IMG/VR virus record: IMGVR_UViG_3300027820_000029
Span: 14,039 to 78,038 of that record
Source: a virus
Taxonomy: Duplodnaviria; Caudoviricetes
Length of the DNA stretch: 64,000 nucleotides
Reading direction: 5' to 3' (one strand)
The position numbers and the translations under genes are program-made. Below the pieces are notes generated by a model. The model was given only the letters and a program-made list of their open reading frames with translations, did no database searches and was not told where the DNA came from. This document shows, piece after piece, positions 1 to 64,000 of this stretch. Position 1 is the stretch's first letter. Every line of letters begins with the position of its first letter.

Positions 1-101
1 GATAATACTCGCTGTAGTATAATATGCTCCGCTACTAGAGTAGATCCTAGTGCTGCAGCTAGTGATAAGATATGTATATTTGTAGCTATTAACTTCCACA
101 T
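1..101 (-). CDS. Partial hydrophobic hypothetical protein running off the window edge (MWKLIATNIHILSLAAALGS...)
   Basis: Read by hand: ATG at 101 after an AAGAG purine tract, open to the window start; not in the ORF track. Confidence 0.5.
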   Translation of the reverse strand, partial: MWKLIATNIHILSLAAALGSTLVAEHIILQRVL

Positions 102-271
102 TTATCTCTTTCCTTTAATATAATCAAATCAAATAACCAGCGTTGAAAAGTTGCTAAGTATTCATTTGGAATTTCTTCCCAGGTTTGTATTTCTTCTAAA
201 GATAGATTTAGCTCGTAAGCTACTTTTTCTTTAGTCCAACCACTTCCTATTAAAAAATCTTTAAGCCTCAA
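89..271 (-). CDS. Small hypothetical, possible HTH protein (WTKEKVAYELNLSLEEIQTWE)
   Basis: Track ORF 89..334; a TTG start at 271 with upstream AGGA removes most of the overlap with the phosphoesterase. Confidence 0.55.
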   Translation of the reverse strand: MRLKDFLIGSGWTKEKVAYELNLSLEEIQTWEEIPNEYLATFQRWLFDLIILKERDKCGS

Positions 272-1040
272 AACCAATTCCTTTTTTATCAAATTCAGGG
301 TTACGTTCATCATAGCCAAAGCCATAATAACCATGTGGATTAGCTAATACTCTAGTACCTTTTATAGTATAATCACTAGAGTTATGCATGTGACCGTGCA
401 CCCAGGTTAAAACCTTAGGTCCAAAGAAAGAAGACATGTCAGTATAATATGCCATAGTTAAAGCATCACATTTATAATATTCTAGGCTAGAAGTAATATG
501 AGGGGCAGTATGCGTCATCACTATAGCACGAGTTTCAGACTCTAGTGAATCTAAAGTTTTAGTTAAAAAATCTCTAAATTGGAAATGCATCTTAGTTGTA
601 ATTTGCGCGTTTATTCTAAAGTAGTTCTTTCCATCAAACCACTTAATTTTACGGTAATCATTTATATTAAATTGAGCAGCATTACCGGCTACTGGAGAGC
701 TAAGGTCTGTCCACATAGTTCCACCAATTAAAACTAAATCTGAGCCTAAAGGGACACAAGTGTTATTTAAGAAAATAACCCCTGTATCTTCTTCTACATT
801 GTTCATCATTTCTATAGACTTTTGAAATACTTGACCATAGCTTTCATGATTTCCAGCTATGATAAATACTTTCTCCCAGCCTTGAGTAGTACATTTAAGT
901 AAAAATTCTTTATAGGCAGAATATTGTGAGCATAGGCCAATATCTCCAGCTAAGAGGAGATAAGAGCTTTCTCCATCCCAGGCAGGGACAAAATCGTGCC
1001 CAAACTCTGCATGAATATCACTAAATAACTGAAACTTCAT
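261..1040 (-). CDS. Calcineurin-like metallophosphoesterase
   Basis: Motifs SDIH, AGDI, AGNHE, HTAP, HGHMH. Confidence 0.9.
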   Translation of the reverse strand: MKFQLFSDIHAEFGHDFVPAWDGESSYLLLAGDIGLCSQYSAYKEFLLKCTTQGWEKVFIIAGNHESYGQVFQKSIEMMNNVEEDTGVIFLNNTCVPLGSDLVLIGGTMWTDLSSPVAGNAAQFNINDYRKIKWFDGKNYFRINAQITTKMHFQFRDFLTKTLDSLESETRAIVMTHTAPHITSSLEYYKCDALTMAYYTDMSSFFGPKVLTWVHGHMHNSSDYTIKGTRVLANPHGYYGFGYDERNPEFDKKGIGFEA

Positions 1041-1308
1041 TTATTACCTCACATAACATATCAAAAGTAATATCAAAAATAGTATCTCCGTGTTCTAATC
1101 TTTCTTCATTAATAAACTTTCCTCGATGTATAAATTCATCACCACTTTCCCATAATTCAAAAAAGTTTAAAGTACCAGTACTACAAACATAAATTGGATT
1201 TTTAAAAAAGAAATCAATCTTAAATCCTGTAGAATGAGATTTAAATTTATGAGCTATTTTTCCAGAGCCTAATAGTTTTCTATTTCTAGTATATAAATAT
1301 ATCTTCAT
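1021..1308 (-). CDS. Hypothetical protein
   Basis: ORF tightly overlapping its neighbours in an operon. Confidence 0.6.
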   Translation of the reverse strand: MKIYLYTRNRKLLGSGKIAHKFKSHSTGFKIDFFFKNPIYVCSTGTLNFFELWESGDEFIHRGKFINEERLEHGDTIFDITFDMLCEVINEVSVI

Positions 1309-1529
1309 TTTCCTAATACTAGGTTATGCCAGCGTTCACATTGAATAGTAGTTTCTTGCAATTGTTGCGTTAGTCCGTTATTTTCTAGTTCAAGTTGCTT
1401 AACTAAGATTTCAATAGTTTCTAGTTCAGCTTGTACATGTTCATTTGTGCTAGCTTCAGCTAGCCGAGCAATTCGTTCGCTTATTTTCATTTGTGAGTTT
1501 TCCATTATCATCTTCCTTAAGAGTACCAA
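1305..1529 (-). CDS. Hypothetical coiled-coil protein
   Basis: ORF in operon; heptad-like composition. Confidence 0.6.
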   Translation of the reverse strand: MVLLRKMIMENSQMKISERIARLAEASTNEHVQAELETIEILVKQLELENNGLTQQLQETTIQCERWHNLVLGK

Positions 1530-1534
1530 ATATA

Positions 1535-1816
1535 TTATTCTAAGAATACTTCAGAGTAAAACTTAGCATCAATAGAGGCATCAGTAGAAGAAGAACGAAT
1601 AAAAATTAAGAGTTTTACTAGCTCCCATTCTGAGTAGTCAAAAGTAACTACCTTATTCTCATCAAAAGTAAGAATTATTTCATTACCAGTATCTTGGTAA
1701 TCTATAGCAGTTTTAGAGCAATAATCAGCAGTCCATTCTGAACCGTAATATTCAATTGCAGAAGGAGAGGTAAAACTATACTGTAGGGTATTGTCTAGAG
1801 AAATTAATTTTTGCAT
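1535..1816 (-). CDS. Hypothetical protein
   Basis: ORF directly downstream of the promoter at 1849-1876. Confidence 0.65.
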   Translation of the reverse strand: MQKLISLDNTLQYSFTSPSAIEYYGSEWTADYCSKTAIDYQDTGNEIILTFDENKVVTFDYSEWELVKLLIFIRSSSTDASIDAKFYSEVFLE

Positions 1817-1848
1817 ATTTTTGTAACCTTTTTGAGATTTAAAGTAAT

Positions 1849-1876
1849 ATTATACCAAATTTTAAGAGCGATGTCA
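1849..1876 (-). promoter_or_regulatory. sigma70-type promoter
   Basis: TTGACA-N16-TATAAT on the minus strand. Confidence 0.7.
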
Positions 1877-2000
1877 ACACATAAAAAATCGATGCTTATA
1901 CTAAAACCTAATAAAAACGGCTAGAGAAAAACTAAAGAAAAAGAGAGTTTTACAACTTTTTGCAACATTTATGAATATTTCTACATCTAAAAAATAGGTA

Positions 2001-2029
2001 TTGTAATTTGCTAAAAAATGTGCTATAAT
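2001..2029 (+). promoter_or_regulatory. sigma70-type promoter with no downstream ORF
   Basis: TTGTAA-N17-TATAAT with a TG extension. Confidence 0.55.
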
Positions 2030-2286
2030 ATAATAAATTAAGAGGGCTGAGAACAACAGAGACAATTTTTAAAAATTTTTCTCTGTAAAGAGATGAGTGG
2101 GTTGTTAAACCTCGCTATCAACCTATCATCACTGTTACGATAAAGAGAAAACTATAAATTTATAATAAATTGGCTAGGTGGTGGGAGAAGCCCCTTAATT
2201 TTGTCTAATAAAATTACAAATAAATTTGATTTTTTATGCTAAAATTAATATATAAATATTTTCTTATTTAAAAATATTAATTCAAT

Positions 2287-2330
2287 AAAATACCCCATTG
2301 AAAAAATTAAAACTTTCAATGGGGTTTTTT
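2287..2330. terminator. Bidirectional intrinsic terminator
   Basis: 12-bp stem ACCCCATTGAAA/TTTCAATGGGGT flanked by A and T runs. Confidence 0.8.
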
Positions 2331-2334
2331 CATT

Positions 2335-3198
2335 TTACCAAGGTTTATTTGTTTTATTACTAATAACTACATCTCTAGCTTTTGGTATTTTATCCCAATT
2401 ATATGGGTCTAAAATCATAGCACCACTAGTATCTCTTATACTAGCATTACCTAACCATAATTGAAGAAGCATCATTATTGCACCTTTTGGTACATGAATA
2501 ATTTCATATTTATCTTGATCCCATTCATCAACTTGATAATCAATAGAAGCGGCTTGATGCCCCCATGGAGCTTCACATTCTTCAGTTATTTTAGGGCTAG
2601 ATTCATCCCAAGCTTCATTAAGAACTTTAATACTAGCTAAATTACACTTATATGCTGTAGCAGGTTTTAATTCTCCTGAAGATTTAACAGTTAATGCTTG
2701 AATTCTAGCTTCTTTGAATTCTTCATCACTGTATTCTTTAAATGGGATAGGTTCAAGAATCCATTCTAGTCCTGAACCTAAAAAGTATTTTAGCATTTCA
2801 TCTTTTTTATCCCATGCTTCATACTTTATATTATTATTTAATTTATGCGCATACATAAATATAGGAGTCCAGGTACCAAATCTAGGATTTTTGGTTAATG
2901 ATTTACTTATTAGTTTACTTCTAGGAACATTATATATTGCTTTTAGCATAGATAATACTATTTCCTTAGGAATATCTCCATTAGGAGTATGTATTACATT
3001 AGGTATATTTTTAAATGTTTTAGTTGCATTAATTTTATTTTCATTACCATATAATTTAACTGAACTAAATATTGGTAATAAATGGTCCAATGATATTGTT
3101 TGTAATGCATTGGCAAATTTCCAATTTGTTAAACCATTATCTCTAGCAGTTTCAGCTTTATCTGCTATTTCTTTCCAGGGTATATCTTTAATATTCAT
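2335..3198 (-). CDS. Conserved hypothetical protein of T5-like phages
   Basis: 287 aa; segments KNPRFGTWTP, TVKSSGELKP and MLLQLWL resemble a T5-family hypothetical from memory. Confidence 0.7.
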   Translation of the reverse strand: MNIKDIPWKEIADKAETARDNGLTNWKFANALQTISLDHLLPIFSSVKLYGNENKINATKTFKNIPNVIHTPNGDIPKEIVLSMLKAIYNVPRSKLISKSLTKNPRFGTWTPIFMYAHKLNNNIKYEAWDKKDEMLKYFLGSGLEWILEPIPFKEYSDEEFKEARIQALTVKSSGELKPATAYKCNLASIKVLNEAWDESSPKITEECEAPWGHQAASIDYQVDEWDQDKYEIIHVPKGAIMMLLQLWLGNASIRDTSGAMILDPYNWDKIPKARDVVISNKTNKPW

Positions 3199-3560
3199 TC
3201 TTTTCCTTTTAATTTATTAATTTCATTTTGTAGGTTTTTAACTACATTAATTAATGTTAAAATTTCTAATTTATTTGCTTTTTGAACTGTTTCTAATTCT
3301 CCTTCCGGTAATTTACTCTCCTTTTCTAATGTCTGTACTAGCTGTACTTTAGTTTGTGGTTTATCTTTCGTTACTTTAGAAACTCTAAGATTAGGTATAT
3401 AAATCTTCATCTTAACAAGTTTCATTGTGATACTATTTTTAGGTTTATCTAAATGTTCGCACATTACTTTAATAGCATCAGCACGTTCTTCAGGTGTTTG
3501 ACATGCACTATAAATAGAATGCATGTATTTTTCGTCTTCTTCAGTATATTTTGGTTGCAT
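3195..3560 (-). CDS. A2-like small putative DNA-binding protein, paralogue 1
   Basis: KYTEE...SITMKLVKMKIY...RVSKVTKDKPQTK...KANKLEI pattern shared with 3724 and 6191. Confidence 0.65.
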   Translation of the reverse strand: MQPKYTEEDEKYMHSIYSACQTPEERADAIKVMCEHLDKPKNSITMKLVKMKIYIPNLRVSKVTKDKPQTKVQLVQTLEKESKLPEGELETVQKANKLEILTLINVVKNLQNEINKLKGKE

Positions 3561-3637
3561 TAAAAATTTACTCCTCGCATGATTTTACTTCGTAAAATCA
3601 AGCTTATATTTTTCATATTTTTTTAATTTGAAAATAT

Positions 3638-3666
3638 ATTATACAGAATTTAAGTTCATTTGTCAA
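3638..3666 (-). promoter_or_regulatory. sigma70-type promoter
   Basis: TTGACA-N17-TATAAT. Confidence 0.85.
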
Positions 3667-3685
3667 GAAGTATTTTTTATTTGTT

Positions 3686-3714
3686 AAAAAAAGACCCCCC
3701 CTAGGGAGGGGGCG
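3686..3714 (-). terminator. Intrinsic terminator
   Basis: C/G-rich hairpin followed by a U run on the minus strand. Confidence 0.7.
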
Positions 3715-3723
3715 TTTCTTAGT

Positions 3724-4080
3724 TTATTCTTTAACTCCCATTTCAGCATTTACACTTTGGGACATTCTGACAATAGCTTCCCAATGTGCAGTCAAGTCTC
3801 GCAGAGAGGCATTTTTATAAGAAGGTAGTTCAACACCATATACATTTTCCATGGCGGTAATAACATCTTCTTTGTTAACCTTGTTAACAGTAGCAGAAGG
3901 TTTAGCTTTAGGTACATAAACCTTTTCTGCTACAAGTTTACCACGTACTTGAGGTACTGTAACTTCAAACTCCTTGGCTAGTGCTTTAACTACTGCACTG
4001 CGTGTAGCATAGTCAGCTTCCTTAGAAGCATTATAGGTATCTAGCATGTGGCTAGTTTGCTGTGTTGTAAAATTACTCAT
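3724..4080 (-). CDS. A2-like small putative DNA-binding protein, paralogue 2
   Basis: NFTTQQ...VRGKLVAEKVY...NKEDVI...YKNASLRDL pattern; strong RBS and its own promoter. Confidence 0.7.
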   Translation of the reverse strand: MSNFTTQQTSHMLDTYNASKEADYATRSAVVKALAKEFEVTVPQVRGKLVAEKVYVPKAKPSATVNKVNKEDVITAMENVYGVELPSYKNASLRDLTAHWEAIVRMSQSVNAEMGVKE

Positions 4081-4144
4081 TTTTTCTTTCTCCTGGTTAA
4101 TTAATTTAATTTAAAAATTGAACTTTTTCTCATTCAATAAATAT

Positions 4145-4173
4145 ATTATACTTTGTTTTAGCAGAGGAGTCAA
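4145..4173 (-). promoter_or_regulatory. sigma70-type promoter
   Basis: TTGACT-N17-TATAAT. Confidence 0.85.
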
Positions 4174-4227
4174 GAGTTATATTTTGATTGCTTAAGGTAT
4201 CATTATTTATGTTTCATCATTATTGTT

Positions 4228-4363
4228 AGCTTCATCACTGTTTGCTTCATCACTGTGTTAGCTGTATCACTTGTACCACGCTGTATCACGCTTTATCGTT
4301 GTATCACGCTGTATCACGCTTCATCGTTGTATCATGCTGTATCACGCTTCATCGCTGTATCAC
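4228..4363. repeat. Non-coding tandem array of GCTGTATCAC / GCTTCATC units
   Basis: About a dozen 8-10 bp units read directly; dispersed copies near 4698-4708 and 4828-4845. Confidence 0.9.
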
Positions 4364-4883
4364 TTTCAAACTTTTATTCTCCCGCAGCACCGCTTGCGGG
4401 CCCGCTCCCACGTTTTATTTTGCAGCCGGCGCCCGTACAGTGATGGTCGGTGCACAGCATTTGGTTTCTATAAATTTGTGGGAATTTCTTAGTAATAAGG
4501 TAAGTTTCTTAAGATTGCTTAATTTTTGTTATTTTTTTTCGATATTTCTTAAAATTTCTTTGTTTTAATCAATTTCACGTTATAAATTTCGTTTTCTCAA
4601 GGTATCCTAACATATATCCTTAATGCAATTCAGAAAAATCTAGATAACGCTTCAGAATTTAACTTACATTATTCTGGACTCCTTTAATACTAACAGTCAC
4701 TGTATCACTGGAGTCGGGAAGTTATTTCTAGCCGAGCTGGAAAAAATTTTTTAGAAATTTTTGAAATTAGCGCGCGCAAAATCGTGCAGATGTTATTTTG
4801 GTACTCTTAAAAATTCGGGGAAATTACTTCATCGCTGTATCACTGTCTCCCTGGGTTGGGCTTAGGGAAAAATAAAAAAGTAC

Positions 4884-4913
4884 TTGACAAACCCTAGCCC
4901 GCTGTGATAAAAT
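4884..4913 (+). promoter_or_regulatory. Orphan sigma70-type promoter
   Basis: TTGACA-N18-TAAAAT with an upstream A-tract and GGCGCC after the -10. Confidence 0.65.
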
Positions 4914-4975
4914 GGCGCCCACGGAAGATACGAAAAAATATCGTTTTTGTACTCGCGCGGGCGCAGCAAAATTAT

Positions 4976-5557
4976 TTATAAATCAAGCATCTCTTCTTCT
5001 TCAGGGAATTCTAATTCTAACATTTGGTTATAATTTCCTAAGTATGAACCATCTGCCATATAAAACGCAGAAACAGTATCATCAACAAAACATGGTTGAT
5101 TTTCTTTATTAAATACTTCATATCCAAAGCGAGACATGTTATTCATGTTTATAGCTTCTTCTAGCTTTTTATCATATTCAGATTTTTCAATTATTTCAAC
5201 TTCATTAATTTTATCATCTTTATCAATTATTTCAACTTCATTAATTTTATCATCTTTATCAATTATTTCAACTTCATTAATTTTATCAATTATTTCAACT
5301 TTTTCAATTTTTTCAATTTTTTCAATTTTTTCAATTTTTTCAATTTTATCAAATTCTTTTAAAAATTTATCAATTTTTTCATCTACATTTAAAGGAATTC
5401 TATTTTTTCGATTTATTCCAAATTTCCCCGAATACCTCTGTGTTATTGCAGAAACTGACCTATGTGGTAAAAATTTTTCCTGTATTTCTTGGTCTGTCAT
5501 ATTTGTACTTTTATGAATTTTTTTAAGTAATTCATCTTCTTTATTTTGCCAATGCAT
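4976..5557 (-). CDS. Protein with Myb/SANT-like N-terminus and low-complexity repeats
   Basis: WQNKEDELL...HRSVSAITQR; (KIE)n and (DKINEVEIIDKD)n repeats; promoter at 5627-5655. Confidence 0.7.
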   Translation of the reverse strand: MHWQNKEDELLKKIHKSTNMTDQEIQEKFLPHRSVSAITQRYSGKFGINRKNRIPLNVDEKIDKFLKEFDKIEKIEKIEKIEKIEKVEIIDKINEVEIIDKDDKINEVEIIDKDDKINEVEIIEKSEYDKKLEEAINMNNMSRFGYEVFNKENQPCFVDDTVSAFYMADGSYLGNYNQMLELEFPEEEEMLDL

Positions 5558-5626
5558 TTTAACTCCTTTATATATCTAAATTATTTTAACTATTTTAAAT
5601 AAATGAATTATTTCATTTATTTTAAT

Positions 5627-5655
5627 ATTATACCAAATTTTAAAATATTTGTCAA
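5627..5655 (-). promoter_or_regulatory. sigma70-type promoter
   Basis: TTGACA-N17-TATAAT. Confidence 0.85.
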
Positions 5656-5879
5656 GCAACTTTTTTTATGGATTAATTTAGTACTTAGATTTAGTACATT
5701 ACTTTAGTACTTAGATTTAGTACTTTATTAATATGTAAAAATCGAATCGGTACTCTACTCAGCCAGCCAAAGGCGCAAGCGCCTATTAGAATATGTTTAT
5801 ATTCTAATATAATAATATTAGCAAATTCTAATATAAGTTCAGCTTATACCCCCATAAAAAAATTTTGTGCAAAAAAGAC

Positions 5880-6004
5880 TTGACCGCCGGTGATTGGCCA
5901 TGTTATACTGGTAGTAGCGTGCTCGCGCGAGCGGCGCCTATAAGAATTTTTTATGCCATTATAAAAAACTTTTGCTTGACAAGGCATCCAGCCTAGTGTA
6001 CCAT
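5880..6004 (+). promoter_or_regulatory. Two tandem orphan sigma70-type promoters
   Basis: TTGACC-N18-TATACT (5880-5909) and TTGACA-N17-TACCAT (5976-6004). Confidence 0.6.
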
Positions 6005-6114
6005 GGTATTGTGGGAGACTCGGGTCCTAGGGACGGCGCAATACCGTCAATAAATTGACGGTATTCTGGGGCAGCAGTATATTAGAATATTCTAATATAC
6101 TGCTATTCGAATGC

Positions 6115-6183
6115 AAAAAAAGGCCCCGCCAATTTTTTGGCGGAGCCTGGTTAAAAAGTGGCGGGGAAATTCTCCCCGCCGGA
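6115..6183 (-). terminator. Tandem terminator hairpins after the A2-like gene
   Basis: GGCGGGGA/TCCCCGCC and GGC.CCGCCAA/TTGGCGG.GCC stems with U runs on the minus strand. Confidence 0.7.
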
Positions 6184-6190
6184 TTAGCGA

Positions 6191-6607
6191 TTAACTGCTA
6201 AGATAGTTTGATACATCGTTATAGCGAGCCGCCATTGTATTGACGCTTTCGACATACACGATCAAAGCCGTTAAATCGGTCTTGTTGAGCTTCTCAGCGG
6301 AAACAAGGTTTAAACCTACCATCTCAACAAATTGCGCGGCCAAAACATCCTTTTTTGCTGGAGCAGCGCCGGTAACACTTGAAACCTTTTCTTTCGGCCG
6401 ATAGAGCTTCTCAAGCTCTCCAGTTGCGTTTTCAAAGGTCATAGGAGCAAGTTTAGCGATAACACCCTTCCAGGATTTTCCGAGATCCGCCGCAATCTGG
6501 CGAACAACAGAATCGCGCATTTCCTGATCTTCATCCCGTACCGCAGTATAGCGGTCACGAATTTCCGAAATCATAGTTTCGGTATAGTTCGGGGTTTTTG
6601 TAGCCAT
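6191..6607 (-). CDS. T5 A2-like pre-early DNA-binding protein
   Basis: NYTE...GVIAKL...LYRPKEKVSSVTGAAPAKK...EKLNKTDL resembles T5 A2 from memory; lies near the dmp-like gene. Confidence 0.65.
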   Translation of the reverse strand: MATKTPNYTETMISEIRDRYTAVRDEDQEMRDSVVRQIAADLGKSWKGVIAKLAPMTFENATGELEKLYRPKEKVSSVTGAAPAKKDVLAAQFVEMVGLNLVSAEKLNKTDLTALIVYVESVNTMAARYNDVSNYLSS

Positions 6608-6661
6608 AGTGCATTTTCTCCGGTAAATTCAGGTCGGGACCATTCCCGACCTGATGTAAAC

Positions 6662-6690
6662 ATTATATAGAAGTGTTAACCTGGTGTCAA
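6662..6690 (-). promoter_or_regulatory. sigma70-type promoter with a 5' hairpin
   Basis: TTGACA-N17-TATAAT, then an 11-bp stem TCAGGTCGGGA/TCCCGACCTGA. Confidence 0.85.
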
Positions 6691-6704
6691 CACTTTATTT
6701 CACT

Positions 6705-7430
6705 TTATTTTGCAATAAAGTGATTTTTCACTTGCATTTGTCTCCAGTCTGGTTTTTTCAGATCCACTAAATTTTTCAAAGCCCGACGTTTTGTAATGGC
6801 TCTCAAAATCGGTAACTCATAGTCTATAATATCCTCCAGAGCTGTATGTGGTTCGTTTGGCAAATCTGGGTTACCTAGCAAAAAACGTGCCATAATTTCA
6901 GCGTTAGCTTTATAAGACATATTGCCGAATTTTGTAGGATTATTAAAACCATGCACATCCAAAACAAATTCCCGATACTTTTTAGATTGCGCCCAAATAT
7001 CCGCAGCTGCGGCCCATAGACAAAATCGTTTTGAAAAACCCGTTAAATCAATTCCGGTTTTTTCACACTTGTCAACATCGAAAGGCAAGTTATACGCAGT
7101 CAAAAATGGGTCATAGTTTACTTTAACCCTATCTAACCAACGATTAATAGCCGATGCACTGGCTAACATACGCGAGCCACCTTCTAACATACGGGAATAA
7201 ACATCATACCGTTTTGACAAGCTGTCCCGATTCCAGATTGAGTCTACTGGAGCAGAGTTATCATAGAATAGTGGATGCGATTCCCGATTATTATAAACCC
7301 CGGCAACTAATACCGCACATTGTGCCGTTGTATTACCTTTACGATCAACCACCACAGCAGCAAAATCTGCTACTTTATCCGTCCGAGTTGTTTCTGTGTC
7401 AATAATACAAATAAACTGCTTTTTAGCCAT
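6705..7430 (-). CDS. DEDD/DnaQ-like 3'-5' exonuclease
   Basis: ExoI IIDTETT, ExoII AYNLPFD, ExoIII HTALED. Confidence 0.85.
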   Translation of the reverse strand: MAKKQFICIIDTETTRTDKVADFAAVVVDRKGNTTAQCAVLVAGVYNNRESHPLFYDNSAPVDSIWNRDSLSKRYDVYSRMLEGGSRMLASASAINRWLDRVKVNYDPFLTAYNLPFDVDKCEKTGIDLTGFSKRFCLWAAAADIWAQSKKYREFVLDVHGFNNPTKFGNMSYKANAEIMARFLLGNPDLPNEPHTALEDIIDYELPILRAITKRRALKNLVDLKKPDWRQMQVKNHFIAK

Positions 7431-7433
7431 AAT

Positions 7434-7916
7434 TTAATATCCTTGTTTTGACGGGGTGTATACCCCGACCGCAGAGAGATTATCGCACACCTTGCCTAGA
7501 TAGTCAAGGTTATCCTCAAAAAAAGTTATAGGTAAATCTCGAAACTGTTTAAGCTGTCGAAACATTGACAACCATTTAACCTTGAGTAACGCGCCGCTGG
7601 TATTTTGACCTTTTAGCCTACCGAAAATTTTATCTGGTATACCAAGGTGTTTAGCGATAAAATCCAGGTCTGGTTTTTTTAAAACCCGCGCAGTAGCGAT
7701 AACCACATAAATTTCAGGGTTGTCAATATCTTGACGGTATTTTTTTGCCAGTGGCAAAAGCGAATCCCTAGCGATTTTTTCTGGCGTGCTGTTTTTTCGC
7801 CAATACGCCAGGTCAATTTTCGTGCCACATGGCAAAGTTTTGTAACGATGTAGGCTACAAATTATCGTACCATCCAAATCATATACGTTAATTTTTTTAA
7901 GCATTCCAAACTCCAA
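7434..7916 (-). CDS. dmp: HAD-family deoxynucleoside-5'-monophosphatase, T5 Dmp-like
   Basis: YDLDGTIICSLHR, DSLLPL, IATARVL and FEDN match T5 Dmp motifs as recalled (WDLDGTIINSFHR, DTLLPL, ICTARLM). Confidence 0.8.
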   Translation of the reverse strand: MEFGMLKKINVYDLDGTIICSLHRYKTLPCGTKIDLAYWRKNSTPEKIARDSLLPLAKKYRQDIDNPEIYVVIATARVLKKPDLDFIAKHLGIPDKIFGRLKGQNTSGALLKVKWLSMFRQLKQFRDLPITFFEDNLDYLGKVCDNLSAVGVYTPSKQGY

Positions 7917-8109
7917 AACTGTTTGCTATCAGAAAGTAAGATTGTAACAGAAACAAGCTGTGTTGTCTAGTCTTTTTGAACAATATTAACAAAAAAAGAC
8001 AACTAATTATTCCTACAATAAATCCGCCAAAATAATGGCGACTAGAAAGTAGGCCAAAACCCACAGCGGCAAAAAACGTGCCAACATATTCAAAATATTT
8101 TTCATTCAT
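7897..8109 (-). CDS. Small multi-pass membrane protein
   Basis: Start moved to MNEKYF (GAGG 8 nt upstream); hydrophobic helices. Confidence 0.7.
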   Translation of the reverse strand: MNEKYFEYVGTFFAAVGFGLLSSRHYFGGFIVGIISCLFLLILFKKTRQHSLFLLQSYFLIANSFGVWNA

Positions 8110-8181
8110 AATCTGTGCCTCAATTCCAGAAACAGAATTATCGCATATCGCAATATCTTTGTATATACCCCATTTGGGGTA

Positions 8182-8313
8182 TTGACAACCCACAGGCGGC
8201 TGTGGTATAATGGCGCCTCCGTCAAAAATCTGGCACCATGCAAAATCTGTGCCAATTTATTTTGTCAATATCCACAAATAGGTATTGACACCAGGCAGCG
8301 GCTCCTGTATAAT
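8182..8313 (+). promoter_or_regulatory. Two tandem orphan sigma70-type promoters
   Basis: TTGACA-N18-TATAAT (8182-8211) and TTGACA-N17-TATAAT (8285-8313). Confidence 0.75.
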
Positions 8314-8378
8314 GAAAGTAGCGGATTCCCGCGGCGGCGCAAAAAAGCGTCAAGAAATTGACGCTTATGTTACAAAAT

Positions 8379-8404
8379 CTAGGGAGATAAATATATCTCC
8401 CTAG
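8379..8404 (-). terminator. Hairpin, probable terminator of the 8420-9224 operon
   Basis: 11-bp arms CTAGGGAGATA/TATCTCCCTAG followed by ATTTTG on the minus strand. Confidence 0.6.
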
Positions 8405-8419
8405 GAAAAGCAACAAATT

Positions 8420-8629
8420 TTATGCAAATTTAATGAAGCCCTTAAAATCTACCGCTAATTCGTATGGAGCATAATAAAATACTTCAGACACAAAATCATT
8501 TATATCTTCAAATTCGATCTCGAATGTTTCATCAATATCTTTATTTTCAGATTCAGAATTTTTCGATACCCAACATTTTCCATTTGAAATTGGGGTGTCA
8601 TGTTTAATATGTAAGTATAATTCTTTCAT
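8420..8629 (-). CDS. Acidic hypothetical protein
   Basis: ATGA overlap with the upstream gene. Confidence 0.65.
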   Translation of the reverse strand: MKELYLHIKHDTPISNGKCWVSKNSESENKDIDETFEIEFEDINDFVSEVFYYAPYELAVDFKGFIKFA

Positions 8630-8931
8630 TCATAAAACTCCTGATATGCTAGTCTACACCAGCGTTTAAAAATTTTTCCGTGGTTCCAGGCTTTACCATT
8701 TTCAGCTTGCCATACATGAATCATTTCATGCACCAGGGTATTGAATTTTTCCTGTTTTGATAGTGTTTCGGATATTCCTATAACCAATCCGCCGAGTTGC
8801 GTAGTTGTAAAACCATCTATTAAATAAGTGACATCAAATTGTTTTTTGCTACCATCAAATTTTATGATGTCAACACTAGGCAACTCGCTACCAAAAAGAC
8901 GGTCATTCACTTTGTTGTATAGCGAGCGCAT
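8626..8931 (-). CDS. SprT-like zinc metalloprotease domain protein
   Basis: TLVHEMIHVWQ...HGKIF motif; RBS GGAGG. Confidence 0.8.
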   Translation of the reverse strand: MRSLYNKVNDRLFGSELPSVDIIKFDGSKKQFDVTYLIDGFTTTQLGGLVIGISETLSKQEKFNTLVHEMIHVWQAENGKAWNHGKIFKRWCRLAYQEFYE

Positions 8932-8942
8932 AGTTCCTCCTT

Positions 8943-9224
8943 TTAGATAAAACCGTTTAGTGGGCCATAAACGAAGGTGGTGGGAATTGCCCGCGTTATT
9001 TCATTTTGCCAGTAAGTGAAGTAGTTCACCTTGCCGGATTTGTTTATCCACCGAAACTGAATTTCATCAGCTCCAAGGTCATGCTTGAGGGATTCCAAAT
9101 TTCGCTTACTGCAATAACAACCGCGCAGAATGTAAAAATCAATGCCAGAATTCCAATCAGAAAGAACATCTCTTTTCGTTTCATATTTTGCTCCATAAGC
9201 GGGTACCAAAGTGATTAAAGACAT
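8943..9224 (-). CDS. Hypothetical phage protein (MSLITLVPAYGAKY...)
   Basis: Start moved to 9224 on the basis of an AGGAGA RBS and the promoter at 9252-9280. Confidence 0.75.
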   Translation of the reverse strand: MSLITLVPAYGAKYETKRDVLSDWNSGIDFYILRGCYCSKRNLESLKHDLGADEIQFRWINKSGKVNYFTYWQNEITRAIPTTFVYGPLNGFI

Positions 9225-9240
9225 TGTGCAATCTCCTGTA

Positions 9241-9280
9241 ACTGAGAGGCTAGTATATACTAGCCTCTCAGTGATGTCAA
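9241..9280 (-). promoter_or_regulatory. sigma70 promoter embedded in a perfect 32-bp palindrome
   Basis: TTGACA-N17-TATACT; palindrome ACTGAGAGGCTAGTATATACTAGCCTCTCAGT at 9241-9272. Confidence 0.85.
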
Positions 9281-9492
9281 CTAATATTTTCCATTGCATC
9301 TTCAACGAAATATTTAGCTTCCCGTAGTCCACAATCGAATTCCCAACGAATAAGTTTAATTGCCTTAATTTTATCAAGTTTTCCGAGTTTAGCAGCAAAA
9401 CTGTAAAATAATTCAACATATTCTGGTGAACGATCTGTATCGAAACTTACATCATTCGGCAGATTTACCGTAGTTTTCAAATTTATATACAT
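9277..9492 (-). CDS. Protein with ribosomal L7/L12 C-terminal-like domain
   Basis: KIKAIKLIRWEFDCGLREAKYFVE matches the KI.vIK.vR...gL.eAK.lVe pattern. Confidence 0.7.
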   Translation of the reverse strand: MYINLKTTVNLPNDVSFDTDRSPEYVELFYSFAAKLGKLDKIKAIKLIRWEFDCGLREAKYFVEDAMENIS

Positions 9493-9509
9493 AACAATCT
9501 CCTGTAAGT

Positions 9510-9546
9510 GAGAGGCTAGTATATACTAGCCTCTCCTAGATGTCAA
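9510..9546 (-). promoter_or_regulatory. Second copy of the palindrome-embedded promoter
   Basis: 26-bp palindrome GAGAGGCTAGTATATACTAGCCTCTC; TTGACA-N17-TATACT. Confidence 0.85.
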
Positions 9547-9756
9547 TTAAAAGTTTTCAGGATTTACCCGGCGGAGCCAGGTAGCAACGGTTTCAGGATA
9601 GATCGCTGTTGCCAGCGATTCAAGTGCTGTAGCATCTTTAAACTCGCTGCGCTTGAAAGTAAAGTAGCTTTTTAGCGCCTTATTTCGACGAGTGTTATTT
9701 TCCGCCAGGTTGCGATCTTTACGGGTGGATTTTTTGGTACAGGTCTTTTTGCTCAT
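9547..9756 (-). CDS. Small basic hypothetical protein
   Basis: RBS GGAGAG; promoter TTGACA-N17-TATACT at 9809-9837. Confidence 0.7.
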   Translation of the reverse strand: MSKKTCTKKSTRKDRNLAENNTRRNKALKSYFTFKRSEFKDATALESLATAIYPETVATWLRRVNPENF

Positions 9757-9833
9757 AATTTACTCTCCGCCGAATTTGTGTGCCAGATAAAATATCGCCA
9801 CTGAGATAAGTATAGTCAAAATTTCATTCATTG

Positions 9834-9920
9834 TCAAGGCCCTTTGTAAAGTATTTTAAAAACAAGCCAACCTACCGGCAAACTTGCGAGTGCAATAAAT
9901 AAACCAGCTAAAATTTCCAT
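9834..9920 (-). CDS. 28-aa single-pass membrane microprotein MEILAGLFIALASLPVGWLVFKILYKGP
   Basis: Read by hand; RBS GGAGA; own promoter TTGACA-N17-TATAAT at 9947-9975. Confidence 0.65.
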   Translation of the reverse strand: MEILAGLFIALASLPVGWLVFKILYKGP

Positions 9921-9973
9921 TCTTTAGTTCTCCAAATCAAAGATATATTATAACAAAATTCGGATCGCTTGTC

Positions 9974-10030
9974 AACATCGGTTTTTAACATCGCTTTTTA
10001 ACATCGGTTTATAACATCGGTTTATAACAT
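9974..10030. repeat. 13-bp tandem repeat AACATCGSTTTWT, four copies plus a partial
   Basis: Units start at 9974, 9987, 10000, 10013. Confidence 0.9.
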
Positions 10031-10357
10031 GTCAATTTTTTGACACACCGTCAATTTTTTGACACACCGTCAATATTTTGACACATGCAAGAATCATGCC
10101 AGCGTCAAAATATTGACACATGCAAAAATCGTGCCAACCTGGCACCGCCAATTTGTTGACGCCCGCGCTCCCCTCTAGGCCACCTCCCCATATGCTGAAT
10201 TGAGGCCCATTGTAGCACGGATTACAGCCAGGCACAACCCCTTTTGGAAAATAAATATTGGCACATTTCTTGCTAATGCAATTATCGTGCCAGGTCCGCC
10301 GGCGCTTTTCATAAAATGTTTTTATGGTGGTATAAAAAAATTTAGTGCATAAAGTTG

Positions 10358-10386
10358 TTGCTATGTATACGCGGTTCCTGTATCAT
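10358..10386 (+). promoter_or_regulatory. Orphan sigma70-type promoter
   Basis: TTGCTA-N17-TATCAT followed by GAAAGTAGCG, as after the 8285 promoter. Confidence 0.6.
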
Positions 10387-10510
10387 GAAAGTAGCGTGCC
10401 CTGCTCGGGCGCCGTCAACAAGTTGACGGTATAAGGAGCGTCAATTTCTTGACGCATTTTGGTGCAAGGGCGCCAAAAACCCCTTGAAAATCAAGGGGTT
10501 ATGAAGCAGT

Positions 10511-10708
10511 CTACCAAGCTGAATATCCGGGTTCCGTGATGTAAATTTCGCGGCACAAGTCATCAGTGTAGCCATGATCTGGCATGATTATTGCATCAGA
10601 TGGAAGATCCATCTGCTCACGCACATAGTCGCAAGCTGCCGCCCAAGTGTCAAATTCTTGACGGTAGGTTCCATCTTCTGCGTTCAGAACTGTAAGGTAT
10701 TTCGACAT
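10511..10708 (-). CDS. Small acidic hypothetical protein
   Basis: Start moved to MSKYL (GAGG upstream). Confidence 0.65.
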   Translation of the reverse strand: MSKYLTVLNAEDGTYRQEFDTWAAACDYVREQMDLPSDAIIMPDHGYTDDLCREIYITEPGYSAW

Positions 10709-10768
10709 AGTTTTGTTGCCTCTTTGAAAGTTGCCACCGCCAGGAATTTGACGGTGGCTTAGTGTCAA

Positions 10769-11032
10769 CTAAATGGCGGTCCAGCTTGAGCGGTCGATCA
10801 TAGACGGCATGTCGCGCGCTGGCACAAAATTAACATGACCGTCAAGAATACGGCAGAACCAGCCGTCCAAAAAACCTTTCTTTACCATGCTAATAACATG
10901 GGTTTTACGCGCCTGTTCAGAGCCCATGAAAAACTTAAAACTTTTGACTGGTAAGGTAGTCAAAATTTTGACGGTAGCCTTTCGTCCAGCAACGGTCTGT
11001 TGGTGGGTACATGTCGATTTGTATGTGTTCAT
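10769..11032 (-). CDS. Hypothetical protein
   Basis: RBS GGAG; in operon. Confidence 0.65.
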   Translation of the reverse strand: MNTYKSTCTHQQTVAGRKATVKILTTLPVKSFKFFMGSEQARKTHVISMVKKGFLDGWFCRILDGHVNFVPARDMPSMIDRSSWTAI

Positions 11033-11035
11033 ATA

Positions 11036-11155
11036 TTAGACTCCAAAAATTGAGCTGAGGATAACGGCAATGGGAGCGCCTAGAAAAGCACTCAAGAAAA
11101 TCACAAGAAACTTCCAATCACACTTGGCATGAAATTTGCTGTAGTCATAAACCAT
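11036..11155 (-). CDS. 39-aa membrane microprotein MVYDYSKFHAKCDWKFLVIFLSAFLGAPIAVILSSIFGV
   Basis: Read by hand; RBS GAGGT; promoter TTGACA-N17-TAACAT at 11207-11235. Confidence 0.6.
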   Translation of the reverse strand: MVYDYSKFHAKCDWKFLVIFLSAFLGAPIAVILSSIFGV

Positions 11156-11334
11156 GGTAATACCTCTGGTAGGGCGGGTGGTGGTGGTTTTTTGTAACAT
11201 GCGAGCATGTTAATCCTATTTTCTATTCTTGTCAAGCTTTAAACGCATTGAAATAAAAATAAATTCTAGTTTCTTTTTATGTGCCCATAAAAAACTTTTG
11301 GGGCATATTTTGTGTCAATATCTCTAATGGGGTA

Positions 11335-11364
11335 TTGACAAGTAAGGGATAGCTGTGGTAAAAT
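11335..11364 (+). promoter_or_regulatory. Orphan sigma70-type promoter
   Basis: TTGACA-N18-TAAAAT then TGGCGCC; same layout as the 4884 and 8182 promoters. Confidence 0.65.
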
Positions 11365-11386
11365 TGGCGCCGCCAAATTTTTGACG

Positions 11387-11500
11387 CATAAGCTACGCTT
11401 ATGCGCGCATAGAAACATCCTATTTGACGTCAAAAATCTGGCACATAAGCTCAGCTTATGCGCGCATAGAAACATCCTATTTGACGTCAAATTCCTGGCG
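11387..11500. repeat. 57-bp tandem duplication built from small palindromes
   Basis: Units at 11387 and 11444 each contain CATAAGC..GCTTATG, ATGCGCGCAT and TTGACGTCAA. Confidence 0.9.
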
Positions 11501-11680
11501 GCGCTGTTCGCGCCTGGCGTTATGACGCCAGGGCCTCCGGCAGGGTGGAAGCCAGGCCAGCGGGCCTGGCATGCTTTTTGACTTGCAAAAGCTATGCCAA
11601 TATTTATTTTCTGAAAAGGGTTGTAATGCTCAGCCAGGCTGTTATACTGCACTCTCACCCACACAGAAAAGGACCGAAAA

Positions 11681-11899
11681 ATGAGCATATCCGTCAAAAT
11701 CGTAGAACACGCCGCGCACCATTGCTTCCAGGATGCTATCCGCATCAACACCTTTCGTGAGTGGGAAGAATGCCATCACCGGCTGTCGGGGATGGTAACC
11801 TTGGCAATCTGGGCAGACGCCAGCCGTAGCGCAAAAACCACACTACAATTATTGCGAGACATCGCAATGGAACGCAAATGGATGACTTTTGACGCTTAG
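11681..11899 (+). CDS. Hypothetical protein, the only credible plus-strand ORF in this segment
   Basis: RBS AAGGA; TTGTAA-N16-TATACT at 11621-11648. Confidence 0.55.
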   Translation: MSISVKIVEHAAHHCFQDAIRINTFREWEECHHRLSGMVTLAIWADASRSAKTTLQLLRDIAMERKWMTFDA

Positions 11900-12143
11900 C
11901 GTCAAAAGTTTGACCACCCGTCAAATCTTTGACGGGTGGGGGCGGTTATCGGACTTGGTCCGAGGCTCCTCGGACCTCACTACCCCACGCGTAAACGATA
12001 CAAGGTTTTTGAGAAACTACTACAAGGTGTATAAGATTTTTGAGAAACCAAGGTATATTTTTTGCATTGATTTTAGAGAGCTAAAATAAAATATTAACTT
12101 TAATATGCTAATCTACACCTAGCCTAAAAAGTATCAAGTGGGA

Positions 12144-12172
12144 TTGACATGGACAAAAAAATTTGATATAAT
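12144..12172 (+). promoter_or_regulatory. Promoter of the late/packaging operon
   Basis: TTGACA-N17-TATAAT with a TG extension, upstream of terS. Confidence 0.8.
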
Positions 12173-12205
12173 GCAATTTAATAATAGAAAAAATAAGGAG
12201 TACAC

Positions 12206-12661
12206 ATGTCTAATGCAATGATGAATCCAGAAGAAACTTATAGGATGCCACCAGAATTGCTAGAAGTTACTACTAGATATTTAGAAACAGCTAGTATAGA
12301 AGAAACAGCAAGTACATTAGATATACCTGTAGAAAAGGTAGTATACTATTTAAATAAAAAAGAGTCAAAAAGATTTATAGATACAATCTTCTTAGAACAA
12401 GGATATATAAATAGAACAAAGCTACAATCCACTCTAGATACAATTATAGATAAAAAACTGCTAGAGTTAGAAGAAGCAGAGTTAACTAGTAATAAAGACA
12501 TTGCAGACTTATTAACTCTAGCATTAAAAATGCGAGAAAGCTTTGTAAAAGATTTAGTAGCAGAACCAAAAGAAACACAACAAACAAACGTACAAGTTAA
12601 TGGCCCAGCAAATTTTGGGCTTAATTATAATAATTTACTAACTAAACTTATTGAGGATTGA
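12206..12661 (+). CDS. terS: Terminase small subunit, T5-like
   Basis: IDTIFLEQGYINR...IIDKKLLELEE...SNKDIADLL...QTNVQ resembles T5 TerS; first late gene. Confidence 0.85.
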   Translation: MSNAMMNPEETYRMPPELLEVTTRYLETASIEETASTLDIPVEKVVYYLNKKESKRFIDTIFLEQGYINRTKLQSTLDTIIDKKLLELEEAELTSNKDIADLLTLALKMRESFVKDLVAEPKETQQTNVQVNGPANFGLNYNNLLTKLIED

Positions 12662-12662
12662 C

Positions 12663-12926
12663 ATGGTAGACGAAACAAGATGGAGACATCATAGAAGAGC
12701 ATTCGCTTCAGCAACAACAAGCGCAGCAGTGACAAAAAGTGACAGCACTGTATTAGATTTTAATGCACTATTTGTAGGAGGCGGTGGAGACGTAAGTATA
12801 GACCATGAAGAAGGCGGAGCAGCAGTGGTTTATTTAGGCGTATTACCTGGTTCAATCCTACCTGTTAGTGGAGTTAGAGTAAATGCAGCTACGACTGCAA
12901 CTAATATAGTTTGGATGAAGTGGTAG
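12663..12926 (+). CDS. Small putative virion protein
   Basis: RBS GAGG; beta-rich sequence (LFVGGGGDV...ILPVSGVRVN). Confidence 0.7.
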   Translation: MVDETRWRHHRRAFASATTSAAVTKSDSTVLDFNALFVGGGGDVSIDHEEGGAAVVYLGVLPGSILPVSGVRVNAATTATNIVWMKW

Positions 12927-13108
12927 TGGGAACTTTAGCTATCATTGGAATATCTACAGCAAGTATGCCTAATAGACTTTTCAGAGGTATATTAGCTTCT
13001 AGTGGTACATTTATACTTACTGGTAGCACTATTTCAATACCTAAAAAATTAGAAGCTACTAGTGGTACATTTACACTTTCTGGTACTTCAGTTACATTAG
13101 GATCATAA
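12911..13108 (+). CDS. Small protein with two SGTFxLxG repeat units
   Basis: SSGTFILTG and TSGTFTLSG are related to the repeats in 19138 and 24190; start uncertain. Confidence 0.55.
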   Translation: MDEVVVGTLAIIGISTASMPNRLFRGILASSGTFILTGSTISIPKKLEATSGTFTLSGTSVTLGS

Positions 13109-13109
13109 A

Positions 13110-13382
13110 ATGGCAAAACAAGATATAGACTTAGGTACCGGTCCAGATACACCTGGAGCTGATAATTTATATGAAGCATTTAGCAAAGTAAAAGATAACT
13201 TTGATGAACTTTATGCTGAAAAAATTATACTTGTTAGTGAATATACAGTAGCAACTTTACCTTCAGCATCAACATATGATAATGCAATTATTATTGTATC
13301 CGATGAAACTGGGGGTAGAACCTTAGCTACTAGTGATGGAGATAAATGGTATAGAGTTAGTGATGGAGTTGAAGTTTCATAA
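13110..13382 (+). CDS. Virion protein with T4 gp9/gp10-like N-terminal module
   Basis: MAKQDIDLGTGPDTPGADNLYEAFSKVKDNFDELY. Confidence 0.75.
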   Translation: MAKQDIDLGTGPDTPGADNLYEAFSKVKDNFDELYAEKIILVSEYTVATLPSASTYDNAIIIVSDETGGRTLATSDGDKWYRVSDGVEVS

Positions 13383-13744
13383 TGGCTAAACAAGCAATAG
13401 ACATGGGTACCGGTCCAGATACACCTGGAGCTGATACATTAAACTCTGGATTTACAAAGGTAAATGCCAATTTTGATGAATTATATATTAGAAATGGTGA
13501 ATATACTCCCGCAGGAGTTTTAGTGTATCCATATATAAATGCACAAACTGTAGTTTATGCTAGCGGTATTGTAGATTATGTATCTACATCTTATGATTCT
13601 AAAACATGGACTCTAGGCCCTTCCGCATATAATGCTGTAGGACAAGTAACAGAAATAACCGCTACAGATAGTATCACAGAATGGACAAAAACTATTGCTT
13701 ATACTAATGGTGTAGTATCTAGTGAAGGAGAGTGGACAACATGA
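13382..13744 (+). CDS. Virion protein with T4 gp9/gp10-like N-terminal module
   Basis: MAKQAIDMGTGPDTPGADTLNSGFTKVNANFDELY. Confidence 0.75.
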   Translation: MAKQAIDMGTGPDTPGADTLNSGFTKVNANFDELYIRNGEYTPAGVLVYPYINAQTVVYASGIVDYVSTSYDSKTWTLGPSAYNAVGQVTEITATDSITEWTKTIAYTNGVVSSEGEWTT

Positions 13745-14127
13745 GTTTAGCCGATGCTATACTAGGAAGTATAAAAATACCTAATAATGCTTTACAAGTA
13801 AGTACTGGATATATGGAAGTAAAATATCTAGCCAATGCATTAAATACTACTGGAACTAAAACTTCTTTAGAATATGGTGTAGATAATATATCATGGCCTG
13901 CTTCATTTCAACTTATTGCCACAGGACGAGGTTCAAATACTACTGCTGTAGAAATTGAAGTTTCTAATGATAATATTAATTATTCGTTCTATTGTTATCT
14001 ATCATTAAGTGGTGGATCTACAGGTATAACACGTACTTCAGGAATTATACCTTGGAAATACGTACGTATTACTTGTACTATATTACAGAACCCCGGTACA
14101 GGTACTTATTCGGTGATAATGCTATGA
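13741..14127 (+). CDS. Putative virion protein, beta-sandwich-like
   Basis: VEIEVSND...WKYVRIT pattern; ATGA overlaps at both ends. Confidence 0.7.
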   Translation: MSLADAILGSIKIPNNALQVSTGYMEVKYLANALNTTGTKTSLEYGVDNISWPASFQLIATGRGSNTTAVEIEVSNDNINYSFYCYLSLSGGSTGITRTSGIIPWKYVRITCTILQNPGTGTYSVIML

Positions 14128-14702
14128 AAACTAATTATTTATTACATAACCCCGTTAACTTAAATATTCCTGGTAGTTTAGATATAAATGGTACATATAT
14201 TTTTACTCATGTAGTAGGAACTGCTTCTGAGCGTGCAAATACTGCATTATCATTCTTAACTACTGGTTTAGTATGGGATGAAAATGATACTGGTGATATT
14301 TATAAATTTATTGGTCCTTTAGTTACTGACTGGATTCAAATTGGTACTGCTGGAGCTATTAATGTTAATCCATTACTAATTTCTGGTGAAGATCAAACAA
14401 ATGATGTCATTAAGGTGGAGGAGAGATTCGCTTATCATCATGTAGAGCCTTCACAGACAGCTGAGATTTTAGGGACTACAGGGGCAGCAGGTGATTTCTT
14501 GCACACTATCACCTGGAGGAACACAGGAAATGGTCAAATAACCATTATTGACGGATCTACAAATGTACTAGCGGTAGCCGGCATTGGCACACCAGCTAGT
14601 GTTCAGACTGGTACATATATTATTGATGCTGTATGCACAACTGCCTGGAAGATCACCACAGGTTCTGGGTGTGAGGTATTAGCTACAGGCAGATTTACCT
14701 AA
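14124..14702 (+). CDS. Putative virion protein
   Basis: Start moved to MKTNYLL (overlap with the upstream stop). Confidence 0.7.
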   Translation: MKTNYLLHNPVNLNIPGSLDINGTYIFTHVVGTASERANTALSFLTTGLVWDENDTGDIYKFIGPLVTDWIQIGTAGAINVNPLLISGEDQTNDVIKVEERFAYHHVEPSQTAEILGTTGAAGDFLHTITWRNTGNGQITIIDGSTNVLAVAGIGTPASVQTGTYIIDAVCTTAWKITTGSGCEVLATGRFT

Positions 14703-16168
14703 TGGCTGACTTCTTCGTATCCCAATCTGGTGCTGGATCCACAGATGGGTCTAGTCCTGCCAATGCGCAGGCTATTGGCTCTGTCACATGGTCATCTCAC
14801 CCAGGGAATGATGTCTATTTATTGGGGTTGATAACAACAGGTGTAAATGTCAATGCAGATGCCACTGAGGGTAACGAAATTGTTATCCGTGGTGATGGGG
14901 CTACTCCCGGTGTAATTACCGTAACAGGGGCGTATGGGATTTTATTCGCAGGCGATTGGATTATCCTGAAGAACATAACTGTTACAGGTTGCAGCACTTA
15001 TGGTATTAAGATTGCGTCTGCGGTAGATGTAACAGGTTCGACTATTGATAATTGCGAGATAACAGATAATGTGCAGCGGGGTATATCTTATTTGCAATCC
15101 AGTGGCACTGCAAAAACTCTCGATCAATTAACTATTACAGATTCCACGATAACGGGTAGTGGATATGAGGGTATCAGGGTCACGATAGAAGCAGCAGGTG
15201 CTGCCTCTGATAAGATTACGAATTTAACTATTACTGGGAATACTATTACTGGTAATGGTGGAACACTTTACGCTGGAATCCGTGTGGGTGATAGCGGTCA
15301 TGTTTCTGCTATTAACGAAACCCTAGTTATTGACAATAATACGGTATCGAGTAATCGAGGGATTGGTGGGGTTCTCATTATAGGGTTCACCGATACATCG
15401 TATGTTAGCAGTTTTTCCGGTAATACATGCAATGGGAACTTAGGGGTTCTCGGTGGGATGAATATTCAGGTATCGGCGTATTTCACAATTGAAAATAACA
15501 CATGTAACAATAATGAGGCGGATGAAGGCATTGATGGTCATGGTCTACTCATTGATGATGGCTGCGACAATATTATTTGCAGGCATAATTCATGTAGCGG
15601 AAATGTTGGCTATAGCGGTGCGGATATAACATCTGGGGCCGGGATAATGGTGTTATCTGTGACAAATGGTGAGATATACGGAAACCTGGGAACAGGAAAT
15701 CGAATTGGGATGATATTGGGTGGTGCGTCAGCCCATACATCGACTCGCATTTATAATAATACTTTTGTTAATTCGACTCATTATGGATTCATTGCGGGCG
15801 ATGCGATGGCAGATGATGTAGTTGAGATCAAAAACAACATTTTCACAGGTGATAGTGATGGGTTTTACGTCAATACCGGAACAGATCAGACAGATGAAGA
15901 TTACAACATCTTCTATGGGTTTGATACTCCGACTACAAACCATACCCTGGGGACTAATACCTTAACTTCAGATCCTCTTTTAGATGCTAACTACAAACCA
16001 ACTGTTGATTCGCCTGCTTATGAAGCAGGGATATTTGTATCTTCTATTAAGGATTACCAAGGCAGACCATATCATATCCCACCAACTATAGGAGCTTATG
16101 AGTTTACTTCTGGATTCCCTGCGCAGCCAAGAACATCAACTAATACTCGTATAGGCAGATTTACATGA
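14702..16168 (+). CDS. Right-handed beta-helix (pectin-lyase-like) protein
   Basis: Repeated IxNNTxxxN strands; C-terminal DPLL...DYQGRP...TIGAYEF tail. Confidence 0.85.
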   Translation: MADFFVSQSGAGSTDGSSPANAQAIGSVTWSSHPGNDVYLLGLITTGVNVNADATEGNEIVIRGDGATPGVITVTGAYGILFAGDWIILKNITVTGCSTYGIKIASAVDVTGSTIDNCEITDNVQRGISYLQSSGTAKTLDQLTITDSTITGSGYEGIRVTIEAAGAASDKITNLTITGNTITGNGGTLYAGIRVGDSGHVSAINETLVIDNNTVSSNRGIGGVLIIGFTDTSYVSSFSGNTCNGNLGVLGGMNIQVSAYFTIENNTCNNNEADEGIDGHGLLIDDGCDNIICRHNSCSGNVGYSGADITSGAGIMVLSVTNGEIYGNLGTGNRIGMILGGASAHTSTRIYNNTFVNSTHYGFIAGDAMADDVVEIKNNIFTGDSDGFYVNTGTDQTDEDYNIFYGFDTPTTNHTLGTNTLTSDPLLDANYKPTVDSPAYEAGIFVSSIKDYQGRPYHIPPTIGAYEFTSGFPAQPRTSTNTRIGRFT

Positions 16169-17838
16169 CCACAAGTTATTTGGATGTAAATGCTGTTGGG
16201 GGTGGTGATGGCACAGTGGGGACGCCGTGGAATTCTCTGCCGGATGCTGAGACTAATAAGGCGTCTTGGGATGAACTCAGGATAAAGCGAGGGACAGTAG
16301 AGAATCTTGCGGACTATGGCGCTGAGTCTAAGTGCACATTTTATAGTGGGGATTCGGATAAGACAGTAACGACATATTATAATGGTGATGGGTCTGATGA
16401 TATATCACAGCCAAAACCTGTTTTTGACCATTATCACACATCAGAGGCTGGTGATTGGACAGAGGTAGACCCTACAGATCCGACTAGCCTATCTCCTGGG
16501 TCTAATCTATGGATTTTAGATGGTGGAATAGCATCATATAACCCCATACAGGCAGTGTGGTTTGGGGATGACTTTACCCCGGGCCAGTATCAGTTAGAAT
16601 ATTGGACTGTTGTGACTTCTACGCTTACCGATGTGACGACGAATGTCCCTGCTCAAGCTTTTCAGTTTGATTGGTTTCGGGGAACGGCAGAAGACAATAA
16701 CCGGTTAATCGTGTATTCAGTAGGGAACCCCGTCACTTATTATGGCGCGGTGTACTGGAGTGCAAATACCAAAGATAGAGTTTTTGAAGCTTTCAATTCC
16801 GATAACATTGTGATTGAAAACCTGTGTTTCCGTTATACCTCCCTAGGGGTGTTTAATGAAAGTGCAACAGATTCAACTACAGTCACTGGTGCTATTGTAC
16901 AGGATTGTGCTTTTAATCGTTGTGGTACGGGGATAAGAATTGCCGGGGCGGAGGGAACCTCACGAATTATGGATAATGCGATAATCAGGCGCAATACATT
17001 TTCCGACATTTTGCGTGGGGGGATTTGGGTTAGAGGTGAAGTAAGAAACGCTCGTATTTATGGGAATGCCTTTACCTCTAACGGGCTGGCTGTGTCGACT
17101 GGGGGAGTATATTTTAGTAAATGTATTCCTGGTACTGGATATTATAATTATGTGTATAACAATACATTTACAGATATGACATATGGACGATTTTACAACG
17201 GTGATGGAGGGGGGATAGAGACTGATTCGCAGACCACAAATACACGGATATATGGAAATGCTATTTCTCGATGTTATCAAGCATGGCATGATAACTCGGG
17301 CAAGGAAAATTGGTTTTATTCTAATCTGGTAGACGATTGTGGAATGGTTTATTTCGCAACTGATGCAACAAGCCAGGATGGGAATAATGCGCACATTATT
17401 AATAATACCTGCACTAATTTAACTGTGGATAGCACTTACAATGATGGCGACCAAACGCCTAAAGCTGCGATCCAGTATTCACCTATGACAATTGCTGGAG
17501 GCGAGACAAAGAATAATATTCTTTCAGGCTTATCTGGTAGCGGGATTCGTCGTTTTGACGCGCACAGTATTACTGAAGACAATAATTGCTTCAACGGATT
17601 TGCAGTAAATGTGATTGATGAAAATGATAATGCGGAATCTATTGGTAGTAACAGCATATCAACCGATCCTCTTTTAGGCGCGGATAATAAACCACTAGTA
17701 GATTCCCCAGTCTACGAAGCTGGCGTTTACACTGACGCGATAAAAGATCGTAACGGTAGACCATATCATATCCCACCAACTATAGGAGCTTATGAGTTTA
17801 CTTCTGGTTTTCAACCTCAAGATCGTTTACTACGATAA
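16165..17838 (+). CDS. Right-handed beta-helix (pectin-lyase-like) protein
   Basis: IRRNTF, IYGNAF, VYNNTF strands; same C-terminal tail as 14702. Confidence 0.85.
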   Translation: MTTSYLDVNAVGGGDGTVGTPWNSLPDAETNKASWDELRIKRGTVENLADYGAESKCTFYSGDSDKTVTTYYNGDGSDDISQPKPVFDHYHTSEAGDWTEVDPTDPTSLSPGSNLWILDGGIASYNPIQAVWFGDDFTPGQYQLEYWTVVTSTLTDVTTNVPAQAFQFDWFRGTAEDNNRLIVYSVGNPVTYYGAVYWSANTKDRVFEAFNSDNIVIENLCFRYTSLGVFNESATDSTTVTGAIVQDCAFNRCGTGIRIAGAEGTSRIMDNAIIRRNTFSDILRGGIWVRGEVRNARIYGNAFTSNGLAVSTGGVYFSKCIPGTGYYNYVYNNTFTDMTYGRFYNGDGGGIETDSQTTNTRIYGNAISRCYQAWHDNSGKENWFYSNLVDDCGMVYFATDATSQDGNNAHIINNTCTNLTVDSTYNDGDQTPKAAIQYSPMTIAGGETKNNILSGLSGSGIRRFDAHSITEDNNCFNGFAVNVIDENDNAESIGSNSISTDPLLGADNKPLVDSPVYEAGVYTDAIKDRNGRPYHIPPTIGAYEFTSGFQPQDRLLR

Positions 17839-19133
17839 TGAAAATCTCTCGTGATAATATTAGTGATACTTCTATTACAGAATATCCTGTAAAAGAACGC
17901 CTAATAAAACTAGATATAAGTAAGTACTTACAACTAATAGATATTGAACCTGTCCCGCCACAAATAGCTTTTATAAATGCTATTAATAATCCTGAATATA
18001 GATTTATTACTGCAGTATTAAGTAGACGTACAGGTAAAAGTTTTATAGCTAATGTAATCGGTCACTTAATTACTTTAATACCCGGATGTAATATATTAGT
18101 TATAGCACCAAACTATGCTCTTTCTAGTATTTCTTGGGATAATCAGAAAAAACTATTAACAGCTTTTGGTGTAGAAGTACAAAAATCAAATGCCAAAGAT
18201 AAGATAATAGAATTAAAAAATGGGTCAACAATTAGAATGGGCTCTGTAGGACAGGTAGACTCTGTAATCGGACGCAGTTATGATTTAATTATATTTGATG
18301 AATGTGCTGTTAATAATGATGGAGCAGATGCATTTAATGTTCAGTTGTGCCCTACATTAGATAAAGTAAATAGTAAAGCTATTTTTATTAGTACACCTCG
18401 CGGTAATAATTGGTTTCACGAATTTTATAAACGTGGATTTTCAAATAATTTTCCCACTTGGGCTTCTATACTTAGTACATATCATGATAATCCTAGAACA
18501 GATTTACAAGCTATAGAAGATGCAAAAGCATCAATGAGTCGCGCTGAATTCGCACAAGAACATTTATGTGAATTTATAGCATTAGAAGGTCAAATATTTA
18601 ATCTTAATAAGACTCAAATAGTAGATATAGATATATCTACTTTAGAAGTATTAGATGTAGTAGCTGGATTGGACTTAGGATTTAGAGATCCAACAGCTTT
18701 TATTGTTGCTTTAACAGATGGTTATAATTACTATTTAGTTGATGAATATTTAAATAACGAATCTGGTACATCTGAGTACGCTAAGATGATACAAGATAAA
18801 ATTTCAGAACATAATATTGATTTTATCTATATTGATTCAGCTGCACAACAAACACGCTATGACTTAGCATATGATTATGATATTACTACTATAAATGCTA
18901 AGAAATCAGTAAATGATGGTATTGGATATTTATCATCACTGGTAGATCATGATAGAATATTCATCTCTTCTAGTTGTACTAATATAATAGATATGTTTGA
19001 TAATTATCGATGGGATCCTAGAGAAGGATTACTAGCAGAACGCCCATTACATGATAAGTATTGTCATATTGCAGATGCGGTAAGATATGCTTTATATACT
19101 CACTCACATAATTTAGAAACTATAGGCAGCTAG
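17838..19133 (+). CDS. terL: Terminase large subunit, T5-like
   Basis: Walker A SRRTGKS, Walker B IIFDE, ISTPRG, nuclease GLDLGFRD and HIADAVRY. Confidence 0.95.
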   Translation: MKISRDNISDTSITEYPVKERLIKLDISKYLQLIDIEPVPPQIAFINAINNPEYRFITAVLSRRTGKSFIANVIGHLITLIPGCNILVIAPNYALSSISWDNQKKLLTAFGVEVQKSNAKDKIIELKNGSTIRMGSVGQVDSVIGRSYDLIIFDECAVNNDGADAFNVQLCPTLDKVNSKAIFISTPRGNNWFHEFYKRGFSNNFPTWASILSTYHDNPRTDLQAIEDAKASMSRAEFAQEHLCEFIALEGQIFNLNKTQIVDIDISTLEVLDVVAGLDLGFRDPTAFIVALTDGYNYYLVDEYLNNESGTSEYAKMIQDKISEHNIDFIYIDSAAQQTRYDLAYDYDITTINAKKSVNDGIGYLSSLVDHDRIFISSSCTNIIDMFDNYRWDPREGLLAERPLHDKYCHIADAVRYALYTHSHNLETIGS

Positions 19134-19137
19134 TAGT

Positions 19138-20748
19138 ATGGCTCAGCTTAAATACCCAATTTCAGATAGAGCAACTGACTCGTGGACAACAACTCCTTTA
19201 TGGAGTGATGTTGATGATCAATCAGATGCGGACTGGATATCCAGTCCTACGTCGGGTAGTAATAATGCCTGTGATCTTAATATTGATGCTTTAGAAGATC
19301 CTGAAGCTGACGATATTGTTGTTTATTACCGTGCTCAGCGTGCATCTGGCGGCGCTGCAATCCGTCTTGACGTATACACCGTTGACGATGGGCTTATCCA
19401 TACAGGAACACAGCAAGGTCCTGGTAGTTCATTTGCTGAGTACACAGAAACACTAACAACTGGTGAACGCCAAAACATAACAGACTGGGACGGTCTGTAT
19501 GTTCGCATTACGCAAATCGCTAACAATAAAGGTGTATTGGTTTCTGCTGTCTGGGTAACAGCACCTGATGCCCCTACACCTACTCCTTATTCAATAGATG
19601 CTACATCTGGAACGTATACTTTAACTGGCAGCACTACTGCCCTTAGCAAAGCTTACTCTTTGGCTAGTGCATCTGGGGTATATACTCTTAGTGGTACTAC
19701 TGTAGATTTTAATACTGGATATGTATTAGATGCTACATCTGGAACGTATACTCTTAGCGGTACTACTGCCTCTCTTAAAGGTGCTCTTAGTTTAGCTGGT
19801 GCTTCTGGAACGTATACACTTAGTGGTACTACTGTTGGATTAGATACTGCTTATACATTAGATGTAGACTCTGGAACGTATACTCTTAGCGGTATCACTG
19901 TAGATCTTAATAGTACTTATACATTAGATGTAGACTCTGGAACGTATACTCTTAGCGGTAGTGATGTAGCTCTTAATAGTACTTATACATTAGATATAGA
20001 CTCTGGAACATATACTCTTAGCGGTAGTGATGTAGCTCTTGAAACCGCTGGTGCTTATTCACTAGCTGGTGCTTCTGGAACATATATACTTACTGGTACT
20101 ACTGTTGATCTTAATAGTACTTATACATTAGATATAGACTCTGGAACATATATACTTACTGGTACTGATGTAGCTCTTGGAACTGCTGGTACTTATACAT
20201 TAGATATAGACTCTGGAACATATACACTTAGTGGTACTACTGTTGACCTTAGCGCTGAGCATACATTAGATGTAGACTCTGGAACATATACTCTTAGTGG
20301 TAGTACTGTCGACCTTAGCGCTGAGCATACATTAGATGCAGCATCTGGAGCACTTACTCTTAGCGGCAGCACTGTAGAACTAGAAACTACTGGTACTTAT
20401 TTACTAAATGCAGATACTGGAACGTATACACTTAGCGGTACTACTGTCGACCTTAGCGCTGAGCATACACTAGATGCAGCATCTGGAGCACTTACTCTTA
20501 GCGGTATCACTGTAGATCTTAATGGTGCCCTTACATTAGATGTAGATACTGGAGCTTATACACTTACTGGTACTGCTGTAGAATTAGAAACTACTAGTAC
20601 AGGTACTTATTCATTAGATGTAGACTCTGGAACGTATACACTTAGCGGATTTGCTATAGAATTAGATACTGCCCCTAGAACCTATGCCTTAGATATTAAT
20701 TCTGGTCGCGGATGGCATTACTGGCTCCGCAAACGTAAAACGGGATAA
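19138..20748 (+). CDS. Repeat protein: N-terminal globular domain plus 16 YxLDxxSGTYTLSGxxVxL repeats
   Basis: Repeats counted in the translation. Confidence 0.85.
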   Translation: MAQLKYPISDRATDSWTTTPLWSDVDDQSDADWISSPTSGSNNACDLNIDALEDPEADDIVVYYRAQRASGGAAIRLDVYTVDDGLIHTGTQQGPGSSFAEYTETLTTGERQNITDWDGLYVRITQIANNKGVLVSAVWVTAPDAPTPTPYSIDATSGTYTLTGSTTALSKAYSLASASGVYTLSGTTVDFNTGYVLDATSGTYTLSGTTASLKGALSLAGASGTYTLSGTTVGLDTAYTLDVDSGTYTLSGITVDLNSTYTLDVDSGTYTLSGSDVALNSTYTLDIDSGTYTLSGSDVALETAGAYSLAGASGTYILTGTTVDLNSTYTLDIDSGTYILTGTDVALGTAGTYTLDIDSGTYTLSGTTVDLSAEHTLDVDSGTYTLSGSTVDLSAEHTLDAASGALTLSGSTVELETTGTYLLNADTGTYTLSGTTVDLSAEHTLDAASGALTLSGITVDLNGALTLDVDTGAYTLTGTAVELETTSTGTYSLDVDSGTYTLSGFAIELDTAPRTYALDINSGRGWHYWLRKRKTG

Positions 20749-20756
20749 AACTTAGA

Positions 20757-21119
20757 ATGTCAGCAGGAACATTAAATTTAAATATAGAAAGAGGCAGTAT
20801 ATTTGCCAAAACATTAGTTTGGAAGGATGCAGATAAAAATCCTATAAGCTTAGCAGGAAAAAGTGCACGTATGCAAATACGTCAACGAGTAGATGATATA
20901 GCTTATATAGCCGAATTAACTACTGGAAATAGCGGCATAGTTTTAGAAAGTGGTTCAGTTACTGGACAAATACAATTATATATAGGTGCAGTTGAAACAG
21001 ATACATTTGATACTGATTTTGCTGTTTATGACTTAGAAATATACGAAAACGGAAACGCAAATAATGTTATACGTTTACTTCAGGGACAAGTTATTATTTC
21101 TGAAGGTGTAACTAGATAG
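20757..21119 (+). CDS. Small Ig-like virion/adaptor protein
   Basis: LNLNIERGSIF...PISLAGKSARMQIR...VYDLEI...RLLQGQVIIS pattern common in phage structural modules. Confidence 0.7.
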   Translation: MSAGTLNLNIERGSIFAKTLVWKDADKNPISLAGKSARMQIRQRVDDIAYIAELTTGNSGIVLESGSVTGQIQLYIGAVETDTFDTDFAVYDLEIYENGNANNVIRLLQGQVIISEGVTR

Positions 21120-21166
21120 ATTTATTTCGCTTTCGCGAAATTAATTAATAGAGAGAGGAAAAAAGA

Positions 21167-21592
21167 ATGGCAAATGCAAGTAAGTTTAATCAATTTGTAG
21201 AAGATTTAGGGCTAGGAGTACATAATTTTAATGCTGATCAATTAAATGTAGCTTTATATCAAGATACAGCATCAATTACTGCAGCAAGTGGACCACTTTT
21301 GGGTAATTTAAGTAATGAAGTAACAGGTACAGGTTATACTACTAAAGGAAAAGATATTACAAATACATGGTCAGAAACTACAGGTACAGCAACATGCGGT
21401 GCTTCAAGCCCTGCGGCATGGACAGCAGGAGCAAGTGATTGGGATAGTATTCAATATGCAGTAGTATTTAATGAAGATGCAACTGGGCCAGATGAATTAG
21501 TAATGTATTGGGATAATGGATCAACAATTGATTTAACAGCAGATGATACGTTTACCTTTACTATTACAACTAGTATATTTACTTTAGCCTAA
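21167..21592 (+). CDS. Putative virion structural protein
   Basis: KFNQFVEDL...HNFNADQLNVAL...LVMYWDNG family common in environmental phages; RBS GAGG. Confidence 0.75.
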   Translation: MANASKFNQFVEDLGLGVHNFNADQLNVALYQDTASITAASGPLLGNLSNEVTGTGYTTKGKDITNTWSETTGTATCGASSPAAWTAGASDWDSIQYAVVFNEDATGPDELVMYWDNGSTIDLTADDTFTFTITTSIFTLA

Positions 21593-21801
21593 TGCATGAT
21601 TATCATAAGTTTATTAGAGAGCAAATAAAAAAGAAACCTGAATTCCAACGCGAATGCTGTAGGGATATAAATAACCTACAGTATTCCGTTAAGGATAATA
21701 ATGTTTATGATAAAGTAGTATTAAGATGCAGACATTGTCATAAACTACACTATCATATGTTAGGAGAAAGCGCCCATATAGGTGCTAGGGTTAGGAGATA
21801 A
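21592..21801 (+). CDS. Small Cys/His-rich hypothetical protein
   Basis: CC and CxxC motifs; coupled start. Confidence 0.55.
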   Translation: MHDYHKFIREQIKKKPEFQRECCRDINNLQYSVKDNNVYDKVVLRCRHCHKLHYHMLGESAHIGARVRR

Positions 21802-21802
21802 C

Positions 21803-21982
21803 ATGTTACATGATTTAATCGAAACCTCGGAACACACAGACACCTTCTTCCACCACGGTACATCTGGTCACTGGAAAGACATTTTATCACCAGACCAAGC
21901 TAAGAGAATAGAGTCCGACCACAGGGAAGTGATGGAACAGTATGGCTATTTAGCCAGTAATGTGAGAGAAATTTATGCCTGA
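21803..21982 (+). pseudogene. C-terminal fragment of a sulfotransferase-like gene
   Basis: FFHHGTSGHWKDILSPDQAKRIE...VMEQYGY resembles the FFRKGxxGDWK...LGY sulfotransferase C-terminus; no N-terminal domain. Confidence 0.6.
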
Positions 21983-22331
21983 TTTAAGAGTGTATGGTTC
22001 AACTACTGGAGAGATGAATAATTTCTACTTTCCGTTTCTCGATCCTGATTCGTCGACCGGGGATTATCAGACTTCAGACCCGTCACCGTCATCATCTACA
22101 GATCTAATTTTATATCTGGATGGTGTGGCGGCAACTGGAGGTGCTGCGGCATCGAATGCCACACTGTCATTTCTGACTGGTGGATATGGGAAACTGGCAT
22201 TAGTCACTGCTCAGATGCAGGCCGAGATCATTGTGGCGATGATTGTTGATGCTACTGCTACCAAGGAATGGGTCGATACCTCCATCATCATCCACACAGG
22301 AGGTCATGCCAGTGCACTACATTCTGGTTAG
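21975..22331 (+). CDS. Hypothetical protein
   Basis: Overlap-coupled ORF. Confidence 0.65.
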   Translation: MPDLRVYGSTTGEMNNFYFPFLDPDSSTGDYQTSDPSPSSSTDLILYLDGVAATGGAAASNATLSFLTGGYGKLALVTAQMQAEIIVAMIVDATATKEWVDTSIIIHTGGHASALHSG

Positions 22332-24177
22332 TCTTTTATGTCTGCCATTTCTGGCTAATGCAGCTCCGACTTATTACTGTGTCTCCAGTAATGGGACTTC
22401 AGCTTGGGATGATGGTGGAGACAATTGCATTGGTTCAGTGGGTGACTGTACAGGTCTTACAGGAACGGCTGCCTGTGATTTAGATACAGCGAATGATGAG
22501 GCAGTTGTTGAAGATGTAATCTATTTACAAGCCGGAACATACGGTACTGGTGAACAGATACGTCCAGCTAGATCCGGGACTGATAACGATAATCGGATTA
22601 CATATCAGGCTTATGGTGATGGTCAAGTTACGATGAATTGGACGGGAACAGGTGGTTATACGGATAGGGGTTCAATTGCACTAGGAGAGCGTGATTATAT
22701 TACAGTAAATGGTGCAGGGCCTAGTGATGAGGATGGCACTAGAAGAATCGTGCACATACCTACAGGTTTTGTTTCTACTTACGGGAATGCGTGTGGATCT
22801 GAAGGGACGATAGTTAAAAATGTTGTTTTAGGTTATCGCAATGGAGGGGATGGAAGCATAACGGCAAGTCGCGGATGGTCTGCCTGTGCCAGCACTTGGG
22901 AAGGATCTTTTACGACTATATATAATGTATTTGAGAATAATGAAATATACGGTGAGCATGACGCACAAAATGATAGTACTGAGGAAACACAAGATTTAAT
23001 TCAAGTAGCAAAAGACTCAGATTATAACTTGTATCAAGATAATATAATAGATAGTGCATCACATGACGCATTGTATATTTCTAGTACACTAGCTACAAAT
23101 AATGTAGTCCGAAATAATGTTATTAGCAACGATTATCATACCGCCTGCGCTCTTTGGCACGCTGGAGGAAATAATTTATGGGAAGGGAATGAATGTAGAT
23201 CGTCTTTTGATTATGATCAATGGCCCGGAGCAACACCGGGGAATGCCCTTCAGTTATCAGCCCCTGATAACATAATTCGATACAATATAATACACAAAGG
23301 GGGAGCAGCAGACTATACGAGTTCGGCGCTTGGAGGGTTGAAAACAACATCGGGTACTAGTGGGGGTGATTCAGACGCGACTGATAATCACATTTACAAT
23401 AATACGATGGTAAAAAATCGTAACCATTCGTATGGGCTACAGTATGTTGGGACGAATTTTCTAGATTTAGGAAATAATCGGATGGTTAACAATCTACTGT
23501 ATGGAAACCCATATTCTGGCGTCTTAGTTCAATATGCTGGTGGATCACAAAATTTACCAGACGGAATCCGAGACAAGTGGTTTACTAATATGATCGGGAC
23601 TAGCAGTGGAACTGATTATATTAATGCTGCGGATTTAGGTGGTAGAAATGCTTCAGAAGCAGAGTCTCTGTCTGGTCCTACGTATCCAGAATTTACAGAC
23701 ATCATAACAGTTGATCCATTATTCACTAATTATAATAATAGTGATTACACGTTAACAGAGTCTAGTACGTTAATAGATCGGGGGACAAATCTAACCATCA
23801 TCACAGGATCAGATTCTGGGAGTGGAACATCACTATACGTAGCGGATTCAAAGTATTTTTATGATGTGTCAGGGTTTCCGACATGGATGGGTATGCAAGG
23901 GGACTGGATAGCAGTAGGGTCGAATTTATCTGGTAGTGCAAAGGTCCAGATAGCATCAGTTGATTATGTAAACAATATAATTACTTTAGAAAATAGCATC
24001 AGTCGTAATGTAGATGATTTGGTTTGGCTGTGGAAGGACAGTCGCGGGAATTTAGTTATTTCGGGTGATGCGCCGGATATTGGTGCGTTGGAATATAAAG
24101 CAGAAGATGGTGGCGTTATCACCAGTCCAGGCGTGCGTCCAGGCGTGCGTCCAGGTGTCAGGCCAGGCGTAAGATAA
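22312..24177 (+). CDS. Beta-helix protein with signal-peptide-like N-terminus and C-terminal (PGVR)n
   Basis: GTG start 8 nt after AGGAGG gives MHYILVSLLCLPFLANA/APTYY; beta-helix strands; APDIGALEY tail. Confidence 0.8.
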   Translation: MHYILVSLLCLPFLANAAPTYYCVSSNGTSAWDDGGDNCIGSVGDCTGLTGTAACDLDTANDEAVVEDVIYLQAGTYGTGEQIRPARSGTDNDNRITYQAYGDGQVTMNWTGTGGYTDRGSIALGERDYITVNGAGPSDEDGTRRIVHIPTGFVSTYGNACGSEGTIVKNVVLGYRNGGDGSITASRGWSACASTWEGSFTTIYNVFENNEIYGEHDAQNDSTEETQDLIQVAKDSDYNLYQDNIIDSASHDALYISSTLATNNVVRNNVISNDYHTACALWHAGGNNLWEGNECRSSFDYDQWPGATPGNALQLSAPDNIIRYNIIHKGGAADYTSSALGGLKTTSGTSGGDSDATDNHIYNNTMVKNRNHSYGLQYVGTNFLDLGNNRMVNNLLYGNPYSGVLVQYAGGSQNLPDGIRDKWFTNMIGTSSGTDYINAADLGGRNASEAESLSGPTYPEFTDIITVDPLFTNYNNSDYTLTESSTLIDRGTNLTIITGSDSGSGTSLYVADSKYFYDVSGFPTWMGMQGDWIAVGSNLSGSAKVQIASVDYVNNIITLENSISRNVDDLVWLWKDSRGNLVISGDAPDIGALEYKAEDGGVITSPGVRPGVRPGVRPGVR

Positions 24178-24189
24178 AGGGATAGACTA

Positions 24190-27111
24190 ATGGCTGCTCC
24201 AGTAATTGAAATCGGTGATCTAACAAATAGTTCCAATAATTCAGTCGACACAACTCCAGATGTTAGTTATCCAGCCTATGCGGATGGTGATTTACTTATC
24301 ACCGTTCTTGCAATGGATGACGATACAGTTAATTTCCCTATTACCCCGCCGTCAACTGGCCCTTTCAGTGAGACTCTAGAATTTACAGCAGTTGCTGGCG
24401 ATACCGGGTCTCAGGCTGGTCCTGGTATAGGACTTATCGCATGGGTAGGAACAGATAGTAGAAGCAGTGGGGCACACGCTTGGGCTATTGGTAGCACGGG
24501 GCAACGTTGGAATGCGTATACAATTCTCGTTCCAGCGGGCGAGTTTGATGCAGGCACTCCTATAGATTCGGTTTCTGATATAGGCGGCAATGCTACCTCA
24601 AGTAATAATGTTACGACCCCTTCGTGGGATACTGACACGGCGGGTGGACGTGTTCTTGTAGGCTGTGCGGTCGATACTAGGGCCTGGGGCGCAGCAGCTT
24701 CTGGATGGACAACAGTTGATTCTGATGAAGCTACAACAGTCACCATTGCAATAACAACAAGAAATGCTGAAACAACGTCTACTGAGACAATATCTAGCGT
24801 TACTCATACGATTGACGGATCAGATATTGATACTAGTTCTACAGTTGGATTGGTTATTAATGGGCCTGTTGCTGGTGAAGCTTATTCAATAGATGCAGCT
24901 TCTGGAACGTATACACTTACTGGTACTGCTGTAGATCTTAGTGGCACTCTTTTATTAGATGCAGCTTCTGGAACGTATACACTTACTGGTACTGCTGTAA
25001 CTCTAGATCCTGTATATAATCATACATTAGATGCAGCTTCTGGAACGTATACACTTACTGGATCTACTGTAGGTCTTAATACTGGATATGTATTAGATGC
25101 AGCTTCTGGAACGTATACGCTTACTGGTACTGCTGTAGATCTTAGCGGCACTCTTTTATTAGATGCAGCTTCTGGAACGTATACACTTACCGGTACTGCT
25201 GTAGATCTTAATACTGCTAGTGCTTATACATTAGATGCAGCTTCTGGAACGTATACACTTACTGGATCTACTGTAGGTCTTAATACTGGATATGTATTAG
25301 ATGCAGCTTCTGGAACGTATACGCTTACTGGTACTGCTGTAGATCTTAGCGGCACTCTTTTATTAGATGCAGCTTCTGGAACGTATACACTTACCGGTAC
25401 TGCTGTAGATCTTAATACTGCTAGTGCTTATACATTAGATGCAGCTTCTGGAACGTATACACTTACTGGATCTACTGTAGGTATTAATACTGGATATGTA
25501 TTAGATGCAGCTTCTGGAACGTATACGCTTACTGGTACTGCTGTAGATCTTAGCGGCACTCTTTTATTAGATGCAGCTTCTGGATCATATACACTTACTG
25601 GTACTGCTGTAGACCTTAGTGCTTCATTATCGGAAGCTGCAGATTCTTGGTTTAATGGTACATGGTGGAAATCTCCATTTTGGGGAACAACATGGTGGGG
25701 TACAGCAGTAGGTGTTTATTCAATAGATGCAGCTTCTGGATCATATACACTTACTGGTACTATTGTAGATCTTAATACTGGATATGTATTAGATGCAGCT
25801 TCTGGAACGTATACACTTACTGGTACTGCTGTAACTCTAGATCCTGTATATAATCATACATTAGATGCAGCTTCTGGATCATATACACTTACTGGTACTG
25901 CTGTAACTTTAGATCCTGTATATAATCATACATTAGATGCAGCTTCTGGAACGTATACACTTACTGGATCTACTGTAACTTTAGATCCTGTATATAATCA
26001 TACATTAGATGCAGCTTCTGGAACATATACACTTACGGGTACTGCTGTAACTTTAGATCCTGTATATAATCATACATTAGATGCAGCTTCTGGAACATAT
26101 ACACTTACGGGTACTGCTGTAACTTTTGATACTGAAGGCGCTTATACATTAGATGCAGCTTCTGGAGCTTATACACTTACTGGTACTGCTGTAACTTTAG
26201 CTCCTGTATATAATCATACATTAGATGCAGCTTCTGGAACGTATACACTTACTGGATCTACTGTAGGTCTTAATACTGGATATGTATTAGATGCAGCTTC
26301 TGGAACATATACACTTACTGGATCTACTGTAGGTCTTAATACTGGATATGTATTAGATGCAGCTTCTGGAACATATACACTTACTGGATCTATTGTAGGT
26401 CTTAATACTGGATATGTATTAAATACAGCTTCTGGAACGTATACATTAACTGGTACTGCTGTAACTTTTAATACTGAAGGTGCTTATTCAATAGATGCAG
26501 CTTCTGGATCATATACACTTACTGGTACTGCTGTAACTTTAGATCCTGTATATAATCATACATTAGATGCAGCTTCTGGATCATATACACTTACTGGTAC
26601 TGCAGTAGATCTTAGTGCTGGATACGTATTAGATACAGCATCTGGAACTTATATACTTACTGGTTCTACTGTAGATCTTGATCCTGTATATAATCATACA
26701 TTAGATGTAGATTTCGGAATATATACACTTACTGGTTCTATTGTAGCTCTTGAACCTGTATATAATCATACATTAGATGCAGACTCTGGATCCTATATAC
26801 TTACTGGTACTGATGTAGGATTAGGTCTATCTAATACTTATTCATTAGACGCAGATTCTGGAGCGTATACACTTACAGGTTCGACGACAGTATTTGATAT
26901 TATTTATAATCATACATTAGATGCAGTAGCAGGAACTTATACATTTACAGGAAGTTTTGTATTATTTGACACGGAATACACCAATAGTTTATCTTATTGG
27001 GCAGGAGTTAAAACTTTTATAACAATAATAGAAGAAGAAAAGGCTGTATCTTTAGTAAGTAATAATATTTCAATATATAATACTTCTAAAACTAAGGATA
27101 TGCCTATATAA
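24190..27111 (+). CDS. Repeat protein: N-terminal globular domain plus about 29 xxLDAASGTYTLTG repeats
   Basis: Repeats counted; includes a 204-bp higher-order repeat in three copies. Confidence 0.85.
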   Translation: MAAPVIEIGDLTNSSNNSVDTTPDVSYPAYADGDLLITVLAMDDDTVNFPITPPSTGPFSETLEFTAVAGDTGSQAGPGIGLIAWVGTDSRSSGAHAWAIGSTGQRWNAYTILVPAGEFDAGTPIDSVSDIGGNATSSNNVTTPSWDTDTAGGRVLVGCAVDTRAWGAAASGWTTVDSDEATTVTIAITTRNAETTSTETISSVTHTIDGSDIDTSSTVGLVINGPVAGEAYSIDAASGTYTLTGTAVDLSGTLLLDAASGTYTLTGTAVTLDPVYNHTLDAASGTYTLTGSTVGLNTGYVLDAASGTYTLTGTAVDLSGTLLLDAASGTYTLTGTAVDLNTASAYTLDAASGTYTLTGSTVGLNTGYVLDAASGTYTLTGTAVDLSGTLLLDAASGTYTLTGTAVDLNTASAYTLDAASGTYTLTGSTVGINTGYVLDAASGTYTLTGTAVDLSGTLLLDAASGSYTLTGTAVDLSASLSEAADSWFNGTWWKSPFWGTTWWGTAVGVYSIDAASGSYTLTGTIVDLNTGYVLDAASGTYTLTGTAVTLDPVYNHTLDAASGSYTLTGTAVTLDPVYNHTLDAASGTYTLTGSTVTLDPVYNHTLDAASGTYTLTGTAVTLDPVYNHTLDAASGTYTLTGTAVTFDTEGAYTLDAASGAYTLTGTAVTLAPVYNHTLDAASGTYTLTGSTVGLNTGYVLDAASGTYTLTGSTVGLNTGYVLDAASGTYTLTGSIVGLNTGYVLNTASGTYTLTGTAVTFNTEGAYSIDAASGSYTLTGTAVTLDPVYNHTLDAASGSYTLTGTAVDLSAGYVLDTASGTYILTGSTVDLDPVYNHTLDVDFGIYTLTGSIVALEPVYNHTLDADSGSYILTGTDVGLGLSNTYSLDADSGAYTLTGSTTVFDIIYNHTLDAVAGTYTFTGSFVLFDTEYTNSLSYWAGVKTFITIIEEEKAVSLVSNNISIYNTSKTKDMPI

Positions 27112-27122
27112 GAGGAAAATAT

Positions 27123-27527
27123 ATGAATGATTCCGAAGAATCTACTGACAAAAGTGTAAAAAAATGGTATATTTATATTTTATTAGCTTCTTTACTTTCT
27201 GGTGGTGGATCTTTAGGCATTAATTCATTAACTTCATCCGTACGAAATGATTCATTTACAGGTGCACAAGGTAAAGAACTTAAAGAACTTATGTATAATT
27301 TATATGGTGAACAAACTAAAAGAATAGACGAAAAATATAAAGAAATTAGTAAAATAGATGATAAATTAGTTATTGCACTATCAAAAACATATACGAAAGA
27401 TCAAATACGTGAACGTATAACAGATATAAAACATCGTATAGAAAAAGTAGATATAGGAGCTAAAACTAGATGTGCTCGTATGGAAAAGACAGGTATAAAA
27501 GTAAATGAAGATATACGACATATATAG
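27123..27527 (+). CDS. Membrane-anchored coiled-coil protein, possibly truncated by a frameshift
   Basis: N-terminal TM helix; continuing frame 27505-27639. Confidence 0.7.
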   Translation: MNDSEESTDKSVKKWYIYILLASLLSGGGSLGINSLTSSVRNDSFTGAQGKELKELMYNLYGEQTKRIDEKYKEISKIDDKLVIALSKTYTKDQIRERITDIKHRIEKVDIGAKTRCARMEKTGIKVNEDIRHI

Positions 27528-27638
27528 TCTTATAGCAAAATTACCTCCACCACCATTACTTACAGAAGTAGCTACAACAATAATTTCTATGCAAAAAGAA
27601 CATGATTGGATGGTTAATAAATTAAGGAGAATACCTTA

Positions 27639-27971
27639 ATGATAACAGATCCGACATGGTGGCTAACCTTTGATTATAAACTATCTTTAGTTGTTATAGT
27701 AGTTTCAGCTTTGATAAGTGTAGTTGTAGGAATATGGCGTTTATCAAAACGATATTCAGAAATACTTCACGGATTGGATGAAAAGGTTTCACATAGCGAA
27801 CTAAAGGCATTTAAAACTGAAATCCTTGACCATGTGGAAAAGTCTTCAGATCGGATCAAGGTTGATATGGCTCAAGACAAGAAGGAAAATCGAGGTGATC
27901 ACAAAGACATTTTAATATCTCTTGGTGAGTTAAATCGTTTATTTGTTACTCATATAGATAGAAAAAAATAA
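27639..27971 (+). CDS. Single-TM coiled-coil protein (holin/antiholin-like)
   Basis: TM helix LSLVVIVVSALISVVVGIW followed by a charged helix. Confidence 0.65.
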   Translation: MITDPTWWLTFDYKLSLVVIVVSALISVVVGIWRLSKRYSEILHGLDEKVSHSELKAFKTEILDHVEKSSDRIKVDMAQDKKENRGDHKDILISLGELNRLFVTHIDRKK

Positions 27972-27988
27972 AAGAGGATTACTTTAAA

Positions 27989-30900
27989 ATGGCAAAACAA
28001 ACAGTAGATTTAGGAGATGGACCTGATATAGGTATATCAGATAATTTGTATGAAGGGTTTACTAAGGTAAATGAAAATACAGATGAGTTATATAGTAGAG
28101 TAGAAAATTTAGAATTAAAAGAAAGTAGTGTAGTATTTGAACTTACAATTGATTCAAATACTTTATTTGCTAATTTAACACCTATCAATACTACTTATGA
28201 TAGTTATATAATTACTAATACTGAAGATTTAGATCCATTAAATACAGATCCTTTATGGGTACAAGGAGTACTCCCTACTCAAATAGAATTACCTGATTGG
28301 AATTCTTATACTTATTATTTATGGTTATTAGATAATACTACAGTTACTGAGGTACTTACATCTGATGGTTCTAGCGGGGTAACAGTAACACCAACAAGAA
28401 CTACTGAAACGCCAGATGATGTTACGTTTATCGATGTTGAGAACGCCCAACTAACCTTTGTAGTTACTTCCAATGCAGTAACAATCTCAGGATTACTCGC
28501 TCAAACAAGTATTTCTATTACTAATGGCGAATACTCTATTAATTCGGGTACTTTCACAAATGCAGATGGTGTTATTTCAAACACTGATACTGTTACATTA
28601 CGTCAATTATCATCAGGAAGTGTGGTGACAACAACAACAGTGACAGTGATACTGGGAGATCGTACTGAAACTTGGAATGTAACAACAATCTCAGATATAT
28701 TTTTACAATCATTCACCGCCACTGTTGATATCGATACAACGACTGCTGATTTAACCTGGGGATATCAAGGAGCAACACCTCCGGTAGAATGGATCATTAA
28801 AGAAGACGATACAAGTTTCCCTGCTGTAGATGATGGTGACTGGGACGACACGGGCGAACCAGAAACATTTGCCTTGTCTGATAACAATTCTCATACGCTG
28901 ACAGCGAGGGTAAAGGATGCTGATGATAATATCAGCAATGCTATTACTGTAACTGTTACTCCAACGACAAGTGCATCACCTACGATCACATCATTTACAA
29001 CGCTGAATCCAACTGCCGGTTCCCAGGCTTATCTATTTTCATTAGCAGCAACAGGTACCATCACTCATTACATGATTACTGACAATGACCTGGATCAACC
29101 TGCAGAGGGTGACGGTGGATGGGTAGCATGGGCAGGTGATTATACGGATGAAGCAGCTACATTAGATGCACTTGTCGATACGACGGTTCGAGCATACGTC
29201 AAAAATGATGGAACAAGTCCAGATGATATATCAGCAGCCGCTGCATCCTTTGTCGATACATCTGTATCGGGCATAGATACAGCGCCGAATGGTGATTATC
29301 TTTGGGTTAATGATCCATCAATTTCAGCAACAAACCTTGGGCGTACCTATTCTGGTTCTGGGTCTCTTACCTTGGATGGCACATCTGGGGGATTAGATGC
29401 TTTAGTAGATACTACTGGGGATGATGATAATCATTCTGTAACAATTGCCGGAACTTATACAGCAGTAACAATTCAGAATTTTGATTTTCAGGGTTCAAAT
29501 TATGGTCATATCTATATAAATAGAGGAGGCAGTCCCGGGTCGCCAATTGATGTAACAATACGGAATTGCAAGTTTGGCCCAAGCAATGTAAATGCTTCAG
29601 CACCAAATCTGTTTAAGTCTGCTATATCTTTATATCAAGTTAATAATTCAGATGTTGATATTTTAGGCAACTGGTTTGATGATCCAGATTCAGTTATGAC
29701 TTTCGAGAACTGTGATTCAATAGCATTAAGGGTGCGACATAATTTTGTTAGCGATACACATGCGCGGAATACTACTGTTAATTGGTTACAACGGGGAATT
29801 AACTTCATTATTAGTCGGGCTGGCTCATGTACTGGGGACATTTCAGAGAATATTATGTATAACCCAACGGGCACTGCACAGATGCAGGACTACTTCAATA
29901 TAGCAGATCCTCGGGGCAGCATAGGAACGCCATTTGATATTACAAGAAATCGCATTTGGTATCCTTCATCTACATCTAGTACAGAAGCAGTCTTCCAGAT
30001 ATCGGATGGTACCGCTAGTACCTATATAGATATGAACGAGAACACAATGATAGACGCAAATACATTTTTACAGTTTTCGTCTGGGCGCGGGCATCTATTC
30101 CGAAATAATAAGGGTTATACATCTGAGGCATTCCCAGCTGTAGGATCTGGTTATATCGTGCAGGTATATAGATATTCTATTGACCCTGGCGGACTATATG
30201 AATGTGAGTTCAGTAATAATACATTTTTGCATAATTATGATGATGGGAGTGGTAATTTAACTCCTCTCCGCGATGGTACAGGGTATTTTTACCCATCATA
30301 CGGGCGAAATGAAGATGGATCACAAGGCCCATGGAATCACGGATTGAGCAGCGAGTCTCCAATTACTGGATTTACTACCACTAATGACTGGAACCATTCA
30401 GATTGGGCAAATGGAGTTGGTAAGTCAGAATTATGGCGGGCATCCTGGACGCAGTTTAGTTATGCAGGAGCAGATGGACTTACCCCCACAATTAATTACG
30501 ATTCCCCATGGTCAGGTGATGGTGGTGATCAAGATTTTACAGCGAGAAGTGTTACCTCGGCAGCTTATGGTGATGGCGCAGCAATTAATTCTATTCAGCA
30601 GCACGATCTGATAGCCCTAGTATCAGGAGGCGTGGCGCCTTACGAGATCACTTTTGTAAATAATAAATCTGGCGGGATTACAGTTACAATCAATCCTGAT
30701 GGTCAAGCCGTCATATGGACAGAAGATGATACGGCAGGAGTATTTACTTACAATTACACTGTGACAGACTCAGAAGGATCTACAGCCACAGGTACTATTA
30801 GCGGAACGACTGTTGATTCATCTCCTGCTACATCCCTGCACTATGACCAGAATGATGAAGATTATATCTGTATCGATGTAGTAGATCCTCATGAGTATTA

Positions 30901-31399
30901 TGCAAGAACTTGGGGAGATCCCCCGCTATTAGCTGAATGGGAAGCAAGACCAGGGAGTGGATCACCAAATAATACTTATATGCAGTGCACCCCCTATTCT
31001 GGGAATATTGCTTCTGATGATGTCGAGACTGATTCTTGTGAATTAGTCTACAGATTGCATTTTGATGCAGACGGGACTTATACAGTCCATGTCTGCGGGA
31101 TGGCACTTGAGTCATCTAGTTATAGTGAGGTGTGGGTTGGTTTTAATGATGAAGTTGACTTGAATTATATCAAGGTCACAGTCGGAACTGACCCGATAAC
31201 ATCCGCTGACTGGTATTGGGATGACGGGACAGCAGATGGATCAGCGGTACAGATCATCGATCCTGCCAGTGGGGATACTAATTACAACCTTCATGTCTGG
31301 AAGAAGAGAGGTGGATTCGCTCTTGGTAAGATTGTCGTTACCAAAGGTGCTGAGCCAACAGGCGCTGGACCCGCAATAAGTCCACAGGCTCCATTCTAA
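27989..31399 (+). CDS. Large mosaic virion/adhesin protein
   Basis: gp9/10-like N-terminus, Ig-like domains, central beta-helix, cadherin-like FTYNYTVTDSEG, C-terminal CBM-like jelly roll. Confidence 0.8.
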   Translation: MAKQTVDLGDGPDIGISDNLYEGFTKVNENTDELYSRVENLELKESSVVFELTIDSNTLFANLTPINTTYDSYIITNTEDLDPLNTDPLWVQGVLPTQIELPDWNSYTYYLWLLDNTTVTEVLTSDGSSGVTVTPTRTTETPDDVTFIDVENAQLTFVVTSNAVTISGLLAQTSISITNGEYSINSGTFTNADGVISNTDTVTLRQLSSGSVVTTTTVTVILGDRTETWNVTTISDIFLQSFTATVDIDTTTADLTWGYQGATPPVEWIIKEDDTSFPAVDDGDWDDTGEPETFALSDNNSHTLTARVKDADDNISNAITVTVTPTTSASPTITSFTTLNPTAGSQAYLFSLAATGTITHYMITDNDLDQPAEGDGGWVAWAGDYTDEAATLDALVDTTVRAYVKNDGTSPDDISAAAASFVDTSVSGIDTAPNGDYLWVNDPSISATNLGRTYSGSGSLTLDGTSGGLDALVDTTGDDDNHSVTIAGTYTAVTIQNFDFQGSNYGHIYINRGGSPGSPIDVTIRNCKFGPSNVNASAPNLFKSAISLYQVNNSDVDILGNWFDDPDSVMTFENCDSIALRVRHNFVSDTHARNTTVNWLQRGINFIISRAGSCTGDISENIMYNPTGTAQMQDYFNIADPRGSIGTPFDITRNRIWYPSSTSSTEAVFQISDGTASTYIDMNENTMIDANTFLQFSSGRGHLFRNNKGYTSEAFPAVGSGYIVQVYRYSIDPGGLYECEFSNNTFLHNYDDGSGNLTPLRDGTGYFYPSYGRNEDGSQGPWNHGLSSESPITGFTTTNDWNHSDWANGVGKSELWRASWTQFSYAGADGLTPTINYDSPWSGDGGDQDFTARSVTSAAYGDGAAINSIQQHDLIALVSGGVAPYEITFVNNKSGGITVTINPDGQAVIWTEDDTAGVFTYNYTVTDSEGSTATGTISGTTVDSSPATSLHYDQNDEDYICIDVVDPHEYYARTWGDPPLLAEWEARPGSGSPNNTYMQCTPYSGNIASDDVETDSCELVYRLHFDADGTYTVHVCGMALESSSYSEVWVGFNDEVDLNYIKVTVGTDPITSADWYWDDGTADGSAVQIIDPASGDTNYNLHVWKKRGGFALGKIVVTKGAEPTGAGPAISPQAPF

Positions 31400-31470
31400 C
31401 TGATCATGATTCCAGAAGATCCTATTTGGTGGGGAACATATGTATTTGATTAATAAGATAGAGTTAAAAA

Positions 31471-31860
31471 ATGACAAATTTAAAAAGAGATGAAATAAAA
31501 TATATTAGAGACATTAGTAAGTCTGCATATGCTAAAGAAAAGGAATGCTATATATGTGGAGCCACAGAAGAATTACAATTTCACCATTTTTATTCTATGA
31601 CCTTATTGTGGGAAAAATGGAAAAAAGATAATGGATATAGCGTAAGAGATGTTGATCATATTTTAGAACTCAGGGAAGAGTTCAAAGATCATCATTTAAA
31701 AGAAATATATCAAGATACTATTACATTATGTAAGTTCCATCATGTAGAAAAATTACATAAGATATATGGAAAAGTACCATCATTAACTACAGCAGAGAAG
31801 CAAAAACGTTGGTGCGACCGACAAAGAGTAAAGTTTCAGGAGAAGTTGAATGCCGGCTGA
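31471..31860 (+). CDS. T5-like HNH nicking endonuclease
   Basis: CYICGATEELQFHHFYS...TITLCKFHH...LHKIYGK...KQKRW resembles the T5 nickase encoded between terL and portal. Confidence 0.85.
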   Translation: MTNLKRDEIKYIRDISKSAYAKEKECYICGATEELQFHHFYSMTLLWEKWKKDNGYSVRDVDHILELREEFKDHHLKEIYQDTITLCKFHHVEKLHKIYGKVPSLTTAEKQKRWCDRQRVKFQEKLNAG

Positions 31861-32467
31861 AAAAACTAAAGCTAGAAGTAAATTATGGCAAAATTTAGAT
31901 TCTTTAGATTCTAGATTAGATACTATAGAAACACTAAAATGGGAGGATCTGAGATTTCCAGCCATAGGGCGAAATATTGATGTTTCGGCTGGTAGGATAG
32001 ATTATGATTTTGCCGAACTTGGGGTTGGATTCGCAAATAATACTCGATATACTGAAGAGATGGTAGGTCACATTATTCAATTGCCGCATGCTTGGGCCGA
32101 AGGCTCTGAAATAAATCCGCATATTCATTGGATACAGGCACAAGCGGCTGTGCCCAATTGGATGATTGAGTATAGAGTATATAATAATGGGGATACTCCT
32201 CCAGTTTCTTGGACACAAGCAATAACAAATACGCCAGCATTTACTTATACTAGTGGTAGTATAGCACAGATAAGCGGTTTTTCTAGCATCTCGATGACAG
32301 GTTTAACAGTGTCTTGTATGGTGGATATAAAACTATACCGGGATACAGGGAATGTTAGTACACTTTTTTCTGGGGCAGATCCTGTAAATACAACAGTGCT
32401 TTTGAAGGAGTTTGACATTCATTACCAAAGTGATGCACGTGGTTCAGTTGTGGAGTACACAAAATAA
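31850..32467 (+). CDS. Putative virion protein
   Basis: WEDLRFP...QLPHAW.EG...PHIHW motif family; N-terminus shared with 32703. Confidence 0.7.
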   Translation: MPAEKTKARSKLWQNLDSLDSRLDTIETLKWEDLRFPAIGRNIDVSAGRIDYDFAELGVGFANNTRYTEEMVGHIIQLPHAWAEGSEINPHIHWIQAQAAVPNWMIEYRVYNNGDTPPVSWTQAITNTPAFTYTSGSIAQISGFSSISMTGLTVSCMVDIKLYRDTGNVSTLFSGADPVNTTVLLKEFDIHYQSDARGSVVEYTK

Positions 32468-32484
32468 AATATAATAAAATAAAT

Positions 32485-32652
32485 GGCGAAAAGGTTTAGC
32501 GACCCTGGTAGTACTCCGATTACTATCTAGCCTTATTCATCGGAGAAATAGTATATCATGTTAAATTAGTTAGTAGATTGCATGTATCAAGTAATCTTCA
32601 GATAATTACGGCTGAAGAGAATTTACAAAAGAGTAATAAGTTTAAAACATAG
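32485..32652 (+). pseudogene. Internally deleted HNH cassette: 5' structured element plus last ~30 HNH codons
   Basis: KLVSRLHVSSNLQIITAEENLQKSNKFKT* aligns to the 35085 HNH C-terminus; no start codon in that frame. Confidence 0.8.
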
Positions 32653-32702
32653 CTCTAAAAAATATAATAACGTAGAGACGAGCAAAAAGAGGAATTAAGA
32701 AA

Positions 32703-33494
32703 ATGAGTAGAGCACAACGTACTAAAAGTAGAGCAAAATTATATAATGCCCTTAGTGGTGTAAAAGAGATTACAGGAGCAGGCGGTGAATTAGCTGTAGG
32801 TTCAATTGATTTTGGGGCTGTAGCAATTCCTACAGATACCGTGACAATTGGTGATTATGTGTTTGAATTTACATTAGCTGCTTCAGAAGCAGCTGGAACT
32901 TCCGCCGGGACAGCGGCAGATCCCCATCTAGTAGCCCATGGAGCAAATGTACAAGCTTCGTCAGATAATCTTGCAGCACAAATTTTAGCTGAAACAGCGA
33001 CAACTGGAGCTTGGGGTTACCTTTACCCCGATGATTCTGTGGGTTGTGTAGCAGACGGTACAGATAAAGTAACATTAACCTTTTGGCCTGGTGCATGGGC
33101 TAATGATGTAACTATAGTAGATGGCTGCGATACAGCGGGTGTAGTTGTACAACCTGTAACTGCCTCTTTAGGGGTAGACGCGCCAATAATAGATTTTAAT
33201 GTTAAGCGTAATATTTTAGATACAACAGGAAGTGCATCTAATCAGGAATACTATGTTTTAGATGATGGCGAAGTTGTAGGTGATACAGCAACTATTACTG
33301 TTAAAACTTTTGCTTCTGGGGATACCCCAACAGTTCTAGGACATTTTGAAGAAATAGGTACGCCTATGGTGGAAATGGAAATGGTCACTGCAGAACCTGG
33401 TGTAACTGTAGAGTTGCTATGGACTGGAGCAGCTTGGGAACTTACAAATTATAGTAGCTTTGCAACAATTCCAGATTTTACAGCTTCAGCGTAA
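32703..33494 (+). CDS. Putative head decoration / virion protein
   Basis: Acidic, beta-rich; next to portal, where T5 encodes head-associated proteins. Confidence 0.65.
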   Translation: MSRAQRTKSRAKLYNALSGVKEITGAGGELAVGSIDFGAVAIPTDTVTIGDYVFEFTLAASEAAGTSAGTAADPHLVAHGANVQASSDNLAAQILAETATTGAWGYLYPDDSVGCVADGTDKVTLTFWPGAWANDVTIVDGCDTAGVVVQPVTASLGVDAPIIDFNVKRNILDTTGSASNQEYYVLDDGEVVGDTATITVKTFASGDTPTVLGHFEEIGTPMVEMEMVTAEPGVTVELLWTGAAWELTNYSSFATIPDFTASA

Positions 33495-33503
33495 TATCTA
33501 TAT

Positions 33504-33533
33504 TAAGTACCACTACTTCGGTAGTGGTACTTA
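33504..33533. terminator. Stable hairpin with C(UUCG)G loop
   Basis: Perfect 13-bp stem; only a weak U tract. Confidence 0.6.
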
Positions 33534-33751
33534 TAGGAATATATAATAATGGAACAAATATATAACATGTTGAAGTACTTAAAAGAGTTAATAGATAAAT
33601 ATTCTATTACTCAAAATTATACTATGGTAGATTATTTAAAAGAATTAATGCAAAGATTAAGACGCCTATTAGGTGAGGTGACTTGTAATATGACTGTATT
33701 TTCTGCACATTCAACCCTTATATATTGTAATACAGTAGGGAAAATTATAAG

Positions 33752-34969
33752 ATGAAAAGGTTCTTAGTAGATATAATAAATAAATTAAATCCAGCGCAAC
33801 CTGAGATTGTTGAAGATTTTGGGCAGCAACATGCACCTTCAGTGAACCTACGAACCAATCAGGCTGCTTATAATGTATTAGAAATTGTTAATCGTGGAGT
33901 TAACTTAATTGTTGATTCTGCGGCGGGCGTCCCTTTAGATGTCGGAGATATATTAGAGTTCAGTGATACAAGTACACGCATACGTAAGAAAAGATTAAAT
34001 CAATTATTAAATTTTAGGCCAAATAATTTTTATAATGCTGACGTATTTAAGCGCAATATATTCTTAGATTTAATACTAGAAGGGGACGCTTTTTTATATT
34101 ATGATGGGGTACATTTATATAATCTTCCTGCAACCAGCGTTAATACTATAGCAGATGAGAAATTTTTCATTAAGCATTATGAATATAAGGAAAAAGTTTT
34201 TAAGCCAAATGAAATAATACATATAAAAGAGAATGCTTCTGATAGTATATTTACAGGTACCTCTAGATTAGATTCTGCAAAAGCTAGTCTTAACTTACTA
34301 GTTAGTATGAATTCTTTCCAAACTAATTTTTTCGAGAATTCAGCTATACCAGGTATAATTTTAACTACACCTAATCCTTTATCAGAACGTGTTAAGAATC
34401 GATTGGTTCAGCAGTGGTCGAGCAAATATAACCCTAAGCGTGGTGGAAAACGCCCGCTAATTTTGGACGGAGAATTTAAGGTAGAATCCTTATCAAAATA
34501 TAATTTCAAAGAATTAGATTTTAATGAAAGTATTGCGCTACAGGAAACAAAAGTATTAAAAGCTTTAGGAGTACCGCCTGTTCTTTTAAATTCTGGCAAT
34601 AATGCTAACATTAACCCTAACATGCGGATGTTTTTTATACAAACAGTTATACCTTTAGTTAATAAGCTGACACAAGCTCTTGAGATGCAATTTGGGTATG
34701 ATATTAAACCTATTACACAGAATGTTCATGCGCTACGTCCAGAGTTGCAAGATCAGGCAAACTTCTTATCTAGTTTAGTAAATTCTGGAATCTTAACTCG
34801 CAATGAAGCTCGAGAAGAATTAAGAAAGCATCCTAAAACAGGAAACGAAGACCCCGATAACATTGCAGATAATTTAATACTCCCTGCAAACGTTGCAGGT
34901 TCAGCACAAGATGCAGGGCAGGGCGGAAGACCTGAAGAAGACAAAGATGAACTAGAAGATAATAAATAG
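33752..34969 (+). CDS. Portal protein, HK97/T5-like
   Basis: IVNRGVNLIVD, LEGDAF, EIIHIKEN, ALGVPPVLL, ILTRNEAR. Confidence 0.95.
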   Translation: MKRFLVDIINKLNPAQPEIVEDFGQQHAPSVNLRTNQAAYNVLEIVNRGVNLIVDSAAGVPLDVGDILEFSDTSTRIRKKRLNQLLNFRPNNFYNADVFKRNIFLDLILEGDAFLYYDGVHLYNLPATSVNTIADEKFFIKHYEYKEKVFKPNEIIHIKENASDSIFTGTSRLDSAKASLNLLVSMNSFQTNFFENSAIPGIILTTPNPLSERVKNRLVQQWSSKYNPKRGGKRPLILDGEFKVESLSKYNFKELDFNESIALQETKVLKALGVPPVLLNSGNNANINPNMRMFFIQTVIPLVNKLTQALEMQFGYDIKPITQNVHALRPELQDQANFLSSLVNSGILTRNEAREELRKHPKTGNEDPDNIADNLILPANVAGSAQDAGQGGRPEEDKDELEDNK

Positions 34970-35084
34970 AATTTGATATAATACATGAGTAAATAAAAAT
35001 TTTTAACAAAACGGCGAAAAGGGTAATTCCCCTGCCAGTATCCTAAGTACTGGCTAGTCATATAATACCCTTAGGAGGTAAAAA

Positions 35085-35786
35085 ATGAAAACGAATAAAG
35101 AAATTGTAACTGAAATTATTAAAGACTTGGAAAAGATTGTTGGACTTAACTGGCCAATAAGAAAAGATGCTAAAGTATCAAAAGAAAAATTGATAGATTG
35201 CTGGTCTGCTTATAGAAAAGATTCAGAATATAATTTTTATAATTATACACATTCAAATAGTTTAGGTATAGCATACAAAAAAATATTTATTAATATAATA
35301 AAAAATAATATTCAATCTTGGAAAAATTATATTTTGAATTTATATAATTATAAATATTGTTATAAATGTGGAAAATTAAAAAAATTAAATGAATTTACTT
35401 TAAGTAAACATACAATGTCCAATCATGAAAGTGAATGTAAAGATTGTAAAAAAAATTATTACCAAAATAATAAAGAAAATATACTTGAAAGAAGTAAAAA
35501 GCATTATCAGAACAATAAAGAAAAATATGCTGCAAAAGATGCAAAAAGGCGAGCAGCTAAATTAAATCGCACGCCTGCTTGGCTCACTGAACAAGATTTA
35601 AAAGATATAGAAAGCTTTTATACTAAAACACAAGAACTAACAGAAGAAACTGGTATACAACATCATGTCGACCATATAATTCCTTTACAAGGTGAATTAA
35701 TATCTGGATTACATGTTCCTAGTAATCTTCAAATACTCCCAGCTAAAGAAAACTTACAGAAGGGAAATAAATTTGAAGTTATATAA
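35085..35786 (+). mobile_element. Freestanding HNH homing endonuclease
   Basis: CxxC-CxxC zinc finger, HHVDHIIPL...LHVPSNLQ...N motif. Confidence 0.9.
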
Positions 35787-35801
35787 TTTGGAGGGAATTA
35801 A

Positions 35802-37781
35802 ATGACAAACAAAGAATATAAGAAACCATTATTTATGACAATGGGGTTTAAAGCTGCTGAAATTAATGAAGATAATGAAAAGTTAAAAATTGAAGGCTTT
35901 GCTAATACAACATCTAAGGACCGGCAAGGCGATGTAATACTTGAGGACGCCTGGAAAAATGGGGCATTATCTAATTACCTTAAAAACCCTATTGTTTTAG
36001 CATTTCATAATGCCGAAAAGCCCATAGGAGAAGTTGTAGAACATAGTATTACTTCTGCAGGTCTTCATGTTGTTGCAGAAATTAGTAAAGCTAGCGGAGA
36101 AATATATAATCTAATTCGAGAAGGAGTTTTAAAGGCTTTTTCCGTTGGCTTCAAAGTAGGGGATGCTGATTATGATACAGAGACTGATATATTTGTTATT
36201 AAGCAATTAGAATTATTCGAAATATCAGTTGTATCTATTCCGGCTAGCCCAGACTCAATTTTCTCTATTCAAAAGTCTTTGAATGAGGAAGAATATTTAG
36301 AATTCAAAAATTTATACAATAAAAATCAGGAAGACGCAATAAAAATTGCAGAACCTGATATAGGAGAAGAAAACGAGATGGATAAAGACAAAATCTCTAT
36401 TACTACAGAAGAATTAAAGAAATTAGAAAAAGATGCAGTAGATAAGGCTATGGCCAAGAAAGCTGCTGATGAAGCCCGTGCAGCACAGACAACTGAAGTG
36501 ATTAAGAACGTTTCTACAGAAGTTGTTAGCACCGCGGAGGAAAGAATACTGCAGGAAGTTGAGAAGAGATTAACTGAGAAAGAATCAACTTTGGAAGAAA
36601 CTCTTGAAGGTTTACGTGCAGATCTTAAAGAAAAGAATGATGAAATTATTGCTATGAATAAGAGCAAGATGGAGTTCGTAACTGATTCTAGCAAGAAAGC
36701 TATTATTTCTGATACAGAAAAAGAAACTGCAGTATTAGCTGCTAAAATCATGGGTGTACCTTTAGATTCAACAAAATACTTTAAGGATGTAATTACTAAA
36801 GCTGGTGGTGCTCACGTACAAAGCTTGGGTGGATTAGATACTTCTTCACCAGAAGATTGGGAGAATTTATTCTCTACTAATCTTTATGAAGATGTTAAAG
36901 GTAAAACTATTATTGAACCAATGTTTTCTAATAGGGTTGCAATGACTTCTAGAACTTTAGTATTCCCATATAATCCAGACGCGGGGTTAGCAGAATGGGT
37001 ACCAGATAGTCAGTATAAAACTGCAGGTACAGTAACAGATCCTAACTCAACCGGTGCTCTAGCTGGACAAACACATTTAGTTAAAGATAATGTTCTAAAA
37101 GCTGAAAAATTAGCTAGTAAAGAATTTATTGGCTATGAAGAAGAAGAGGATTCAATCATTGCTTTGACCCCAATTATTCGTGATGCGGTTATGCGTAGAA
37201 TGGTACGTTCTACAGATATGGAGTTACTACGTGGTAATGTTGGTGCTGATTTGGGTACAGGTAATGGTTTAATTGATGGTATTTCTACATTAGCAGCAGA
37301 TGCCGTTGATTATGATTATACTCAGCCAGGAACATTTGGTAGTGCTAATCCAGTAACTGTAGCTGATCTACAACAAACACGTAGATTAATGGGAGTATAT
37401 GGATTAACTCCTGGCGATATTACATATATTGTAAGTCAGACTGTAATGTATGATCTTATGGATGATCCCGATTTTAGAACAATGGATCTAGTTGGGGACC
37501 GCGCTACTATTATTCGTGGACAAATTGGTTCTATTAATGGATCTCCAGTTGTAGTATCTGATTCCTTTGCTGCTTATGCAACAGGAACTGTACAGGCAGT
37601 TGCTCTTAATAGTTCTAACTACCTATTCGGTGAACTTCGTGGAATGATGGTAGAACGTGATAGAGATATTGTTAACCAAAGTAATGTTATTGTTGCTACA
37701 CGTAGATTTGCCTTTAGTGAAATCGTACCTGCCGTAGATAATGGTGGCAGAAGTTCATGTGCTAACCTGGTAACTGCTTAA
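35802..37781 (+). CDS. Prohead protease fused to major capsid protein (HK97 fold)
   Basis: Protease motifs IEGFANT, LAFHN, AFSVGF, EISVVSIPA; then T5 pb8-like delta domain and capsid. Confidence 0.92.
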   Translation: MTNKEYKKPLFMTMGFKAAEINEDNEKLKIEGFANTTSKDRQGDVILEDAWKNGALSNYLKNPIVLAFHNAEKPIGEVVEHSITSAGLHVVAEISKASGEIYNLIREGVLKAFSVGFKVGDADYDTETDIFVIKQLELFEISVVSIPASPDSIFSIQKSLNEEEYLEFKNLYNKNQEDAIKIAEPDIGEENEMDKDKISITTEELKKLEKDAVDKAMAKKAADEARAAQTTEVIKNVSTEVVSTAEERILQEVEKRLTEKESTLEETLEGLRADLKEKNDEIIAMNKSKMEFVTDSSKKAIISDTEKETAVLAAKIMGVPLDSTKYFKDVITKAGGAHVQSLGGLDTSSPEDWENLFSTNLYEDVKGKTIIEPMFSNRVAMTSRTLVFPYNPDAGLAEWVPDSQYKTAGTVTDPNSTGALAGQTHLVKDNVLKAEKLASKEFIGYEEEEDSIIALTPIIRDAVMRRMVRSTDMELLRGNVGADLGTGNGLIDGISTLAADAVDYDYTQPGTFGSANPVTVADLQQTRRLMGVYGLTPGDITYIVSQTVMYDLMDDPDFRTMDLVGDRATIIRGQIGSINGSPVVVSDSFAAYATGTVQAVALNSSNYLFGELRGMMVERDRDIVNQSNVIVATRRFAFSEIVPAVDNGGRSSCANLVTA

Positions 37782-37833
37782 TTTTTAGTAAGATATAATC
37801 TTACTAATTTTGGCTGTTTAATTTTGGCTTTAT

Positions 37834-37866
37834 GTGCCGGGGCCCTCCGGTTCCGGCACTCTTTTT
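37834..37866 (+). terminator. Intrinsic terminator after the capsid gene
   Basis: GTGCCGG/CCGGCAC stem followed by TCTTTTT. Confidence 0.7.
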
Positions 37867-37875
37867 AGGATAATA

Positions 37876-38448
37876 ATGGCAATACTTAATTTAAGAAATT
37901 ATAAAGAGTATAAAAATATAGCAAGTAATTCAAAGGATGCTAAGCATACTAAAATTATTAATGCTGTAAATTCTTATATACCTATCTATTGTAATAGAAA
38001 TTTTACAGATTATTATGCAACAGATAAAGTTGAATATTTTGATGGAACAGTTGATGAAATATATCCTAAAGAAATTCCTATAATATCTGTAACATCTCTT
38101 GAGTATTCTACGAATGCTGGTCAAAATTATTTAGCCCTAACTGAATATGCACAATTTAATATTGATTATAATTTAGATAGAATAGTATCTGTATACAGTC
38201 AATTTATAGATACAGCTTATCCAATAAATAGTTTAAAATTAACATATAAAGGCGGCTTTGAAGAATATCCAGAAGATATAGTTCAAGCCGCTGTTAGTTT
38301 AGTAGAATATTTTGATGAAGAAAATTATACTCTAAGAAAATCTTTAGCTGGAGCTAGTCAAGATAATGTTATAATACCAGATAAAACAGCTGTATTACCT
38401 CCTCATATTAGGAGAGTGTTAGAGATGTATCGAGTTATTGCTTTATAA
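37876..38448 (+). CDS. Head completion / head-tail connector
   Basis: YCNRNF...LTYKGG...PPHIRRVLEMYR; T5 synteny; start moved to MAILNL. Confidence 0.85.
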   Translation: MAILNLRNYKEYKNIASNSKDAKHTKIINAVNSYIPIYCNRNFTDYYATDKVEYFDGTVDEIYPKEIPIISVTSLEYSTNAGQNYLALTEYAQFNIDYNLDRIVSVYSQFIDTAYPINSLKLTYKGGFEEYPEDIVQAAVSLVEYFDEENYTLRKSLAGASQDNVIIPDKTAVLPPHIRRVLEMYRVIAL

Positions 38449-39833
38449 TGGCTAAAATAACCAAAACTAAAACTACAGTTAAAAAGACTACACAAGATAA
38501 AAAGAAATATGAAATAGCTCTAGAGGAAATTATTAAAACAATTAAAAAAGGACCGCCTGCCTTAAAGGCGGCGGGTATTACTAGTAATACTTTTAGAGAT
38601 GTATTAAATCAATATCCTATACATTATATGCAATTAACTACTATACAAAAAGAACATTTAGATAATATAATAGCACTTAGAGAAGAAAGCTTAAGACAAA
38701 AGGAACATGCTAAAACACGGCAAGGGCTGGAAGAATTTAAGAAAGTAAAAGCTGGTGATGAGGGTGTAAAATTTAGAACTCTGAAAACCCTTAAAGAAGA
38801 CTTAAATAAAACATTACCTGAATCTGAAAGAATAGGTGAATTAGGGCACACAAACTTGAGTAATGCAGGAATTTGGTATAGACTTCTAGAACAAAACTTG
38901 CCTGGGTTAGATGATGGTACTCGGGAATTAATACATAAATCTAAATTAGTATTGGATTCACTAGACGCAATTCAGCCTACTGATTATAAAATATTAAATA
39001 TGTTAGGCGCTCAAAGTCAAACAAAAACTTCGAAAGCTGCAAATGTATTAGAATATGTAAAATTTTTAAATCAAAAACCCAATTATATTGAGCATAATTT
39101 AGAATACGAAAATATACAAACTGAAGGATTAGCCTCGACAAAGTTACATATAACTTCTCAAAGTACAGCCTTTAATAAATTAACAGGGTCGGCAGCTAAA
39201 CATATTGGAGATGTAATACAAGGTTATAATGCTAAATTCACTACGTCTTTAGGAAAACATATACTAGGAAAAACGAATAACTTCCCGAATATAACTAGTT
39301 CTTTTGGTATTCTAAGGTATGTGGATGAACTTATATCTAATTTAATTTCGGGTAAAAAAACAAAGAAGGTAAATACAAAGAAGCGTAAATCTAGTAGAGA
39401 AAAGATTGGGGTTTTACCTAGATTAAAGAAAATAATAGCCAGATTCAATAAGGCGAAAATTAGGGAACCGTCTCCTCCGCCTCCTGAAGAGGAACTGGAT
39501 TTCTTAGGGTTAATAGCTCTAATAAACCAATCCTTAGCTCAGCGGGTAGAAGATTTGATGGGCAAGTCAAAAGACCCACCTGTTAAATTAAGGTACCAAA
39601 CGGGCAGGTTCGCTGAAAGTGCTAGGCTTTTAACTTTAACGCGAGAGCAGGCAGGGATATTATATGGTACTTACACTTATATGAGAAACCCGTACGACAC
39701 GTTTTTACCAGGCGGGAGGCTCAATCCTCCTGAAGAGCGTAACCCGATGATTTACATAGAAGGGGCTGTTCGAGACTTAGCACAAACAATACTTAAACAA
39801 AGGTTCCCAGGAATACAGTTGGAGATGCAATAA
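38448..39833 (+). CDS. Tail completion protein, T5 p143-like
   Basis: C-terminal LRYQTGRFAES...YTYMRNPYDTF...P; synteny. Confidence 0.75.
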   Translation: MAKITKTKTTVKKTTQDKKKYEIALEEIIKTIKKGPPALKAAGITSNTFRDVLNQYPIHYMQLTTIQKEHLDNIIALREESLRQKEHAKTRQGLEEFKKVKAGDEGVKFRTLKTLKEDLNKTLPESERIGELGHTNLSNAGIWYRLLEQNLPGLDDGTRELIHKSKLVLDSLDAIQPTDYKILNMLGAQSQTKTSKAANVLEYVKFLNQKPNYIEHNLEYENIQTEGLASTKLHITSQSTAFNKLTGSAAKHIGDVIQGYNAKFTTSLGKHILGKTNNFPNITSSFGILRYVDELISNLISGKKTKKVNTKKRKSSREKIGVLPRLKKIIARFNKAKIREPSPPPPEEELDFLGLIALINQSLAQRVEDLMGKSKDPPVKLRYQTGRFAESARLLTLTREQAGILYGTYTYMRNPYDTFLPGGRLNPPEERNPMIYIEGAVRDLAQTILKQRFPGIQLEMQ

Positions 39834-39835
39834 TA

Positions 39836-40270
39836 ATGTCGAAAAGAAGTCAAATTGTGAATGCATTAGTAGAAAAGCTTAAAGGTATAGATGGCTCTAC
39901 TGGATTTAATACAAATTTGTACAATAACGTGGAAAATCGTTTAAAATTCTGGGATGAGGTTAATGACTATCCTTCTGTCTATACTACTGTTGGGACTGAA
40001 ACTAGAGAATACTTACCTGGGGGATTCAAGTGGGGCCACCTGCTTATTACTTTGCGAGTTTATGTAGATGATGAAAATCCACAACAGAAATTAGAACAAA
40101 TATTTGAAGATATAGAAAACGTTGTAGATAGCAACGGAAATTTAGAATACAATACGAATATGTTCACGGAAGATATTAAGATACTTCGTATAGACACAGA
40201 TGAGGGTTTATTAAGTCCGATAGGTGTCGGAGAGGTAACCCTACAAATAATGTACGACTTACAAACATAG
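39836..40270 (+). CDS. Tail terminator protein, T5 p142-like
   Basis: FWDEVNDYPSV...ETREYLP...TDEGLLSP.GVGE. Confidence 0.85.
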   Translation: MSKRSQIVNALVEKLKGIDGSTGFNTNLYNNVENRLKFWDEVNDYPSVYTTVGTETREYLPGGFKWGHLLITLRVYVDDENPQQKLEQIFEDIENVVDSNGNLEYNTNMFTEDIKILRIDTDEGLLSPIGVGEVTLQIMYDLQT

Positions 40271-40317
40271 ATAAAGATCTAATGTAAAGAGACGTACAAA
40301 AGAAAGGAGATTAAATA

Positions 40318-41781
40318 ATGGCACGATCACTAGCACGTAATACTAGTTTGTTTGCGACGTCCTTGGACGACACACTAACTGGTGCAACTAGTTTAAATAC
40401 TTTTGAACTGAAGGTATTAGATGGATATAGTTTTAGTCAAGATGTAACAACACAAGAAGTGGGCGTAAACGAAGCAGGCACATCGCCTGTGAGGGGTACG
40501 CTCGGCTTTAATACTGCTCTTAATCCAGTAGATGTTAGTTTCAGTACTTATGTACGTTCATATTCTAATACGGAAGACACCAATGGAGATACTAGATCTG
40601 CAGCAGATTGTGTTGAAAGAATACTTTGGGCATCTGCAATGGGTGATCCAACATCTTGGGCTTATGTAATTGGAACAGATGTTGGCACAGGTCATGTTAT
40701 AACAGCACAAACAGACAGTGCATTAACATTTGGACTGGGTGCATCTAATGTTAATGAATTACTATCATTAACTTTGTACTTTGTACTTGAACAAACAACT
40801 TATAAAATAACAGACTTTAATGTTTCAACAGCAGAAGTAGATTTTAGTATTGATGGTATTGCAACTATTAATTGGACTGGACAGGGATCGCGAGTTTTAG
40901 AAGCCCCGGCAGAGCATACAGCTATTGCTGCTTGGGATGCAGGGACTGAATATTTAGGAGTTCCAGCAACTACTACAAGTACTTTCTTACGTAATAAGTT
41001 AAGTACTATGGATTTAAAAGATAATGATTTAGCAACGACTCCAGCTATAGATGGAATTCAGCACTCAGTACAAACATATACATTAGGTACTGGTACTGTT
41101 TTAGAATTTGGGGCTCAAACACTTACAGCAGCTATGGTAGGAGGTAGAATTAGAAATAATACTGTAATTGCAGGTGATGCTGATGATATACGTGGGTGGG
41201 CAACTATTATTGCTATAGATGATGGTAATGATGAAATTACAGTGTCAGAAAATGTAGATGCTGATACTATTACAGGGTCTACTAAATGGACAGTTAGTAA
41301 TGATGATTTAGATATATTTACAGCAGTTCAAAGTGCTGGAGTTGTATATAATATACCTATTACAGGAGCTACATTAACTCTAGAAAATAACTTTACTTAC
41401 CTGACACCTGAGGAATTAGCTATTGTTAACTTACCTTTAGCAGGCTTTGCAGGAAACCGTGTAACAAGTGGTAGTTTGACCGCATATTTGAATACAGGTG
41501 CTACAGGCTCTGGTGGGTTGTTATCTGATATGTTAGCAAAGATTGAAGGCTCAGTATCAAATAACTTTGAAATTATTTTCCATATGGGAGGAGCAGCAGC
41601 AGATACTCCTAGGGTAGATTTTACTATTGCTCATGCGCAAATATCTGTTCCAACCACAAATGTGGAAGATATTATCGCTACTGAGATACAATTTAGTGGT
41701 AAGCCTTGGAGTGATTCATTAGAAGCAGGATCATTTGAGGATACTAATGAATTGGTAATTACATACGTACCACCAGCATAA
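40318..41781 (+). CDS. Major tail tube protein, T5 pb6-like
   Basis: SLARNT, VLDGYSFSQ, FNTALNPVDVSFSTYVR, EVDFSIDGIATINWTG. Confidence 0.9.
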   Translation: MARSLARNTSLFATSLDDTLTGATSLNTFELKVLDGYSFSQDVTTQEVGVNEAGTSPVRGTLGFNTALNPVDVSFSTYVRSYSNTEDTNGDTRSAADCVERILWASAMGDPTSWAYVIGTDVGTGHVITAQTDSALTFGLGASNVNELLSLTLYFVLEQTTYKITDFNVSTAEVDFSIDGIATINWTGQGSRVLEAPAEHTAIAAWDAGTEYLGVPATTTSTFLRNKLSTMDLKDNDLATTPAIDGIQHSVQTYTLGTGTVLEFGAQTLTAAMVGGRIRNNTVIAGDADDIRGWATIIAIDDGNDEITVSENVDADTITGSTKWTVSNDDLDIFTAVQSAGVVYNIPITGATLTLENNFTYLTPEELAIVNLPLAGFAGNRVTSGSLTAYLNTGATGSGGLLSDMLAKIEGSVSNNFEIIFHMGGAAADTPRVDFTIAHAQISVPTTNVEDIIATEIQFSGKPWSDSLEAGSFEDTNELVITYVPPA

Positions 41782-41817
41782 ACTAATAAACTAATAATAA
41801 TAATACTATAAACAGAA

Positions 41818-41844
41818 TGAGGGGGGTAAAACCCCCTCACTTTT
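41818..41844 (+). terminator. Intrinsic terminator after the tail tube gene
   Basis: TGAGGGGG/CCCCCTCA stem followed by CTTTT. Confidence 0.75.
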
Positions 41845-41871
41845 AAAAGCAAAATTAAGGAGAACAAAATT

Positions 41872-42282
41872 ATGGAATTAGCTAAACTTATAGTACCCAG
41901 CAAGACTGTCTGGGTAGAATATCCTGGATTGTCAGGCTTTGAAATTGAGCTTGCGTACTTGACCAGGGACGAATTGATGAAAATTCGTGATAGGTCTACG
42001 ACCAAAAATTTCACCAGAAAAAGCAGGAAGGTTGAAGATGAAGTCGATAACGATATATTTCAATCTGAATACTTCAGGGCAGTAATAAAAAATTGGAAGG
42101 GATTAAGATACGAATATTTGCCCAAATTAATTCCAGTTGATTTATCTGAGGTAGAAGATTTAGAGGATGAGCTTGAGTATTCTGAAAAGAACGCTGAGGC
42201 GTTAATGCGAAATTGCTCAGAATTCGATGGCTTTGTAGGTTCTATATTGGAGGAGGTTAGTAATTTTACGAAGAGCAGTTAA
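41872..42282 (+). CDS. Tail assembly chaperone
   Basis: VEYPGLSGFEIELAYL...IKNWKGL; T5 synteny. Confidence 0.85.
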   Translation: MELAKLIVPSKTVWVEYPGLSGFEIELAYLTRDELMKIRDRSTTKNFTRKSRKVEDEVDNDIFQSEYFRAVIKNWKGLRYEYLPKLIPVDLSEVEDLEDELEYSEKNAEALMRNCSEFDGFVGSILEEVSNFTKSS

Positions 42283-42677
42283 ATCTGCTCAACAAAAAAT
42301 TACAAAACTTTTTTGATAATTCTGAGCTTAAAATGACTAAAGAACGGTATTTATTATTATGCGAACAGCTCGGCAATGAGCCAAAAGATAATGAGATCCC
42401 CGCCGAGTTTGAAGATTTTCCTTATACCGTGCAAACTGCTATAACTATATACCATATATTGAGTGATAGGTGGGATGGCTTTTCAGGAACTTACTTCGGA
42501 AAGGACTATTCGCTTCTACCATACTTAGTAAAGTTATATAGGATAGAAGATGAGTCTCAACTGCTTCAATTTTTATTATTAATAGATAGAATAATTATTG
42601 CAAAACGTTCAGAAGATCAGAAACGAAGAAATAAGAAAACCACCGGTAAAAAAAGTGGTATAAATATACAAGGGTGA
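42264..42677 (+). CDS. Tail assembly chaperone -1 frameshift extension
   Basis: The -1 frame is open from the TTTT run at 42263-42266 into ORF 42333..42677. Confidence 0.8.
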   Translation, partial: FYEEQLNLLNKKLQNFFDNSELKMTKERYLLLCEQLGNEPKDNEIPAEFEDFPYTVQTAITIYHILSDRWDGFSGTYFGKDYSLLPYLVKLYRIEDESQLLQFLLLIDRIIIAKRSEDQKRRNKKTTGKKSGINIQG

Positions 42678-42742
42678 AAAGGATAGCTTCCCTGCTAGTA
42701 CCACTATTACTAGCTAGCCCTTATCTATAGTGGAGATATAAA

Positions 42743-43423
42743 ATGGAAAAAACAAATAAAGAAATTATAACTGAAATTATTGAAGATTTAGAGCAAACAG
42801 AAGGGTTAAATTGGCCTAAAGCGCATAATGCAAAAGTATCAAGAGAAAAATTAATAGAATGCTGGTCTGAATATAGAGAAGGATCTGATTATAAATATTT
42901 TAATTATTATGGTAAGGGTGGTTTATGTAAAGTGTATAAAAATATATTTAGTAATATAAATAAAGAATCACGTAGTGAATTGTGGAAAACATATATTTTA
43001 AGACTTTATAATTATAAATATTGTAATATATGTGGAGAATTAAAAAAATTAGATGAATTTTACTTAGATGCAGCTAAAATATCTAAGAAACGTTGTCAAT
43101 GTAAAGATTGTATGAAAAAATACAGAGAGAATAATAGAGATAAGAGTGCTACAGCAACTGCAAAGTACAGGGCAGCAAAATTACAACGTATGCCAGCATG
43201 GGCCAATTTAGAAGCTATAAAAGAAATATATATTAATTGTCCAGAGGGCTATCACGTAGACCATATAGTGCCTTTACAGGGAAACTTAGTATCAGGGTTT
43301 CATATAGAAAATAATTTACAGTATTTAAAAGCGGAAGATAATCTTTCTAAGAGTAATAAATTCAGTTTGGAAGATAATTTGGAATATTTACCTTATTTTC
43401 CTGCTAATAAGTTTGAAGTGTAA
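42743..43423 (+). mobile_element. Freestanding HNH homing endonuclease, paralogue of 35085
   Basis: Closely similar N-terminus; YHVDHIVPL...HIENNLQ motif. Confidence 0.9.
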
Positions 43424-43443
43424 AAGTATAAAAAAGGAACAAT

Positions 43444-46400
43444 ATGACAACAGTTTCAGAACAAGAGTATCTGCTAAAAGTTGTGACTAAGGGATTAGGA
43501 GAAGCTGTAGCTGAAATAAAAACTTTAAATAAAAATATGGAAAAATCCGCCAAAGCTACAGGGAAGGCGAGTGAATCATATGAAACTCTTGGTGGCACAA
43601 CGGATAAATATGGTAGAGCAATAAAGGGGGTAGGCCATTTAACCAACAATGCGACCAAAAGTTTTTCAAAAATGTCGCAAGGCATGCAATCGGGTCTAGT
43701 ACCTGCATACGCGACCGTCGCCGCAAATGTATTTGCCCTTACGGCTGCATTCGGTGCACTAAGCAGAGCTGCTGATTTACAAATATTAATAGAATCTGCT
43801 GAAATATTGGCTACACAAACAGGTAGGTCGCTTGTTGGCTTAGCTAATAATATGAAGGCCATTACTGATGGTGCTTTATCTATGAAAGATGCACTTACAA
43901 GTGCATCTATTGCTGCATCTGCCGGATTTGACAATACTACTATTAAAGAACTTACACAGGTAGCTAGAAATGCTTCAGTAGCACTCGGCAGAGATTTAAC
44001 AGACTCTATGAATCGAGTATTCAAAGGTGCTATAAAGGCTGAGCCCGAATTATTAGATGAATTAGGCATTATACTTAGATTAGAACCTGCAACTAATAAA
44101 TATGCTGCAAGTCTAGGAAAGGCTGCTTCAGAATTAACAACATTCGAAAAGCAGCAAGCAGTTGTAAATGCAGTTTTAGAGCAAGGTCAAGATAAATTCG
44201 CTACCTTTGGTGATGTAGATACTAATCCATATACTAAATTAGCTGCAGCTTTTCAAGACATAGCTAATAGTTTAATAACACTTATAGCTACACCAATAGC
44301 TGGATTTTTAGAATTTTTTACTGAGAATACTACGGCATTAACTGCTGCAATTATTATATTTGCTAATAGTGTATTAAAAACAGCTATTCCTGCTTTAACT
44401 TCTTTAGAACGTAATATAACTGATGTTATAGATAAAGGTTTTGCTAAATTAAGTATTAGTACTGCTGTTAAGAAAATGAAAGAGGAGTTGGATGGTACTT
44501 TAAGACGCCCAGAGTTTGATAAAGGTATTCTAACTTCAATTGTAGAGGATGAAGTAAAGAATTTAGGAGAGATAGGAAGTGAAGCTGGTAAAGCTTTAGG
44601 AGCCGGTTTAACATCTATCTTAGATGATCCTTCTATTTCAGATAAAGAAAAATTTTCAAAAATTTACTTAAATGCAGATTCTGCTATTACAAGTTTAAAA
44701 AATAACACAGAGGCACTAGGGCAAGTATCTAAAGAAGAATTAGGAGCTATAGTTACTACAGCGGAAGCCGCTAAAGAAGCATTACGTAAAATGGGTGTAC
44801 CTGTAAGTGTATTTAGAGAGCGTATTGCAGATTTGGGAACAATTATTAAAAAAAATATACCTTTTGCTGCAACTTTAGCAAACTCATTTAGTAATTTTGT
44901 TAAATTAACTAAAGCTGGTATATCTTCTGGATTTGCTGCAGGACTATCAGAAGGATTTAGCGGAATAACTAAAGCTGTTATACTAGCTAATTTAAAATTT
45001 GAAGAATATGCTAGACTTGGAAATGAAGTAGGTAAAACAAATCAATTTATAAATATTACTTTAATACGATTATCTGGTGTTTTTGGTACAGTATTAAAAG
45101 GTATAAATACTTTAATACCTATTATAGGTCAATTAACTATAGCTTGGTCACTTCTTAGCAGTGGATATTTATTTTTCTTAAATTTATTTAGAGATGAAGA
45201 AAAATTTGATAATATTACTAAAGCTTTTGAAGATCAAGAAAAAGCATTAAAAACAGCAGAAAAAGCAATTAAAAAATATAATATAGAATTAAAGCCTTTA
45301 TTAGATACAACAGATAATGTAACTAAAAAACTAGAACTACAAAAAAATGTATTATTAGAATTAACTAATACTATGGAAGATTCTATAGATAATGTAAATG
45401 TTGAAGATTTTGGCTTCTTTGGTGCTGATTTAGATGATTTTACAGATAATATAGTAAAAATGTCAGATGCATTAAGTGATTTAGGTGCAACTGATGAAGT
45501 AAATGTTATATTAAGAGAGTTTAATAACTTAACAAACTTAAGTGCAAAAGAAGCAATAAAAGCAGGCAGAGATTTTGCTAATTTATCTAAAGAAATGTAT
45601 AATTTAGCAGATGCAACTAATGAAGCTAATGAAGGACTAAAAAAAGCATTTGATGAATTACATAAAGGTTTTGAAAATATACAAGGAAGTTTGCCTACTC
45701 TAACAGGAATAGAACAAACATTTGTATCTTTATCAGAAATTTTATCTCGACAAGTATTTACTGATGCTATAACATTTGGATCAAATTTAGAAACTCTTAG
45801 GGCTTATGAAATAGAATTATTAGGAATTGGTGAGGCACAAAAGTCTTTATTAGCAATATCAGGAGCTTTAGAACATGTTGAAGGAGTAAGACAATCTCAA
45901 ATAGAAGAAAATACCAAAAAAATAGCTAAGGAAGCAAAAGAAATATCTTCTATAACAAATATGTGGAAGCAAGGCGCAGAAGCGCTTAAAGCTTTAATGG
46001 ATCCAGATATAACATATGAACATAGATCTATAAAGGTTATAGAGAATGAAACTACTGAAGCTACTAAAGCTATTGATGATCTTGGTAATTCTATAGAAAG
46101 ACTTCGTAGAGAAGCTAAAAAAGATATTGAAATTATAACAAATGCAATAAGAGAATTAGTTGAAGAATTAAATTTATTAATAAATGCACAATTAGAATAT
46201 TCTAGACAAGTTCAACAATTAGATTTTGAAAAATCTTTACCTGGCGTTAGTTTTGCAGAGAGTTTAAAATTATCTAGTAAAATAATGGATATAAATATAG
46301 CTAAATTAAAAATATTAAAAACACAAGCAGACTTAGTAAATACAGCAAATAAAAAGACTATAGAAAGTACAGAAGAAGCTATAAATAAGGTACAAAATCC

Positions 46401-49400
46401 TATAACAGATCATTTGGATTATGCAGAGTTTGCTAAACTTGAAAAAGATGCAGAAACAGCACAACAGACTAAGAATAAAGCATTAATAAAAGAGTTACAA
46501 CTTAAATCTCAATTAGGAGATTTAGAACTTGAAATAAATAAAGTAAGAATTAATGAATTTAAAATGTTGAAAGGTTATATTATAGAGTTAGCCGCTTTAG
46601 TATCTAAAGGAATTTGGATCCCACCTGGAGCTCAAGAAGCTACAGCTAAATTAAAAGAACTTTATTCTCAAATTACAGGGTATAGTGCTGAGATATTGGA
46701 AAATAATTTTAAATCATTTTTATACTATAATGAGGCTTTAAGTAGAGTTAATGCTACAGCTTTAGGATTGTATAATCAAACAGAAGAAATAAAGCGGAGA
46801 ACTGAAGCCCTTAAAGAGGAAAGTAAGGTTTTAAAAACTAATCTTACTATTTCAGATGATTTAATTGAAAGTGCGGTTAATTTAGAAATAGCAAGAACAG
46901 AAGCACAGTCAGATGCTCTTAAAGGAGCATTATATGCTAATAGGATACCTGGAGATGTAAGTAGCGGTCTTGCAATAGGTGCAGATAGTGATGAGCGCAA
47001 AAAATTAGGAGCAATTTTAAAGGAATTAGCTGTAAAAGAAGTTGAATTAGAAAAACAAAAAACAGCACTGGTAAATAAACAATTAGAACAAGAAAATATA
47101 AAAATTAAACTACAACAGGATTCTATAAGGTCTACACTTAGGGAAGGATTATTTATATCTAAAGCTAAAGAAATACAAATTAAACAAGAAGAAGAATTAT
47201 TAGCTTTATCAAAACGTACAAAGGAATATAATACAGCAGGATATAAAGAACAAGAAAAACTTATAAAAGAAAGAGCTAAATTAGCATATAAAACAGATTT
47301 AAATGCAGATCTAGGAGCAGCTACTGAGTCAGCTAGAGAATTTTCAGATGTAATGGAAACATTAGCTGATAGGTTAGAAAATTTAGGAAGTTCAACAGAT
47401 AAATTTAGGGCTGGATTAGTAGCTATTGCTGAAATATCTGTATTATCAGATTCAGAAACTGCAATTGGTTTATCTCAGTTAGCTATATTAACTGAAGAAT
47501 TTGGATCTCAAACTGAAGAAGTTAGAAAAAGTTTTGAAGCTATGGCATTATTTGCTGCTGGTGCAGCAGGTGCATTAGCTAATGCCTTTGAAGAGGGATC
47601 TACCGCTGCAGAAACATTTCAAGTTATACAAACAGGTTTAGCATTAGTATCGGCTGTTAGAGCAGTTATGGAACAAGGTACTGGTGGTGATCCATATACA
47701 GCATTTGCTAGAATGGCTGCTATGGCTGCCGCTGCCGCTGCATTACTCAGCCAAATTAATGTCTCCTTTAGTGGGGGAGGTGGTGGATTTACTGCAGCAG
47801 AACCGGCAACTTTCCAAGATCAATTTGGAGCACAAGGTGCTCAAGGAATAGATTTACAAACTAATTCTCTAAGAGATTCTATTGATGCATTAGTAGATAT
47901 AGATACAGATTTATTCGGTGTTAATAGAGACTTAAAGATTAGTATAGTTAATTTAAATAGAACTTTTGATGCTCTTGGTGCTGCTGTATTTAATCAATCT
48001 GGTGATTTCTCAGCTGGCAATATATTAGACCAATTTGGAATTCAGTTTGGTACTGAACTTAAAGGTGGATCTTTTGGCGGACTTTTTGGTAGTTCAACTA
48101 AGACAAATGAATTATTAGCTGCGGGTATTCAATTCGGAGCTACTATAGGATTAGTAGGTGATACATTAGGTGGTTCAATAATAGATGCCGATGCTTATAT
48201 AACACAACAAATAACAAAAACTAAAAGTAGTTTCTTTGGTGGTAGTAAAACAAAAGTAAGAATAGAAACTAGTGTTTCAGAATTAGAACCAAGAGTTGGA
48301 AAAGCATTACAAGATGCTTTAGATATTACATTAGATACTTTATTAGGATTATTTGAATCTTTAGGTTCAGATATACCTAAATTATTGAGTGGGTTTGCCG
48401 GATTAGATATAGATGTAACAAAGTTAGATTTATCTGGTAAATCTGCTAAAGATCAGTCAGATACTATAGCAGCATTCTTTTCTAATTTAACAAATGAACT
48501 TATTGATGATTTAGTTCCAGGATTAGAGGCCTTTACTAAAGCCGGGGAAGAGCTTACAGATACATTAATTAGAATAAGTACAGAAACTCAAGAATTAAAT
48601 ACATCTTTTTCTACTATAGGATTAAAAATATCAGACTTTGGATTATTTGATAATATAGAAGAAGATTATAATACTTTTATTACTAATATACCAGCAGGTG
48701 TAGCTACAATTAATCAAGATATACAAGATCAAATAGATGCTATAGAAGCTACTAAATTTGTTCCGCCTGTTTTAGATACTACAGATAGTGGTTATCTTAT
48801 AGATAATAAACGAATATTTGAAGCAACACTCAAAACTAAATCAGAGTTTGAAAAAAATAAACGAGAAGCAATTGCTGCATTAGAAGAAGATTTATATTCT
48901 ATTACTAGTGCCGTTGTTCCTACTATAGAAGCTTTTAAAGTATTAACTTTAGCTGCATGGAATGAAGCATTTTTATCTGGTTTTGAAAATGTAGATGAAA
49001 TGTCAGATATTAGTGAAAGATTTTATACTGCATTATTTTCAGAACAAGAATTAGCAGATATAGCTGTAACAAATGCCGAAGATGTTGTTGGTAAAGGAAT
49101 AGCAGAATTAGCTGGTGTATTATATAAACAAGGATTTGGTGAGTTTGCAAACTTATTATCTGAAGATATGTCTACTGAAGATTTAAGAGATATCTTTGAT
49201 GTTTTAACAGAAATAGGGGCTTTTGCTTCTGTAGAAGGTGCAGCACTACTTGGAATATTTGTTAGAGCTGGAGTAGCCGTTGGTGACTTAGAAATTGCTA
49301 TAGAAGAAGCAGTTGAAGAAGTAAATAATTTAAATCAACAATATGAAAGACAAATTGCATTATTTGGTCTATTAGGGAAAGAATTAGATTTATTACAATT

Positions 49401-50727
49401 AGATTTTGATTTTGCAGATGCATTAACAGAAGCCGAAGAAACAGGTACTGATATAGCATTAGTAGAAACCTATTATGGATTAGAAAGACTACAGATTATA
49501 AAAGATTATAATGATCAAATATTAGCAGAATTTGAATCAGTATTTAGTGCAATTTCTGATAGTGTTTTATCTGTATCTAGAGATATATCTACTTGGGATG
49601 AGTTAGCATATCAAAGTGCAAAAATAGAAAAGATATTAAGTAAATTAATACCAACACTTAAAACTCCTATAAATGTACAAAGTTTATTACAAGCATATGA
49701 TTTTGATGCAATATTTGAAGAGATATTTGCTTTTGAAGATATAATTACTCCAGAAAATATAAGTGAACAAATAACTTTAGTTGAAGATTTAAGAACTGCT
49801 GTAATTGCTAGATATGAAGCAGAAAAAGAAGCTATTAATGAAATTGAAGAATTAATAGAAAATTTAGAAGATTTTATTGGGGATATAAGTGATTTTATTG
49901 ATAGTCTATTTGTACAAGAAATATCTCCAACAACAAGTTATGAAAAATTAATAGAGTCTGAAAGACAATTTAAAGAAGATCTTAAAAATATATATAGCAA
50001 AGATAAAGATATAGCTGCGCAAGCACGTGAAAATATACTATCTAGTGCTGAAACTTATTTAGGATTAGCTAATGAATTCTTTTCTATAGGAGATGGATTT
50101 AAAGAAATATTTGATTTTGTTGTAAAGTCTTTAAGAAGCGTAGAACATCTTACTGAAGGTAAATTAGGCAGAGTACAAAATAAAGAAGAAGACCTAGATG
50201 ATATAGCAAAAGATACATTAGAACAATTAGGCGTATTAGATAATATTTTAGATGAATTAGTATCTATGAATGATATTGCTTTTGCTAATGAAGTTGAAGA
50301 AGCTGCTTTATATATAGGAGATGCTATTGGAGCAGTAGAAACTAAGTTACAAACATTAAATGATAGTACATGGGAACCTATATTACATATATTAGAAAGT
50401 ATGGGTAGTTTTGAAGCAGGTGCAGAAAATGTAGAACAAAGTCAATTAGCATTTGTTCATAAAGGAGAAGCTATATTATCACAAAATAGTGCTAATTTAT
50501 TACGTAGTGGTGAACTATCATTAATTAGTAAAGCCCCAGAACAGAGAGCAATTCAAGCAAACGTAGATAATAGTAATATTGTAGAAGCTATAAATATACT
50601 TACTCAAGTAGTAGCTGCGGGTAATGAAGAAAACTTAGAACAAACAGAAAAAATAGCAGAAGCTACATCTCTTATAAGTGAATATAAACCAATGAAAAGA
50701 GCTGTTTCTGTAGAGAGACTTATATAA
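43444..50727 (+). CDS. Tape measure protein, T5 pb2-like
   Basis: 2427 aa, helical; GLVPAYATVAANVFALTAAF and IKAEPELLDELGI; C-terminal AFVHKGEAIL. Confidence 0.92.
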   Translation: MTTVSEQEYLLKVVTKGLGEAVAEIKTLNKNMEKSAKATGKASESYETLGGTTDKYGRAIKGVGHLTNNATKSFSKMSQGMQSGLVPAYATVAANVFALTAAFGALSRAADLQILIESAEILATQTGRSLVGLANNMKAITDGALSMKDALTSASIAASAGFDNTTIKELTQVARNASVALGRDLTDSMNRVFKGAIKAEPELLDELGIILRLEPATNKYAASLGKAASELTTFEKQQAVVNAVLEQGQDKFATFGDVDTNPYTKLAAAFQDIANSLITLIATPIAGFLEFFTENTTALTAAIIIFANSVLKTAIPALTSLERNITDVIDKGFAKLSISTAVKKMKEELDGTLRRPEFDKGILTSIVEDEVKNLGEIGSEAGKALGAGLTSILDDPSISDKEKFSKIYLNADSAITSLKNNTEALGQVSKEELGAIVTTAEAAKEALRKMGVPVSVFRERIADLGTIIKKNIPFAATLANSFSNFVKLTKAGISSGFAAGLSEGFSGITKAVILANLKFEEYARLGNEVGKTNQFINITLIRLSGVFGTVLKGINTLIPIIGQLTIAWSLLSSGYLFFLNLFRDEEKFDNITKAFEDQEKALKTAEKAIKKYNIELKPLLDTTDNVTKKLELQKNVLLELTNTMEDSIDNVNVEDFGFFGADLDDFTDNIVKMSDALSDLGATDEVNVILREFNNLTNLSAKEAIKAGRDFANLSKEMYNLADATNEANEGLKKAFDELHKGFENIQGSLPTLTGIEQTFVSLSEILSRQVFTDAITFGSNLETLRAYEIELLGIGEAQKSLLAISGALEHVEGVRQSQIEENTKKIAKEAKEISSITNMWKQGAEALKALMDPDITYEHRSIKVIENETTEATKAIDDLGNSIERLRREAKKDIEIITNAIRELVEELNLLINAQLEYSRQVQQLDFEKSLPGVSFAESLKLSSKIMDINIAKLKILKTQADLVNTANKKTIESTEEAINKVQNPITDHLDYAEFAKLEKDAETAQQTKNKALIKELQLKSQLGDLELEINKVRINEFKMLKGYIIELAALVSKGIWIPPGAQEATAKLKELYSQITGYSAEILENNFKSFLYYNEALSRVNATALGLYNQTEEIKRRTEALKEESKVLKTNLTISDDLIESAVNLEIARTEAQSDALKGALYANRIPGDVSSGLAIGADSDERKKLGAILKELAVKEVELEKQKTALVNKQLEQENIKIKLQQDSIRSTLREGLFISKAKEIQIKQEEELLALSKRTKEYNTAGYKEQEKLIKERAKLAYKTDLNADLGAATESAREFSDVMETLADRLENLGSSTDKFRAGLVAIAEISVLSDSETAIGLSQLAILTEEFGSQTEEVRKSFEAMALFAAGAAGALANAFEEGSTAAETFQVIQTGLALVSAVRAVMEQGTGGDPYTAFARMAAMAAAAAALLSQINVSFSGGGGGFTAAEPATFQDQFGAQGAQGIDLQTNSLRDSIDALVDIDTDLFGVNRDLKISIVNLNRTFDALGAAVFNQSGDFSAGNILDQFGIQFGTELKGGSFGGLFGSSTKTNELLAAGIQFGATIGLVGDTLGGSIIDADAYITQQITKTKSSFFGGSKTKVRIETSVSELEPRVGKALQDALDITLDTLLGLFESLGSDIPKLLSGFAGLDIDVTKLDLSGKSAKDQSDTIAAFFSNLTNELIDDLVPGLEAFTKAGEELTDTLIRISTETQELNTSFSTIGLKISDFGLFDNIEEDYNTFITNIPAGVATINQDIQDQIDAIEATKFVPPVLDTTDSGYLIDNKRIFEATLKTKSEFEKNKREAIAALEEDLYSITSAVVPTIEAFKVLTLAAWNEAFLSGFENVDEMSDISERFYTALFSEQELADIAVTNAEDVVGKGIAELAGVLYKQGFGEFANLLSEDMSTEDLRDIFDVLTEIGAFASVEGAALLGIFVRAGVAVGDLEIAIEEAVEEVNNLNQQYERQIALFGLLGKELDLLQLDFDFADALTEAEETGTDIALVETYYGLERLQIIKDYNDQILAEFESVFSAISDSVLSVSRDISTWDELAYQSAKIEKILSKLIPTLKTPINVQSLLQAYDFDAIFEEIFAFEDIITPENISEQITLVEDLRTAVIARYEAEKEAINEIEELIENLEDFIGDISDFIDSLFVQEISPTTSYEKLIESERQFKEDLKNIYSKDKDIAAQARENILSSAETYLGLANEFFSIGDGFKEIFDFVVKSLRSVEHLTEGKLGRVQNKEEDLDDIAKDTLEQLGVLDNILDELVSMNDIAFANEVEEAALYIGDAIGAVETKLQTLNDSTWEPILHILESMGSFEAGAENVEQSQLAFVHKGEAILSQNSANLLRSGELSLISKAPEQRAIQANVDNSNIVEAINILTQVVAAGNEENLEQTEKIAEATSLISEYKPMKRAVSVERLI

Positions 50728-52703
50728 TGGGAGCAGTTGTAGCTGTTACAGATGTATTACCAGATATTACTAAAAATAGCGGTCCAGTTTGGTATCCTAT
50801 AACCTATTTTACTGATAATGATGAAGATCCAGTAGGCGAAGGATTAGTATTAACTATAGTATCTCCCGCTCCTGTTGGTTGTACTGCTGTAATAGATGCA
50901 TTAGGTACTAGTGTAGTAGTAACTCCTAATTATAATCATACAGGAGCAATAAGTTTTAATTATAGAGTTACAGATACGGAAGATGATAATGATGAAGTAT
51001 CTGTAACTGGAACAGTAACTACAGAAGTAGTATTGCCTAATGTAGTATTACCAAATGAAGCTAATACAGAATGGTTAAGTAAAGATAATCATAAAATTGT
51101 TTTAATAGATGTTGCTTATCATGATGGTGAAACTGAAAAAGTAAAATATTTTAGTTCTTATCCTTATATAATGACCTTTAATGAAGTTCCTTATGTAAAT
51201 ATAATTGGTGAAACTATAAGTAATGTTGGTTATAATGATGTTATTATTAGGACTCCTATATTATCATCTCAAATGGATTCCTCAACTAATGCAGGATTAA
51301 TTGAATTATTAAATGTTAATGCAGAGTTTGATGATTTATTAAATTATGCTTGGGAGGGTCATTCTATAGGTATTTACCTAGGAGAACCTTCATGGGCACG
51401 AGGTAGATTTTTACAAATATTTGAGGGTGTTGTAGAAACATTTACAGCTCCAAGTAGTGATTCATTAGCTATTAATATTATAGATAAAGCCGAAACATTA
51501 AATGTATCTATGCAAGATAAATTTATAAATACAGATGATGATTATCTTGGTACTTTATATGATAGTTCACCTACTCAACCAGTTTTTACAGGATTTACAC
51601 AAGGAGAATATGATGGAAGAACTATACCAGAAGGTATAGAAAATTCTCCTGTACCTATATGCTTAGGTAAATGTTTTAATGTAACACCAGTTAATATAGA
51701 CTCTAGTAATCATATATATCAAATACATGATGGTCCAATTGAAGAAATAACAGAAGTAAGAGCTAATGGAAATGAAGTGACTGATTATGAAGCTAATTTA
51801 GATATTGGATGTTTTAAGTTAGCAACATATGAATTTGATAATCCTACTATTACTTGCGATGTTATAGGGCAAGCTTCTAGATCTGCGCTAGCTCAAGTAT
51901 TAGGATTATATCCATATGCTGTAACATTACATAGTGTAGCATATATAGTAGAATGGATATTATTAGAAAAAACTGCTGTTGTAATAGGTGATTTATGTAC
52001 TACAACATTTCCTAAAACTGGTATAAATGGTTTTGAGACAACATGTGGGATATATATAACAGAGGAAACTTCTGTAGCTGATGCAATACGTGAAATAATG
52101 GATTCTATAAGTGGTTATTTAAGATTTTCTAAGCCACCAAGTATTGTACAATTACTAAGAATAGTAGATCCTAGTGATGGAGAAATAGCAAGTGCTGAAC
52201 TTAAACAGGATCAAATATTAGAAAGAGGACTTTCTTTAGTTAATATAGAAATACCTAAAAAATCTATAAATTTAGGGTATGCAAAAAATTGGACAGTTCA
52301 AGATCCTGATGGATTAGCTGGAGTAGTAGTAGAGGATTTATTAGAGTTATATTCTAAAATAACAAAAGAATATCTTAATGCTATATCGGAAACAAGTATA
52401 TCAAATATAGATGATTTATATCCATTGCTTAAAGAAAGCGAAGTTATAGGCACACTTATTTCAGATAATATATCTACAGATTTTTGGGCTCAAACAGAAG
52501 CAGATAGAAGAATGGGGCTTAGAGAAGTGAAAAGGTTTATTTATAGAATAGAAGCAACAGCTACTCCCTTTACTATAGCTGTTGGAGATATAATATATAT
52601 AACTCATCCTAGATATAATTTTACTGATGGGAAACATGCTCTAGTAATTGGACTTGAAGAAGATCCTATAAATAAAAGAGTAACTTTAGAGGTATGGTTA
52701 TAA
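50727..52703 (+). CDS. Tail tip / hub protein with N-terminal cadherin-like Ig domain
   Basis: SFNYRVTDTEDD Ig-like module; PVPICLGKCFNVTPV hub-type motif. Confidence 0.75.
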   Translation: MGAVVAVTDVLPDITKNSGPVWYPITYFTDNDEDPVGEGLVLTIVSPAPVGCTAVIDALGTSVVVTPNYNHTGAISFNYRVTDTEDDNDEVSVTGTVTTEVVLPNVVLPNEANTEWLSKDNHKIVLIDVAYHDGETEKVKYFSSYPYIMTFNEVPYVNIIGETISNVGYNDVIIRTPILSSQMDSSTNAGLIELLNVNAEFDDLLNYAWEGHSIGIYLGEPSWARGRFLQIFEGVVETFTAPSSDSLAINIIDKAETLNVSMQDKFINTDDDYLGTLYDSSPTQPVFTGFTQGEYDGRTIPEGIENSPVPICLGKCFNVTPVNIDSSNHIYQIHDGPIEEITEVRANGNEVTDYEANLDIGCFKLATYEFDNPTITCDVIGQASRSALAQVLGLYPYAVTLHSVAYIVEWILLEKTAVVIGDLCTTTFPKTGINGFETTCGIYITEETSVADAIREIMDSISGYLRFSKPPSIVQLLRIVDPSDGEIASAELKQDQILERGLSLVNIEIPKKSINLGYAKNWTVQDPDGLAGVVVEDLLELYSKITKEYLNAISETSISNIDDLYPLLKESEVIGTLISDNISTDFWAQTEADRRMGLREVKRFIYRIEATATPFTIAVGDIIYITHPRYNFTDGKHALVIGLEEDPINKRVTLEVWL

Positions 52704-54145
52704 TGAGTAATGCTAGATTTTTGTTACAAAATTATTCTGATAAATCAACATTATATTCATATCTTCATGATTATAATGAAATAGCAATATCTAATGTAAG
52801 CGTAGGATCAGTATCTGATGTAGGTATGCTAGACTATACAAATTTTACTTTTATAACAGATACACAAGGTGATGCAACAACTAAAGAAGAATCTAGAATT
52901 ATAACTAGAGCAGACGTTGCAGGGAATTTAGCAGGAAATTGGTTTTCTATACATACTCCTACAACAGATCCATATTTTTATTATTATGTTTGGTATAATA
53001 GTGGGGCTACACAAGAGCCAAATCATGGAAGCTCTCCAATTGGTATAGAAGTTTTATATGAAGCAAATGATAATGCTAATATAATTGCATATAAAACAAT
53101 GATAGCAATGTCTGCAATACCAGATATATTAATAAATACAGGTGCTTGGAATACACTCTTAGTAGAAAATACACAAAATATTGTAAAATCTAAGGTATTT
53201 CGTACTATTAATGAATCTGATATAGAAATATTTGGTCAATTATCATATGCATATGATGTTTCTGCAATGATTTTAGCTAGACATAATTTTACACTATTTA
53301 CTAGATATAGATTAAGATTGTTCAGTGATTATGCTGGTACAGCATCTAATCTATTATTTGAATCAAATAATAGATTAATTGAAACTGGAGAAATAGGATC
53401 AGATTTATTTGGTTGGGGTGAATTTGTTTGGGGTAATGCTGCATGGGGTGGTGATAAAGCTAAAGATCCTGCAGATGTTGAATTTACTCCTGCACCTAAT
53501 TTAGTGTATTGGTTAGATCAAGTAATTTCGGATGTTAAATCTTTTAAAATTAATTTATCTATAACTGGTAGTATTAGTGGAACTAGTCCTTTATATGTAA
53601 ATAGAACTGATATTGATTGTCATACAGCAGCAGTAGATGCGCATAGTACAGGATTATCTGATGATATAAAATTTGTAAATAGAACTGATATCCCTAGTAA
53701 TGATGTTATAATAGAAGCTAATGATACAGGAAATTATGATATTATTCCAGATGCAATAGCACAAAATTTTGAAATAGGTAGAATATTTTTAGGGAAATAT
53801 ATAGAAGTACCTTATAATATAGAATTAGGTCATAATTTATCTTGGGAAGAGGATACTAAACAATATAGATCTGATGGTGGAACATTAAGATCAAATATAG
53901 AGGTTCCATATAGAAAAGTAAACTTTATATTAAGTGCTGTTCCAGAATATAGACGTGCAGAATTACAACACGGATTTAGAAATGTTGGTATGAGAAGAGA
54001 TTTCTTTATGTCTTTATTTCCTGAAAATGCTAATGAAAATAAAAATATAGATTATAGTGGAGTAGTAAAATTAATAAAGGCACCAAAATATGCAGAATTT
54101 GCAAATAATTATTTTACCTCTAAATATGTAATGGAGGAAATATAG
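52703..54145 (+). CDS. Distal-tail-like protein, paralogue 1
   Basis: MSNARFLL...FEIGRIFLG...QYRSDGGTLRSN. Confidence 0.7.
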   Translation: MSNARFLLQNYSDKSTLYSYLHDYNEIAISNVSVGSVSDVGMLDYTNFTFITDTQGDATTKEESRIITRADVAGNLAGNWFSIHTPTTDPYFYYYVWYNSGATQEPNHGSSPIGIEVLYEANDNANIIAYKTMIAMSAIPDILINTGAWNTLLVENTQNIVKSKVFRTINESDIEIFGQLSYAYDVSAMILARHNFTLFTRYRLRLFSDYAGTASNLLFESNNRLIETGEIGSDLFGWGEFVWGNAAWGGDKAKDPADVEFTPAPNLVYWLDQVISDVKSFKINLSITGSISGTSPLYVNRTDIDCHTAAVDAHSTGLSDDIKFVNRTDIPSNDVIIEANDTGNYDIIPDAIAQNFEIGRIFLGKYIEVPYNIELGHNLSWEEDTKQYRSDGGTLRSNIEVPYRKVNFILSAVPEYRRAELQHGFRNVGMRRDFFMSLFPENANENKNIDYSGVVKLIKAPKYAEFANNYFTSKYVMEEI

Positions 54146-55416
54146 TGACTAAGGCAAGATTTCTATTAGATAATTTTGGTGATAAAGCTACTATATATTC
54201 TTATCAATTAAATAGCATAGTAGATATTAGTAATATAGATATTGGAGCAGTAACAGAAGTTGGTGATGAAGATACAACATCATTTGAATTTTATAATATT
54301 GTTGTAGGATCCGAATACTTATCAAATAGAACACAAATAATAACTACTGCAGATGTATCAGATAGCTTAGATGGTACATATTTTACTATAGATACACCTA
54401 CTGATACTTATTATCTTTGGTATAGTACTAATGATTCTACAACTGTACCTACAGTATCTGGAGCAATTGGTATTAAAGTAAATATTAATACTAATGATTC
54501 AGCAACTATAATAGCAACTAAAACTAAATTAAGTTTATATACTATTAGTGATTTTTCTGTTGTAGATGGATTTACTAGTGATGAACCGATTAATAATGTA
54601 CAAAATTCTTTTAGAAATTCATATGCTAAATCAGTAAATAATACTAATATAGAGATCGTAGGAGAATTTGATAAGTTTAGACCAATTTCTTGTTTAGCAA
54701 TAGGAAGGCATAAATTACCAATTAATACTAGATATAGATTAAGATTATATAATGATGCAACTGGAGAAGATAGATATTTAAAATATGATACAGGATTTTT
54801 ATTAGTAGAAACTGACTTAACTAACTTGGCAGAAGAATTTGATCCTGATGTTACATTAGTTACTTGGCTTCCTGATATAATAGATAGTATTATTTATTTT
54901 AAATTAAATTTTTATATTGAAAATGAAACACTTTATTATACAAATACTAATGCTTCTATTCCTGCAACTAATTCCTCATTCATAGATACTAATGATGCTA
55001 ATACTAATGCAGCGGAAGATATTTCATTAGCAGAATATTTTGAATTTGGTAGGCTATTTATTGGTAAGTATACAGAAGTATTATATAATTTATCTTATGG
55101 ACATAAATTAACTTGGGAAGAAAATACTAAGCAATATAGGCCTGGATCTGGAACTTTAAGATCAGATAATAGAGATCCATTTAGAAAAATAGAATTTAAT
55201 TTATCTACTATACCAGAAGTAGATAGACCAGAGTTACAACAGGGATTTAGGACAGTGGGATTAAGAAGAGATTTTTTTCTATCATTATTTCCAACAGATG
55301 ATAGTTTAGATAAACAAGAAGACTATAGCGGTATAGTAAAATTAACGAAGGTACCAATATTTACAGAATTTGCTAATAATTATTATACTTCTAAATATAT
55401 AATAGAGGAGGTATAA
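54145..55416 (+). CDS. Distal-tail-like protein, paralogue 2
   Basis: GTG start; MTKARFLL...FEFGRLFIG...QYRPGSGTLRSD. Confidence 0.7.
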   Translation: MTKARFLLDNFGDKATIYSYQLNSIVDISNIDIGAVTEVGDEDTTSFEFYNIVVGSEYLSNRTQIITTADVSDSLDGTYFTIDTPTDTYYLWYSTNDSTTVPTVSGAIGIKVNINTNDSATIIATKTKLSLYTISDFSVVDGFTSDEPINNVQNSFRNSYAKSVNNTNIEIVGEFDKFRPISCLAIGRHKLPINTRYRLRLYNDATGEDRYLKYDTGFLLVETDLTNLAEEFDPDVTLVTWLPDIIDSIIYFKLNFYIENETLYYTNTNASIPATNSSFIDTNDANTNAAEDISLAEYFEFGRLFIGKYTEVLYNLSYGHKLTWEENTKQYRPGSGTLRSDNRDPFRKIEFNLSTIPEVDRPELQQGFRTVGLRRDFFLSLFPTDDSLDKQEDYSGIVKLTKVPIFTEFANNYYTSKYIIEEV

Positions 55417-56127
55417 ATGGCAGCATATACACAATGGATACCCTCAACAGGAGAATTAGGATATCCTGCACTAATTAGTGCATTTATGGTTCAACTTGAA
55501 GAAGATGTTACAAATTTACAGACTGTACAACTACAGAAAATGCCTAAATTATCATCAGGTACTGCAGGTGATCTAGTAAAAATAAATAGTGTATTAGGAG
55601 TTGAAACAGCAAATATAGTTGCACATGATGTAGTAACTAAAGATGCTTCTTTTTTAATAACTGATTATATACCTAAAATTTCAGGAGCATCAAGTATAAA
55701 CTCTTCTCTTATAAATGTAAATGATGTTGTTGAAAAATCAGGTAGTTTAGTAGAAGGAAATTCAGTTGAAGTAAATGGTAGTGGTCAAGTAATTAATAGT
55801 AGTATTCCTGCAAGTGCTTCTATAATTGAAGATACTCATGTATCTATAGCAGGTCAATGGGGGTCGGATTTTGATACTGGTATTGGAACAAATTGGTTTG
55901 CTTGGGGAATATTAGGAATTAAAAAAAGTGATGAAACTGCCCCTTCTCTTATAGAAGCAAGAGCTGTAGATTCTTCAGGGTATATACAAATATTACTTGG
56001 TAACTATACAATTACTACTAAACCTTCGATAGGTAAGATAAGAGTTAATTTGGTACATTCGGATGGAAATGATTCATACTCTGTAAGATTATGGTATCAA
56101 AAAATTACTGATCTTACTACAATATAA
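55417..56127 (+). CDS. Putative tail fibre / tip protein
   Basis: Last tail-module gene; short internal repeats (IPKISG, VVxK). Confidence 0.6.
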   Translation: MAAYTQWIPSTGELGYPALISAFMVQLEEDVTNLQTVQLQKMPKLSSGTAGDLVKINSVLGVETANIVAHDVVTKDASFLITDYIPKISGASSINSSLINVNDVVEKSGSLVEGNSVEVNGSGQVINSSIPASASIIEDTHVSIAGQWGSDFDTGIGTNWFAWGILGIKKSDETAPSLIEARAVDSSGYIQILLGNYTITTKPSIGKIRVNLVHSDGNDSYSVRLWYQKITDLTTI

Positions 56128-56540
56128 TGCCTACTTTTAGTAATACTTCGACCAAAAGATTATCTCAATGTGATGAGAGATTACAGTTATTATTATATGA
56201 AGTAATAAAGTATTATGATTGTAAAATAATAACAGGTCATAGAACAGAAGAAGTACAAAATGAAAAGTTTGAATTAGGACAATCTAAAGTTAAATGGCCT
56301 AATAGTAAACATAATTCACTACCTTCTAAAGCTGTAGATGTAGCTCCTTATCCTATACCTAAAGATTGGGGAAAGGAATGGAAAGATAGAGTTAAGTTTT
56401 ATGAGTTAAAAGCTATTCTCTTTTATGAAGCTGCTAGAGCAAATATTAAGCTGCGCTTCGGCGGTGATTGGGATATGGATACTGATTATCATGACAACAT
56501 ATTTGAGGATCTTGTGCATTTTGAAATAGTAGAGGAATGA
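56127..56540 (+). CDS. Endolysin, L-Ala-D-Glu peptidase (M15 family, T5-like)
   Basis: GHRT..Q...SKH...AVD...RFGGDW...DLVHFE zinc motifs. Confidence 0.92.
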   Translation: MPTFSNTSTKRLSQCDERLQLLLYEVIKYYDCKIITGHRTEEVQNEKFELGQSKVKWPNSKHNSLPSKAVDVAPYPIPKDWGKEWKDRVKFYELKAILFYEAARANIKLRFGGDWDMDTDYHDNIFEDLVHFEIVEE

Positions 56541-56550
56541 AGGATTAAAT

Positions 56551-56814
56551 ATGAAACCCTGGGATGAAATAGAAGACGATATTAAAGCTCATAATACTGA
56601 GCATTGGGATAGGTTTAAATTTACTGCTGCCCAGCTAGGACATGCATGGGAAAATTTGTTCGTGGAGAAATGGCGAAGTAAGGCTTGGCCAGATCCACAA
56701 CGCTGGGGCGAATTAATTATGATTTTAGTTACTTTAATACTAGCCTTAGCAATGCCGATACTAGGACCGATAGCGTTATTTATTGGTTTTGCTATTGGAG
56801 GATTTAATGAGTAA
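56551..56814 (+). CDS. Small membrane protein in the lysis cassette
   Basis: C-terminal hydrophobic helices; lies between endolysin and holin. Confidence 0.65.
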   Translation: MKPWDEIEDDIKAHNTEHWDRFKFTAAQLGHAWENLFVEKWRSKAWPDPQRWGELIMILVTLILALAMPILGPIALFIGFAIGGFNE

Positions 56815-57385
56815 ACTCAAAGATTTAGCTAAAACCGTTGCTAAGTATGCGCCTCTGCTGGGAAGCCTTCTTCCTGTCCCTGGTGGAGCAGCGATCGGTG
56901 CTGTAGTTGCTTCTGCGTTTAATGGGGATGCGGATAAACCTGATGAATTAATAAATTTAGTTAATGCTGACCCGAACGCCGCGATTAAGCTAAGAGAAAT
57001 AGAGTCTAATAATAAGGTAGCCCTGGAAGCTCTAGCTGTAAAGCAGGCTGAGAATGCGCTTGTAGCAGATACTGCTAGGATCGAGTCTGTGAATCTTACT
57101 ATGCGTGCGGAAACTACCGCCGGTGATTTATGGACTCGTAGGTGGAGACCAGCGTGGGGGTTCACAGCTGCAGCAGTTTTTGCTTTACAAATGGTAGTTA
57201 TATTTTATGCCGTAGTCTTTAAGACTTCTCAGGCTTCAGCTATAATATTAGCAATCGCTGGTCTTGATATATTTTGGTCTGTTCCCTTGGCGATCTTAGG
57301 AATCAGTGCTTTTCATCGTGGTAAACTAAAAAGAACACTCGCTGGAGAAAAAATACAACCTCTTATAAACTTAGCTAAGAAATAA
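56807..57385 (+). CDS. Holin-like protein (3TM / GTA-holin type)
   Basis: APLLGSLLPVPGGAAIG...WTRRWRPAWG...PLAILGISA; start moved to MSKLKD. Confidence 0.75.
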   Translation: MSKLKDLAKTVAKYAPLLGSLLPVPGGAAIGAVVASAFNGDADKPDELINLVNADPNAAIKLREIESNNKVALEALAVKQAENALVADTARIESVNLTMRAETTAGDLWTRRWRPAWGFTAAAVFALQMVVIFYAVVFKTSQASAIILAIAGLDIFWSVPLAILGISAFHRGKLKRTLAGEKIQPLINLAKK

Positions 57386-57408
57386 AAAAGGGCCGCGAGG
57401 CCCTTTTT
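57385..57408. terminator. Bidirectional terminator between late and replication arms
   Basis: AAAAAGGGCC-GCGA-GGCCCTTTTT. Confidence 0.9.
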
Positions 57409-57410
57409 AT

Positions 57411-57635
57411 TTAATCGCTAGTAGTACTAGCTGTATATTTGTATATATCTGCAGTATTTGCAGTAGACTCTACACTATGTTTTAGTAATTCTTCACTCCA
57501 CCAGTCATTCCCAGCTTGATGTCTTGTATAATATGTGGTACCGCCGCTATCATATCCAAGCATAGTTATTATACAGTTAGTATAAAGTGGTGTATCTACT
57601 CGATCGTAGAGCTTATATCTATAGGTTATATTCAT
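57411..57635 (-). CDS. Hypothetical protein
   Basis: ORF with an upstream AAGG RBS. Confidence 0.6.
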   Translation of the reverse strand: MNITYRYKLYDRVDTPLYTNCIITMLGYDSGGTTYYTRHQAGNDWWSEELLKHSVESTANTADIYKYTASTTSD

Positions 57636-57668
57636 TCAATTTTTCCTTTATTAAAATAATATTTCTCC

Positions 57669-60600
57669 TTATCTAATTGGACAAGTTCCCGAAGAACATT
57701 CCATACTTTCTAGCTCCTCAAGAGATTCAGTCCCATCAAAGTTAATTTCTATTATTTCATTAATATACGTTTCATACTTTTCTTTGGTTACAACTTCCTG
57801 AGGCAAATAATTGAATCCCAGGTCTTGGGCTGACATAGTAGGGTCTGTTCTAAAAAGGAAAGATACTCCTATATAGTCATTCCAATTGGTTAACAACCAT
57901 TCTATTATTAAATCCTTTTCTTCAATATCATAACTAATAGTATTAGAAACATTTTGATCACACCAGTTCCGCATGTAAAATTTATAGCGTTCTAATTGTT
58001 CAATAGCAGATTCTTTATTTACTTCTAATATTTCTTTAATACCATTATTTCTTTCTACAGTTACTTTAGTAAATTCTATATTATCCCATTTTATAGGAAA
58101 GCATATTAATTTACTAGTAGTATCATTTGGATTATCTAATGTTCTATAATTTGCTTGCTTTAATTTACTAACTAAAGGATCATGCTTTGAGAAATTGATC
58201 CAGTTAAAAATATATTTTCCAAGTGGAACATGTATTCCTTCAGTTGTAGACATTAGTTTTGATACTGTATTATGAGATTTAATAGCTCCAGCATAGTACC
58301 ACGGCTCATTTTCTACTTCTATATCATAAGTTTCTACTTTATTTTCTATGTAATCTAAGGAAATTACTTTACCCTTATGTTTAGTAATAGATTTATAATT
58401 TTCAAAATGCCAATCATTTTTACATTTTAATATTTTATTACTATTTTCTTGTAATATATTAAAAGAATCTTTATTTATATTTATATTAGAAGTTAACAAC
58501 CACATATGTTTTTTATATTGAAAACTATTACCTTTTGTATTTAACGATCTTCCTATGCCTAATCCAACTGCCCAGCATACTTCTTGAATATGTTTAGCAA
58601 ATCTATCTTGTGATGTTGATATCATAAATCTAGCTAAATTATTTTGTATACTTATACATCCATCACTATCTATTAATCCGGCCAGAAAAGAAATAATTAA
58701 TTCACTAGACTGCCTGACTTTTTTTGGTATATAATTTAAATCATTATTAATATCATATTTATAAAAATTATTTTCTATAATCCAATTATATAAATTTTTA
58801 CATCCTATTTCTAATACACTAGCATTTCTATCTCCTGAGGCTTTATGTATTTTTGATATTATATTAAATTCTGCATATAATATTTTTTTAACTTTTTCTA
58901 AATTATATATATGTTCATCTATAAATCTTATTTTGTATTTTTCTGGAGATAAAGAGCCGTCCCCCCATAGGTAACCTAGTAGCCAAGATATATTTTTGTT
59001 AAGAAATTTTGGTTGTTTTATTTGTGTTTGACTATTATTAATATTGGTTTGTTGAATTAAATTTAGTTTAACAGGATTTATACTATCAAAAGCTTTATTA
59101 TGTATTTCTATAAAATCCTTACCTATTTGTAAATCTTTAGTTTTTACCCACTGTGGTTTAAATTTTTTAGATGGAAGACTACTTCCTGGTCTATTTCTTC
59201 TATGTATCCACCATTTATGTTCCGGTGTACATTGTATTTCCATTCCTAAGCTTAACTTAATTTTTATAGTATTACTTAATCCATTTTTAAATTTATGTAT
59301 AGTTTTATTTGTTTTATTATTTTGTGGTATAGTTAAACATAATGGTTCCCATGTTTTATCATTTTCATTAAATAATTCATCTAAAATAAATAGACCCTCT
59401 TTAGTAGTTAATAATTCTGAACCAATTCTACAGCCACTAGGTTTAAGTGTAGTAACATTTTTAGGAAAAGGTGTATCTAATTCCTTAGCCATACTTCTTG
59501 CAGCAGCTACTGCACAATAGCGCATATTCTTTAAATCATACTCATTTAAATCACTTCTTTCAGCAATGCCTGTTAAAGATACTCCACATAATCTAGTAAA
59601 AGATTGATTTAAGTTCCAAGTTTCCTGTAGGATTCCATCTTTTAAATCTACACATGTTTGTCTGTAATTCGATCTTGATAATAATTCAATAGTTTTATAT
59701 AACCCTGGCATATCATTTTTATATTTTGAAACAGGAATTTCAACCAAATTGCAAAAAGAGTGGGATGAAAGTAGAATTTCCATACAGGGATTTCCTCCAC
59801 TAGCAAAAGGAGCCCTTCTCTTCATATTCTCTGCATTAAGAAATCCCGGTTCACTACCTCCAGATTCTATCATTATGTCAAATATATCTGATAATTCTTC
59901 TTTAGTAGGTTTATTCCAAAACATTAATGAATTATTAGACTGTTGCCTATGTAAATATTCTTTTTCGAAGCATTTTTCTTTAAATTTAGAAAACTCTCTC
60001 CATTGACTACTTCCATAATCTACAAATGTTATTATAGCAGATCTTCTAGAACTTAATACACTACCCAGTAAATCAATTATATCAATAATATCTAATTTTG
60101 TTAATATACTTCCAGCCCTGTTATTTAATATATTAAATATTTTAGGGAATGCTATAGCTAATTGAGCATCCCCACTAGAAATCCAACCATATCCTTTTAA
60201 TCTATACCCAGCTCCTCGTATTTCACTAAGATCAATAACTAGTTTATTTACTTTATATTTTCCAGCTAATAACTTACCTATAGATTTAGACCAGCTTTGT
60301 GCGGAATCGCCAATACGTATAACCCAAGTGCCCTCACTAACATATTCTTCATTAATTTCAATACCTTTATCATCTGGTGCTCTAGTTGAACGAATAATTT
60401 CTAATTCTTTTATAGTAGTTCTAAACCCTGTTAGAGTACCTTCAATTGGTTTTATTCCTACGCCACAACCATTTAATAATAACCAAAATAAATCAACTAT
60501 ATCATATATCGTTCTAGCTTCTGCAAAACTACAATTAAATAAACTAGATTCATGTTTCTTTCCAACATCTGTTCCTCCCAGCCATAACTGCCTCCCCGAA

Positions 60601-60881
60601 ACTATTCCACGTCTTTCTAATATAATATTTCTTAATTCTTCTAATTCTAATTCTTGTTCTTCATTAAGTTGAATCCATTCTAGCATATCTTCAGTTATAT
60701 CACCTAGAGGCATTCCTCGAAGTATTTTATGGGTTAGTGCTCTTTCCCATAACCATTTTTGATGTTGTATAACTCTATCTATAGTTTCTTCCCAAGTTTC
60801 AAAAACTGTATCATCTTCAATTAATGGCCTACTATAGGTTCTTCTATATACTATTTCACCTCTAGCTTCATTTGGATTCAT
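57669..60881 (-). CDS. nrdJ: Class II (B12-dependent, monomeric RTPR-type) ribonucleotide reductase with intein
   Basis: VYRRTYSRP, LFNCSF, GNPCMEI, TTLKPSG|TVSKL, C-terminal CSSGTCPIR. Confidence 0.9.
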   Translation of the reverse strand: MNPNEARGEIVYRRTYSRPLIEDDTVFETWEETIDRVIQHQKWLWERALTHKILRGMPLGDITEDMLEWIQLNEEQELELEELRNIILERRGIVSGRQLWLGGTDVGKKHESSLFNCSFAEARTIYDIVDLFWLLLNGCGVGIKPIEGTLTGFRTTIKELEIIRSTRAPDDKGIEINEEYVSEGTWVIRIGDSAQSWSKSIGKLLAGKYKVNKLVIDLSEIRGAGYRLKGYGWISSGDAQLAIAFPKIFNILNNRAGSILTKLDIIDIIDLLGSVLSSRRSAIITFVDYGSSQWREFSKFKEKCFEKEYLHRQQSNNSLMFWNKPTKEELSDIFDIMIESGGSEPGFLNAENMKRRAPFASGGNPCMEILLSSHSFCNLVEIPVSKYKNDMPGLYKTIELLSRSNYRQTCVDLKDGILQETWNLNQSFTRLCGVSLTGIAERSDLNEYDLKNMRYCAVAAARSMAKELDTPFPKNVTTLKPSGCRIGSELLTTKEGLFILDELFNENDKTWEPLCLTIPQNNKTNKTIHKFKNGLSNTIKIKLSLGMEIQCTPEHKWWIHRRNRPGSSLPSKKFKPQWVKTKDLQIGKDFIEIHNKAFDSINPVKLNLIQQTNINNSQTQIKQPKFLNKNISWLLGYLWGDGSLSPEKYKIRFIDEHIYNLEKVKKILYAEFNIISKIHKASGDRNASVLEIGCKNLYNWIIENNFYKYDINNDLNYIPKKVRQSSELIISFLAGLIDSDGCISIQNNLARFMISTSQDRFAKHIQEVCWAVGLGIGRSLNTKGNSFQYKKHMWLLTSNININKDSFNILQENSNKILKCKNDWHFENYKSITKHKGKVISLDYIENKVETYDIEVENEPWYYAGAIKSHNTVSKLMSTTEGIHVPLGKYIFNWINFSKHDPLVSKLKQANYRTLDNPNDTTSKLICFPIKWDNIEFTKVTVERNNGIKEILEVNKESAIEQLERYKFYMRNWCDQNVSNTISYDIEEKDLIIEWLLTNWNDYIGVSFLFRTDPTMSAQDLGFNYLPQEVVTKEKYETYINEIIEINFDGTESLEELESMECSSGTCPIR
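58269..59432 (-). mobile_element. 388-aa intein with LAGLIDADG homing endonuclease
   Basis: Starts Cys, ends His-Asn, followed by Thr in KPSG/T; LLGYLWGDG and FLAGLIDSDG motifs. Confidence 0.92.
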
Positions 60882-61014
60882 TTTTATCCTTGGATTTTTT
60901 ATCTTCTTGTATGTGTATAGCAGCTGCTGCTTTTTTGCATGCTGCTAATGTTTTATAAATACACTTCCCCTTTTCTCCATATTTCCATTTATTACCACAT
61001 TTAATACACGGCAT
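60868..61014 (-). CDS. 48-aa Cys-containing basic protein (MPCIKCGNKWKYGEKGKCIY...)
   Basis: Read by hand; fills the gap and overlaps the nrdJ start. Confidence 0.6.
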   Translation of the reverse strand: MPCIKCGNKWKYGEKGKCIYKTLAACKKAAAAIHIQEDKKSKDKNESK

Positions 61015-61016
61015 CT

Positions 61017-61214
61017 TTATTCTCCATATATAACAAGTCTTGCTCGTTCTTTTAGTAAGTGATTAAGTTTTTCAACTTCTTTTTTAAGAGTTTCTATCTG
61101 CTTTTCAAGTAACGCTATCTTTCGCCCTTTCTCATCGTTCATGTGTTGCAGAACTCGATTCTGTTCCATTACACCATGGACATAGATATCATTGGTTGTT
61201 AATGGGATAGTCAT
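61017..61214 (-). CDS. Small coiled-coil hypothetical protein
   Basis: ATGA overlap with dut. Confidence 0.65.
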   Translation of the reverse strand: MTIPLTTNDIYVHGVMEQNRVLQHMNDEKGRKIALLEKQIETLKKEVEKLNHLLKERARLVIYGE

Positions 61215-61639
61215 TTGCCTCCAGAACTTCCAAAGCCATCTTCACCTCTACTAGAGTGAGGCAAGGCTTTAACTATTTCAAAAGGAGAAATATTTATTGA
61301 TGCAATAATTAATTGACAAAATCTATCATATTTTTCAATAATTAAATCTTCTATACCATCGTTAACTAACCAAACTATTATTTCGCCTCTATAATCTGCA
61401 TCTATAACGCCGACTACATTAGCTAATCCTACTCTATATTTAGTGCCTAATCCACTTCTTGGAACTATTAAGCCAGCGCACTTAGGTGGTATAGCTATTC
61501 TTACTCCAGTATGCACTTCTTTCTTTTCGCCAGGGACTAATGTAAATGTTTCTTCATTAGCTCGTAGGTCCCAGCCAGCATCAAATCTATGCTCTTTAAA
61601 TGGTTTACATTCTTTATTTTCTAATACTATTCTAGTCAT
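61211..61639 (-). CDS. dut: Trimeric dUTPase
   Basis: DAGWDL, PRSG, GVIDADYRGE, RGEDGFGSSG. Confidence 0.95.
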   Translation of the reverse strand: MTRIVLENKECKPFKEHRFDAGWDLRANEETFTLVPGEKKEVHTGVRIAIPPKCAGLIVPRSGLGTKYRVGLANVVGVIDADYRGEIIVWLVNDGIEDLIIEKYDRFCQLIIASINISPFEIVKALPHSSRGEDGFGSSGGK

Positions 61640-62465
61640 TATTAAAATTTTCCTTTATATTAGTTATATTATCATCGCCTATAGCATCTTCACAGTATGT
61701 TACTAAATCCATTAATTCATAATTTAATAAAATTTTATCATTAAAAGCATTTAGATTTTGTATATGTTTATATTTACTATCTATTGGTAAAGCACTATAA
61801 ATATCATAAGCTGAACCATACATATTTATTAGCCCAAGAGCTCGTTTCGGCCCTATACCTTCTACTCCTGGTATATCATCACCTTTGTCTCCCGTAAGTA
61901 CTTTCATACTTATATGTTCGTCTACTTTATAATCGTAGTGCTCGCTCCAATTTTCTTGTGTAATTTCCTTTCTAGTTACATAAGAAAATCTAGATACATT
62001 TTTATTTACTAGCAGATCCCAATCACGATCTGAACTCACTAGCCATATATGATTATAATCCCTTTTATGCCTATTTACTAAATAAGCAGCTATATCATCA
62101 GCCTCAACTCCTTTATATCTAAAAGTTGCATAACTATCTCCTAATTCTTTAAAAGTATTATTAAATTCTTCTAAAAATTCTTTAAAAGCCGTTTCTTCTT
62201 CTTGAGTTTGTTTTTCTTGTTTTATTTTTCTACTTTCTTTATATTTAGGATATATAGCTTTTCTATAAGAAGACCCACCATCTCCTAATACTATTATATC
62301 TCTAGCTTGATAAGAATTACCTAATGATTGTACTGTATTTATATAGTCTTTTCTATAATTCTTTTTATTAGCCCAAGCAAATCTAAAAGCTAAATTAAGC
62401 CCATCTACAATCATTAGATTATTAAAGCTACTTCTATTATACCCTTTTGCATTTACAAAATCCAT
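61632..62465 (-). CDS. Flap endonuclease / 5'-3' exonuclease, T5 D15-like
   Basis: IVDGLNLAFR, YKESR, GVEADD, SSDRDWD, GDKGDDIPGVEGIGPKRA. Confidence 0.93.
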   Translation of the reverse strand: MDFVNAKGYNRSSFNNLMIVDGLNLAFRFAWANKKNYRKDYINTVQSLGNSYQARDIIVLGDGGSSYRKAIYPKYKESRKIKQEKQTQEEETAFKEFLEEFNNTFKELGDSYATFRYKGVEADDIAAYLVNRHKRDYNHIWLVSSDRDWDLLVNKNVSRFSYVTRKEITQENWSEHYDYKVDEHISMKVLTGDKGDDIPGVEGIGPKRALGLINMYGSAYDIYSALPIDSKYKHIQNLNAFNDKILLNYELMDLVTYCEDAIGDDNITNIKENFNND

Positions 62466-62466
62466 A

Positions 62467-62964
62467 TTATATTATCCATTGTATATCCTCATGTTTTATC
62501 CAATCTTCTAATTTAGCAATAAAAACTGGTTTATTACCCCAAAGTGGATTATAATTTTCTGTAATAAATGAAAATGATACTTGTCTATATTTATTATAAG
62601 ATACAGCTGACCCCAGAGCATCTTGGGTAAAGACTACAAAATATTGTGACCTGTCGAATTTAAATAATAAAAGAGGTAGCCTATCCACCTCTTTAGCTTG
62701 ACGAAGTGTTTGTGCCCACCATTTTAATAACTGCGGCTCCATATCTGTTAGTATCTTAGTATTAAACTGAGATTCTTTATAATGTTTTACTTCTACACAA
62801 AACTTATTTTTACAATCCGGTAAATATAGATCTCCTTTCATTTTGTGTGCTTTATTTAAAGCACCAGAGCTTGGAGTTCTTTGCCAGTCTAGCCCTGTTA
62901 ATTCTATCAGTTGCTTTTTAGCAGCTGCCTCTGCACGATACCCTTTTGCTTTACTATCAATCAT
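62467..62964 (-). CDS. Holliday-junction resolvase-like nuclease, T5 D14-like
   Basis: SKAKG.RAE...RTPSSGA...KGDL...VEVKHYK. Confidence 0.85.
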   Translation of the reverse strand: MIDSKAKGYRAEAAAKKQLIELTGLDWQRTPSSGALNKAHKMKGDLYLPDCKNKFCVEVKHYKESQFNTKILTDMEPQLLKWWAQTLRQAKEVDRLPLLLFKFDRSQYFVVFTQDALGSAVSYNKYRQVSFSFITENYNPLWGNKPVFIAKLEDWIKHEDIQWII

Positions 62965-64000
62965 TTTTCTATCCTTGATATTTTATTTTCTTTTATTACA
63001 TTAATCTTAGGTATTAGAGGATGAGAAAATTCATGCGAAACTAAGAAAGTATTTAAATCTGATTCTTTATTTAATATTTCTATTAATTTATCTTTACCTT
63101 CTTCATCTAAGATTCCCATTATCTCGTCCAGAAAGAGTATATTTAGTTTTGTAGAAGATATAGCAGCCATTAATTTTCTAATAGCTAGTAGTGTACTAGC
63201 ATTTATACGAGCTAATTCTCCAGCAGATAATTCTTCTATTTCTATAGTTATTCCATCGTCTAATATATTTATGTTTAATTTATCTTCTTTTAGTACAAAT
63301 ACTAATTGAAATCTACCATTAGAAAATTCAGTTAAATATATATTTATTTGTTTTTCTAAATCTTTTATTAAATACTCGACTTTATAATTAAGTAGTCCAC
63401 TAGGACTAAAGGCTTTCTTTAAAAGATCGATTCTATTACATAAATCTGTGTATTTAGTTACATTTTTATATAATTCTGTTAGTTGTATATCATAATCAGC
63501 TAATTGTTCTTTTATTACTTTAACTTTTGAGTTATGTGCACTTATTTTGTTATTTTGTTCTGATAATTGTTTAATATTTATTTGTGTAAAATGTACTTCA
63601 TCTTCTAATAATCTAATATCTTCCAATAATTGTTGTTCATCAATTATTTCATTTGGTATATCATCATGAATTAAAATAGATAATTTAGATAATTCATTTG
63701 ATATTTTATTTCTATTATCTACTATTTTCTTAGCTTCTGCAGCATTTTCTATTTGTATTGCTAAAGCGGACATTTCATTATTTAATAGTATTAAATCATC
63801 ATTTATACTATCTATTTCTTTTGTGTATCTTTCTAGAATGTTATTTCTATTATCTTCACTTATTGGTTGAAGACAAGTATGGCATACATCTCCTAAAGAA
63901 CTAATTTTATTCTTATTTGTTTGTATCGCTCTTATTTCAGACTTTTTCTCTATTGTTTCTTTTTGAATCTCTTTACTTCTTGCTAGTTCTTCTGATATAT
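62961..64000 (-). CDS. SbcC/Rad50-like ATPase, T5 D13-like (5' end beyond the window)
   Basis: LSAGE signature, LFLDE, VSH; frame stays open to the edge and includes a CHTC zinc hook. Confidence 0.9.
   Translation of the reverse strand, partial: ISEELARSKEIQKETIEKKSEIRAIQTNKNKISSLGDVCHTCLQPISEDNRNNILERYTKEIDSINDDLILLNNEMSALAIQIENAAEAKKIVDNRNKISNELSKLSILIHDDIPNEIIDEQQLLEDIRLLEDEVHFTQINIKQLSEQNNKISAHNSKVKVIKEQLADYDIQLTELYKNVTKYTDLCNRIDLLKKAFSPSGLLNYKVEYLIKDLEKQINIYLTEFSNGRFQLVFVLKEDKLNINILDDGITIEIEELSAGELARINASTLLAIRKLMAAISSTKLNILFLDEIMGILDEEGKDKLIEILNKESDLNTFLVSHEFSHPLIPKINVIKENKISRIEK

Follow-up and report, generated by a model that had tools for sequence, protein, structure and literature searches.

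The FleQ box is a 14-bp element of GTCAAT and ATTGAC repeats with two A/T positions between them; such boxes may lie on either side of sigma-54 motifs, and where they are paired, with one covering the start site, they repress sigma-70 promoters (PMC10723142; PMC6120874). ChIP-seq in Pseudomonas showed that the FleQ consensus alone is a poor predictor of binding (PMC6120874). We analyzed a 64-kb stretch of DNA (the window) from a phage record derived from a marine-sediment metagenome, and found 13 exact GTCAA-N4-TTGAC boxes (GTCAANNNNTTGAC), all at positions 6046 to 11933. Like the P. aeruginosa FleQ boxes (flagellar class II, pel/psl/cdrA), these are 14-bp pseudopalindromes with GTCAA/TTGAC arms and an A/T-rich center, which lie upstream or downstream of sigma-54 −24/−12 elements or form pairs with one member over a sigma-70 start. 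They differ in lying on the putative pre-early DNA of a lytic phage, and in a density far above that in P. aeruginosa, with 13 exact copies in 6 kb that include a 19-bp tandem array. The consensus is that of P. aeruginosa, and at a phage GC content of ∼33% the host is unlikely to be Pseudomonas. The arrangement also resembles glnAp2, nifH, and Pu, with an activator palindrome near −100, then an IHF-consensus site, then a TGGCAC-N5-TTGC promoter, but here it occurs in a pre-early phage context, with a second box that covers or immediately follows the start site, and with strong opposite-strand sigma-70 promoters interleaved.

Judged from its genes, the phage is a siphovirus distantly related to T5, and its 6- to 12-kb block corresponds to the pre-early region of T5. 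As in the T5 first-step-transfer region and injection stop signal, the block holds dmp, A2, many other small genes, and strong sigma-70 promoters; its noncoding stretches are dense in repeats and palindromes, and its assembly depth, ∼2x that of the flanks, fits a terminal repeat. The minus strand encodes an A2 homologue of 138 aa (6191 to 6607; hhalign probability 96.8%, E value 2.2e-10 against A2 of T5, Ceto, KIT04, and TS3), a DEDDh-type exonuclease of 241 aa that marks a very large family of metagenomic phages (6705 to 7430), and the deoxynucleoside-5'-monophosphatase gene dmp, pre-early in T5 (7434 to 7916), while orphan small proteins are encoded at 9547 to 9756 and 11681 to 11899 (plus strand). 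Unlike in T5, neither an A1 homologue nor a DnaA-box cluster was found in the phage record, which is 63% complete, and gene order relative to terS differs. The original prediction called this first-entering DNA, as we also infer from homology; the dmp and A2 homologues and the ∼2x depth favor that assignment, whereas the lack of A1 and of a DnaA-box cluster, and the position of boxes 11901 and 11920 outside the ∼2x-depth stretch, do not. The T5 genome itself has no box and no sigma-54 match. The Vibrio phages Ceto and KIT04 and the Aeromonas phage TS3 each carry two strict sigma-54 matches in the pre-early/terminal-repeat region but lack a GTCAA-N4-TTGAC array (TS3 has a single copy); the pair of sites in Ceto and in KIT04 is convergent, pointing at a segment that carries DnaA boxes as well as palindromes resembling LexA boxes.

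All 13 exact copies that had been predicted (6046, 7722, 8349, 10031, 10050, 10069, 10104, 10414, 10440, 10649, 10959, 11901, and 11920) were confirmed. That none lies elsewhere in the window also held, and extends to the full 78,038-base record, in which a reversed-pattern control gave 0 matches. In 100 dinucleotide-preserving shuffles the mean number of exact boxes was 0.07 and the maximum 1, compared with 13 observed, which agrees with the earlier estimate of well under one chance copy per 64 kb; against this background the motif is confined to the block rather than equally frequent genome-wide. GTCAA (n = 34) and TTGAC (n = 29) in the 6- to 12-kb bins predict only ∼0.16 chance pairs at the box spacing, so that half-site enrichment in the block cannot account for the 13 boxes. 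About seven degenerate boxes accompany them, with one mismatch (7556, 10147, and 11372) or two (8221, 10739, 11429, and 11486); all seven had been predicted, two of them one position off (10738 and 11428). Every match with at most one mismatch falls in the block, and the remaining 58 kb contain 16 other two-mismatch matches, which are scattered. The site at 6046 (GTCAATAAATTGAC) matches the published P. aeruginosa FleQ consensus GTCaNTAAAtTGAC (quoted in PMC6120874), as had been noted.

The half-sites of the boxes are invariant and the 4-nt spacer is variable; recurrent variants are GCCAA..TTGAC and GTCAA..CTGGC (4 copies). Some boxes extend into stems of 7 to 9 bp and the stretch from 10438 to 10455 scores as terminator-like, which would suit hairpins (RNA 5' stem-loops, terminators of short plus-strand transcripts, or DNA cruciforms) in place of protein sites, as would the long perfect hairpins of varied sequence that follow TATAAT-GGCGCC in related phages, even within L026 alone. 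We consider hairpins highly improbable, however, since folding needs no thirteen identical 5-bp arms, the half-sites hold while the spacer varies, the recurrent variants are not compensatory, boxes right after GGCGCC (8221 and 11372) form no good stems, and no Rfam family matches.

The same block contains all 9 strict sigma-54 promoter matches in the window and genome, against 0.11 expected, and a tenth appears in it once the −12 element is relaxed. The match at 8239 to 8254 (minus strand; TGGCACAGATTTTGCA) stands ahead of an operon for a membrane protein, dmp, and the exonuclease, and no strong minus-strand sigma-70 promoter was found near it. An exact box (8349 to 8362) is centered at about −128 from its predicted start, and a variant box (GTCAAAAATCTGGC; 8221 to 8234) is centered on that start. 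Two consensus sigma-70 promoters run along the noncoding plus strand (8182 to 8211 and 8285 to 8313), such that variant box 8221 comes after the TATAAT-GGCGCC of the first and box 8349 is at +29 from the second; both belong to a clade-wide module, TTGACA-17-TATAAT-GGCGCC-palindrome, with more copies at 5880, 5976, 10358, and 11335. Farther along, three exact boxes (10031, 10050, and 10069; 10031 to 10082) form the tandem array that had been described (period 19, 2.9 copies, 10031 to 10085), followed by an exact box at 10104 to 10117 and a variant at 10147 to 10160. Each of two minus-strand sigma-54 matches (10086 to 10101 and 10121 to 10136) has a box centered on its predicted start, and boxes 10069 and 10104 give a 35-bp repeat unit, "box + ACATGCAA-N5-xxTGCCA," that combines box and sigma-54 site. 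A palindromic sigma-54 pair (10259 plus and 10277 minus; 10259 to 10292) lies inside a 45-aa membrane-peptide ORF (10175 to 10312, minus strand), and its nucleotide sequence is conserved in L010, L012, L074, L075, and L079.

Boxes 10414 and 10440, both exact and spaced by 26 bp (10414 to 10453), are at −154/−180 from sigma-54 match 10277, at −186/−160 from the plus-strand match at 10580 to 10595, and at +21/+47 from the plus-strand sigma-70 promoter at 10358 to 10386, with an IHF-consensus site (AATCAAGGGGTTA; 10489 to 10501) between them and match 10580. Match 10580 is antisense to the small minus-strand ORF 10511 to 10768, which contains an exact box (10649 to 10662) and a variant (10739 to 10752); the next minus-strand ORF (10769 to 11032) contains the box at 10959 to 10972, −186 from a plus-strand sigma-54 match (11125 to 11140) antisense to ORF 11036 to 11200. 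Together with the box within dmp (7722 to 7735, with a one-mismatch variant at 7556 to 7569), those in these two small orphan ORFs make up the three exact copies correctly placed in coding sequence beforehand. A pair of 57-bp tandem repeats contains three variant boxes (11372, 11429, and 11486; 11372 to 11499), of which the first lies immediately 3' of the TAAAAT-t-GGCGCC of the plus-strand promoter at 11335 to 11364. On the terS-proximal side of the block is a minus-strand sigma-54 match (TGGCATAGCTTTTGCA; 11584 to 11599), and the exact boxes 11901 and 11920, spaced by 19 bp (11901 to 11933), are at −334/−354 from it, right after the plus-strand ORF 11681 to 11899 and ∼270 bp ahead of terS. 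At the opposite end, the box at 6046 to 6059 follows the start of the plus-strand sigma-70 promoter at 5976 to 6004 by ∼35 nt, and a minus-strand sigma-54 match (6877 to 6892) falls inside the exonuclease gene, with an identical 15-mer at 8069 to 8083 (minus strand). Three sigma-54 matches are antisense to ORFs (10259, 10580, and 11125) and two lie within genes; some may therefore be bound without giving rise to productive transcripts.

The 8349/8239/8221 layout recurs in two related phage lineages, L012-15 and L075, whose exonucleases are 55% and 41% identical to that of the window. In both, the same box precedes a coding-strand TGGCAC-N5-CTGCT promoter by 67 to 68 nt, the interval contains an IHF-consensus site, and another box comes just after the promoter. 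The pre-early regions of the relatives contain ∼35 sigma-54 matches in 1.1 Mb, mostly on the coding strand, compared with ∼0.5 expected as estimated from pattern degeneracy, and a conserved IHF-like element precedes many of them. This conservation bears on whether the boxes are a pure decoy, 13 to 20 high-affinity sites that titrate the host flagellar regulator and halt flagellar synthesis with no role in transcription. The high copy number, tandem array included, the ∼2x depth, which fits two copies of the block per genome (a terminal repeat would double the number of sites), and the boxes without a nearby promoter are compatible with a decoy, copy number being the one observation that points to titration itself. 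We nevertheless judge it improbable, since a box/IHF/sigma-54 layout kept in relatives with only two boxes indicates promoter control, and a decoy leaves the co-confinement with sigma-54 promoters unexplained.

We scanned 185,579 bacterial and archaeal species for box-N60-90-TGGCAC-N5-TTGC and obtained at least 120 matches, while a composition-matched control with reversed halves gave 35 in the whole collection. Among 77 first downstream ORFs from the matches listed were those for 10 sigma-54 activators, 7 flagellar rod proteins, 5 MotA, 3 FliL, 2 FliM, 3 sigma-70-family, 3 GGDEF, and 3 PilZ proteins; the 27 control first ORFs included one GGDEF domain and no flagellar protein or sigma-54 activator. 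These counts support the box 60 to 90 bp upstream of a sigma-54 promoter as a mark of flagellar and c-di-GMP genes, which the matched control is not. In the matches listed, box flanks are alike in phage and bacteria, with C at −1 and G at +14.

We hypothesize, with about even confidence, that the boxes are putative sites for a host FleQ/FlrA-class enhancer-binding protein controlling the sigma-54 and some of the sigma-70 promoters of the phage, which probably relies on a motility regulator of its host to turn on the genes it expresses first. No sigma-54 activator gene was found in the 63%-complete record, so the activator would have to be host supplied, and we assume that the host has rpoN, fleQ/flrA, and ihf; the identity of the binding protein, and activation versus repression at each site, we infer. 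The box would be read by a dimeric Fis-type helix-turn-helix domain on double-stranded DNA. Host sigma-54 RNA polymerase would sit as closed complexes on ten −24/−12 promoters in the block, to be opened by the box-bound activator with the aid of IHF-type bending. An enhancer role is proposed for boxes at −128 to −186, such as 8349 with respect to promoter 8239 of the dmp operon, whereas those centered on starts (8221, 10069, and 10104; compare FleQ at the pel promoter) or lying +1 to +47 past strong opposite-strand sigma-70 promoters may occlude or poise the respective promoters. The net effect would be to couple the first phage transcription to the motile, low-c-di-GMP state of the host. Boxes 6046, 7722, and 11901/11920 (−334/−354) argue against a host activator in having no sigma-54 site at an enhancer-like distance, as do the antisense and intragenic sigma-54 matches and the poor prediction of Pseudomonas binding by the FleQ consensus.

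Other relatives carry different palindromes in like position: L022 and L063 have multiple copies of GCTATCA-N3-TGATAGC directly 3' of the same TATAAT-GGCGCC module, and at the spot occupied by the box in L075, L074 and L079 have a CRP-like GTGA-N6-TCAC. Differing palindromes are what a phage-specific binder would produce, so this pattern counts against a host regulator and looks like co-evolving protein-site pairs. The boxes could then be bound, as operators or as anchoring points, by a dimeric DNA-binding pre-early protein that the phage encodes and that shuts off or orders pre-early transcription or tethers the first-entering DNA, their likeness to FleQ boxes being coincidental. Candidates are the orphan small proteins (9547 to 9756 and 11681 to 11899) and the A2 homologue (6191 to 6607), whose T5 counterpart is a known DNA-binding pre-early protein; many boxes at +1 to +47 or on starts occupy typical operator positions, and three lie inside genes. 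We find such a binder rather unlikely, although it is a serious rival. No phage protein is specific to the three box-bearing lineages (window, L012-15, and L075), which have only terS, dmp, exonuclease, and A2 in common, and A2 likeness does not follow the box, because A2 of the window is 42% identical to that of box-less L017 and 31% identical to that of box-bearing L012. The box does not serve as an operator of pre-early promoters in general, as none accompanies the strong coding-strand sigma-70 ones at 9837, 9546, 9280, and 6690, and cultured T5-like phages with A2 show no multicopy palindrome. Box, flanks, and spacing to sigma-54 sites all match the bacterial flagellar-regulon signature, which would be unexpected for a private operator. 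Recruitment of a host regulator, as originally predicted, is thus favored by the identity of the box with the FleQ box, its place beside the only sigma-54 matches of the genome, and its flagellar signature in bacteria, and disfavored by the phage-specific palindromes of relatives. In the bacterial matches listed, the gaps between box and promoter cluster at ∼63, 75, and 85 nt, a pattern suggestive of helical phasing.

The 13 exact copies of the GTCAA-N4-TTGAC box that the original prediction placed at 6046-11933 are all present: GTCAANNNNTTGAC was counted 13 times in the window with every coordinate right, and dinucleotide-preserving shuffles give 0.07 copies, in line with the claim of far below one by chance. 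The box had been seen nowhere else, and the full 78,038-base IMG/VR record indeed holds no further copy; the 7 degenerate copies that were claimed were also found, all inside the same 6-12 kb block. Half-sites are enriched in this block (34 GTCAA and 29 TTGAC), a density that predicts merely ~0.16 chance pairs at the correct spacing. Two variant classes recur, GCCAA..TTGAC and GTCAA..CTGGC (4 copies), and the extended consensus in the window is (C/T)GTCAA-wwww-TTGAC(G/A), with spacers mostly of A/T. Because the half-sites are invariant, the spacer is variable, and the variants are non-compensatory, the boxes point to a protein site on duplex DNA rather than a hairpin, and we consider it very unlikely that they act as hairpins.

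The box bound by FleQ, the c-di-GMP-sensing sigma-54 enhancer-binding master regulator of flagella, has been published as GTCAAT and ATTGAC with two A/T bases between them (PMC10723142; PMC6120874), and the window boxes conform to this 14-bp pseudopalindrome, GTCAAT-NN-ATTGAC, including its A/T-rich centre. The site at 6046, GTCaNTAAAtTGAC, matches the FleQ consensus of Pseudomonas as had been claimed. A Fis site was rejected, as Fis requires G-N13-C over 15 bp, and overlapping divergent -35 hexamers were rejected, a matching -10 being found only at 6055-6083.

Reading of the sequence revealed TGGCAC-N5-TTGCA motifs, and a scan of the 78-kb genome for TGGCAY-N5-TTGCW, the -24/-12 pattern of sigma-54 promoters, returned 9 matches against 0.11 expected, all within 6877-11599, with a tenth in the block once the -12 element was relaxed. 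These 9 to 10 matches share the 5-kb stretch of the boxes, and 6 strict ones (7 including the relaxed one) are oriented along the block's coding strand. The predicted promoter at 8239(-) is positioned upstream of the membrane-protein/dmp/exonuclease operon, for which that strand offers no good sigma-70 promoter; box 8349 is centred at -128 relative to it and a variant box covers its predicted start. At 10086(-) and 10121(-) a box is centred on the predicted start of each promoter, and box and promoter together form a 35-bp repeat. Boxes 10414 and 10440 are at -154 and -180 from the promoter at 10277(-) and at -186 and -160 from that at 10580(+), and the only IHF-consensus site in the block, at 10489, falls between these two boxes and 10580. 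Published FleQ boxes likewise sit upstream or downstream of sigma-54 motifs, and where boxes are duplicated with one on the start site, sigma-70 promoters are repressed, FleN acting too. We note that an open reading frame at 10175-10312(-) encodes a 45-amino-acid hydrophobic peptide kept in relatives, with the motif GTIIALA, and that the palindromic pair of sigma-54 matches within its DNA is conserved in nucleotide sequence even between lineages whose proteins are otherwise 41-55% identical.

We scanned one genome per species from 185,579 bacterial and archaeal species for box-N60-90-TGGCAC-N5-TTGC, using the reversed half-sites AACTG-N4-CAGTT, of equal composition, as a control. The composite was found at at least 120 loci against 35 control loci in the whole collection, the latter close to the chance estimate of about 34. 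Among the matches listed, 77 first downstream open reading frames were scanned and included 10 sigma-54 activators with HTH_8, 7 flagellar rod proteins, 5 MotA, 3 FliL, 2 FliM, 3 sigma-70-family, 3 GGDEF, and 3 PilZ proteins, while the 27 control reading frames contained a single GGDEF domain and no flagellar protein or sigma-54 activator. Bacterial boxes at enhancer distance from a sigma-54 promoter thus mark flagellar and c-di-GMP genes relative to the control, and a FleQ-type box ~60-90 bp before such promoters serves as a signature of flagellar genes well outside Pseudomonas. Among the matches listed, the bacterial boxes favour C at -1 and G at +14, like the phage boxes, and the gap between box and promoter is most often close to 63, 75, or 85 nt, suggesting face-of-helix dependence. 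Judged by its sequence, its sigma-54 and IHF-like company, and this controlled genome-wide test, the phage box is of the FleQ/FlrA type.

With a major tail protein that shares 33-35% identity with its counterparts in T5-like phages of Vibrio, Klebsiella, and Proteus, the phage is a distant T5-like siphovirus, and the block is the counterpart of the T5 pre-early region. The reading frame at 7434-7916(-) is dmp (31-36% identity to the genes annotated as such in T5-like phages of Vibrio and Aeromonas), that at 6191-6607(-) belongs to the T5 A2 family by profile comparison (hhalign 96.8%, E 2.2e-10), and that at 6705-7430(-) encodes a DEDDh exonuclease, of which 2,367 homologues were counted in metagenomes; the closest homologues, on long metagenomic contigs, are 76-81% identical. 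GC content is 0.38-0.46 across 6-12 kb against ~0.3 in the flanks. In four marine-sediment runs, unitig depth was ~1.7-2.2x that of the flanks at 6075-9270 and 1.25-2x at 9243-11426, although contig depth measures this only weakly and the runs may be the source samples; the excess fits a collapsed terminal repeat without proving one. Searches with T5 and Ceto A1 (tblastn) yielded no match below E 0.2 across the 78-kb record, which is only 63% complete, and in and beside the block just two isolated TTWTNCACA matches were found and no DnaA-box cluster, so that a T5-type injection stop signal was rejected. Homology of dmp and A2, but neither A1 nor a DnaA-box cluster, speaks for the claim that this would be first-entering DNA, and the block is pre-early-like without duplicating the T5 arrangement. 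Outside the GC-rich block, 3724-4080(-) encodes a further A2-like paralogue (118 amino acids, 37% identical to the A2-like protein of the related locus L012).

Among 50,697 phage records, neither blastn nor megablast found a match to the block or to the late region, Rfam gave only sub-threshold chance matches on the block, and single-protein searches with the exonuclease and terL found no close relatives in IMG/VR; an alignment-based scan of IMG/VR provided the set of 80 related loci used here. Clues to the host were few: the phage DNA was recovered from marine-sediment metagenomes, a search for tRNA genes found none, genomes contain nothing closely related to the GC-richer tailspike gene, and exonuclease relatives in MAGs fall into mutually inconsistent taxa.

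Strict sigma-54 matches are ~60-fold enriched in the 80 related loci, largely on the coding strand, and many have a conserved element with WATCAA-N4-TTR, the IHF consensus, at a set spacing upstream. The GTCAA-N4-TTGAC box itself is present in two related lineages, L012-15 and L075, where a box is followed by 67-68 nt including an IHF-like site, then by TGGCAC-N5-CTGCT on the coding strand, with a second box directly downstream. This is the textbook order of enhancer, IHF site, and sigma-54 promoter, and it parallels box 8349, promoter 8239, and variant box 8221 in the window. Pre-early DNA of the Vibrio phages Ceto and KIT04 and the Aeromonas phage TS3 carries two strict sigma-54 matches each, whereas T5 has none. 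In Ceto (L005, 480-750) and KIT04 (L008, 2590-2870), two convergent matches flank ~230 bp of terminal-repeat DNA that holds TTATCCACA DnaA boxes and LexA-box-like CTGTATATTTATACAG palindromes, with arrays of TTTGCACC direct repeats upstream.

On the strand opposite the exonuclease gene, 76 of 81 sequences carry a promoter module in which a palindrome comes after cTTGACA-17-TAtAAT-(0-4 nt)-GGCGCC. Copies in the window lie on the (+) strand at 5880-5909, 5976-6004, 8182-8211, 8285-8313, 10358-10386, and 11335-11364, and as palindrome behind GGCGCC they have either a variant box (8221 and 11372) or, slightly further downstream, an exact one. In L022 and L063 the corresponding palindrome is GCTATCA-N3-TGATAGC (8 copies per locus), and further relatives bear multi-copy palindromes of their own. 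Upstream of the same sigma-54 promoter, a CRP-like GTGA-N6-TCAC in L074 (~1800-1830) and L079 (~640-670) replaces the box of L075.

That the palindrome behind a shared GGCGCC module differs by relative, and that a CRP-like site takes the place of the L075 box in the closely related L074 and L079, would fit phage-specific binders, and to this extent the comparison tells against the host regulator of the original prediction. However, the CRP-like replacement also suggests that sites of host global regulators occupy these positions, the proteins common to the three box-bearing lineages are terS, dmp, the exonuclease, and A2 only, and the strongest coding-strand pre-early promoters (9837, 9546, 9280, and 6690) have no box. 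A2 similarity does not track the box, and A2 was rejected as its specific binder for this lack of covariation, which is weak evidence. No DNA-binding domain was found in the small reading frames by Pfam and PHROGs, and a phage-encoded activator was rejected, the activator domain PF00158 being absent from the record. The original reading is supported in part. Overall, a phage-encoded reader of the boxes seems rather unlikely, while we see about an even chance that a host enhancer-binding protein of the flagellar class controls the phage promoters through them. Titration of the host regulator by the boxes is only a possibility, and that they are a pure decoy is very improbable.

Lytic phages are thought to begin with sigma-70 promoters or their own polymerases, and our literature search found no report of sigma-54-dependent early transcription in such a phage, nor of one that relies for its first genes on sigma-54 together with an enhancer-binding protein of the host. 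We speculate, well aware that the full scheme is more probably wrong than right by a wide measure, that the host flagellar master regulator serves as a c-di-GMP-sensing strand switch on the first-entering DNA. In a motile cell with low c-di-GMP it would activate the leftward pre-early operons through sigma-54 while occupying the rightward sigma-70 promoters, and in a sessile cell this balance would be reversed; with 13-20 boxes per copy, the regulator might also be drained from the flagellar regulon. In the wider view, pre-early sigma-54 promoters would be a general, so far unreported feature of a large T5-like clade including the cultured Ceto and KIT04. If a host regulator of the flagellar class does control the phage promoters, infection would be gated by the motility and c-di-GMP state of the host, which would tie phage takeover directly, at the molecular level, to the planktonic-to-biofilm switch. 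Although this phage is uncultured, the sites in Ceto, KIT04, and TS3 make the idea testable in laboratory strains. In a Salmonella screen, rpoN, himA, and himD mutants were reported to be resistant to a T5-like phage, which the authors explained by RpoS.

The clade-wide module, on the strand opposite the pre-early genes, includes an A-rich UP element ahead of cTTGACA and an invariant GGCGCC at the start site, and is often followed, after the palindrome, by a terminator (loci L009-L088); its predicted transcripts would be ~60-120 nt without an open reading frame. L020 and L025 carry five copies of TGTTGCA-N4-TGCAACA (4695, 5048, 8798, 11093, and 12242), which may be another host-regulator box; it resembles the LuxO site TTGCA-N3-TGCAA with one more spacer base. 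The GTCAA box does not resemble that site, and a LuxO site was rejected for it. A perfect 27-bp palindrome, TGAGAGGCTAGTATATACTAGCCTCTCA, at 9244-9270 and 9509-9535, within a 65-bp repeat, covers the -10 and start of the strong coding-strand promoters 9280 and 9546, a second operator-like element distinct from the boxes. The 13-bp unit AACATCGGTTTAT is repeated in 4.4 tandem copies (9974-10030) that separate the box array from the consensus promoter at 9975-9947(-), and in run X1 strain variants of these copies give a loose end at 10049. Two 57-bp tandem repeats at 11371-11499 each consist of a variant box, the palindrome GCGCATAAGC-N3-GCTTATGCGC, and ATAGAAACATCCTATTTGAC; the unitigs of all runs break there, and the ~2x depth stops there.

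Follow-up and report, generated by a model that had tools for sequence, protein, structure and literature searches.

The window analyzed here is a 64,000-nucleotide stretch of phage DNA that corresponds to bases 14039-78038 of a 78,038-base record, which is 63% complete and is a contig without end repeats. The source of the phage was marine sediment. In agreement with the original prediction, the phage was T5-like, but distantly so: terL was 49% identical and the tail tube protein 33-35% identical to those of Vibrio T5-like phages, and a T5-type dmp gene was present that is 32-35% identical to dmp of T5 and KIT04. The pre-early block contained dmp, an A2-family gene (∼3772-4071), and T5-type terS; ORF 6191-6607 is probably A2-family too. 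Searches of the 78-kb record and of the relatives' loci found no A1 homologue. The 241-residue protein of ORF 6705-7430 had 2367 metagenomic homologues and none that we could find among cultured phages, and it served to locate the uncultured relatives (L-numbers below), which carry the T5 terS, dNMPase, and nicking-endonuclease families and whose dmp homologues carry PF26880. The small membrane-protein gene that starts the dmp operon was kept in L023, L025, L029, and L031. By analogy with T5, the pre-early DNA would be the first to enter the cell. The features of the locus are collected in Table 1.

Table 1. Features of the pre-early block and its sigma-54-type sites (positions counted from the first base of the window).
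Feature	Position	Strand	Context
TGGCAY-N5-TTGC, ten sites	6878-, 8069-, 8240-, 10087-, 10122-, 10259+, 10278-, 10580+, 11125+, 11585-	as given	exact pattern match
Site	6878..6892	-	sense, within ORF 6705-7430, over peptide E-I-M-A-R-F-L-L
Site	8069..8083	-	sense, membrane-protein gene codons 9-14, peptide G-T-F-F-A
Site TTGGCACAGATTTTGCA	8240..8254	-	intergenic, heads membrane-protein/dmp/ORF6705 operon
Tandem pair of sites	10087-10101 + 10122-10136	-	35 nt apart; repeat D7
Face-to-face pair	10259(+)/10278(-), span 10259..10292		TGGCAC-N5-TTGC-N4-GCAA-N5-GTGCCA; inverted repeat I1
Site CTGGCATGATTATTGCA	10580..10594	+	antisense within small ORF 10511-10768(-)
Site	11125..11139	+	antisense within small membrane ORF 11036-11156(-)
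Face-to-face pair, second copy, opposite orientation	11567(+, TTGA variant)/11585(-), span 11567..11599		inverted repeat I1
TTGA variant	7813..7827	-	sense, within dmp
GTCAA-N4-TTGAC, four palindromes	10031, 10050, 10069, 10104; array 10031..10117		interleaved with tandem sigma-54 sites
GTCAA-N4-TTGAC, nine more exact copies	6046, 7722, 8349, 10414, 10440, 10649, 10959, 11901, 11920		
ORF 6705-7430	6705..7430	-	241 aa, conserved, clade-specific
dmp, T5-type deoxynucleoside-5'-monophosphatase	7434..7916	-	marker of pre-early block
Small membrane-protein gene	7897..8109	-	70 aa from ATG at 8109, GAGG ribosome-binding site
Consensus sigma-70 promoter	8182..8211	+	no ORF behind; module conserved in relatives
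T5-type small terminase (terS)	12206..12661	+	right-hand border of pre-early block; homologues carry PF26823

A pattern scan of both strands for TGGCAY-N5-TTGC returned exactly ten matches in the window, each where it had been predicted, and a scan of the entire record yielded the same ten sites and none elsewhere, as had been judged by eye. Enrichment over background, on which the original prediction had been made to depend, was evident: dinucleotide shuffles gave an expectation of 0.24 sites for the window (maximum 3), and shuffling the segment 6000-12200 by itself gave 0.023, versus ten observed. The pattern read backwards had no matches, and when one mismatch was permitted, 13 of the 16 hits in the genome fell within 5500-12500. 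The sites occur at ∼1 per 0.5 kb in a single block, with zero elsewhere. The TTGA variant predicted at 11567 was located there, the one placed at 7812 begins at 7813, and a third lies outside the segment at 14850. In the ten exact sites and the first two of these variants, the GG and GC doublets of TGGCAC-N5-TTGC are ten bases apart. The extended sigma-54 consensus has Y before TGG, G/R after TGGCAC, and W after TTGC. Four flanking positions that were not part of the search pattern were compared for 55 unique sites in nine phages, giving Y before TGG in 76%, G after TGGCAY in 75%, R at the next position in 80%, and W after TTGC in 87%. The sites fit the sigma-54 consensus beyond its fixed bases; they are near-perfect matches with T-rich spacers.

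Site 8240 has a predicted start near 8228, ∼119 nt ahead of the ATG of the membrane-protein gene. A terminator (8379-8404) lies upstream, and no strong minus-strand sigma-70 promoter was found between it and the site. The plus-strand sigma-70 promoter at 8182 fires toward the site, with ∼10 nt between the two opposing predicted starts. Site 8240 has an orthologue in L031, and L023, L025, and L029 likewise have co-oriented sites ahead of their homologous operons. The tandem pair at 10087 and 10122 comprises two copies of a single 35-nt repeat, each fused to a GTCAA-N4-TTGAC box over the predicted start, and a consensus sigma-70 promoter (9947-9975) is located 112-147 nt downstream; the same tandem spacing occurs in L023 (146/181) and L025 (2408/2443). 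Both head-to-head pairs that had been predicted exist as face-to-face sites, with offsets of 19 and 18 nt, and form 33-34-bp palindromes. The I1 arms are 40 nt long, the 11567/11585 copy being 83% complementary to 10234-10273. The first pair directly precedes an AT-rich tract and a minus-strand sigma-70-like promoter, and the second is followed by a sigma-70-like promoter (11621-11648) and a gene (11681-11899, plus strand). An RNA hairpin at 10259/10278 was rejected, the spacers being non-complementary.

The claim that four sites lie inside genes needs qualification: 6878 and 8069 are sense sites in conserved genes, whereas 10580 and 11125 are antisense in small ORFs without detectable homologues, the ORF around 10580 having none in the relatives. 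Upstream of site 10580, GTCAA boxes are centered at distances of 158 and 184 nt from its predicted start. Site 11125 is directed at a plus-strand sigma-70 promoter (11335-11364) that has no ORF behind it. The motif at 6878 is complete in only two of eight homologues (this phage and L033), and the peptide is kept in all; this site is probably a coding by-product. Site 8069, with the dmp start 142 nt downstream, is present in the 72%-identical relative L031 and absent in L023, L025, and L029, and it is weak evidence of selection because the peptide predisposes to the motif. The codons of the conserved peptides under 6878 and 8069 nearly spell the motif, and these two of the ten sites are probably coding by-products.

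The GTCAA-N4-TTGAC palindrome was itself enriched, with 13 observed versus 0.07 expected, only at the N4 spacing and with zero elsewhere in the 78 kb. The copy at 6046 reads GTCAATAAATTGAC and fits the FleQ/FlrA 14-bp pseudopalindrome GTCAAT-N2-ATTGAC; published FleQ boxes of Pseudomonas are GTCaNTAAAtTGAC and GTCAaAAAAtTGAC (PMC6120874, PMC10723142). FleQ is a sigma-54 activator that is able to bind also at or downstream of starts (PMC6120874, PMC10723142). The phage palindromes share with FleQ boxes the half-sites, the spacing, the AT-rich center, and the co-occurrence with sigma-54 sites (PMC6120874, PMC10723142). In this phage, six sites have such a box 126-246 nt upstream, and two others have one over or downstream of them. 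Across the relatives the association of box and site is inconsistent, and sigma-54 arrays are retained there without an adjacent box; no GTCAA boxes were found near those arrays or in the Vibrio phages. A 434/Cro-type phage repressor would yield the same 14-bp pattern.

Ten other T5-like phages, spanning deep divergence, had equivalent clusters in their pre-early blocks, which upholds the view that the sites are non-chance and under selection. Four uncultured relatives with 55-60% protein identity carry 5-9 sites each in the same block. The Vibrio phages KIT04, D254, D386, Chazly21, and Chester have 3, 7, 6, 2, and 2 sites, respectively, beside A2-A1-dmp only (for Chazly21 and Chester, counts are per copy of the terminal repeat, which duplicates the sites), and Aeromonas phage AhSzq-1 has three beside A2. 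Throughout the complete genomes scanned, sites were confined to the pre-early block by dmp/A1/A2. Zero sites were present in T5 or in the Proteus, Salmonella, and Klebsiella T5-like phages (Stubb, SH9, and K7_rec12), and T5 pre-early DNA showed no excess of the motif, even with one mismatch allowed. The A2-upstream site can be aligned across Vibrio lineages in which A1 is only 38% identical, its -24/-12 blocks being invariant and its spacer variable. In this phage, in L023, L025, L029, and L031, and in each of the five Vibrio phages, the operon containing dmp has a site in its own orientation 110-450 nt ahead of it, and most lineages have a site heading a dmp or A2-A1-dmp operon. Face-to-face pairs with an 18-19-nt offset number seven in five phages (D386, L025, L027 twice, and L029 besides this one). 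In all of them the spacers are non-complementary and follow a directional G-A-T-T preference; base pairing is therefore not the conserved property. Tandem spacings range from 18 to 56 nt. The cultured phages with clusters infect Vibrio and Aeromonas hosts, which encode rpoN. Sigma-54 governs the polar-flagellum hierarchy in Vibrio and Aeromonas and not in Enterobacterales, in keeping with the host distribution of the clusters.

The sigma-54 sites also keep company with other motifs. Perfect DnaA boxes cluster with them in all five Vibrio phages, CTGT-N8-ACAG palindromes share untranslated gaps with them in Vibrio phages, and Fur-box-like repeats do so in L027. The clade of the present phage has no DnaA-box cluster: between 5500 and 12500, TTWTNCACA gave only two weak matches, no more than in the rest of the window, and the inverted repeats with paired consensus DnaA boxes that typify the proposed T5 stop were not found here.

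With moderate confidence, we interpret the sites as recognized by host sigma-54 holoenzyme, some of them being activator-dependent pre-early promoters. We infer from the sequence that sigma-54 binds, that the sites fire as promoters, and what kind of activator acts on them. Sigma-54 holoenzyme leaves its closed complex only with an activator. Across the phages, 41 of 56 sites are intergenic, and for 27 of 56 a gene starts in the same orientation within 800 nt. About half of the 56 sites are promoter-compatible and one precedes the dmp operon in most lineages, which makes it likely that a subset are used as promoters. Site 8240 would be the promoter of the membrane-protein/dmp/ORF6705 operon, the tandem 10087/10122 and 10278 would act in series with sigma-70 promoters on the operon next to the left, and the plus-strand sites may drive short non-coding transcription units. 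A good sigma-70 promoter usually accompanies the sigma-54 site of an operon, so the sigma-54 sites are not needed for basal expression. No enhancer-binding protein (PF00158) was detected in this 63%-complete record or in four complete Vibrio T5-like genomes, and no activator box shared alongside the sites across lineages was found. A host enhancer-binding protein would be required to fire the sites because no activator gene was found in the phage genomes searched. Holoenzyme that is bound without firing could also compete with neighboring transcription where sites overlap one another or point at a sigma-70 promoter.

The original prediction also proposed occupancy as well as, or instead of, promoter use. 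The density, the two orientations, and the selection that it put forward hold, but the intragenic positions are poor evidence because the two sense-strand sites look like coding by-products. Such a role stays alive because of the overlapping face-to-face pairs, the tight arrays, and the ∼40% of sites that are antisense, partners in an overlapping pair, or without a gene to serve. Occupancy without firing, with holoenzyme held in a stable closed complex on the entering DNA, is a possibility that we regard as less likely. As part of a host-protein assembly on the untranslated pre-early regions, it might anchor or pause the DNA, insulate strong sigma-70 promoters from one another, or soak up sigma-54. 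Such an assembly would correspond to the paired DnaA boxes that are the proposed injection stop signal of enterobacterial T5-like phages; Davison described eight conserved DnaA boxes in the T5-type untranslated region and proposed host-protein binding as the stop (bioRxiv 10.1101/866236). The constant offset of the pairs, tandem spacings in part too tight for simultaneous use, the near-perfect consensus, gaps shared with look-alike host-factor sites (DnaA, CTGT-N8-ACAG, Fur-box-like, and FleQ-box-like), and the lack of an activator in the phage genomes searched are consistent with this role. Occupancy alone needs no orientation, however, and the sites preceding dmp operons consistently share the operon's orientation. 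So few sites on one DNA molecule would titrate sigma-54 poorly, and a complex formed in the cytoplasm, on DNA already inside the cell, is not obviously able to stop the rest from entering. Data from E. coli, in which intragenic sigma-54 binding had no roadblock effect, oppose repression by bound holoenzyme (PMC4591121).

In a related and unlikely scenario, the DnaA-, LexA-, Fur-, and FleQ-type boxes found in the untranslated pre-early gaps of different lineages would act with the sigma-54 sites there to gather abundant host DNA-binding proteins for a physical rather than transcriptional job, parked holoenzyme without an activator helping to hold, pause, or protect the first-entering DNA in a two-step injection, which parallels the DnaA-box proposal for T5 (bioRxiv 10.1101/866236). 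That a phage-encoded protein, e.g., of the A2 family, binds a motif merely resembling a sigma-54 promoter is quite improbable. The palindromic pairs would suit a dimeric binder, the clade has several A2-family paralogues, and the motif is limited to the block where such regulators act. Most sites, however, are single and asymmetric, and the 6+4 bipartite pattern, the exact spacing, and the four unsearched flanks all coincide with the sigma-54 consensus. Because the motif is common to phages whose pre-early proteins are 30-40% identical or unrelated, and the accompanying palindrome differs per lineage, a conserved host factor fits better than a co-evolving phage protein. Least credible of all, and largely refuted by the comparative data, are non-functional origins (spreading repeat copies, RNA hairpins, or by-products of composition or coding): the tandem sites and both face-to-face pairs are copies of a 35-nt repeat and a 40-nt element, 6878 and 8069 sit on motif-prone peptides, and the segment is richer in GC than its flanks, but the shuffled segment falls far short of the observed count, most sites differ in context outside the motif, the face-to-face spacers cannot pair, and independent clusters with different flanks occur in eleven phages.

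Reading the sites as sigma-54 promoters, at least in part, can be set beside known systems. In E. coli and Salmonella, some non-canonical sigma-54 sites give antisense RNAs or serve as long-leader promoters (PMC4591121, PMC3844500), and in E. coli long-leader promoters account for many of the sites that lie far from genes (PMC4591121). Like the phage sites, they occur in both orientations and are intragenic or far from starts, and most of those bacterial sites are silent in any one condition (PMC4591121, PMC3844500); they are scattered at ∼1 per 35 kb of chromosome, unlike the dense phage sites with their fixed pair geometries. The untranslated repeat region in the pre-early terminal-repeat DNA of T5 and other enterobacterial T5-like phages, the role of which is hypothetical, resembles the present block in being gene-poor, rich in repeats and palindromes, and equipped with conserved clusters of putative host-protein sites (bioRxiv 10.1101/866236; AY543070). 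Those phages have DnaA boxes and no sigma-54 sites, whereas this clade has the reverse. The sigma-54 promoters of Pseudomonas phage YuA are said, after Ceyssens et al. in 2008, to serve late genes. According to a passage in a recent preprint, YuA uses host sigma-54 (Ceyssens 2008, as cited in bioRxiv 10.1101/2023.10.13.562163), and, as predicted for the present phage, it combines host sigma-54 recognition sites in its genome with dependence on the host factor and no phage sigma-54. YuA is an unrelated siphovirus with few single promoters; the arrays and palindromic pairs described here are restricted to the pre-early block of T5-like phages.

Phage use of host sigma-54 is already known from YuA. 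T5 is held, in a statement in PMC7472727, to use sigma-70 for all gene classes, and the literature searched described no sigma-54 use by a T5-like phage, as originally claimed. Selection would retain the sites in the pre-early DNA of T5-like phages with non-Enterobacterales hosts, DNA whose counterpart in T5 is that of first-step transfer. This group of phages probably uses host sigma-54 in a manner not yet described, and part of the pre-early programme may be tied to the state of the host sigma-54 system.

An exact pattern search for TGGCAY-N5-TTGC, the sigma-54 -24/-12 type, returned exactly ten matches in the 64-kb window, recovering every site of the original prediction, compared with a chance expectation of 0.24 sites per window in dinucleotide-preserving shuffles and 0.023 when only the GC-richer segment (41-46% G+C vs about 30% in the flanks) was shuffled. 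The predicted enrichment over background is thus borne out. The impression that no sites lie outside the segment also held for the whole 78,038-base record (judged 63% complete in IMG/VR), which contains no further match, and the pattern read backwards as a control gave none there. The segment also carries two TTGA variants (7813 and 11567), and when one mismatch was tolerated, 13 of 16 genome matches fell within window positions 5500-12500. The observation is strengthened by the same clusters in relatives and in cultured T5-like phages.

The genome appears to belong to an uncultured and distant member of the T5-like phages, with the segment as its pre-early block (the dmp/A1/A2 neighbourhood, which in T5 is the first-step-transfer DNA), because its tail tube protein shares 33-35% identity with Demerecviridae counterparts from Vibrio, Klebsiella, and Proteus, the large terminase is 49% identical to Vibrio T5-like phage terminases, dmp, terS, and an A2-family gene are present, and the small-terminase, dNMPase, and nicking-endonuclease families of T5 occur in metagenomic relatives. 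An A1 homologue was found neither in the 78-kb record nor in the relatives' loci. The DNA derives from marine sediment metagenomes, and classical TTGACA-N17-TATAAT promoters along with Shine-Dalgarno sites suggest that the host is probably a proteobacterium. Neither near nor distant DNA searches matched the segment to any cultured phage. The conserved clade-specific gene at 6705-7430 (minus strand; ORF 6705) has 2367 metagenomic homologues and none in cultured phages; searches of IMG/VR with this ORF, terL, or the DNA pattern found nothing, and the relatives were all recovered via the protein collection. The terS, terL, and portal genes are adjacent in Vibrio T5-likes, whereas the packaging module of this phage has an unusual insertion of large ORFs.

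Features of this phage and site counts in related phages (window coordinates for this phage unless stated)
Feature or phage	Source	Position (strand)	Description
TGGCAY-N5-TTGC sites	this phage	6878, 8069, 8240, 10087, 10122, 10259, 10278, 10580, 11125, 11585	ten sites
dmp, T5-type	this phage	7434-7916	deoxynucleoside-5'-monophosphatase gene; within segment
Small terminase gene (terS), T5-type	this phage	12206-12661	right border of segment
A2-family gene	this phage	about 3772-4071 (minus)	
GCTGTATCAC-type repeat array	this phage	4228-4367, 4827-4847	gene-free; left edge of GC-richer block, beside A2-family gene
9-nt periodic repeat	this phage	5142-5384	in ORF 4976-5557; TCAATTWTT-type units, about 25 copies; if translated, would give a three-residue repeat protein
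ORF-less near-consensus sigma-70 promoters	this phage	4884, 5880, 5976, 6055, 8182, 8285, 10358, 11335 (plus)	point against minus-strand genes; two predicted transcripts begin with the same AAAGTAGCG leader; 8182 module conserved in L023, L025, L029, L031
Perfect 27-nt palindrome (GAGAGGCTAGTATATACTAGCCTCTC plus one base)	this phage	9244-9270, 9509-9535	each copy overlaps the -10 box of a minus-strand TTGACA-N17-TATACT promoter; operator-like, for two successive small genes
Tandem 13-nt units ATCGSTTTWTAAC	this phage	9964-10028	four to five units, between GTCAA box array and consensus minus-strand promoter 9947-9975
Tandem 57-nt units	this phage	11371-11484	two units, 86% identical, each with a GCGCATAAGC-N3-GCTTATGCGC hairpin; downstream of ORF-less promoter 11335-11364
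Large ORFs	this phage	12663-31399	between terS/terL and terL/portal; no PHROG match, only weak carbohydrate-binding or Ig-like Pfam matches
Ribonucleotide reductase gene, B12-dependent type	this phage	57669-60881 (minus)	split by intein with LAGLIDADG homing endonuclease
tRNA genes Leu-TAA and Glu-CTC	this phage	genome bases 199-285 and 1753-1821 (minus)	left record end, outside window
L023	metagenomic		6 sites
L025 / L026	metagenomic		9 sites
L027 / L028	metagenomic		5 sites, all inside 95 nt
L029	metagenomic		8 sites
KIT04	Vibrio	3718-6362	3 sites
D254	Vibrio	105195-109603	7 sites
D386	Vibrio	101502-105465	6 sites
Chazly21	Vibrio	beside A2-A1-dmp	2 sites per terminal-repeat copy
Chester	Vibrio	beside A2-A1-dmp	2 sites per terminal-repeat copy
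AhSzq-1	Aeromonas	beside A2	3 sites in 1.8 kb

Conservation of the cluster across T5-like phages is the main result. The uncultured relatives, scored in the flanks of ORF 6705 homologues at 55-60% identity, have all their sites within untranslated gaps of the equivalent block, and in every cultured positive phage (112-127-kb genomes) the sites are confined to the A2-A1-dmp neighbourhood. No sites were detected in T5, Proteus phage Stubb, Salmonella phage SH9, or Klebsiella phage K7_rec12; Providencia phage PSTCR5 has one poor match, distant from its pre-early genes, and two non-T5 phages with an A1-like gene have 0 and 1 sites. The pre-early DNA of T5 showed no site excess, even with one mismatch. 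In the hosts of the positive phages, the polar-flagellum hierarchy depends on sigma-54, which is not the case in Enterobacterales. Compared at the sequence level, these genomes show that a large T5-like branch retains consensus sigma-54-type arrays only in pre-early DNA; the restriction to this block, the host-linked distribution, and the fixed pair geometries are new.

Positions outside the search pattern were examined in 55 unique sites pooled from nine phages. The base preceding TGG was a pyrimidine in 76%, TGGCAY was followed directly by G in 75%, by a purine at the second base in 80%, and by T at the third and fourth bases in 69% and 75%, and A or T directly followed TTGC in 87%. We take these preferences to be those of the published sigma-54 consensus, and several sites of this phage match it in full (e.g., TTGGCACGATTTTTGCA and CTGGCACGATAATTGCA). 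A site ∼440 nt upstream of A2 can be aligned among Vibrio lineages even though their A1 proteins share just 38% identity, with GTTGGCAYG and TTGC invariant and the intervening four bases variable. The clade of this phage lacks strict base-for-base orthology of sites: a conserved antisense sigma-70 promoter module always has sites in its vicinity, but their position relative to it shifts. This behavior indicates turnover under selection for presence. A tandem pair with 35-nt spacing occurs in this phage (10087/10122), L023, and L025, and seven face-to-face pairs with an 18-19-nt offset were identified in five phages (two here, one each in D386, L025, and L029, and two in L027). Both spacers of every face-to-face pair show a directional G-A-T-T preference and no complementarity, which rules out an RNA hairpin or terminator and suggests that two protein-recognition sites are what is conserved. 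The sites are very probably genuine sigma-54 holoenzyme sites under selection.

Individual sites differ in weight. Site 6878 lies over the conserved ORF 6705 peptide E-I-M-A-R-F-L/V-L, whose codons nearly spell the motif; among eight homologues, just two have the complete motif there. Site 8069, shared only with the closest relative, L031, overlaps G-T-F-F/L-A-A of a small membrane protein. Each of the two probably arose as a by-product of coding or is a recent, opportunistic gain. The small ORFs in which sites 10580 and 11125 lie antisense have no detectable homologue. The statement that four sites are intragenic therefore holds for position, but the two on the sense strand probably owe their presence to coding, and the solid core is the intergenic set 8240, 10087, 10122, 10259/10278, and 11567/11585.

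Companion motifs vary among lineages. The five Vibrio phages possess perfect DnaA boxes (TTATCCACA, 5-7 per locus) and CTGT-N8-ACAG palindromes (CTGTAT-N4-ATACAG), which we presume to be LexA-box-like; both lie within tens of bases of the sigma-54-type sites in untranslated pre-early gaps, and the conserved site that precedes A2 has one such palindrome 12 nt upstream. At 11540-12010 of L027, at least five copies of AATGAGAATCATTCTCATT, presumably Fur-box-like (14/16 positions of the classical Fur box core), flank the 95-nt cluster of five sites in a 1.2-kb untranslated gap, and ATTAG-N6-CTAAT accompanies the L029 sites. This phage contains 13 exact GTCAA-N4-TTGAC palindromes versus 0.07 expected, with N4 spacing only and all in 6046-11933, often extended to CGTCAA-N4-TTGACG. 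Several fall within predicted short transcripts of the ORF-less plus-strand promoters, foldable as 7-bp tetraloop hairpins. A box is found 126-246 nt upstream of six sites, and boxes lie over and downstream of the predicted starts of the tandem sites. The pattern equals the published box of FleQ, a sigma-54 activator (PMC6120874, PMC10723142). It is also present in L023, L025, L026, and L031, although the large arrays of the first two have no copy close by, and the Vibrio phages, L027, and L029 lack it entirely, so we rejected it as a generally obligatory enhancer. A phage repressor, perhaps an A2-family protein, is an equally good candidate binder.

To assess promoter use, 56 sites from nine phages were tabulated against called genes: 41 are intergenic, 9 sense-intragenic, and 6 antisense. 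A co-oriented gene start lies within 800 nt, with no opposing gene between, for 27; a further eight point toward the next gene start on their own strand, seven at 805-1192 nt (five in L025, two in L027) and one, in D386, across two tiny annotated minus-strand ORFs. The remainder are antisense or second partners in face-to-face pairs. The strongest argument for promoter function is the co-oriented site ahead of the dmp-containing operon, which is 8240 in this phage (with a terminator upstream and no good minus-strand sigma-70 promoter between) and has counterparts in all five Vibrio phages and in L023, L025, L029, and L031. Evidence against promoter use alone is that operons with sites usually also have strong sigma-70 promoters and that pairs and arrays overlap too tightly for joint use. 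In E. coli, sigma-54 sites that are distant or intragenic can serve as promoters with leaders of 360-760 nt, bound holoenzyme does not form roadblocks inside genes, and sigma-54 can repress where its site overlaps another promoter (PMC4591121). The last point is relevant here because 8240 and the consensus plus-strand promoter 8182-8211 are oriented toward each other, and about 10 nt separate their predicted starts. The best single mechanism, to which we lend about even credence, is that a subset of sites would act as host-activator-dependent pre-early promoters alongside sigma-70 promoters, with competition where sites overlap.

The main rival, which we consider possible but rather unlikely, is a nontranscriptional occupancy role as a landing pad or parking site. 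T5 serves as the textbook example of DNA entry in two steps, and what makes entry stop and then resume has, to our knowledge, yet to be explained. For T5-like phages of enterobacteria, a preprint by Davison describes eight DnaA boxes that are conserved in the corresponding untranslated regions and proposes host-protein binding there as the stop of DNA entry (bioRxiv 10.1101/866236); by analogy, this parallel keeps the landing-pad reading alive. Those phages have DnaA boxes and the Vibrio T5-likes have both DnaA boxes and sigma-54-type sites, whereas this phage was searched for a DnaA-box cluster and has none. Evidence on the original proposal of occupancy as well as, or instead of, promoter use is mixed: overlapping pairs and arrays fit it, as does the failure to find a phage-encoded sigma-54 or enhancer-binding protein in this record and four complete Vibrio T5-like genomes (the sole sub-threshold match, in KIT04, is a 33-residue P-loop fragment), but the co-oriented dmp-operon site favors promoters. 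Binding of the motif by a phage-encoded protein is improbable, and an artefactual origin of the sites is more improbable still.

The literature searched contained no paper linking T5-like or Demerecviridae phages to sigma-54 promoters, in agreement with the earlier remark that no T5-like phage is described as a sigma-54 user. An account of T5 describes sigma-70 polymerase for all three gene classes (PMC7472727). The effect of rpoN on Aji_GE, a T5-like phage of Salmonella, acts indirectly via RpoS and glutamine (PMC8744999) and was set aside as a link; enterobacterial T5-likes lack the sites anyway. Host sigma-54 use by a phage is already known for YuA (Ceyssens 2008, as cited in bioRxiv 10.1101/2023.10.13.562163), and such use is of a known kind. 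The branch with sites includes an abundant marine clade of uncultured phages as well as Vibrio and Aeromonas phages under development as biocontrol agents for aquaculture. A promoter role would make successful infection hinge on the state of host sigma-54 and its activators (motility, c-di-GMP, stress), with bearing on host range, on resistance acquired by mutating rpoN or an activator, and on the design of phage therapy. A parking role would offer a way into the injection-stop problem.

Follow-up and report, generated by a model that had tools for sequence, protein, structure and literature searches.

A sigma54-type element, candidate activator-dependent promoter, heads the dmp operon of a distant T5-like phage

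The minus-strand operon that encodes a small membrane protein, a dmp homologue and a putative exonuclease (8109-6705) in the phage studied here is headed by what its sequence supports as a sigma54-type -24/-12 element of very high quality (8254-8239). We somewhat favor the reading that this element is bound by the sigma54 holoenzyme and acts as the regulated, activator-dependent promoter of an insulated operon, locked head-on with an opposing promoter as a switch. Coordinates refer to the window, i.e., the 64,000-nt stretch of IMG/VR record IMGVR_UViG_3300027820_000029 that was analyzed; the whole contig has a length of 78 kb, is 63% complete, and is without end repeats. Terminase and portal are of T5 type, A1 and A2 homologues were not found in the contig, and the phage is a distant T5-like phage. 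The features of the region are listed in Table 1.

Table 1. Features of the dmp operon, its upstream region and related elements in the window
Feature	Position	Strand	Basis or remark
241-aa protein, putative exonuclease	6705..7430	-	N-terminal DTETT-like motif; phrog_20187 (function unknown)
Intragenic sigma54-type site, inside the 241-aa protein gene	6878-6892		Motif match
dmp homologue, HAD-type 5'-deoxyribonucleotidase, DxDGT motif	7434..7907	-	Similarity to T5 dmp
First operon gene, 70-aa hydrophobic protein	7897..8109	-	PnuC-like match below threshold
Intragenic sigma54-type site, inside the first operon gene	8069-8083		Motif match
Weak sigma70 candidate TATACA-17-GATAAT with upstream TG, 9/12	8137..8165	-	Sole minus-strand candidate for the operon
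12/12 sigma70 promoter with TG, opposite strand	8182..8211	+	Consensus match; module kept in L106
Degenerate box, minus strand GCCAGATTTTTGAC	8221..8234		Centered on the predicted start site
Sigma54-type -24/-12 element TGGCACagattTTGCA	8239..8254	-	Motif match; near-identical to Salmonella glnA site
Second 12/12 sigma70 promoter, 'AGTAGCG' module (promoter, GC hairpin, box)	8285..8313	+	Consensus match
Palindrome AAGCGTCAA-N4-TTGACGCTT	8341..8366		FleQ-like 14-bp core; hairpin and U6; candidate enhancer
Intrinsic terminator hairpin, first past the upstream gene	8379..8404	-	Terminator scoring and fold
Upstream 69-aa gene, transcript ended by tandem terminators	8420..8629	-	ORF and terminator fold
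Two tandem sigma54-type sites, each followed by 4 nt and a perfect box on the start site	10031..10136	-	Motif match
Head-on sigma54-type pair	10258..10293		Kept in Vibrio T5-like phages and >120 viral contigs

On the minus strand, TGGCAC (8254-8249) and TTGCA (8243-8239) form TGGCAC-N5-TTGCA, an exact match to TGGCAC-N5-TTGCW that is aimed at the ATG of the operon and lies downstream of two terminators. The wider sigma54 context YTGGCACG-N4-TTGCW is present as well (TTGGCACAGATTTTGCA at 8255-8239), with the GG of -24 and the GC of -12 at the fixed spacing, and positions 8254-8237 are nearly equal to the ChIP-validated sigma54 site of Salmonella glnA (PMC3844500). Since the -12 C is 8240, transcription would be expected to start near 8228; from there to the ATG at 8109 the distance is 119 nt, and GAGG lies 8 nt upstream of this ATG. 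Rereading of the minus strand agreed with the earlier note on this DNA, in which a correctly oriented sigma54 site with this predicted start had been placed before the operon. The 119-nt leader had no significant structure (fold z = -1.9). The degenerate box around the predicted start is positioned like the perfect boxes of the sites 10122 and 10087.

Neither the sigma54-type motif nor the palindromic box GTCAA-N4-TTGAC is due to chance. With up to one mismatch, TGGCAC-N5-TTGC had 12 matches vs. 2.2 expected (0 of 100 shuffles reached 12), and the box had 16 matches vs. 1.5 expected. The 78-kb contig has 10 TGGCAY-N5-TTGC sites, all of them inside 4.7 kb (6878-11599), and 13 exact boxes, all inside about 6 kb (6046-11933). 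For the whole chromosome of Salmonella, about 70 sigma54 sites are reported (PMC3844500).

The sigma54 site is bracketed by two perfect plus-strand sigma70 promoters (8182-8211 and 8285-8313). The start predicted for the first of them (~8218) is head-on to the sigma54 start, the two being about 10 nt apart, and the -35 of the second lies 31 bp behind the -24 element. No credible gene lies ahead of the plus-strand promoters, which are antisense to early operons. The order 'promoter, AGTAGCG, GC hairpin, box' is seen again at 10358 and, in part, at 5880. The remaining early gene blocks have 12/12 sigma70 promoters. As to the operon itself, the earlier note had found no minus-strand sigma70 consensus, which is essentially right; the one extended -10 candidate (8165-8137, 9/12) belongs to a score class that was no commoner in the region than chance (9 found vs. 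10 expected from shuffles).

The core palindrome GTCAAGAAATTGAC at 8349-8362 is an exact GTCAA-N4-TTGAC, present as previously claimed with its center ~115 bp upstream of the -12 C, and extends to AAGCGTCAA-N4-TTGACGCTT. This placement falls inside the usual distance of enhancers upstream of the promoter, 70-150 bp (PMC3844500). In the FleQ core, 2 nt separate GTCAAT from ATTGAC (PMC10723142; also PMC6120874). GTCAAGAAATTGAC agrees with this core (2 A/T between the halves) at 13 of 14 positions. Box copies at 6046, 10031, and 10050 are exact P. aeruginosa or P. putida FleQ consensus (PMC6120874, PMC10723142). The phage palindrome has additional conserved CG flanks (SCGTCAA-N4-TTGACGS). The same sequence is also a terminator: minus-strand RNA 8366-8341 forms a 9-bp stem with a 4-nt loop, then U6 (8346-8341; fold z-score -6.7), and because the hairpin stands directly before U6 it has the form of a canonical intrinsic terminator. 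On this RNA it follows another hairpin in tandem; that first one, at 8379-8404, had already been called a terminator and was scored as one here. The box lies, moreover, at +30 to +45 of the opposite-strand sigma70 promoter module. No match to the IHF consensus WATCAANNNNTTR with up to one mismatch was found in 8225-8350, between the box and the promoter; a DNA-bending (IHF) site in this place is frequent, not obligatory. The 'textbook' enhancer geometry that had been proposed for the locus did not hold up, given a box that is both terminator stem and part of the opposite-strand module, no IHF site, and other boxes that sit on start sites.

The dmp assignment in the earlier note was borne out (33% identity to T5 dmp, E 2e-12). 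Its 'exonuclease' fared less well: the DTETT-like N-terminal motif is present; however, look-ups of solved structures and Pfam with the dmp-like and 241-aa proteins gave no match, so the name is a motif-level guess. The 241-aa protein is 55% identical to the product of the gene following dmp in contig L090. Known RNA families gave only sub-threshold chance matches in 5500-12500, and no tRNAs were found. Neither a sigma54 gene nor a sigma54 activator gene was found in the contig (63% complete). An activator (PF00158) was likewise found neither in the contig nor in the 3 complete Vibrio phage genomes and 14 other phage records, which counts against a promoter. Host assignment via the ribonucleotide reductase was uninformative, with matches only to marine phages.

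Close relatives of the exact locus were not retrieved by protein-seeded IMG/VR scans (241-aa protein, 488-aa protein, and terminase), by megablast against phage records, or by tblastn of the 241-aa protein. Co-oriented sigma54 sites were present upstream of the homologous dmp unit in four contigs (L106, L077, L056, and L090), where they are kept although the DNA is otherwise unalignable, at positions varying from 110 to 850 bp. In L106, the site lies 110 bp before the ATG and is followed by an opposite-strand TTGACA-18-TAAAAT promoter, the same composite as in the contig phage, and no sense sigma70 match of at least 9/12 was found before dmp. In L077, it stands just after a terminator. In L090, a GCGTCAA-N4-TTGACG palindrome lies ~100 bp upstream of the sigma54 site that heads a unit with dmp and the exonuclease homologue, at a place where no gene ends. 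Despite their sigma54 sites, L106, L077, and L056 have no box, which counts against the promoter reading.

The ~3-kb pre-early stretch of three Vibrio T5-like phages holds 6 of the 6 sigma54-type sites of X1, 5 of the 5 of PG07, and 6 of the 7 of VCPH; T5 has no TGGCAY-N5-TTGC site, and the reversed pattern, used as a control, had no match in any of the four. The only island conserved between the Vibrio phages and the contig phage is the head-on sigma54 pair, which in the Vibrio phages lies between two divergent pre-early operons, each site being aimed at its own operon. In the stretches compared, up to the Vibrio terminase genes, dmp and a terS-like protein are the only proteins in common. 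The Vibrio phages have these sigma54 sites without any GTCAA-N4-TTGAC box. In X1, DnaA boxes and Fur-box-like repeats surround the sigma54-type sites, and an identical 15-mer lies across a stop/start junction, which counts against the promoter reading.

The head-on pair was found in >120 IMG/VR contigs (120 unique elements, GC 0.31-0.60), whereas 596 Gb of prokaryote genomes had 14 such stretches. At the free positions of the pair, the bases are those preferred by sigma54, with G/A after TGGCAY in 99% and A/T after TTGC in 80%. Among classifiable pair loci, 46 of 74 are in divergent intergenic regions, and of 118 single intergenic sites, 84 are aimed at a gene start and 34 at a gene end (p = 5e-6). 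In L039, L065, L075, and L083, 2-4 pairs are arrayed in tandem with a period of 43-63 bp; these arrays look more like binding pads than promoters. Beside the pairs of other phage contigs, no foreign palindrome is more enriched than the box: across 1.02 Mb of loci, 18 copies were found no more than 300 bp from a pair vs. 3 in the much larger remainder. Boxes gather this close to pairs in 12 other loci, and the association with sigma54 sites is seen in the L028 group, the L090 group, and L012-L014. As a host flagellar promoter type, the composite 'site, 4 nt, box' is rejected, since it occurs in only 4 stretches of 596 Gb of prokaryote genomes, all of coding type and at chance level. A search for a common phage DNA-binding protein among the motif carriers found none.

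If the element is a promoter, host RNA polymerase with sigma54 would bind at 8254-8239 and start the operon near 8228, and the element would be one of a family of sigma54-type promoters in the first-expressed region of the contig phage, the Vibrio T5-like phages, and many uncultured phages. Because the contig encodes neither sigma54 nor an activator, opening would need an enhancer-binding ATPase of the host, for which the SCGTCAA-N4-TTGACGS palindrome, a FleQ-box match, would be the best candidate site in the contig phage. Occupancy by the sigma54 polymerase and by the head-on sigma70 polymerase would most likely be mutually exclusive, so that the locus would switch between sense transcripts made with sigma54 and antisense transcripts made with sigma70. 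The earlier note had gone on to FleQ/FlrA, a link to c-di-GMP, and a drain on flagellar transcription; these may apply. That sigma54 sites are common in uncultured phages suggests early expression dependent on a host activator protein, for which no description in lytic phages was found. Dependence on an active host ATPase is risky for a first-expressed gene and counts against the promoter reading. Tentatively, and with some doubt, we extend the proposal to several lytic lineages: these may start their first genes from head-on sigma54/sigma54 or sigma54/sigma70 promoters, so that commitment would be gated by an active enhancer-binding ATPase of the host, here a FleQ-type flagellar/c-di-GMP regulator, and the whole would form a host-state sensor made of host parts.

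It is quite possible, if just short of probable, that the sigma54 site is real while 8349-8362 is only a terminator and an element of the plus-strand module, any activation coming from the degenerate box, from distant boxes, or from an activator in solution. A hairpin followed by U6 is precisely what an intrinsic terminator looks like; this and the opposite-strand module fully explain the box, which counts against the promoter reading. Since the module order is repeated at 10358 and, in part, at 5880, the box is positioned relative to the plus-strand promoter. At ~1 box per 375 bp, boxes are so dense here that finding one 80-170 bp upstream of any one site carries no significance alone. Box-to-start distances vary among the sigma54 sites, those elsewhere in the region having a box centered on the start rather than upstream, which again counts against a promoter, and the missing IHF site and the boxless L106, L077, and L056 point the same way. 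An enhancer role is favored, however, by the L090 palindrome, which lies upstream of a sigma54 site where no gene ends, and by the clustering of boxes ≤300 bp from sigma54 pairs in the 12 other loci; one element can also play both roles.

Whether the site fires at all is a separate matter. The holoenzyme might bind without firing, in a closed complex that is stable without activator, as a roadblock or insulator behind the terminators, a repressor of the opposing sigma70 promoter, or a sink for sigma54 (and the box protein) while the genome enters and replicates, with the operon transcribed from 8165-8137 or by read-through; we consider this rather unlikely. When bound at promoters, sigma54 holoenzyme is inactive, and many of its chromosomal sites are intragenic and without a known promoter role (PMC4591121, PMC3844500). 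Such a role would suit the lack of an activator gene in any phage examined, the extended -10 candidate at 8165-8137, whose existence also counts against the promoter reading, the tandem arrays of pairs, the sites directly after terminators here and in L077, and the two family sites inside genes (6878 and 8069), which count against the promoter reading, as does a plus-strand match at 10580 that is explained by coding sequence. The non-coding regions of T5-like phages are known to gather host-factor sites, e.g., DnaA boxes (10.1101/866236), and the sites of X1 are surrounded by such boxes and by Fur-box-like repeats. If the sites were nothing but a sink or roadblock, however, there would be no need for the bias of intergenic single sites toward gene starts (84 vs. 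34) or for the placement of pairs in divergent intergenic regions (46/74); L106 lacks a usable sense sigma70 promoter before dmp, and the extended -10 candidate at 8165-8137 is of a class expected by chance. Finally, phage-encoded proteins might read both TGGCAY-N5-TTGC and GTCAA-N4-TTGAC, the likeness to host motifs being coincidence or mimicry. The near absence of the 'site, 4 nt, box' composite and the head-on pair from prokaryote genomes, along with their presence in phage contigs, would fit, as would a contig only 63% complete. We regard this as very improbable, since the motif carriers share no protein beyond dmp, a terS-like protein, and terminase classes and span several terminase clades with GC 0.31-0.60, and since the recognized unit is an asymmetric bipartite half-site, also found singly, whose free positions follow sigma54 preferences.

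Early promoters of phages are taken to be strong sigma70 or phage-polymerase promoters, since firing has to be immediate whatever the state of the host. If the promoter reading is true, a conserved sigma54 cassette in first-expressed DNA would imply that some lytic phages sense host physiology through an activator ATPase before commitment; if the sites are silent, phages would capture sigma54 polymerase for another purpose, and either would be new phage biology. The question can be tested directly: cultures of X1, PG07, and VCPH exist, and for their host species, rpoN and flrA mutants are standard. The head-on pair is also easy to search for and flags the early control region in >120 uncultured phages.

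Compared with known systems, the phage element has the same -24/-12 letters and spacing as glnAp2 and the flagellar FleQ promoters (e.g., Pseudomonas aeruginosa fleSR); the palindrome matches the FleQ core, and its upstream distance is in the usual range. It differs in belonging to a lytic genome without an activator gene or IHF site, in the CG flanks of a palindrome that doubles as a terminator, and in being locked head-on with a consensus sigma70 promoter. FleQ sites downstream of an RpoN site are on record (by the title of Jyot et al., 2002, cited in PMC10723142) and parallel the phage boxes of the 10122 and 10087 sites, which are centered on the start. The biofilm genes pel, psl, and cdrA have sigma70 promoters controlled by FleQ, with two FleQ boxes near or overlapping the promoter or start (PMC10723142, PMC3424551), which resembles the phage boxes at about +30 to +45 of plus-strand sigma70 promoters; unlike pel, psl, and cdrA, the phage promoters lead to no credible gene and run antisense to early operons.

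With the pre-early (first-step-transfer) region of T5, the contig shares a dmp homologue, many small early genes, T5-type terminase and portal, and large non-coding stretches with repeats, inverted repeats, and host-factor sites (10.1101/866236). All three gene classes of T5 are transcribed by sigma70 polymerase (PMC7472727); unlike T5, the contig phage has TGGCAY-N5-TTGC sites, A1/A2 were not found in it, and dmp is in a different operon and orientation. High-scoring sigma54 sites inside or antisense to genes, with proposed roles in interference, are described for Salmonella, E. coli, and Vibrio cholerae (PMC3844500, PMC4591121); compared with these, the phage sites are roughly thousand-fold denser and form conserved head-on pairs. 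Within the tandem sites at 10031..10136, two further boxes are present at 19-bp spacing.

The window covers bases 14039–78038 of a 78-kb IMG/VR virus record with an estimated completeness of 63%, and its terminase and portal are 49% and 40% identical, respectively, to their closest matches, which belong to T5-like (Demerecviridae) Vibrio phages. Genes from 12206 rightwards (terS-like, terminase, portal, head, and tail) are on the plus strand, and all genes left of 12206 are on the minus strand, arranged as short early-type operons. From 6 to 12 kb, the window is densely filled with repeats and has a G+C content of 0.40–0.46 vs. about 0.30 otherwise. The class II ribonucleotide reductase (57669–60881, 1070 aa) aligned to phage homologues in 2–3 pieces over only 65% of its length, a pattern that points to a large insert, perhaps an intein.

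The dmp operon consists of three minus-strand genes that abut or overlap (8109–7897, 7907–7434, and 7430–6705). The first encodes a 70-aa hydrophobic protein. The second, assigned to dmp in the earlier note, is by sequence comparison a true dmp homologue (T5 dmp, 33% identity, E 2e-12; dmp of Vibrio phages, 31–37%). The name "exonuclease" given to the third product (241 aa) has an N-terminal DTETT-like motif as its sole basis; family searches assigned this protein to none. Two identical 15-mers, TGGCACGTTTTTTGC, both sense-oriented, occur inside coding sequences that are unrelated: one at 6878–6892 in the gene of the 241-aa protein, the other at 8069–8083 in that of the small membrane protein.

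Features of the region upstream of the dmp operon and sigma70 promoters of the early-type operons
Feature	Position	Strand
Stop of 69-aa gene	8420	minus
First terminator hairpin	8404–8379	minus
Palindrome AAGCGTCAA-N4-TTGACGCTT, then U tract	8366–8345	read on minus
GC-rich stretch	between 8366–8345 and 8313–8285	read on minus
Perfect sigma70 promoter	8313–8285	plus (minus shows its reverse complement)
Sigma54-type site TTGGCACagattTTGCA	8255–8239	minus
Degenerate box	8234–8221	read on minus
GGCGCC	between 8234–8221 and 8211–8182	read on minus
Second perfect sigma70 promoter	8211–8182	plus (minus shows its reverse complement)
Weak sigma70 match TATACA-17-GATAAT	8165–8137	minus
GAGG, then ATG of first operon gene	ATG 8109	minus
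12-of-12 sigma70 promoters of five early-type operons	1849, 3638, 5627, 6662, 9947	minus

Re-reading of the minus strand confirmed a sigma54-type site and a GTCAA-N4-TTGAC box before the dmp operon, with every coordinate of the earlier note correct. Both motifs occur in the window far above shuffled expectation (12 vs. 2.2 sigma54-type sites; 16 vs. 1.5 boxes) and are restricted to a single 6-kb stretch of the contig. The terminator described upstream of the site is present, and folding showed it to be the first of two tandem hairpins, the second being the box itself (8349–8362). A 40-nt inverted repeat with copies 1.3 kb apart (10234–10273 and 11585–11624) also bears a sigma54-type site, with 25 nt of upstream sequence shared between the copies (..GAAAATAAATAT-TGGCAY); AAAATAAAT of this repeat stands before the 8254 site as well.

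Whole-genome scans of three cultured Vibrio T5-like phages placed TGGCAY-N5-TTGC sites inside the pre-early region (6/6 in X1, 5/5 in PG07, and 6/7 in VCPH), and the reversed-pattern control over these genomes gave zero matches. Providencia phage PSTCR5 has one site, located elsewhere than the pre-early region, and My1 has one in each terminal repeat. A Salmonella T5-like phage requires rpoN, glnDLG, and himAD, which its authors explained by RpoS and glutamine effects (PMC8744999); this was the one related case in the literature searched. The genome scan of T5 itself yielded zero sites. When the control regions of the Vibrio phages were aligned with the window, the only conserved island (10258–10293) in otherwise unrelated DNA was two facing sigma54-type sites with -12 elements separated by 3–4 nt. 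In the Vibrio phages, this head-on pair separates two pre-early operons, A2-A1-dmp and the opposite one, and each of its sites is directed at its own operon. In non-coding pre-early DNA of X1 (L006 11560–12040 and 15020–15090), DnaA boxes (TTATCCACA) adjoin a sigma54 site, and several Fur-box-like repeats (GATAATCATTCTCAT type) are present in such regions.

The pair pattern TTGGCAY-N5-TTGC-N3/4-GCAA-N5-RTGCCAA has 22 specified positions and is expected by chance about once per 2e12 bases. Among the matches listed, it was found in >120 IMG/VR contigs, with carriers in at least two terminase clades; only 14 stretches matched across 596 Gb of prokaryote genomes, most of them very short contigs of MAGs or Leptospira. 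Spacers vary freely among the 120 unique elements in the matches listed, and their unconstrained positions (G/A after TGGCAY, T-rich before TTGC, A/T after) show a fit to sigma54 sequence preferences. Placement was divergent intergenic at 46 of the 74 classifiable loci (median 736 bp), and additional single sites pointed toward gene starts in 84 cases vs. 34 toward gene ends (p = 5e-6), both among the matches listed. Tandem arrays of 2–4 pairs with a 43–63 bp period occur at four loci (L039, L065, L075, and L083).

Co-oriented sigma54 sites were also found upstream of dmp homologues (34–48% identity) in relatives' loci. At L106, the site lies 110 bp ahead of the dmp ATG and a head-on pair another 120 bp upstream; at L077, the pair lies between dmp and a terminator directly before the pair. 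L090 has the gene order small hydrophobic ORF, dmp, and 241-aa protein homologue (55% identical), with a sigma54 site upstream of the unit, GCGTCAA-N4-TTGACG about 100 bp upstream of that site, and another just downstream. An open frame of >3645 aa (L090 2–10936) adjoins a terS-like gene there. Immediately after its sigma54 site, L106 keeps the block GGCGC(G)CCA..TTTTACCACA..CTTGTCAATAC as in the window; the block is a TTGACA-18-TAAAAT promoter on the opposite strand, and its start falls almost exactly on the sigma54 start. L106 has no sense-strand match to sigma70 of at least 9 of 12. Because this block is kept, the composite in which a predicted sigma54 site and a consensus sigma70 promoter face each other head-on is conserved and not an accident of the window.

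The core of the box fits the published FleQ box, GTCAAT and ATTGAC with two A/T bases between (PMC10723142), and the consensus GTCaNTAAAtTGAC or GTCAaAAAAtTGAC (PMC6120874); window copies lengthen to SCGTCAA-N4-TTGACGS. Three observations favour a partnership of the box with sigma54: around the sigma54 pairs of other loci, no foreign palindrome is more enriched (18 copies within 300 bp vs. 3 farther away, among the matches listed); the L028 group has boxes interleaved among its tandem sigma54 sites, and in the L090 group boxes flank a site; and the composite "site, 4 nt, box" of 10122 and 10087 recurs in three unrelated phage contigs. The enhancer and sigma54 geometry proposed for the dmp operon stands as to site, box, and coordinates, and its interpretation finds support in part; several observations speak against the enhancer role of 8349–8362. 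This copy is a complete terminator and belongs to a recurring plus-strand module (promoter, AGTAGCG, GC hairpin, and box), its spacing to the site is not repeated at other sigma54-type sites, a search for an IHF site between the two found none, and sigma54 sites without boxes occur at L106, L077, and L056 and in the Vibrio phages. We consider the chances that this palindrome may act as an enhancer to be about even. A binder of the FleQ/FlrA type, a link to c-di-GMP, and any drain on flagellar transcription, as put forward in the earlier note, are conjectural. Each of the two tandem 57-bp repeats at 11371–11484 bears, besides a degenerate box, a palindrome of its own (CATAAGCT..AGCTTATG).

We lean slightly towards a scheme in which host sigma54 polymerase would occupy 8254–8239 and, opened by a host activator ATPase, would transcribe the operon from about 8228. 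A sigma54 activator domain was absent from this contig, the three Vibrio phages, and the 14 larger records searched. The two upstream terminators would shield the operon from incoming transcription, and the operon does not have a minus-strand consensus sigma70 promoter, as had been observed earlier, the weak match being the candidate noted. The opposing promoter 8182–8211 (start about 8218) is predicted to overlap the sigma54 complex, so the two polymerases should exclude each other, as the footprint sizes known for both holoenzymes lead us to expect. The main alternative, which appears rather unlikely to us, is that the closed complex itself would be the functional element, as a roadblock, a repressor of antisense transcription, or a sink, with the operon expressed otherwise. 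As for the claim of an undescribed system, the enhancer-dependent sigma54 promoter to which the preferred scheme appeals is an element of a known kind. The systematic, conserved head-on use of such promoters by lytic phages, in the region expressed first, appears undescribed; the literature searched gave no account of sigma54 promoters in lytic phages, whether T5-like or not.

Near-consensus plus-strand sigma70 promoters at 4884, 5880, 5976, 8182, 8285, 10358, and 11335 are directed against the early operons and have no ORF downstream. They form modules of two types: one is "AGTAGCG plus GC hairpin plus box", and the other, "TATAAT-GGCGCC", is conserved in L106. The perfect sigma70 promoter 9975–9947 is immediately preceded by five tandem 13-bp repeats (9964–10028; minus-strand sequence GATGTTAWAAANC), which overlap its -35. 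In both copies of a 65-nt repeat (9229–9293 and 9495–9559, 88% identical), a TTGACA-17-TATACT promoter has its spacer and -10 taken up by a 27-bp perfect palindrome (GAGAGGCTAGTATATACTAGCCTCTC), which resembles an operator placed inside the promoter.
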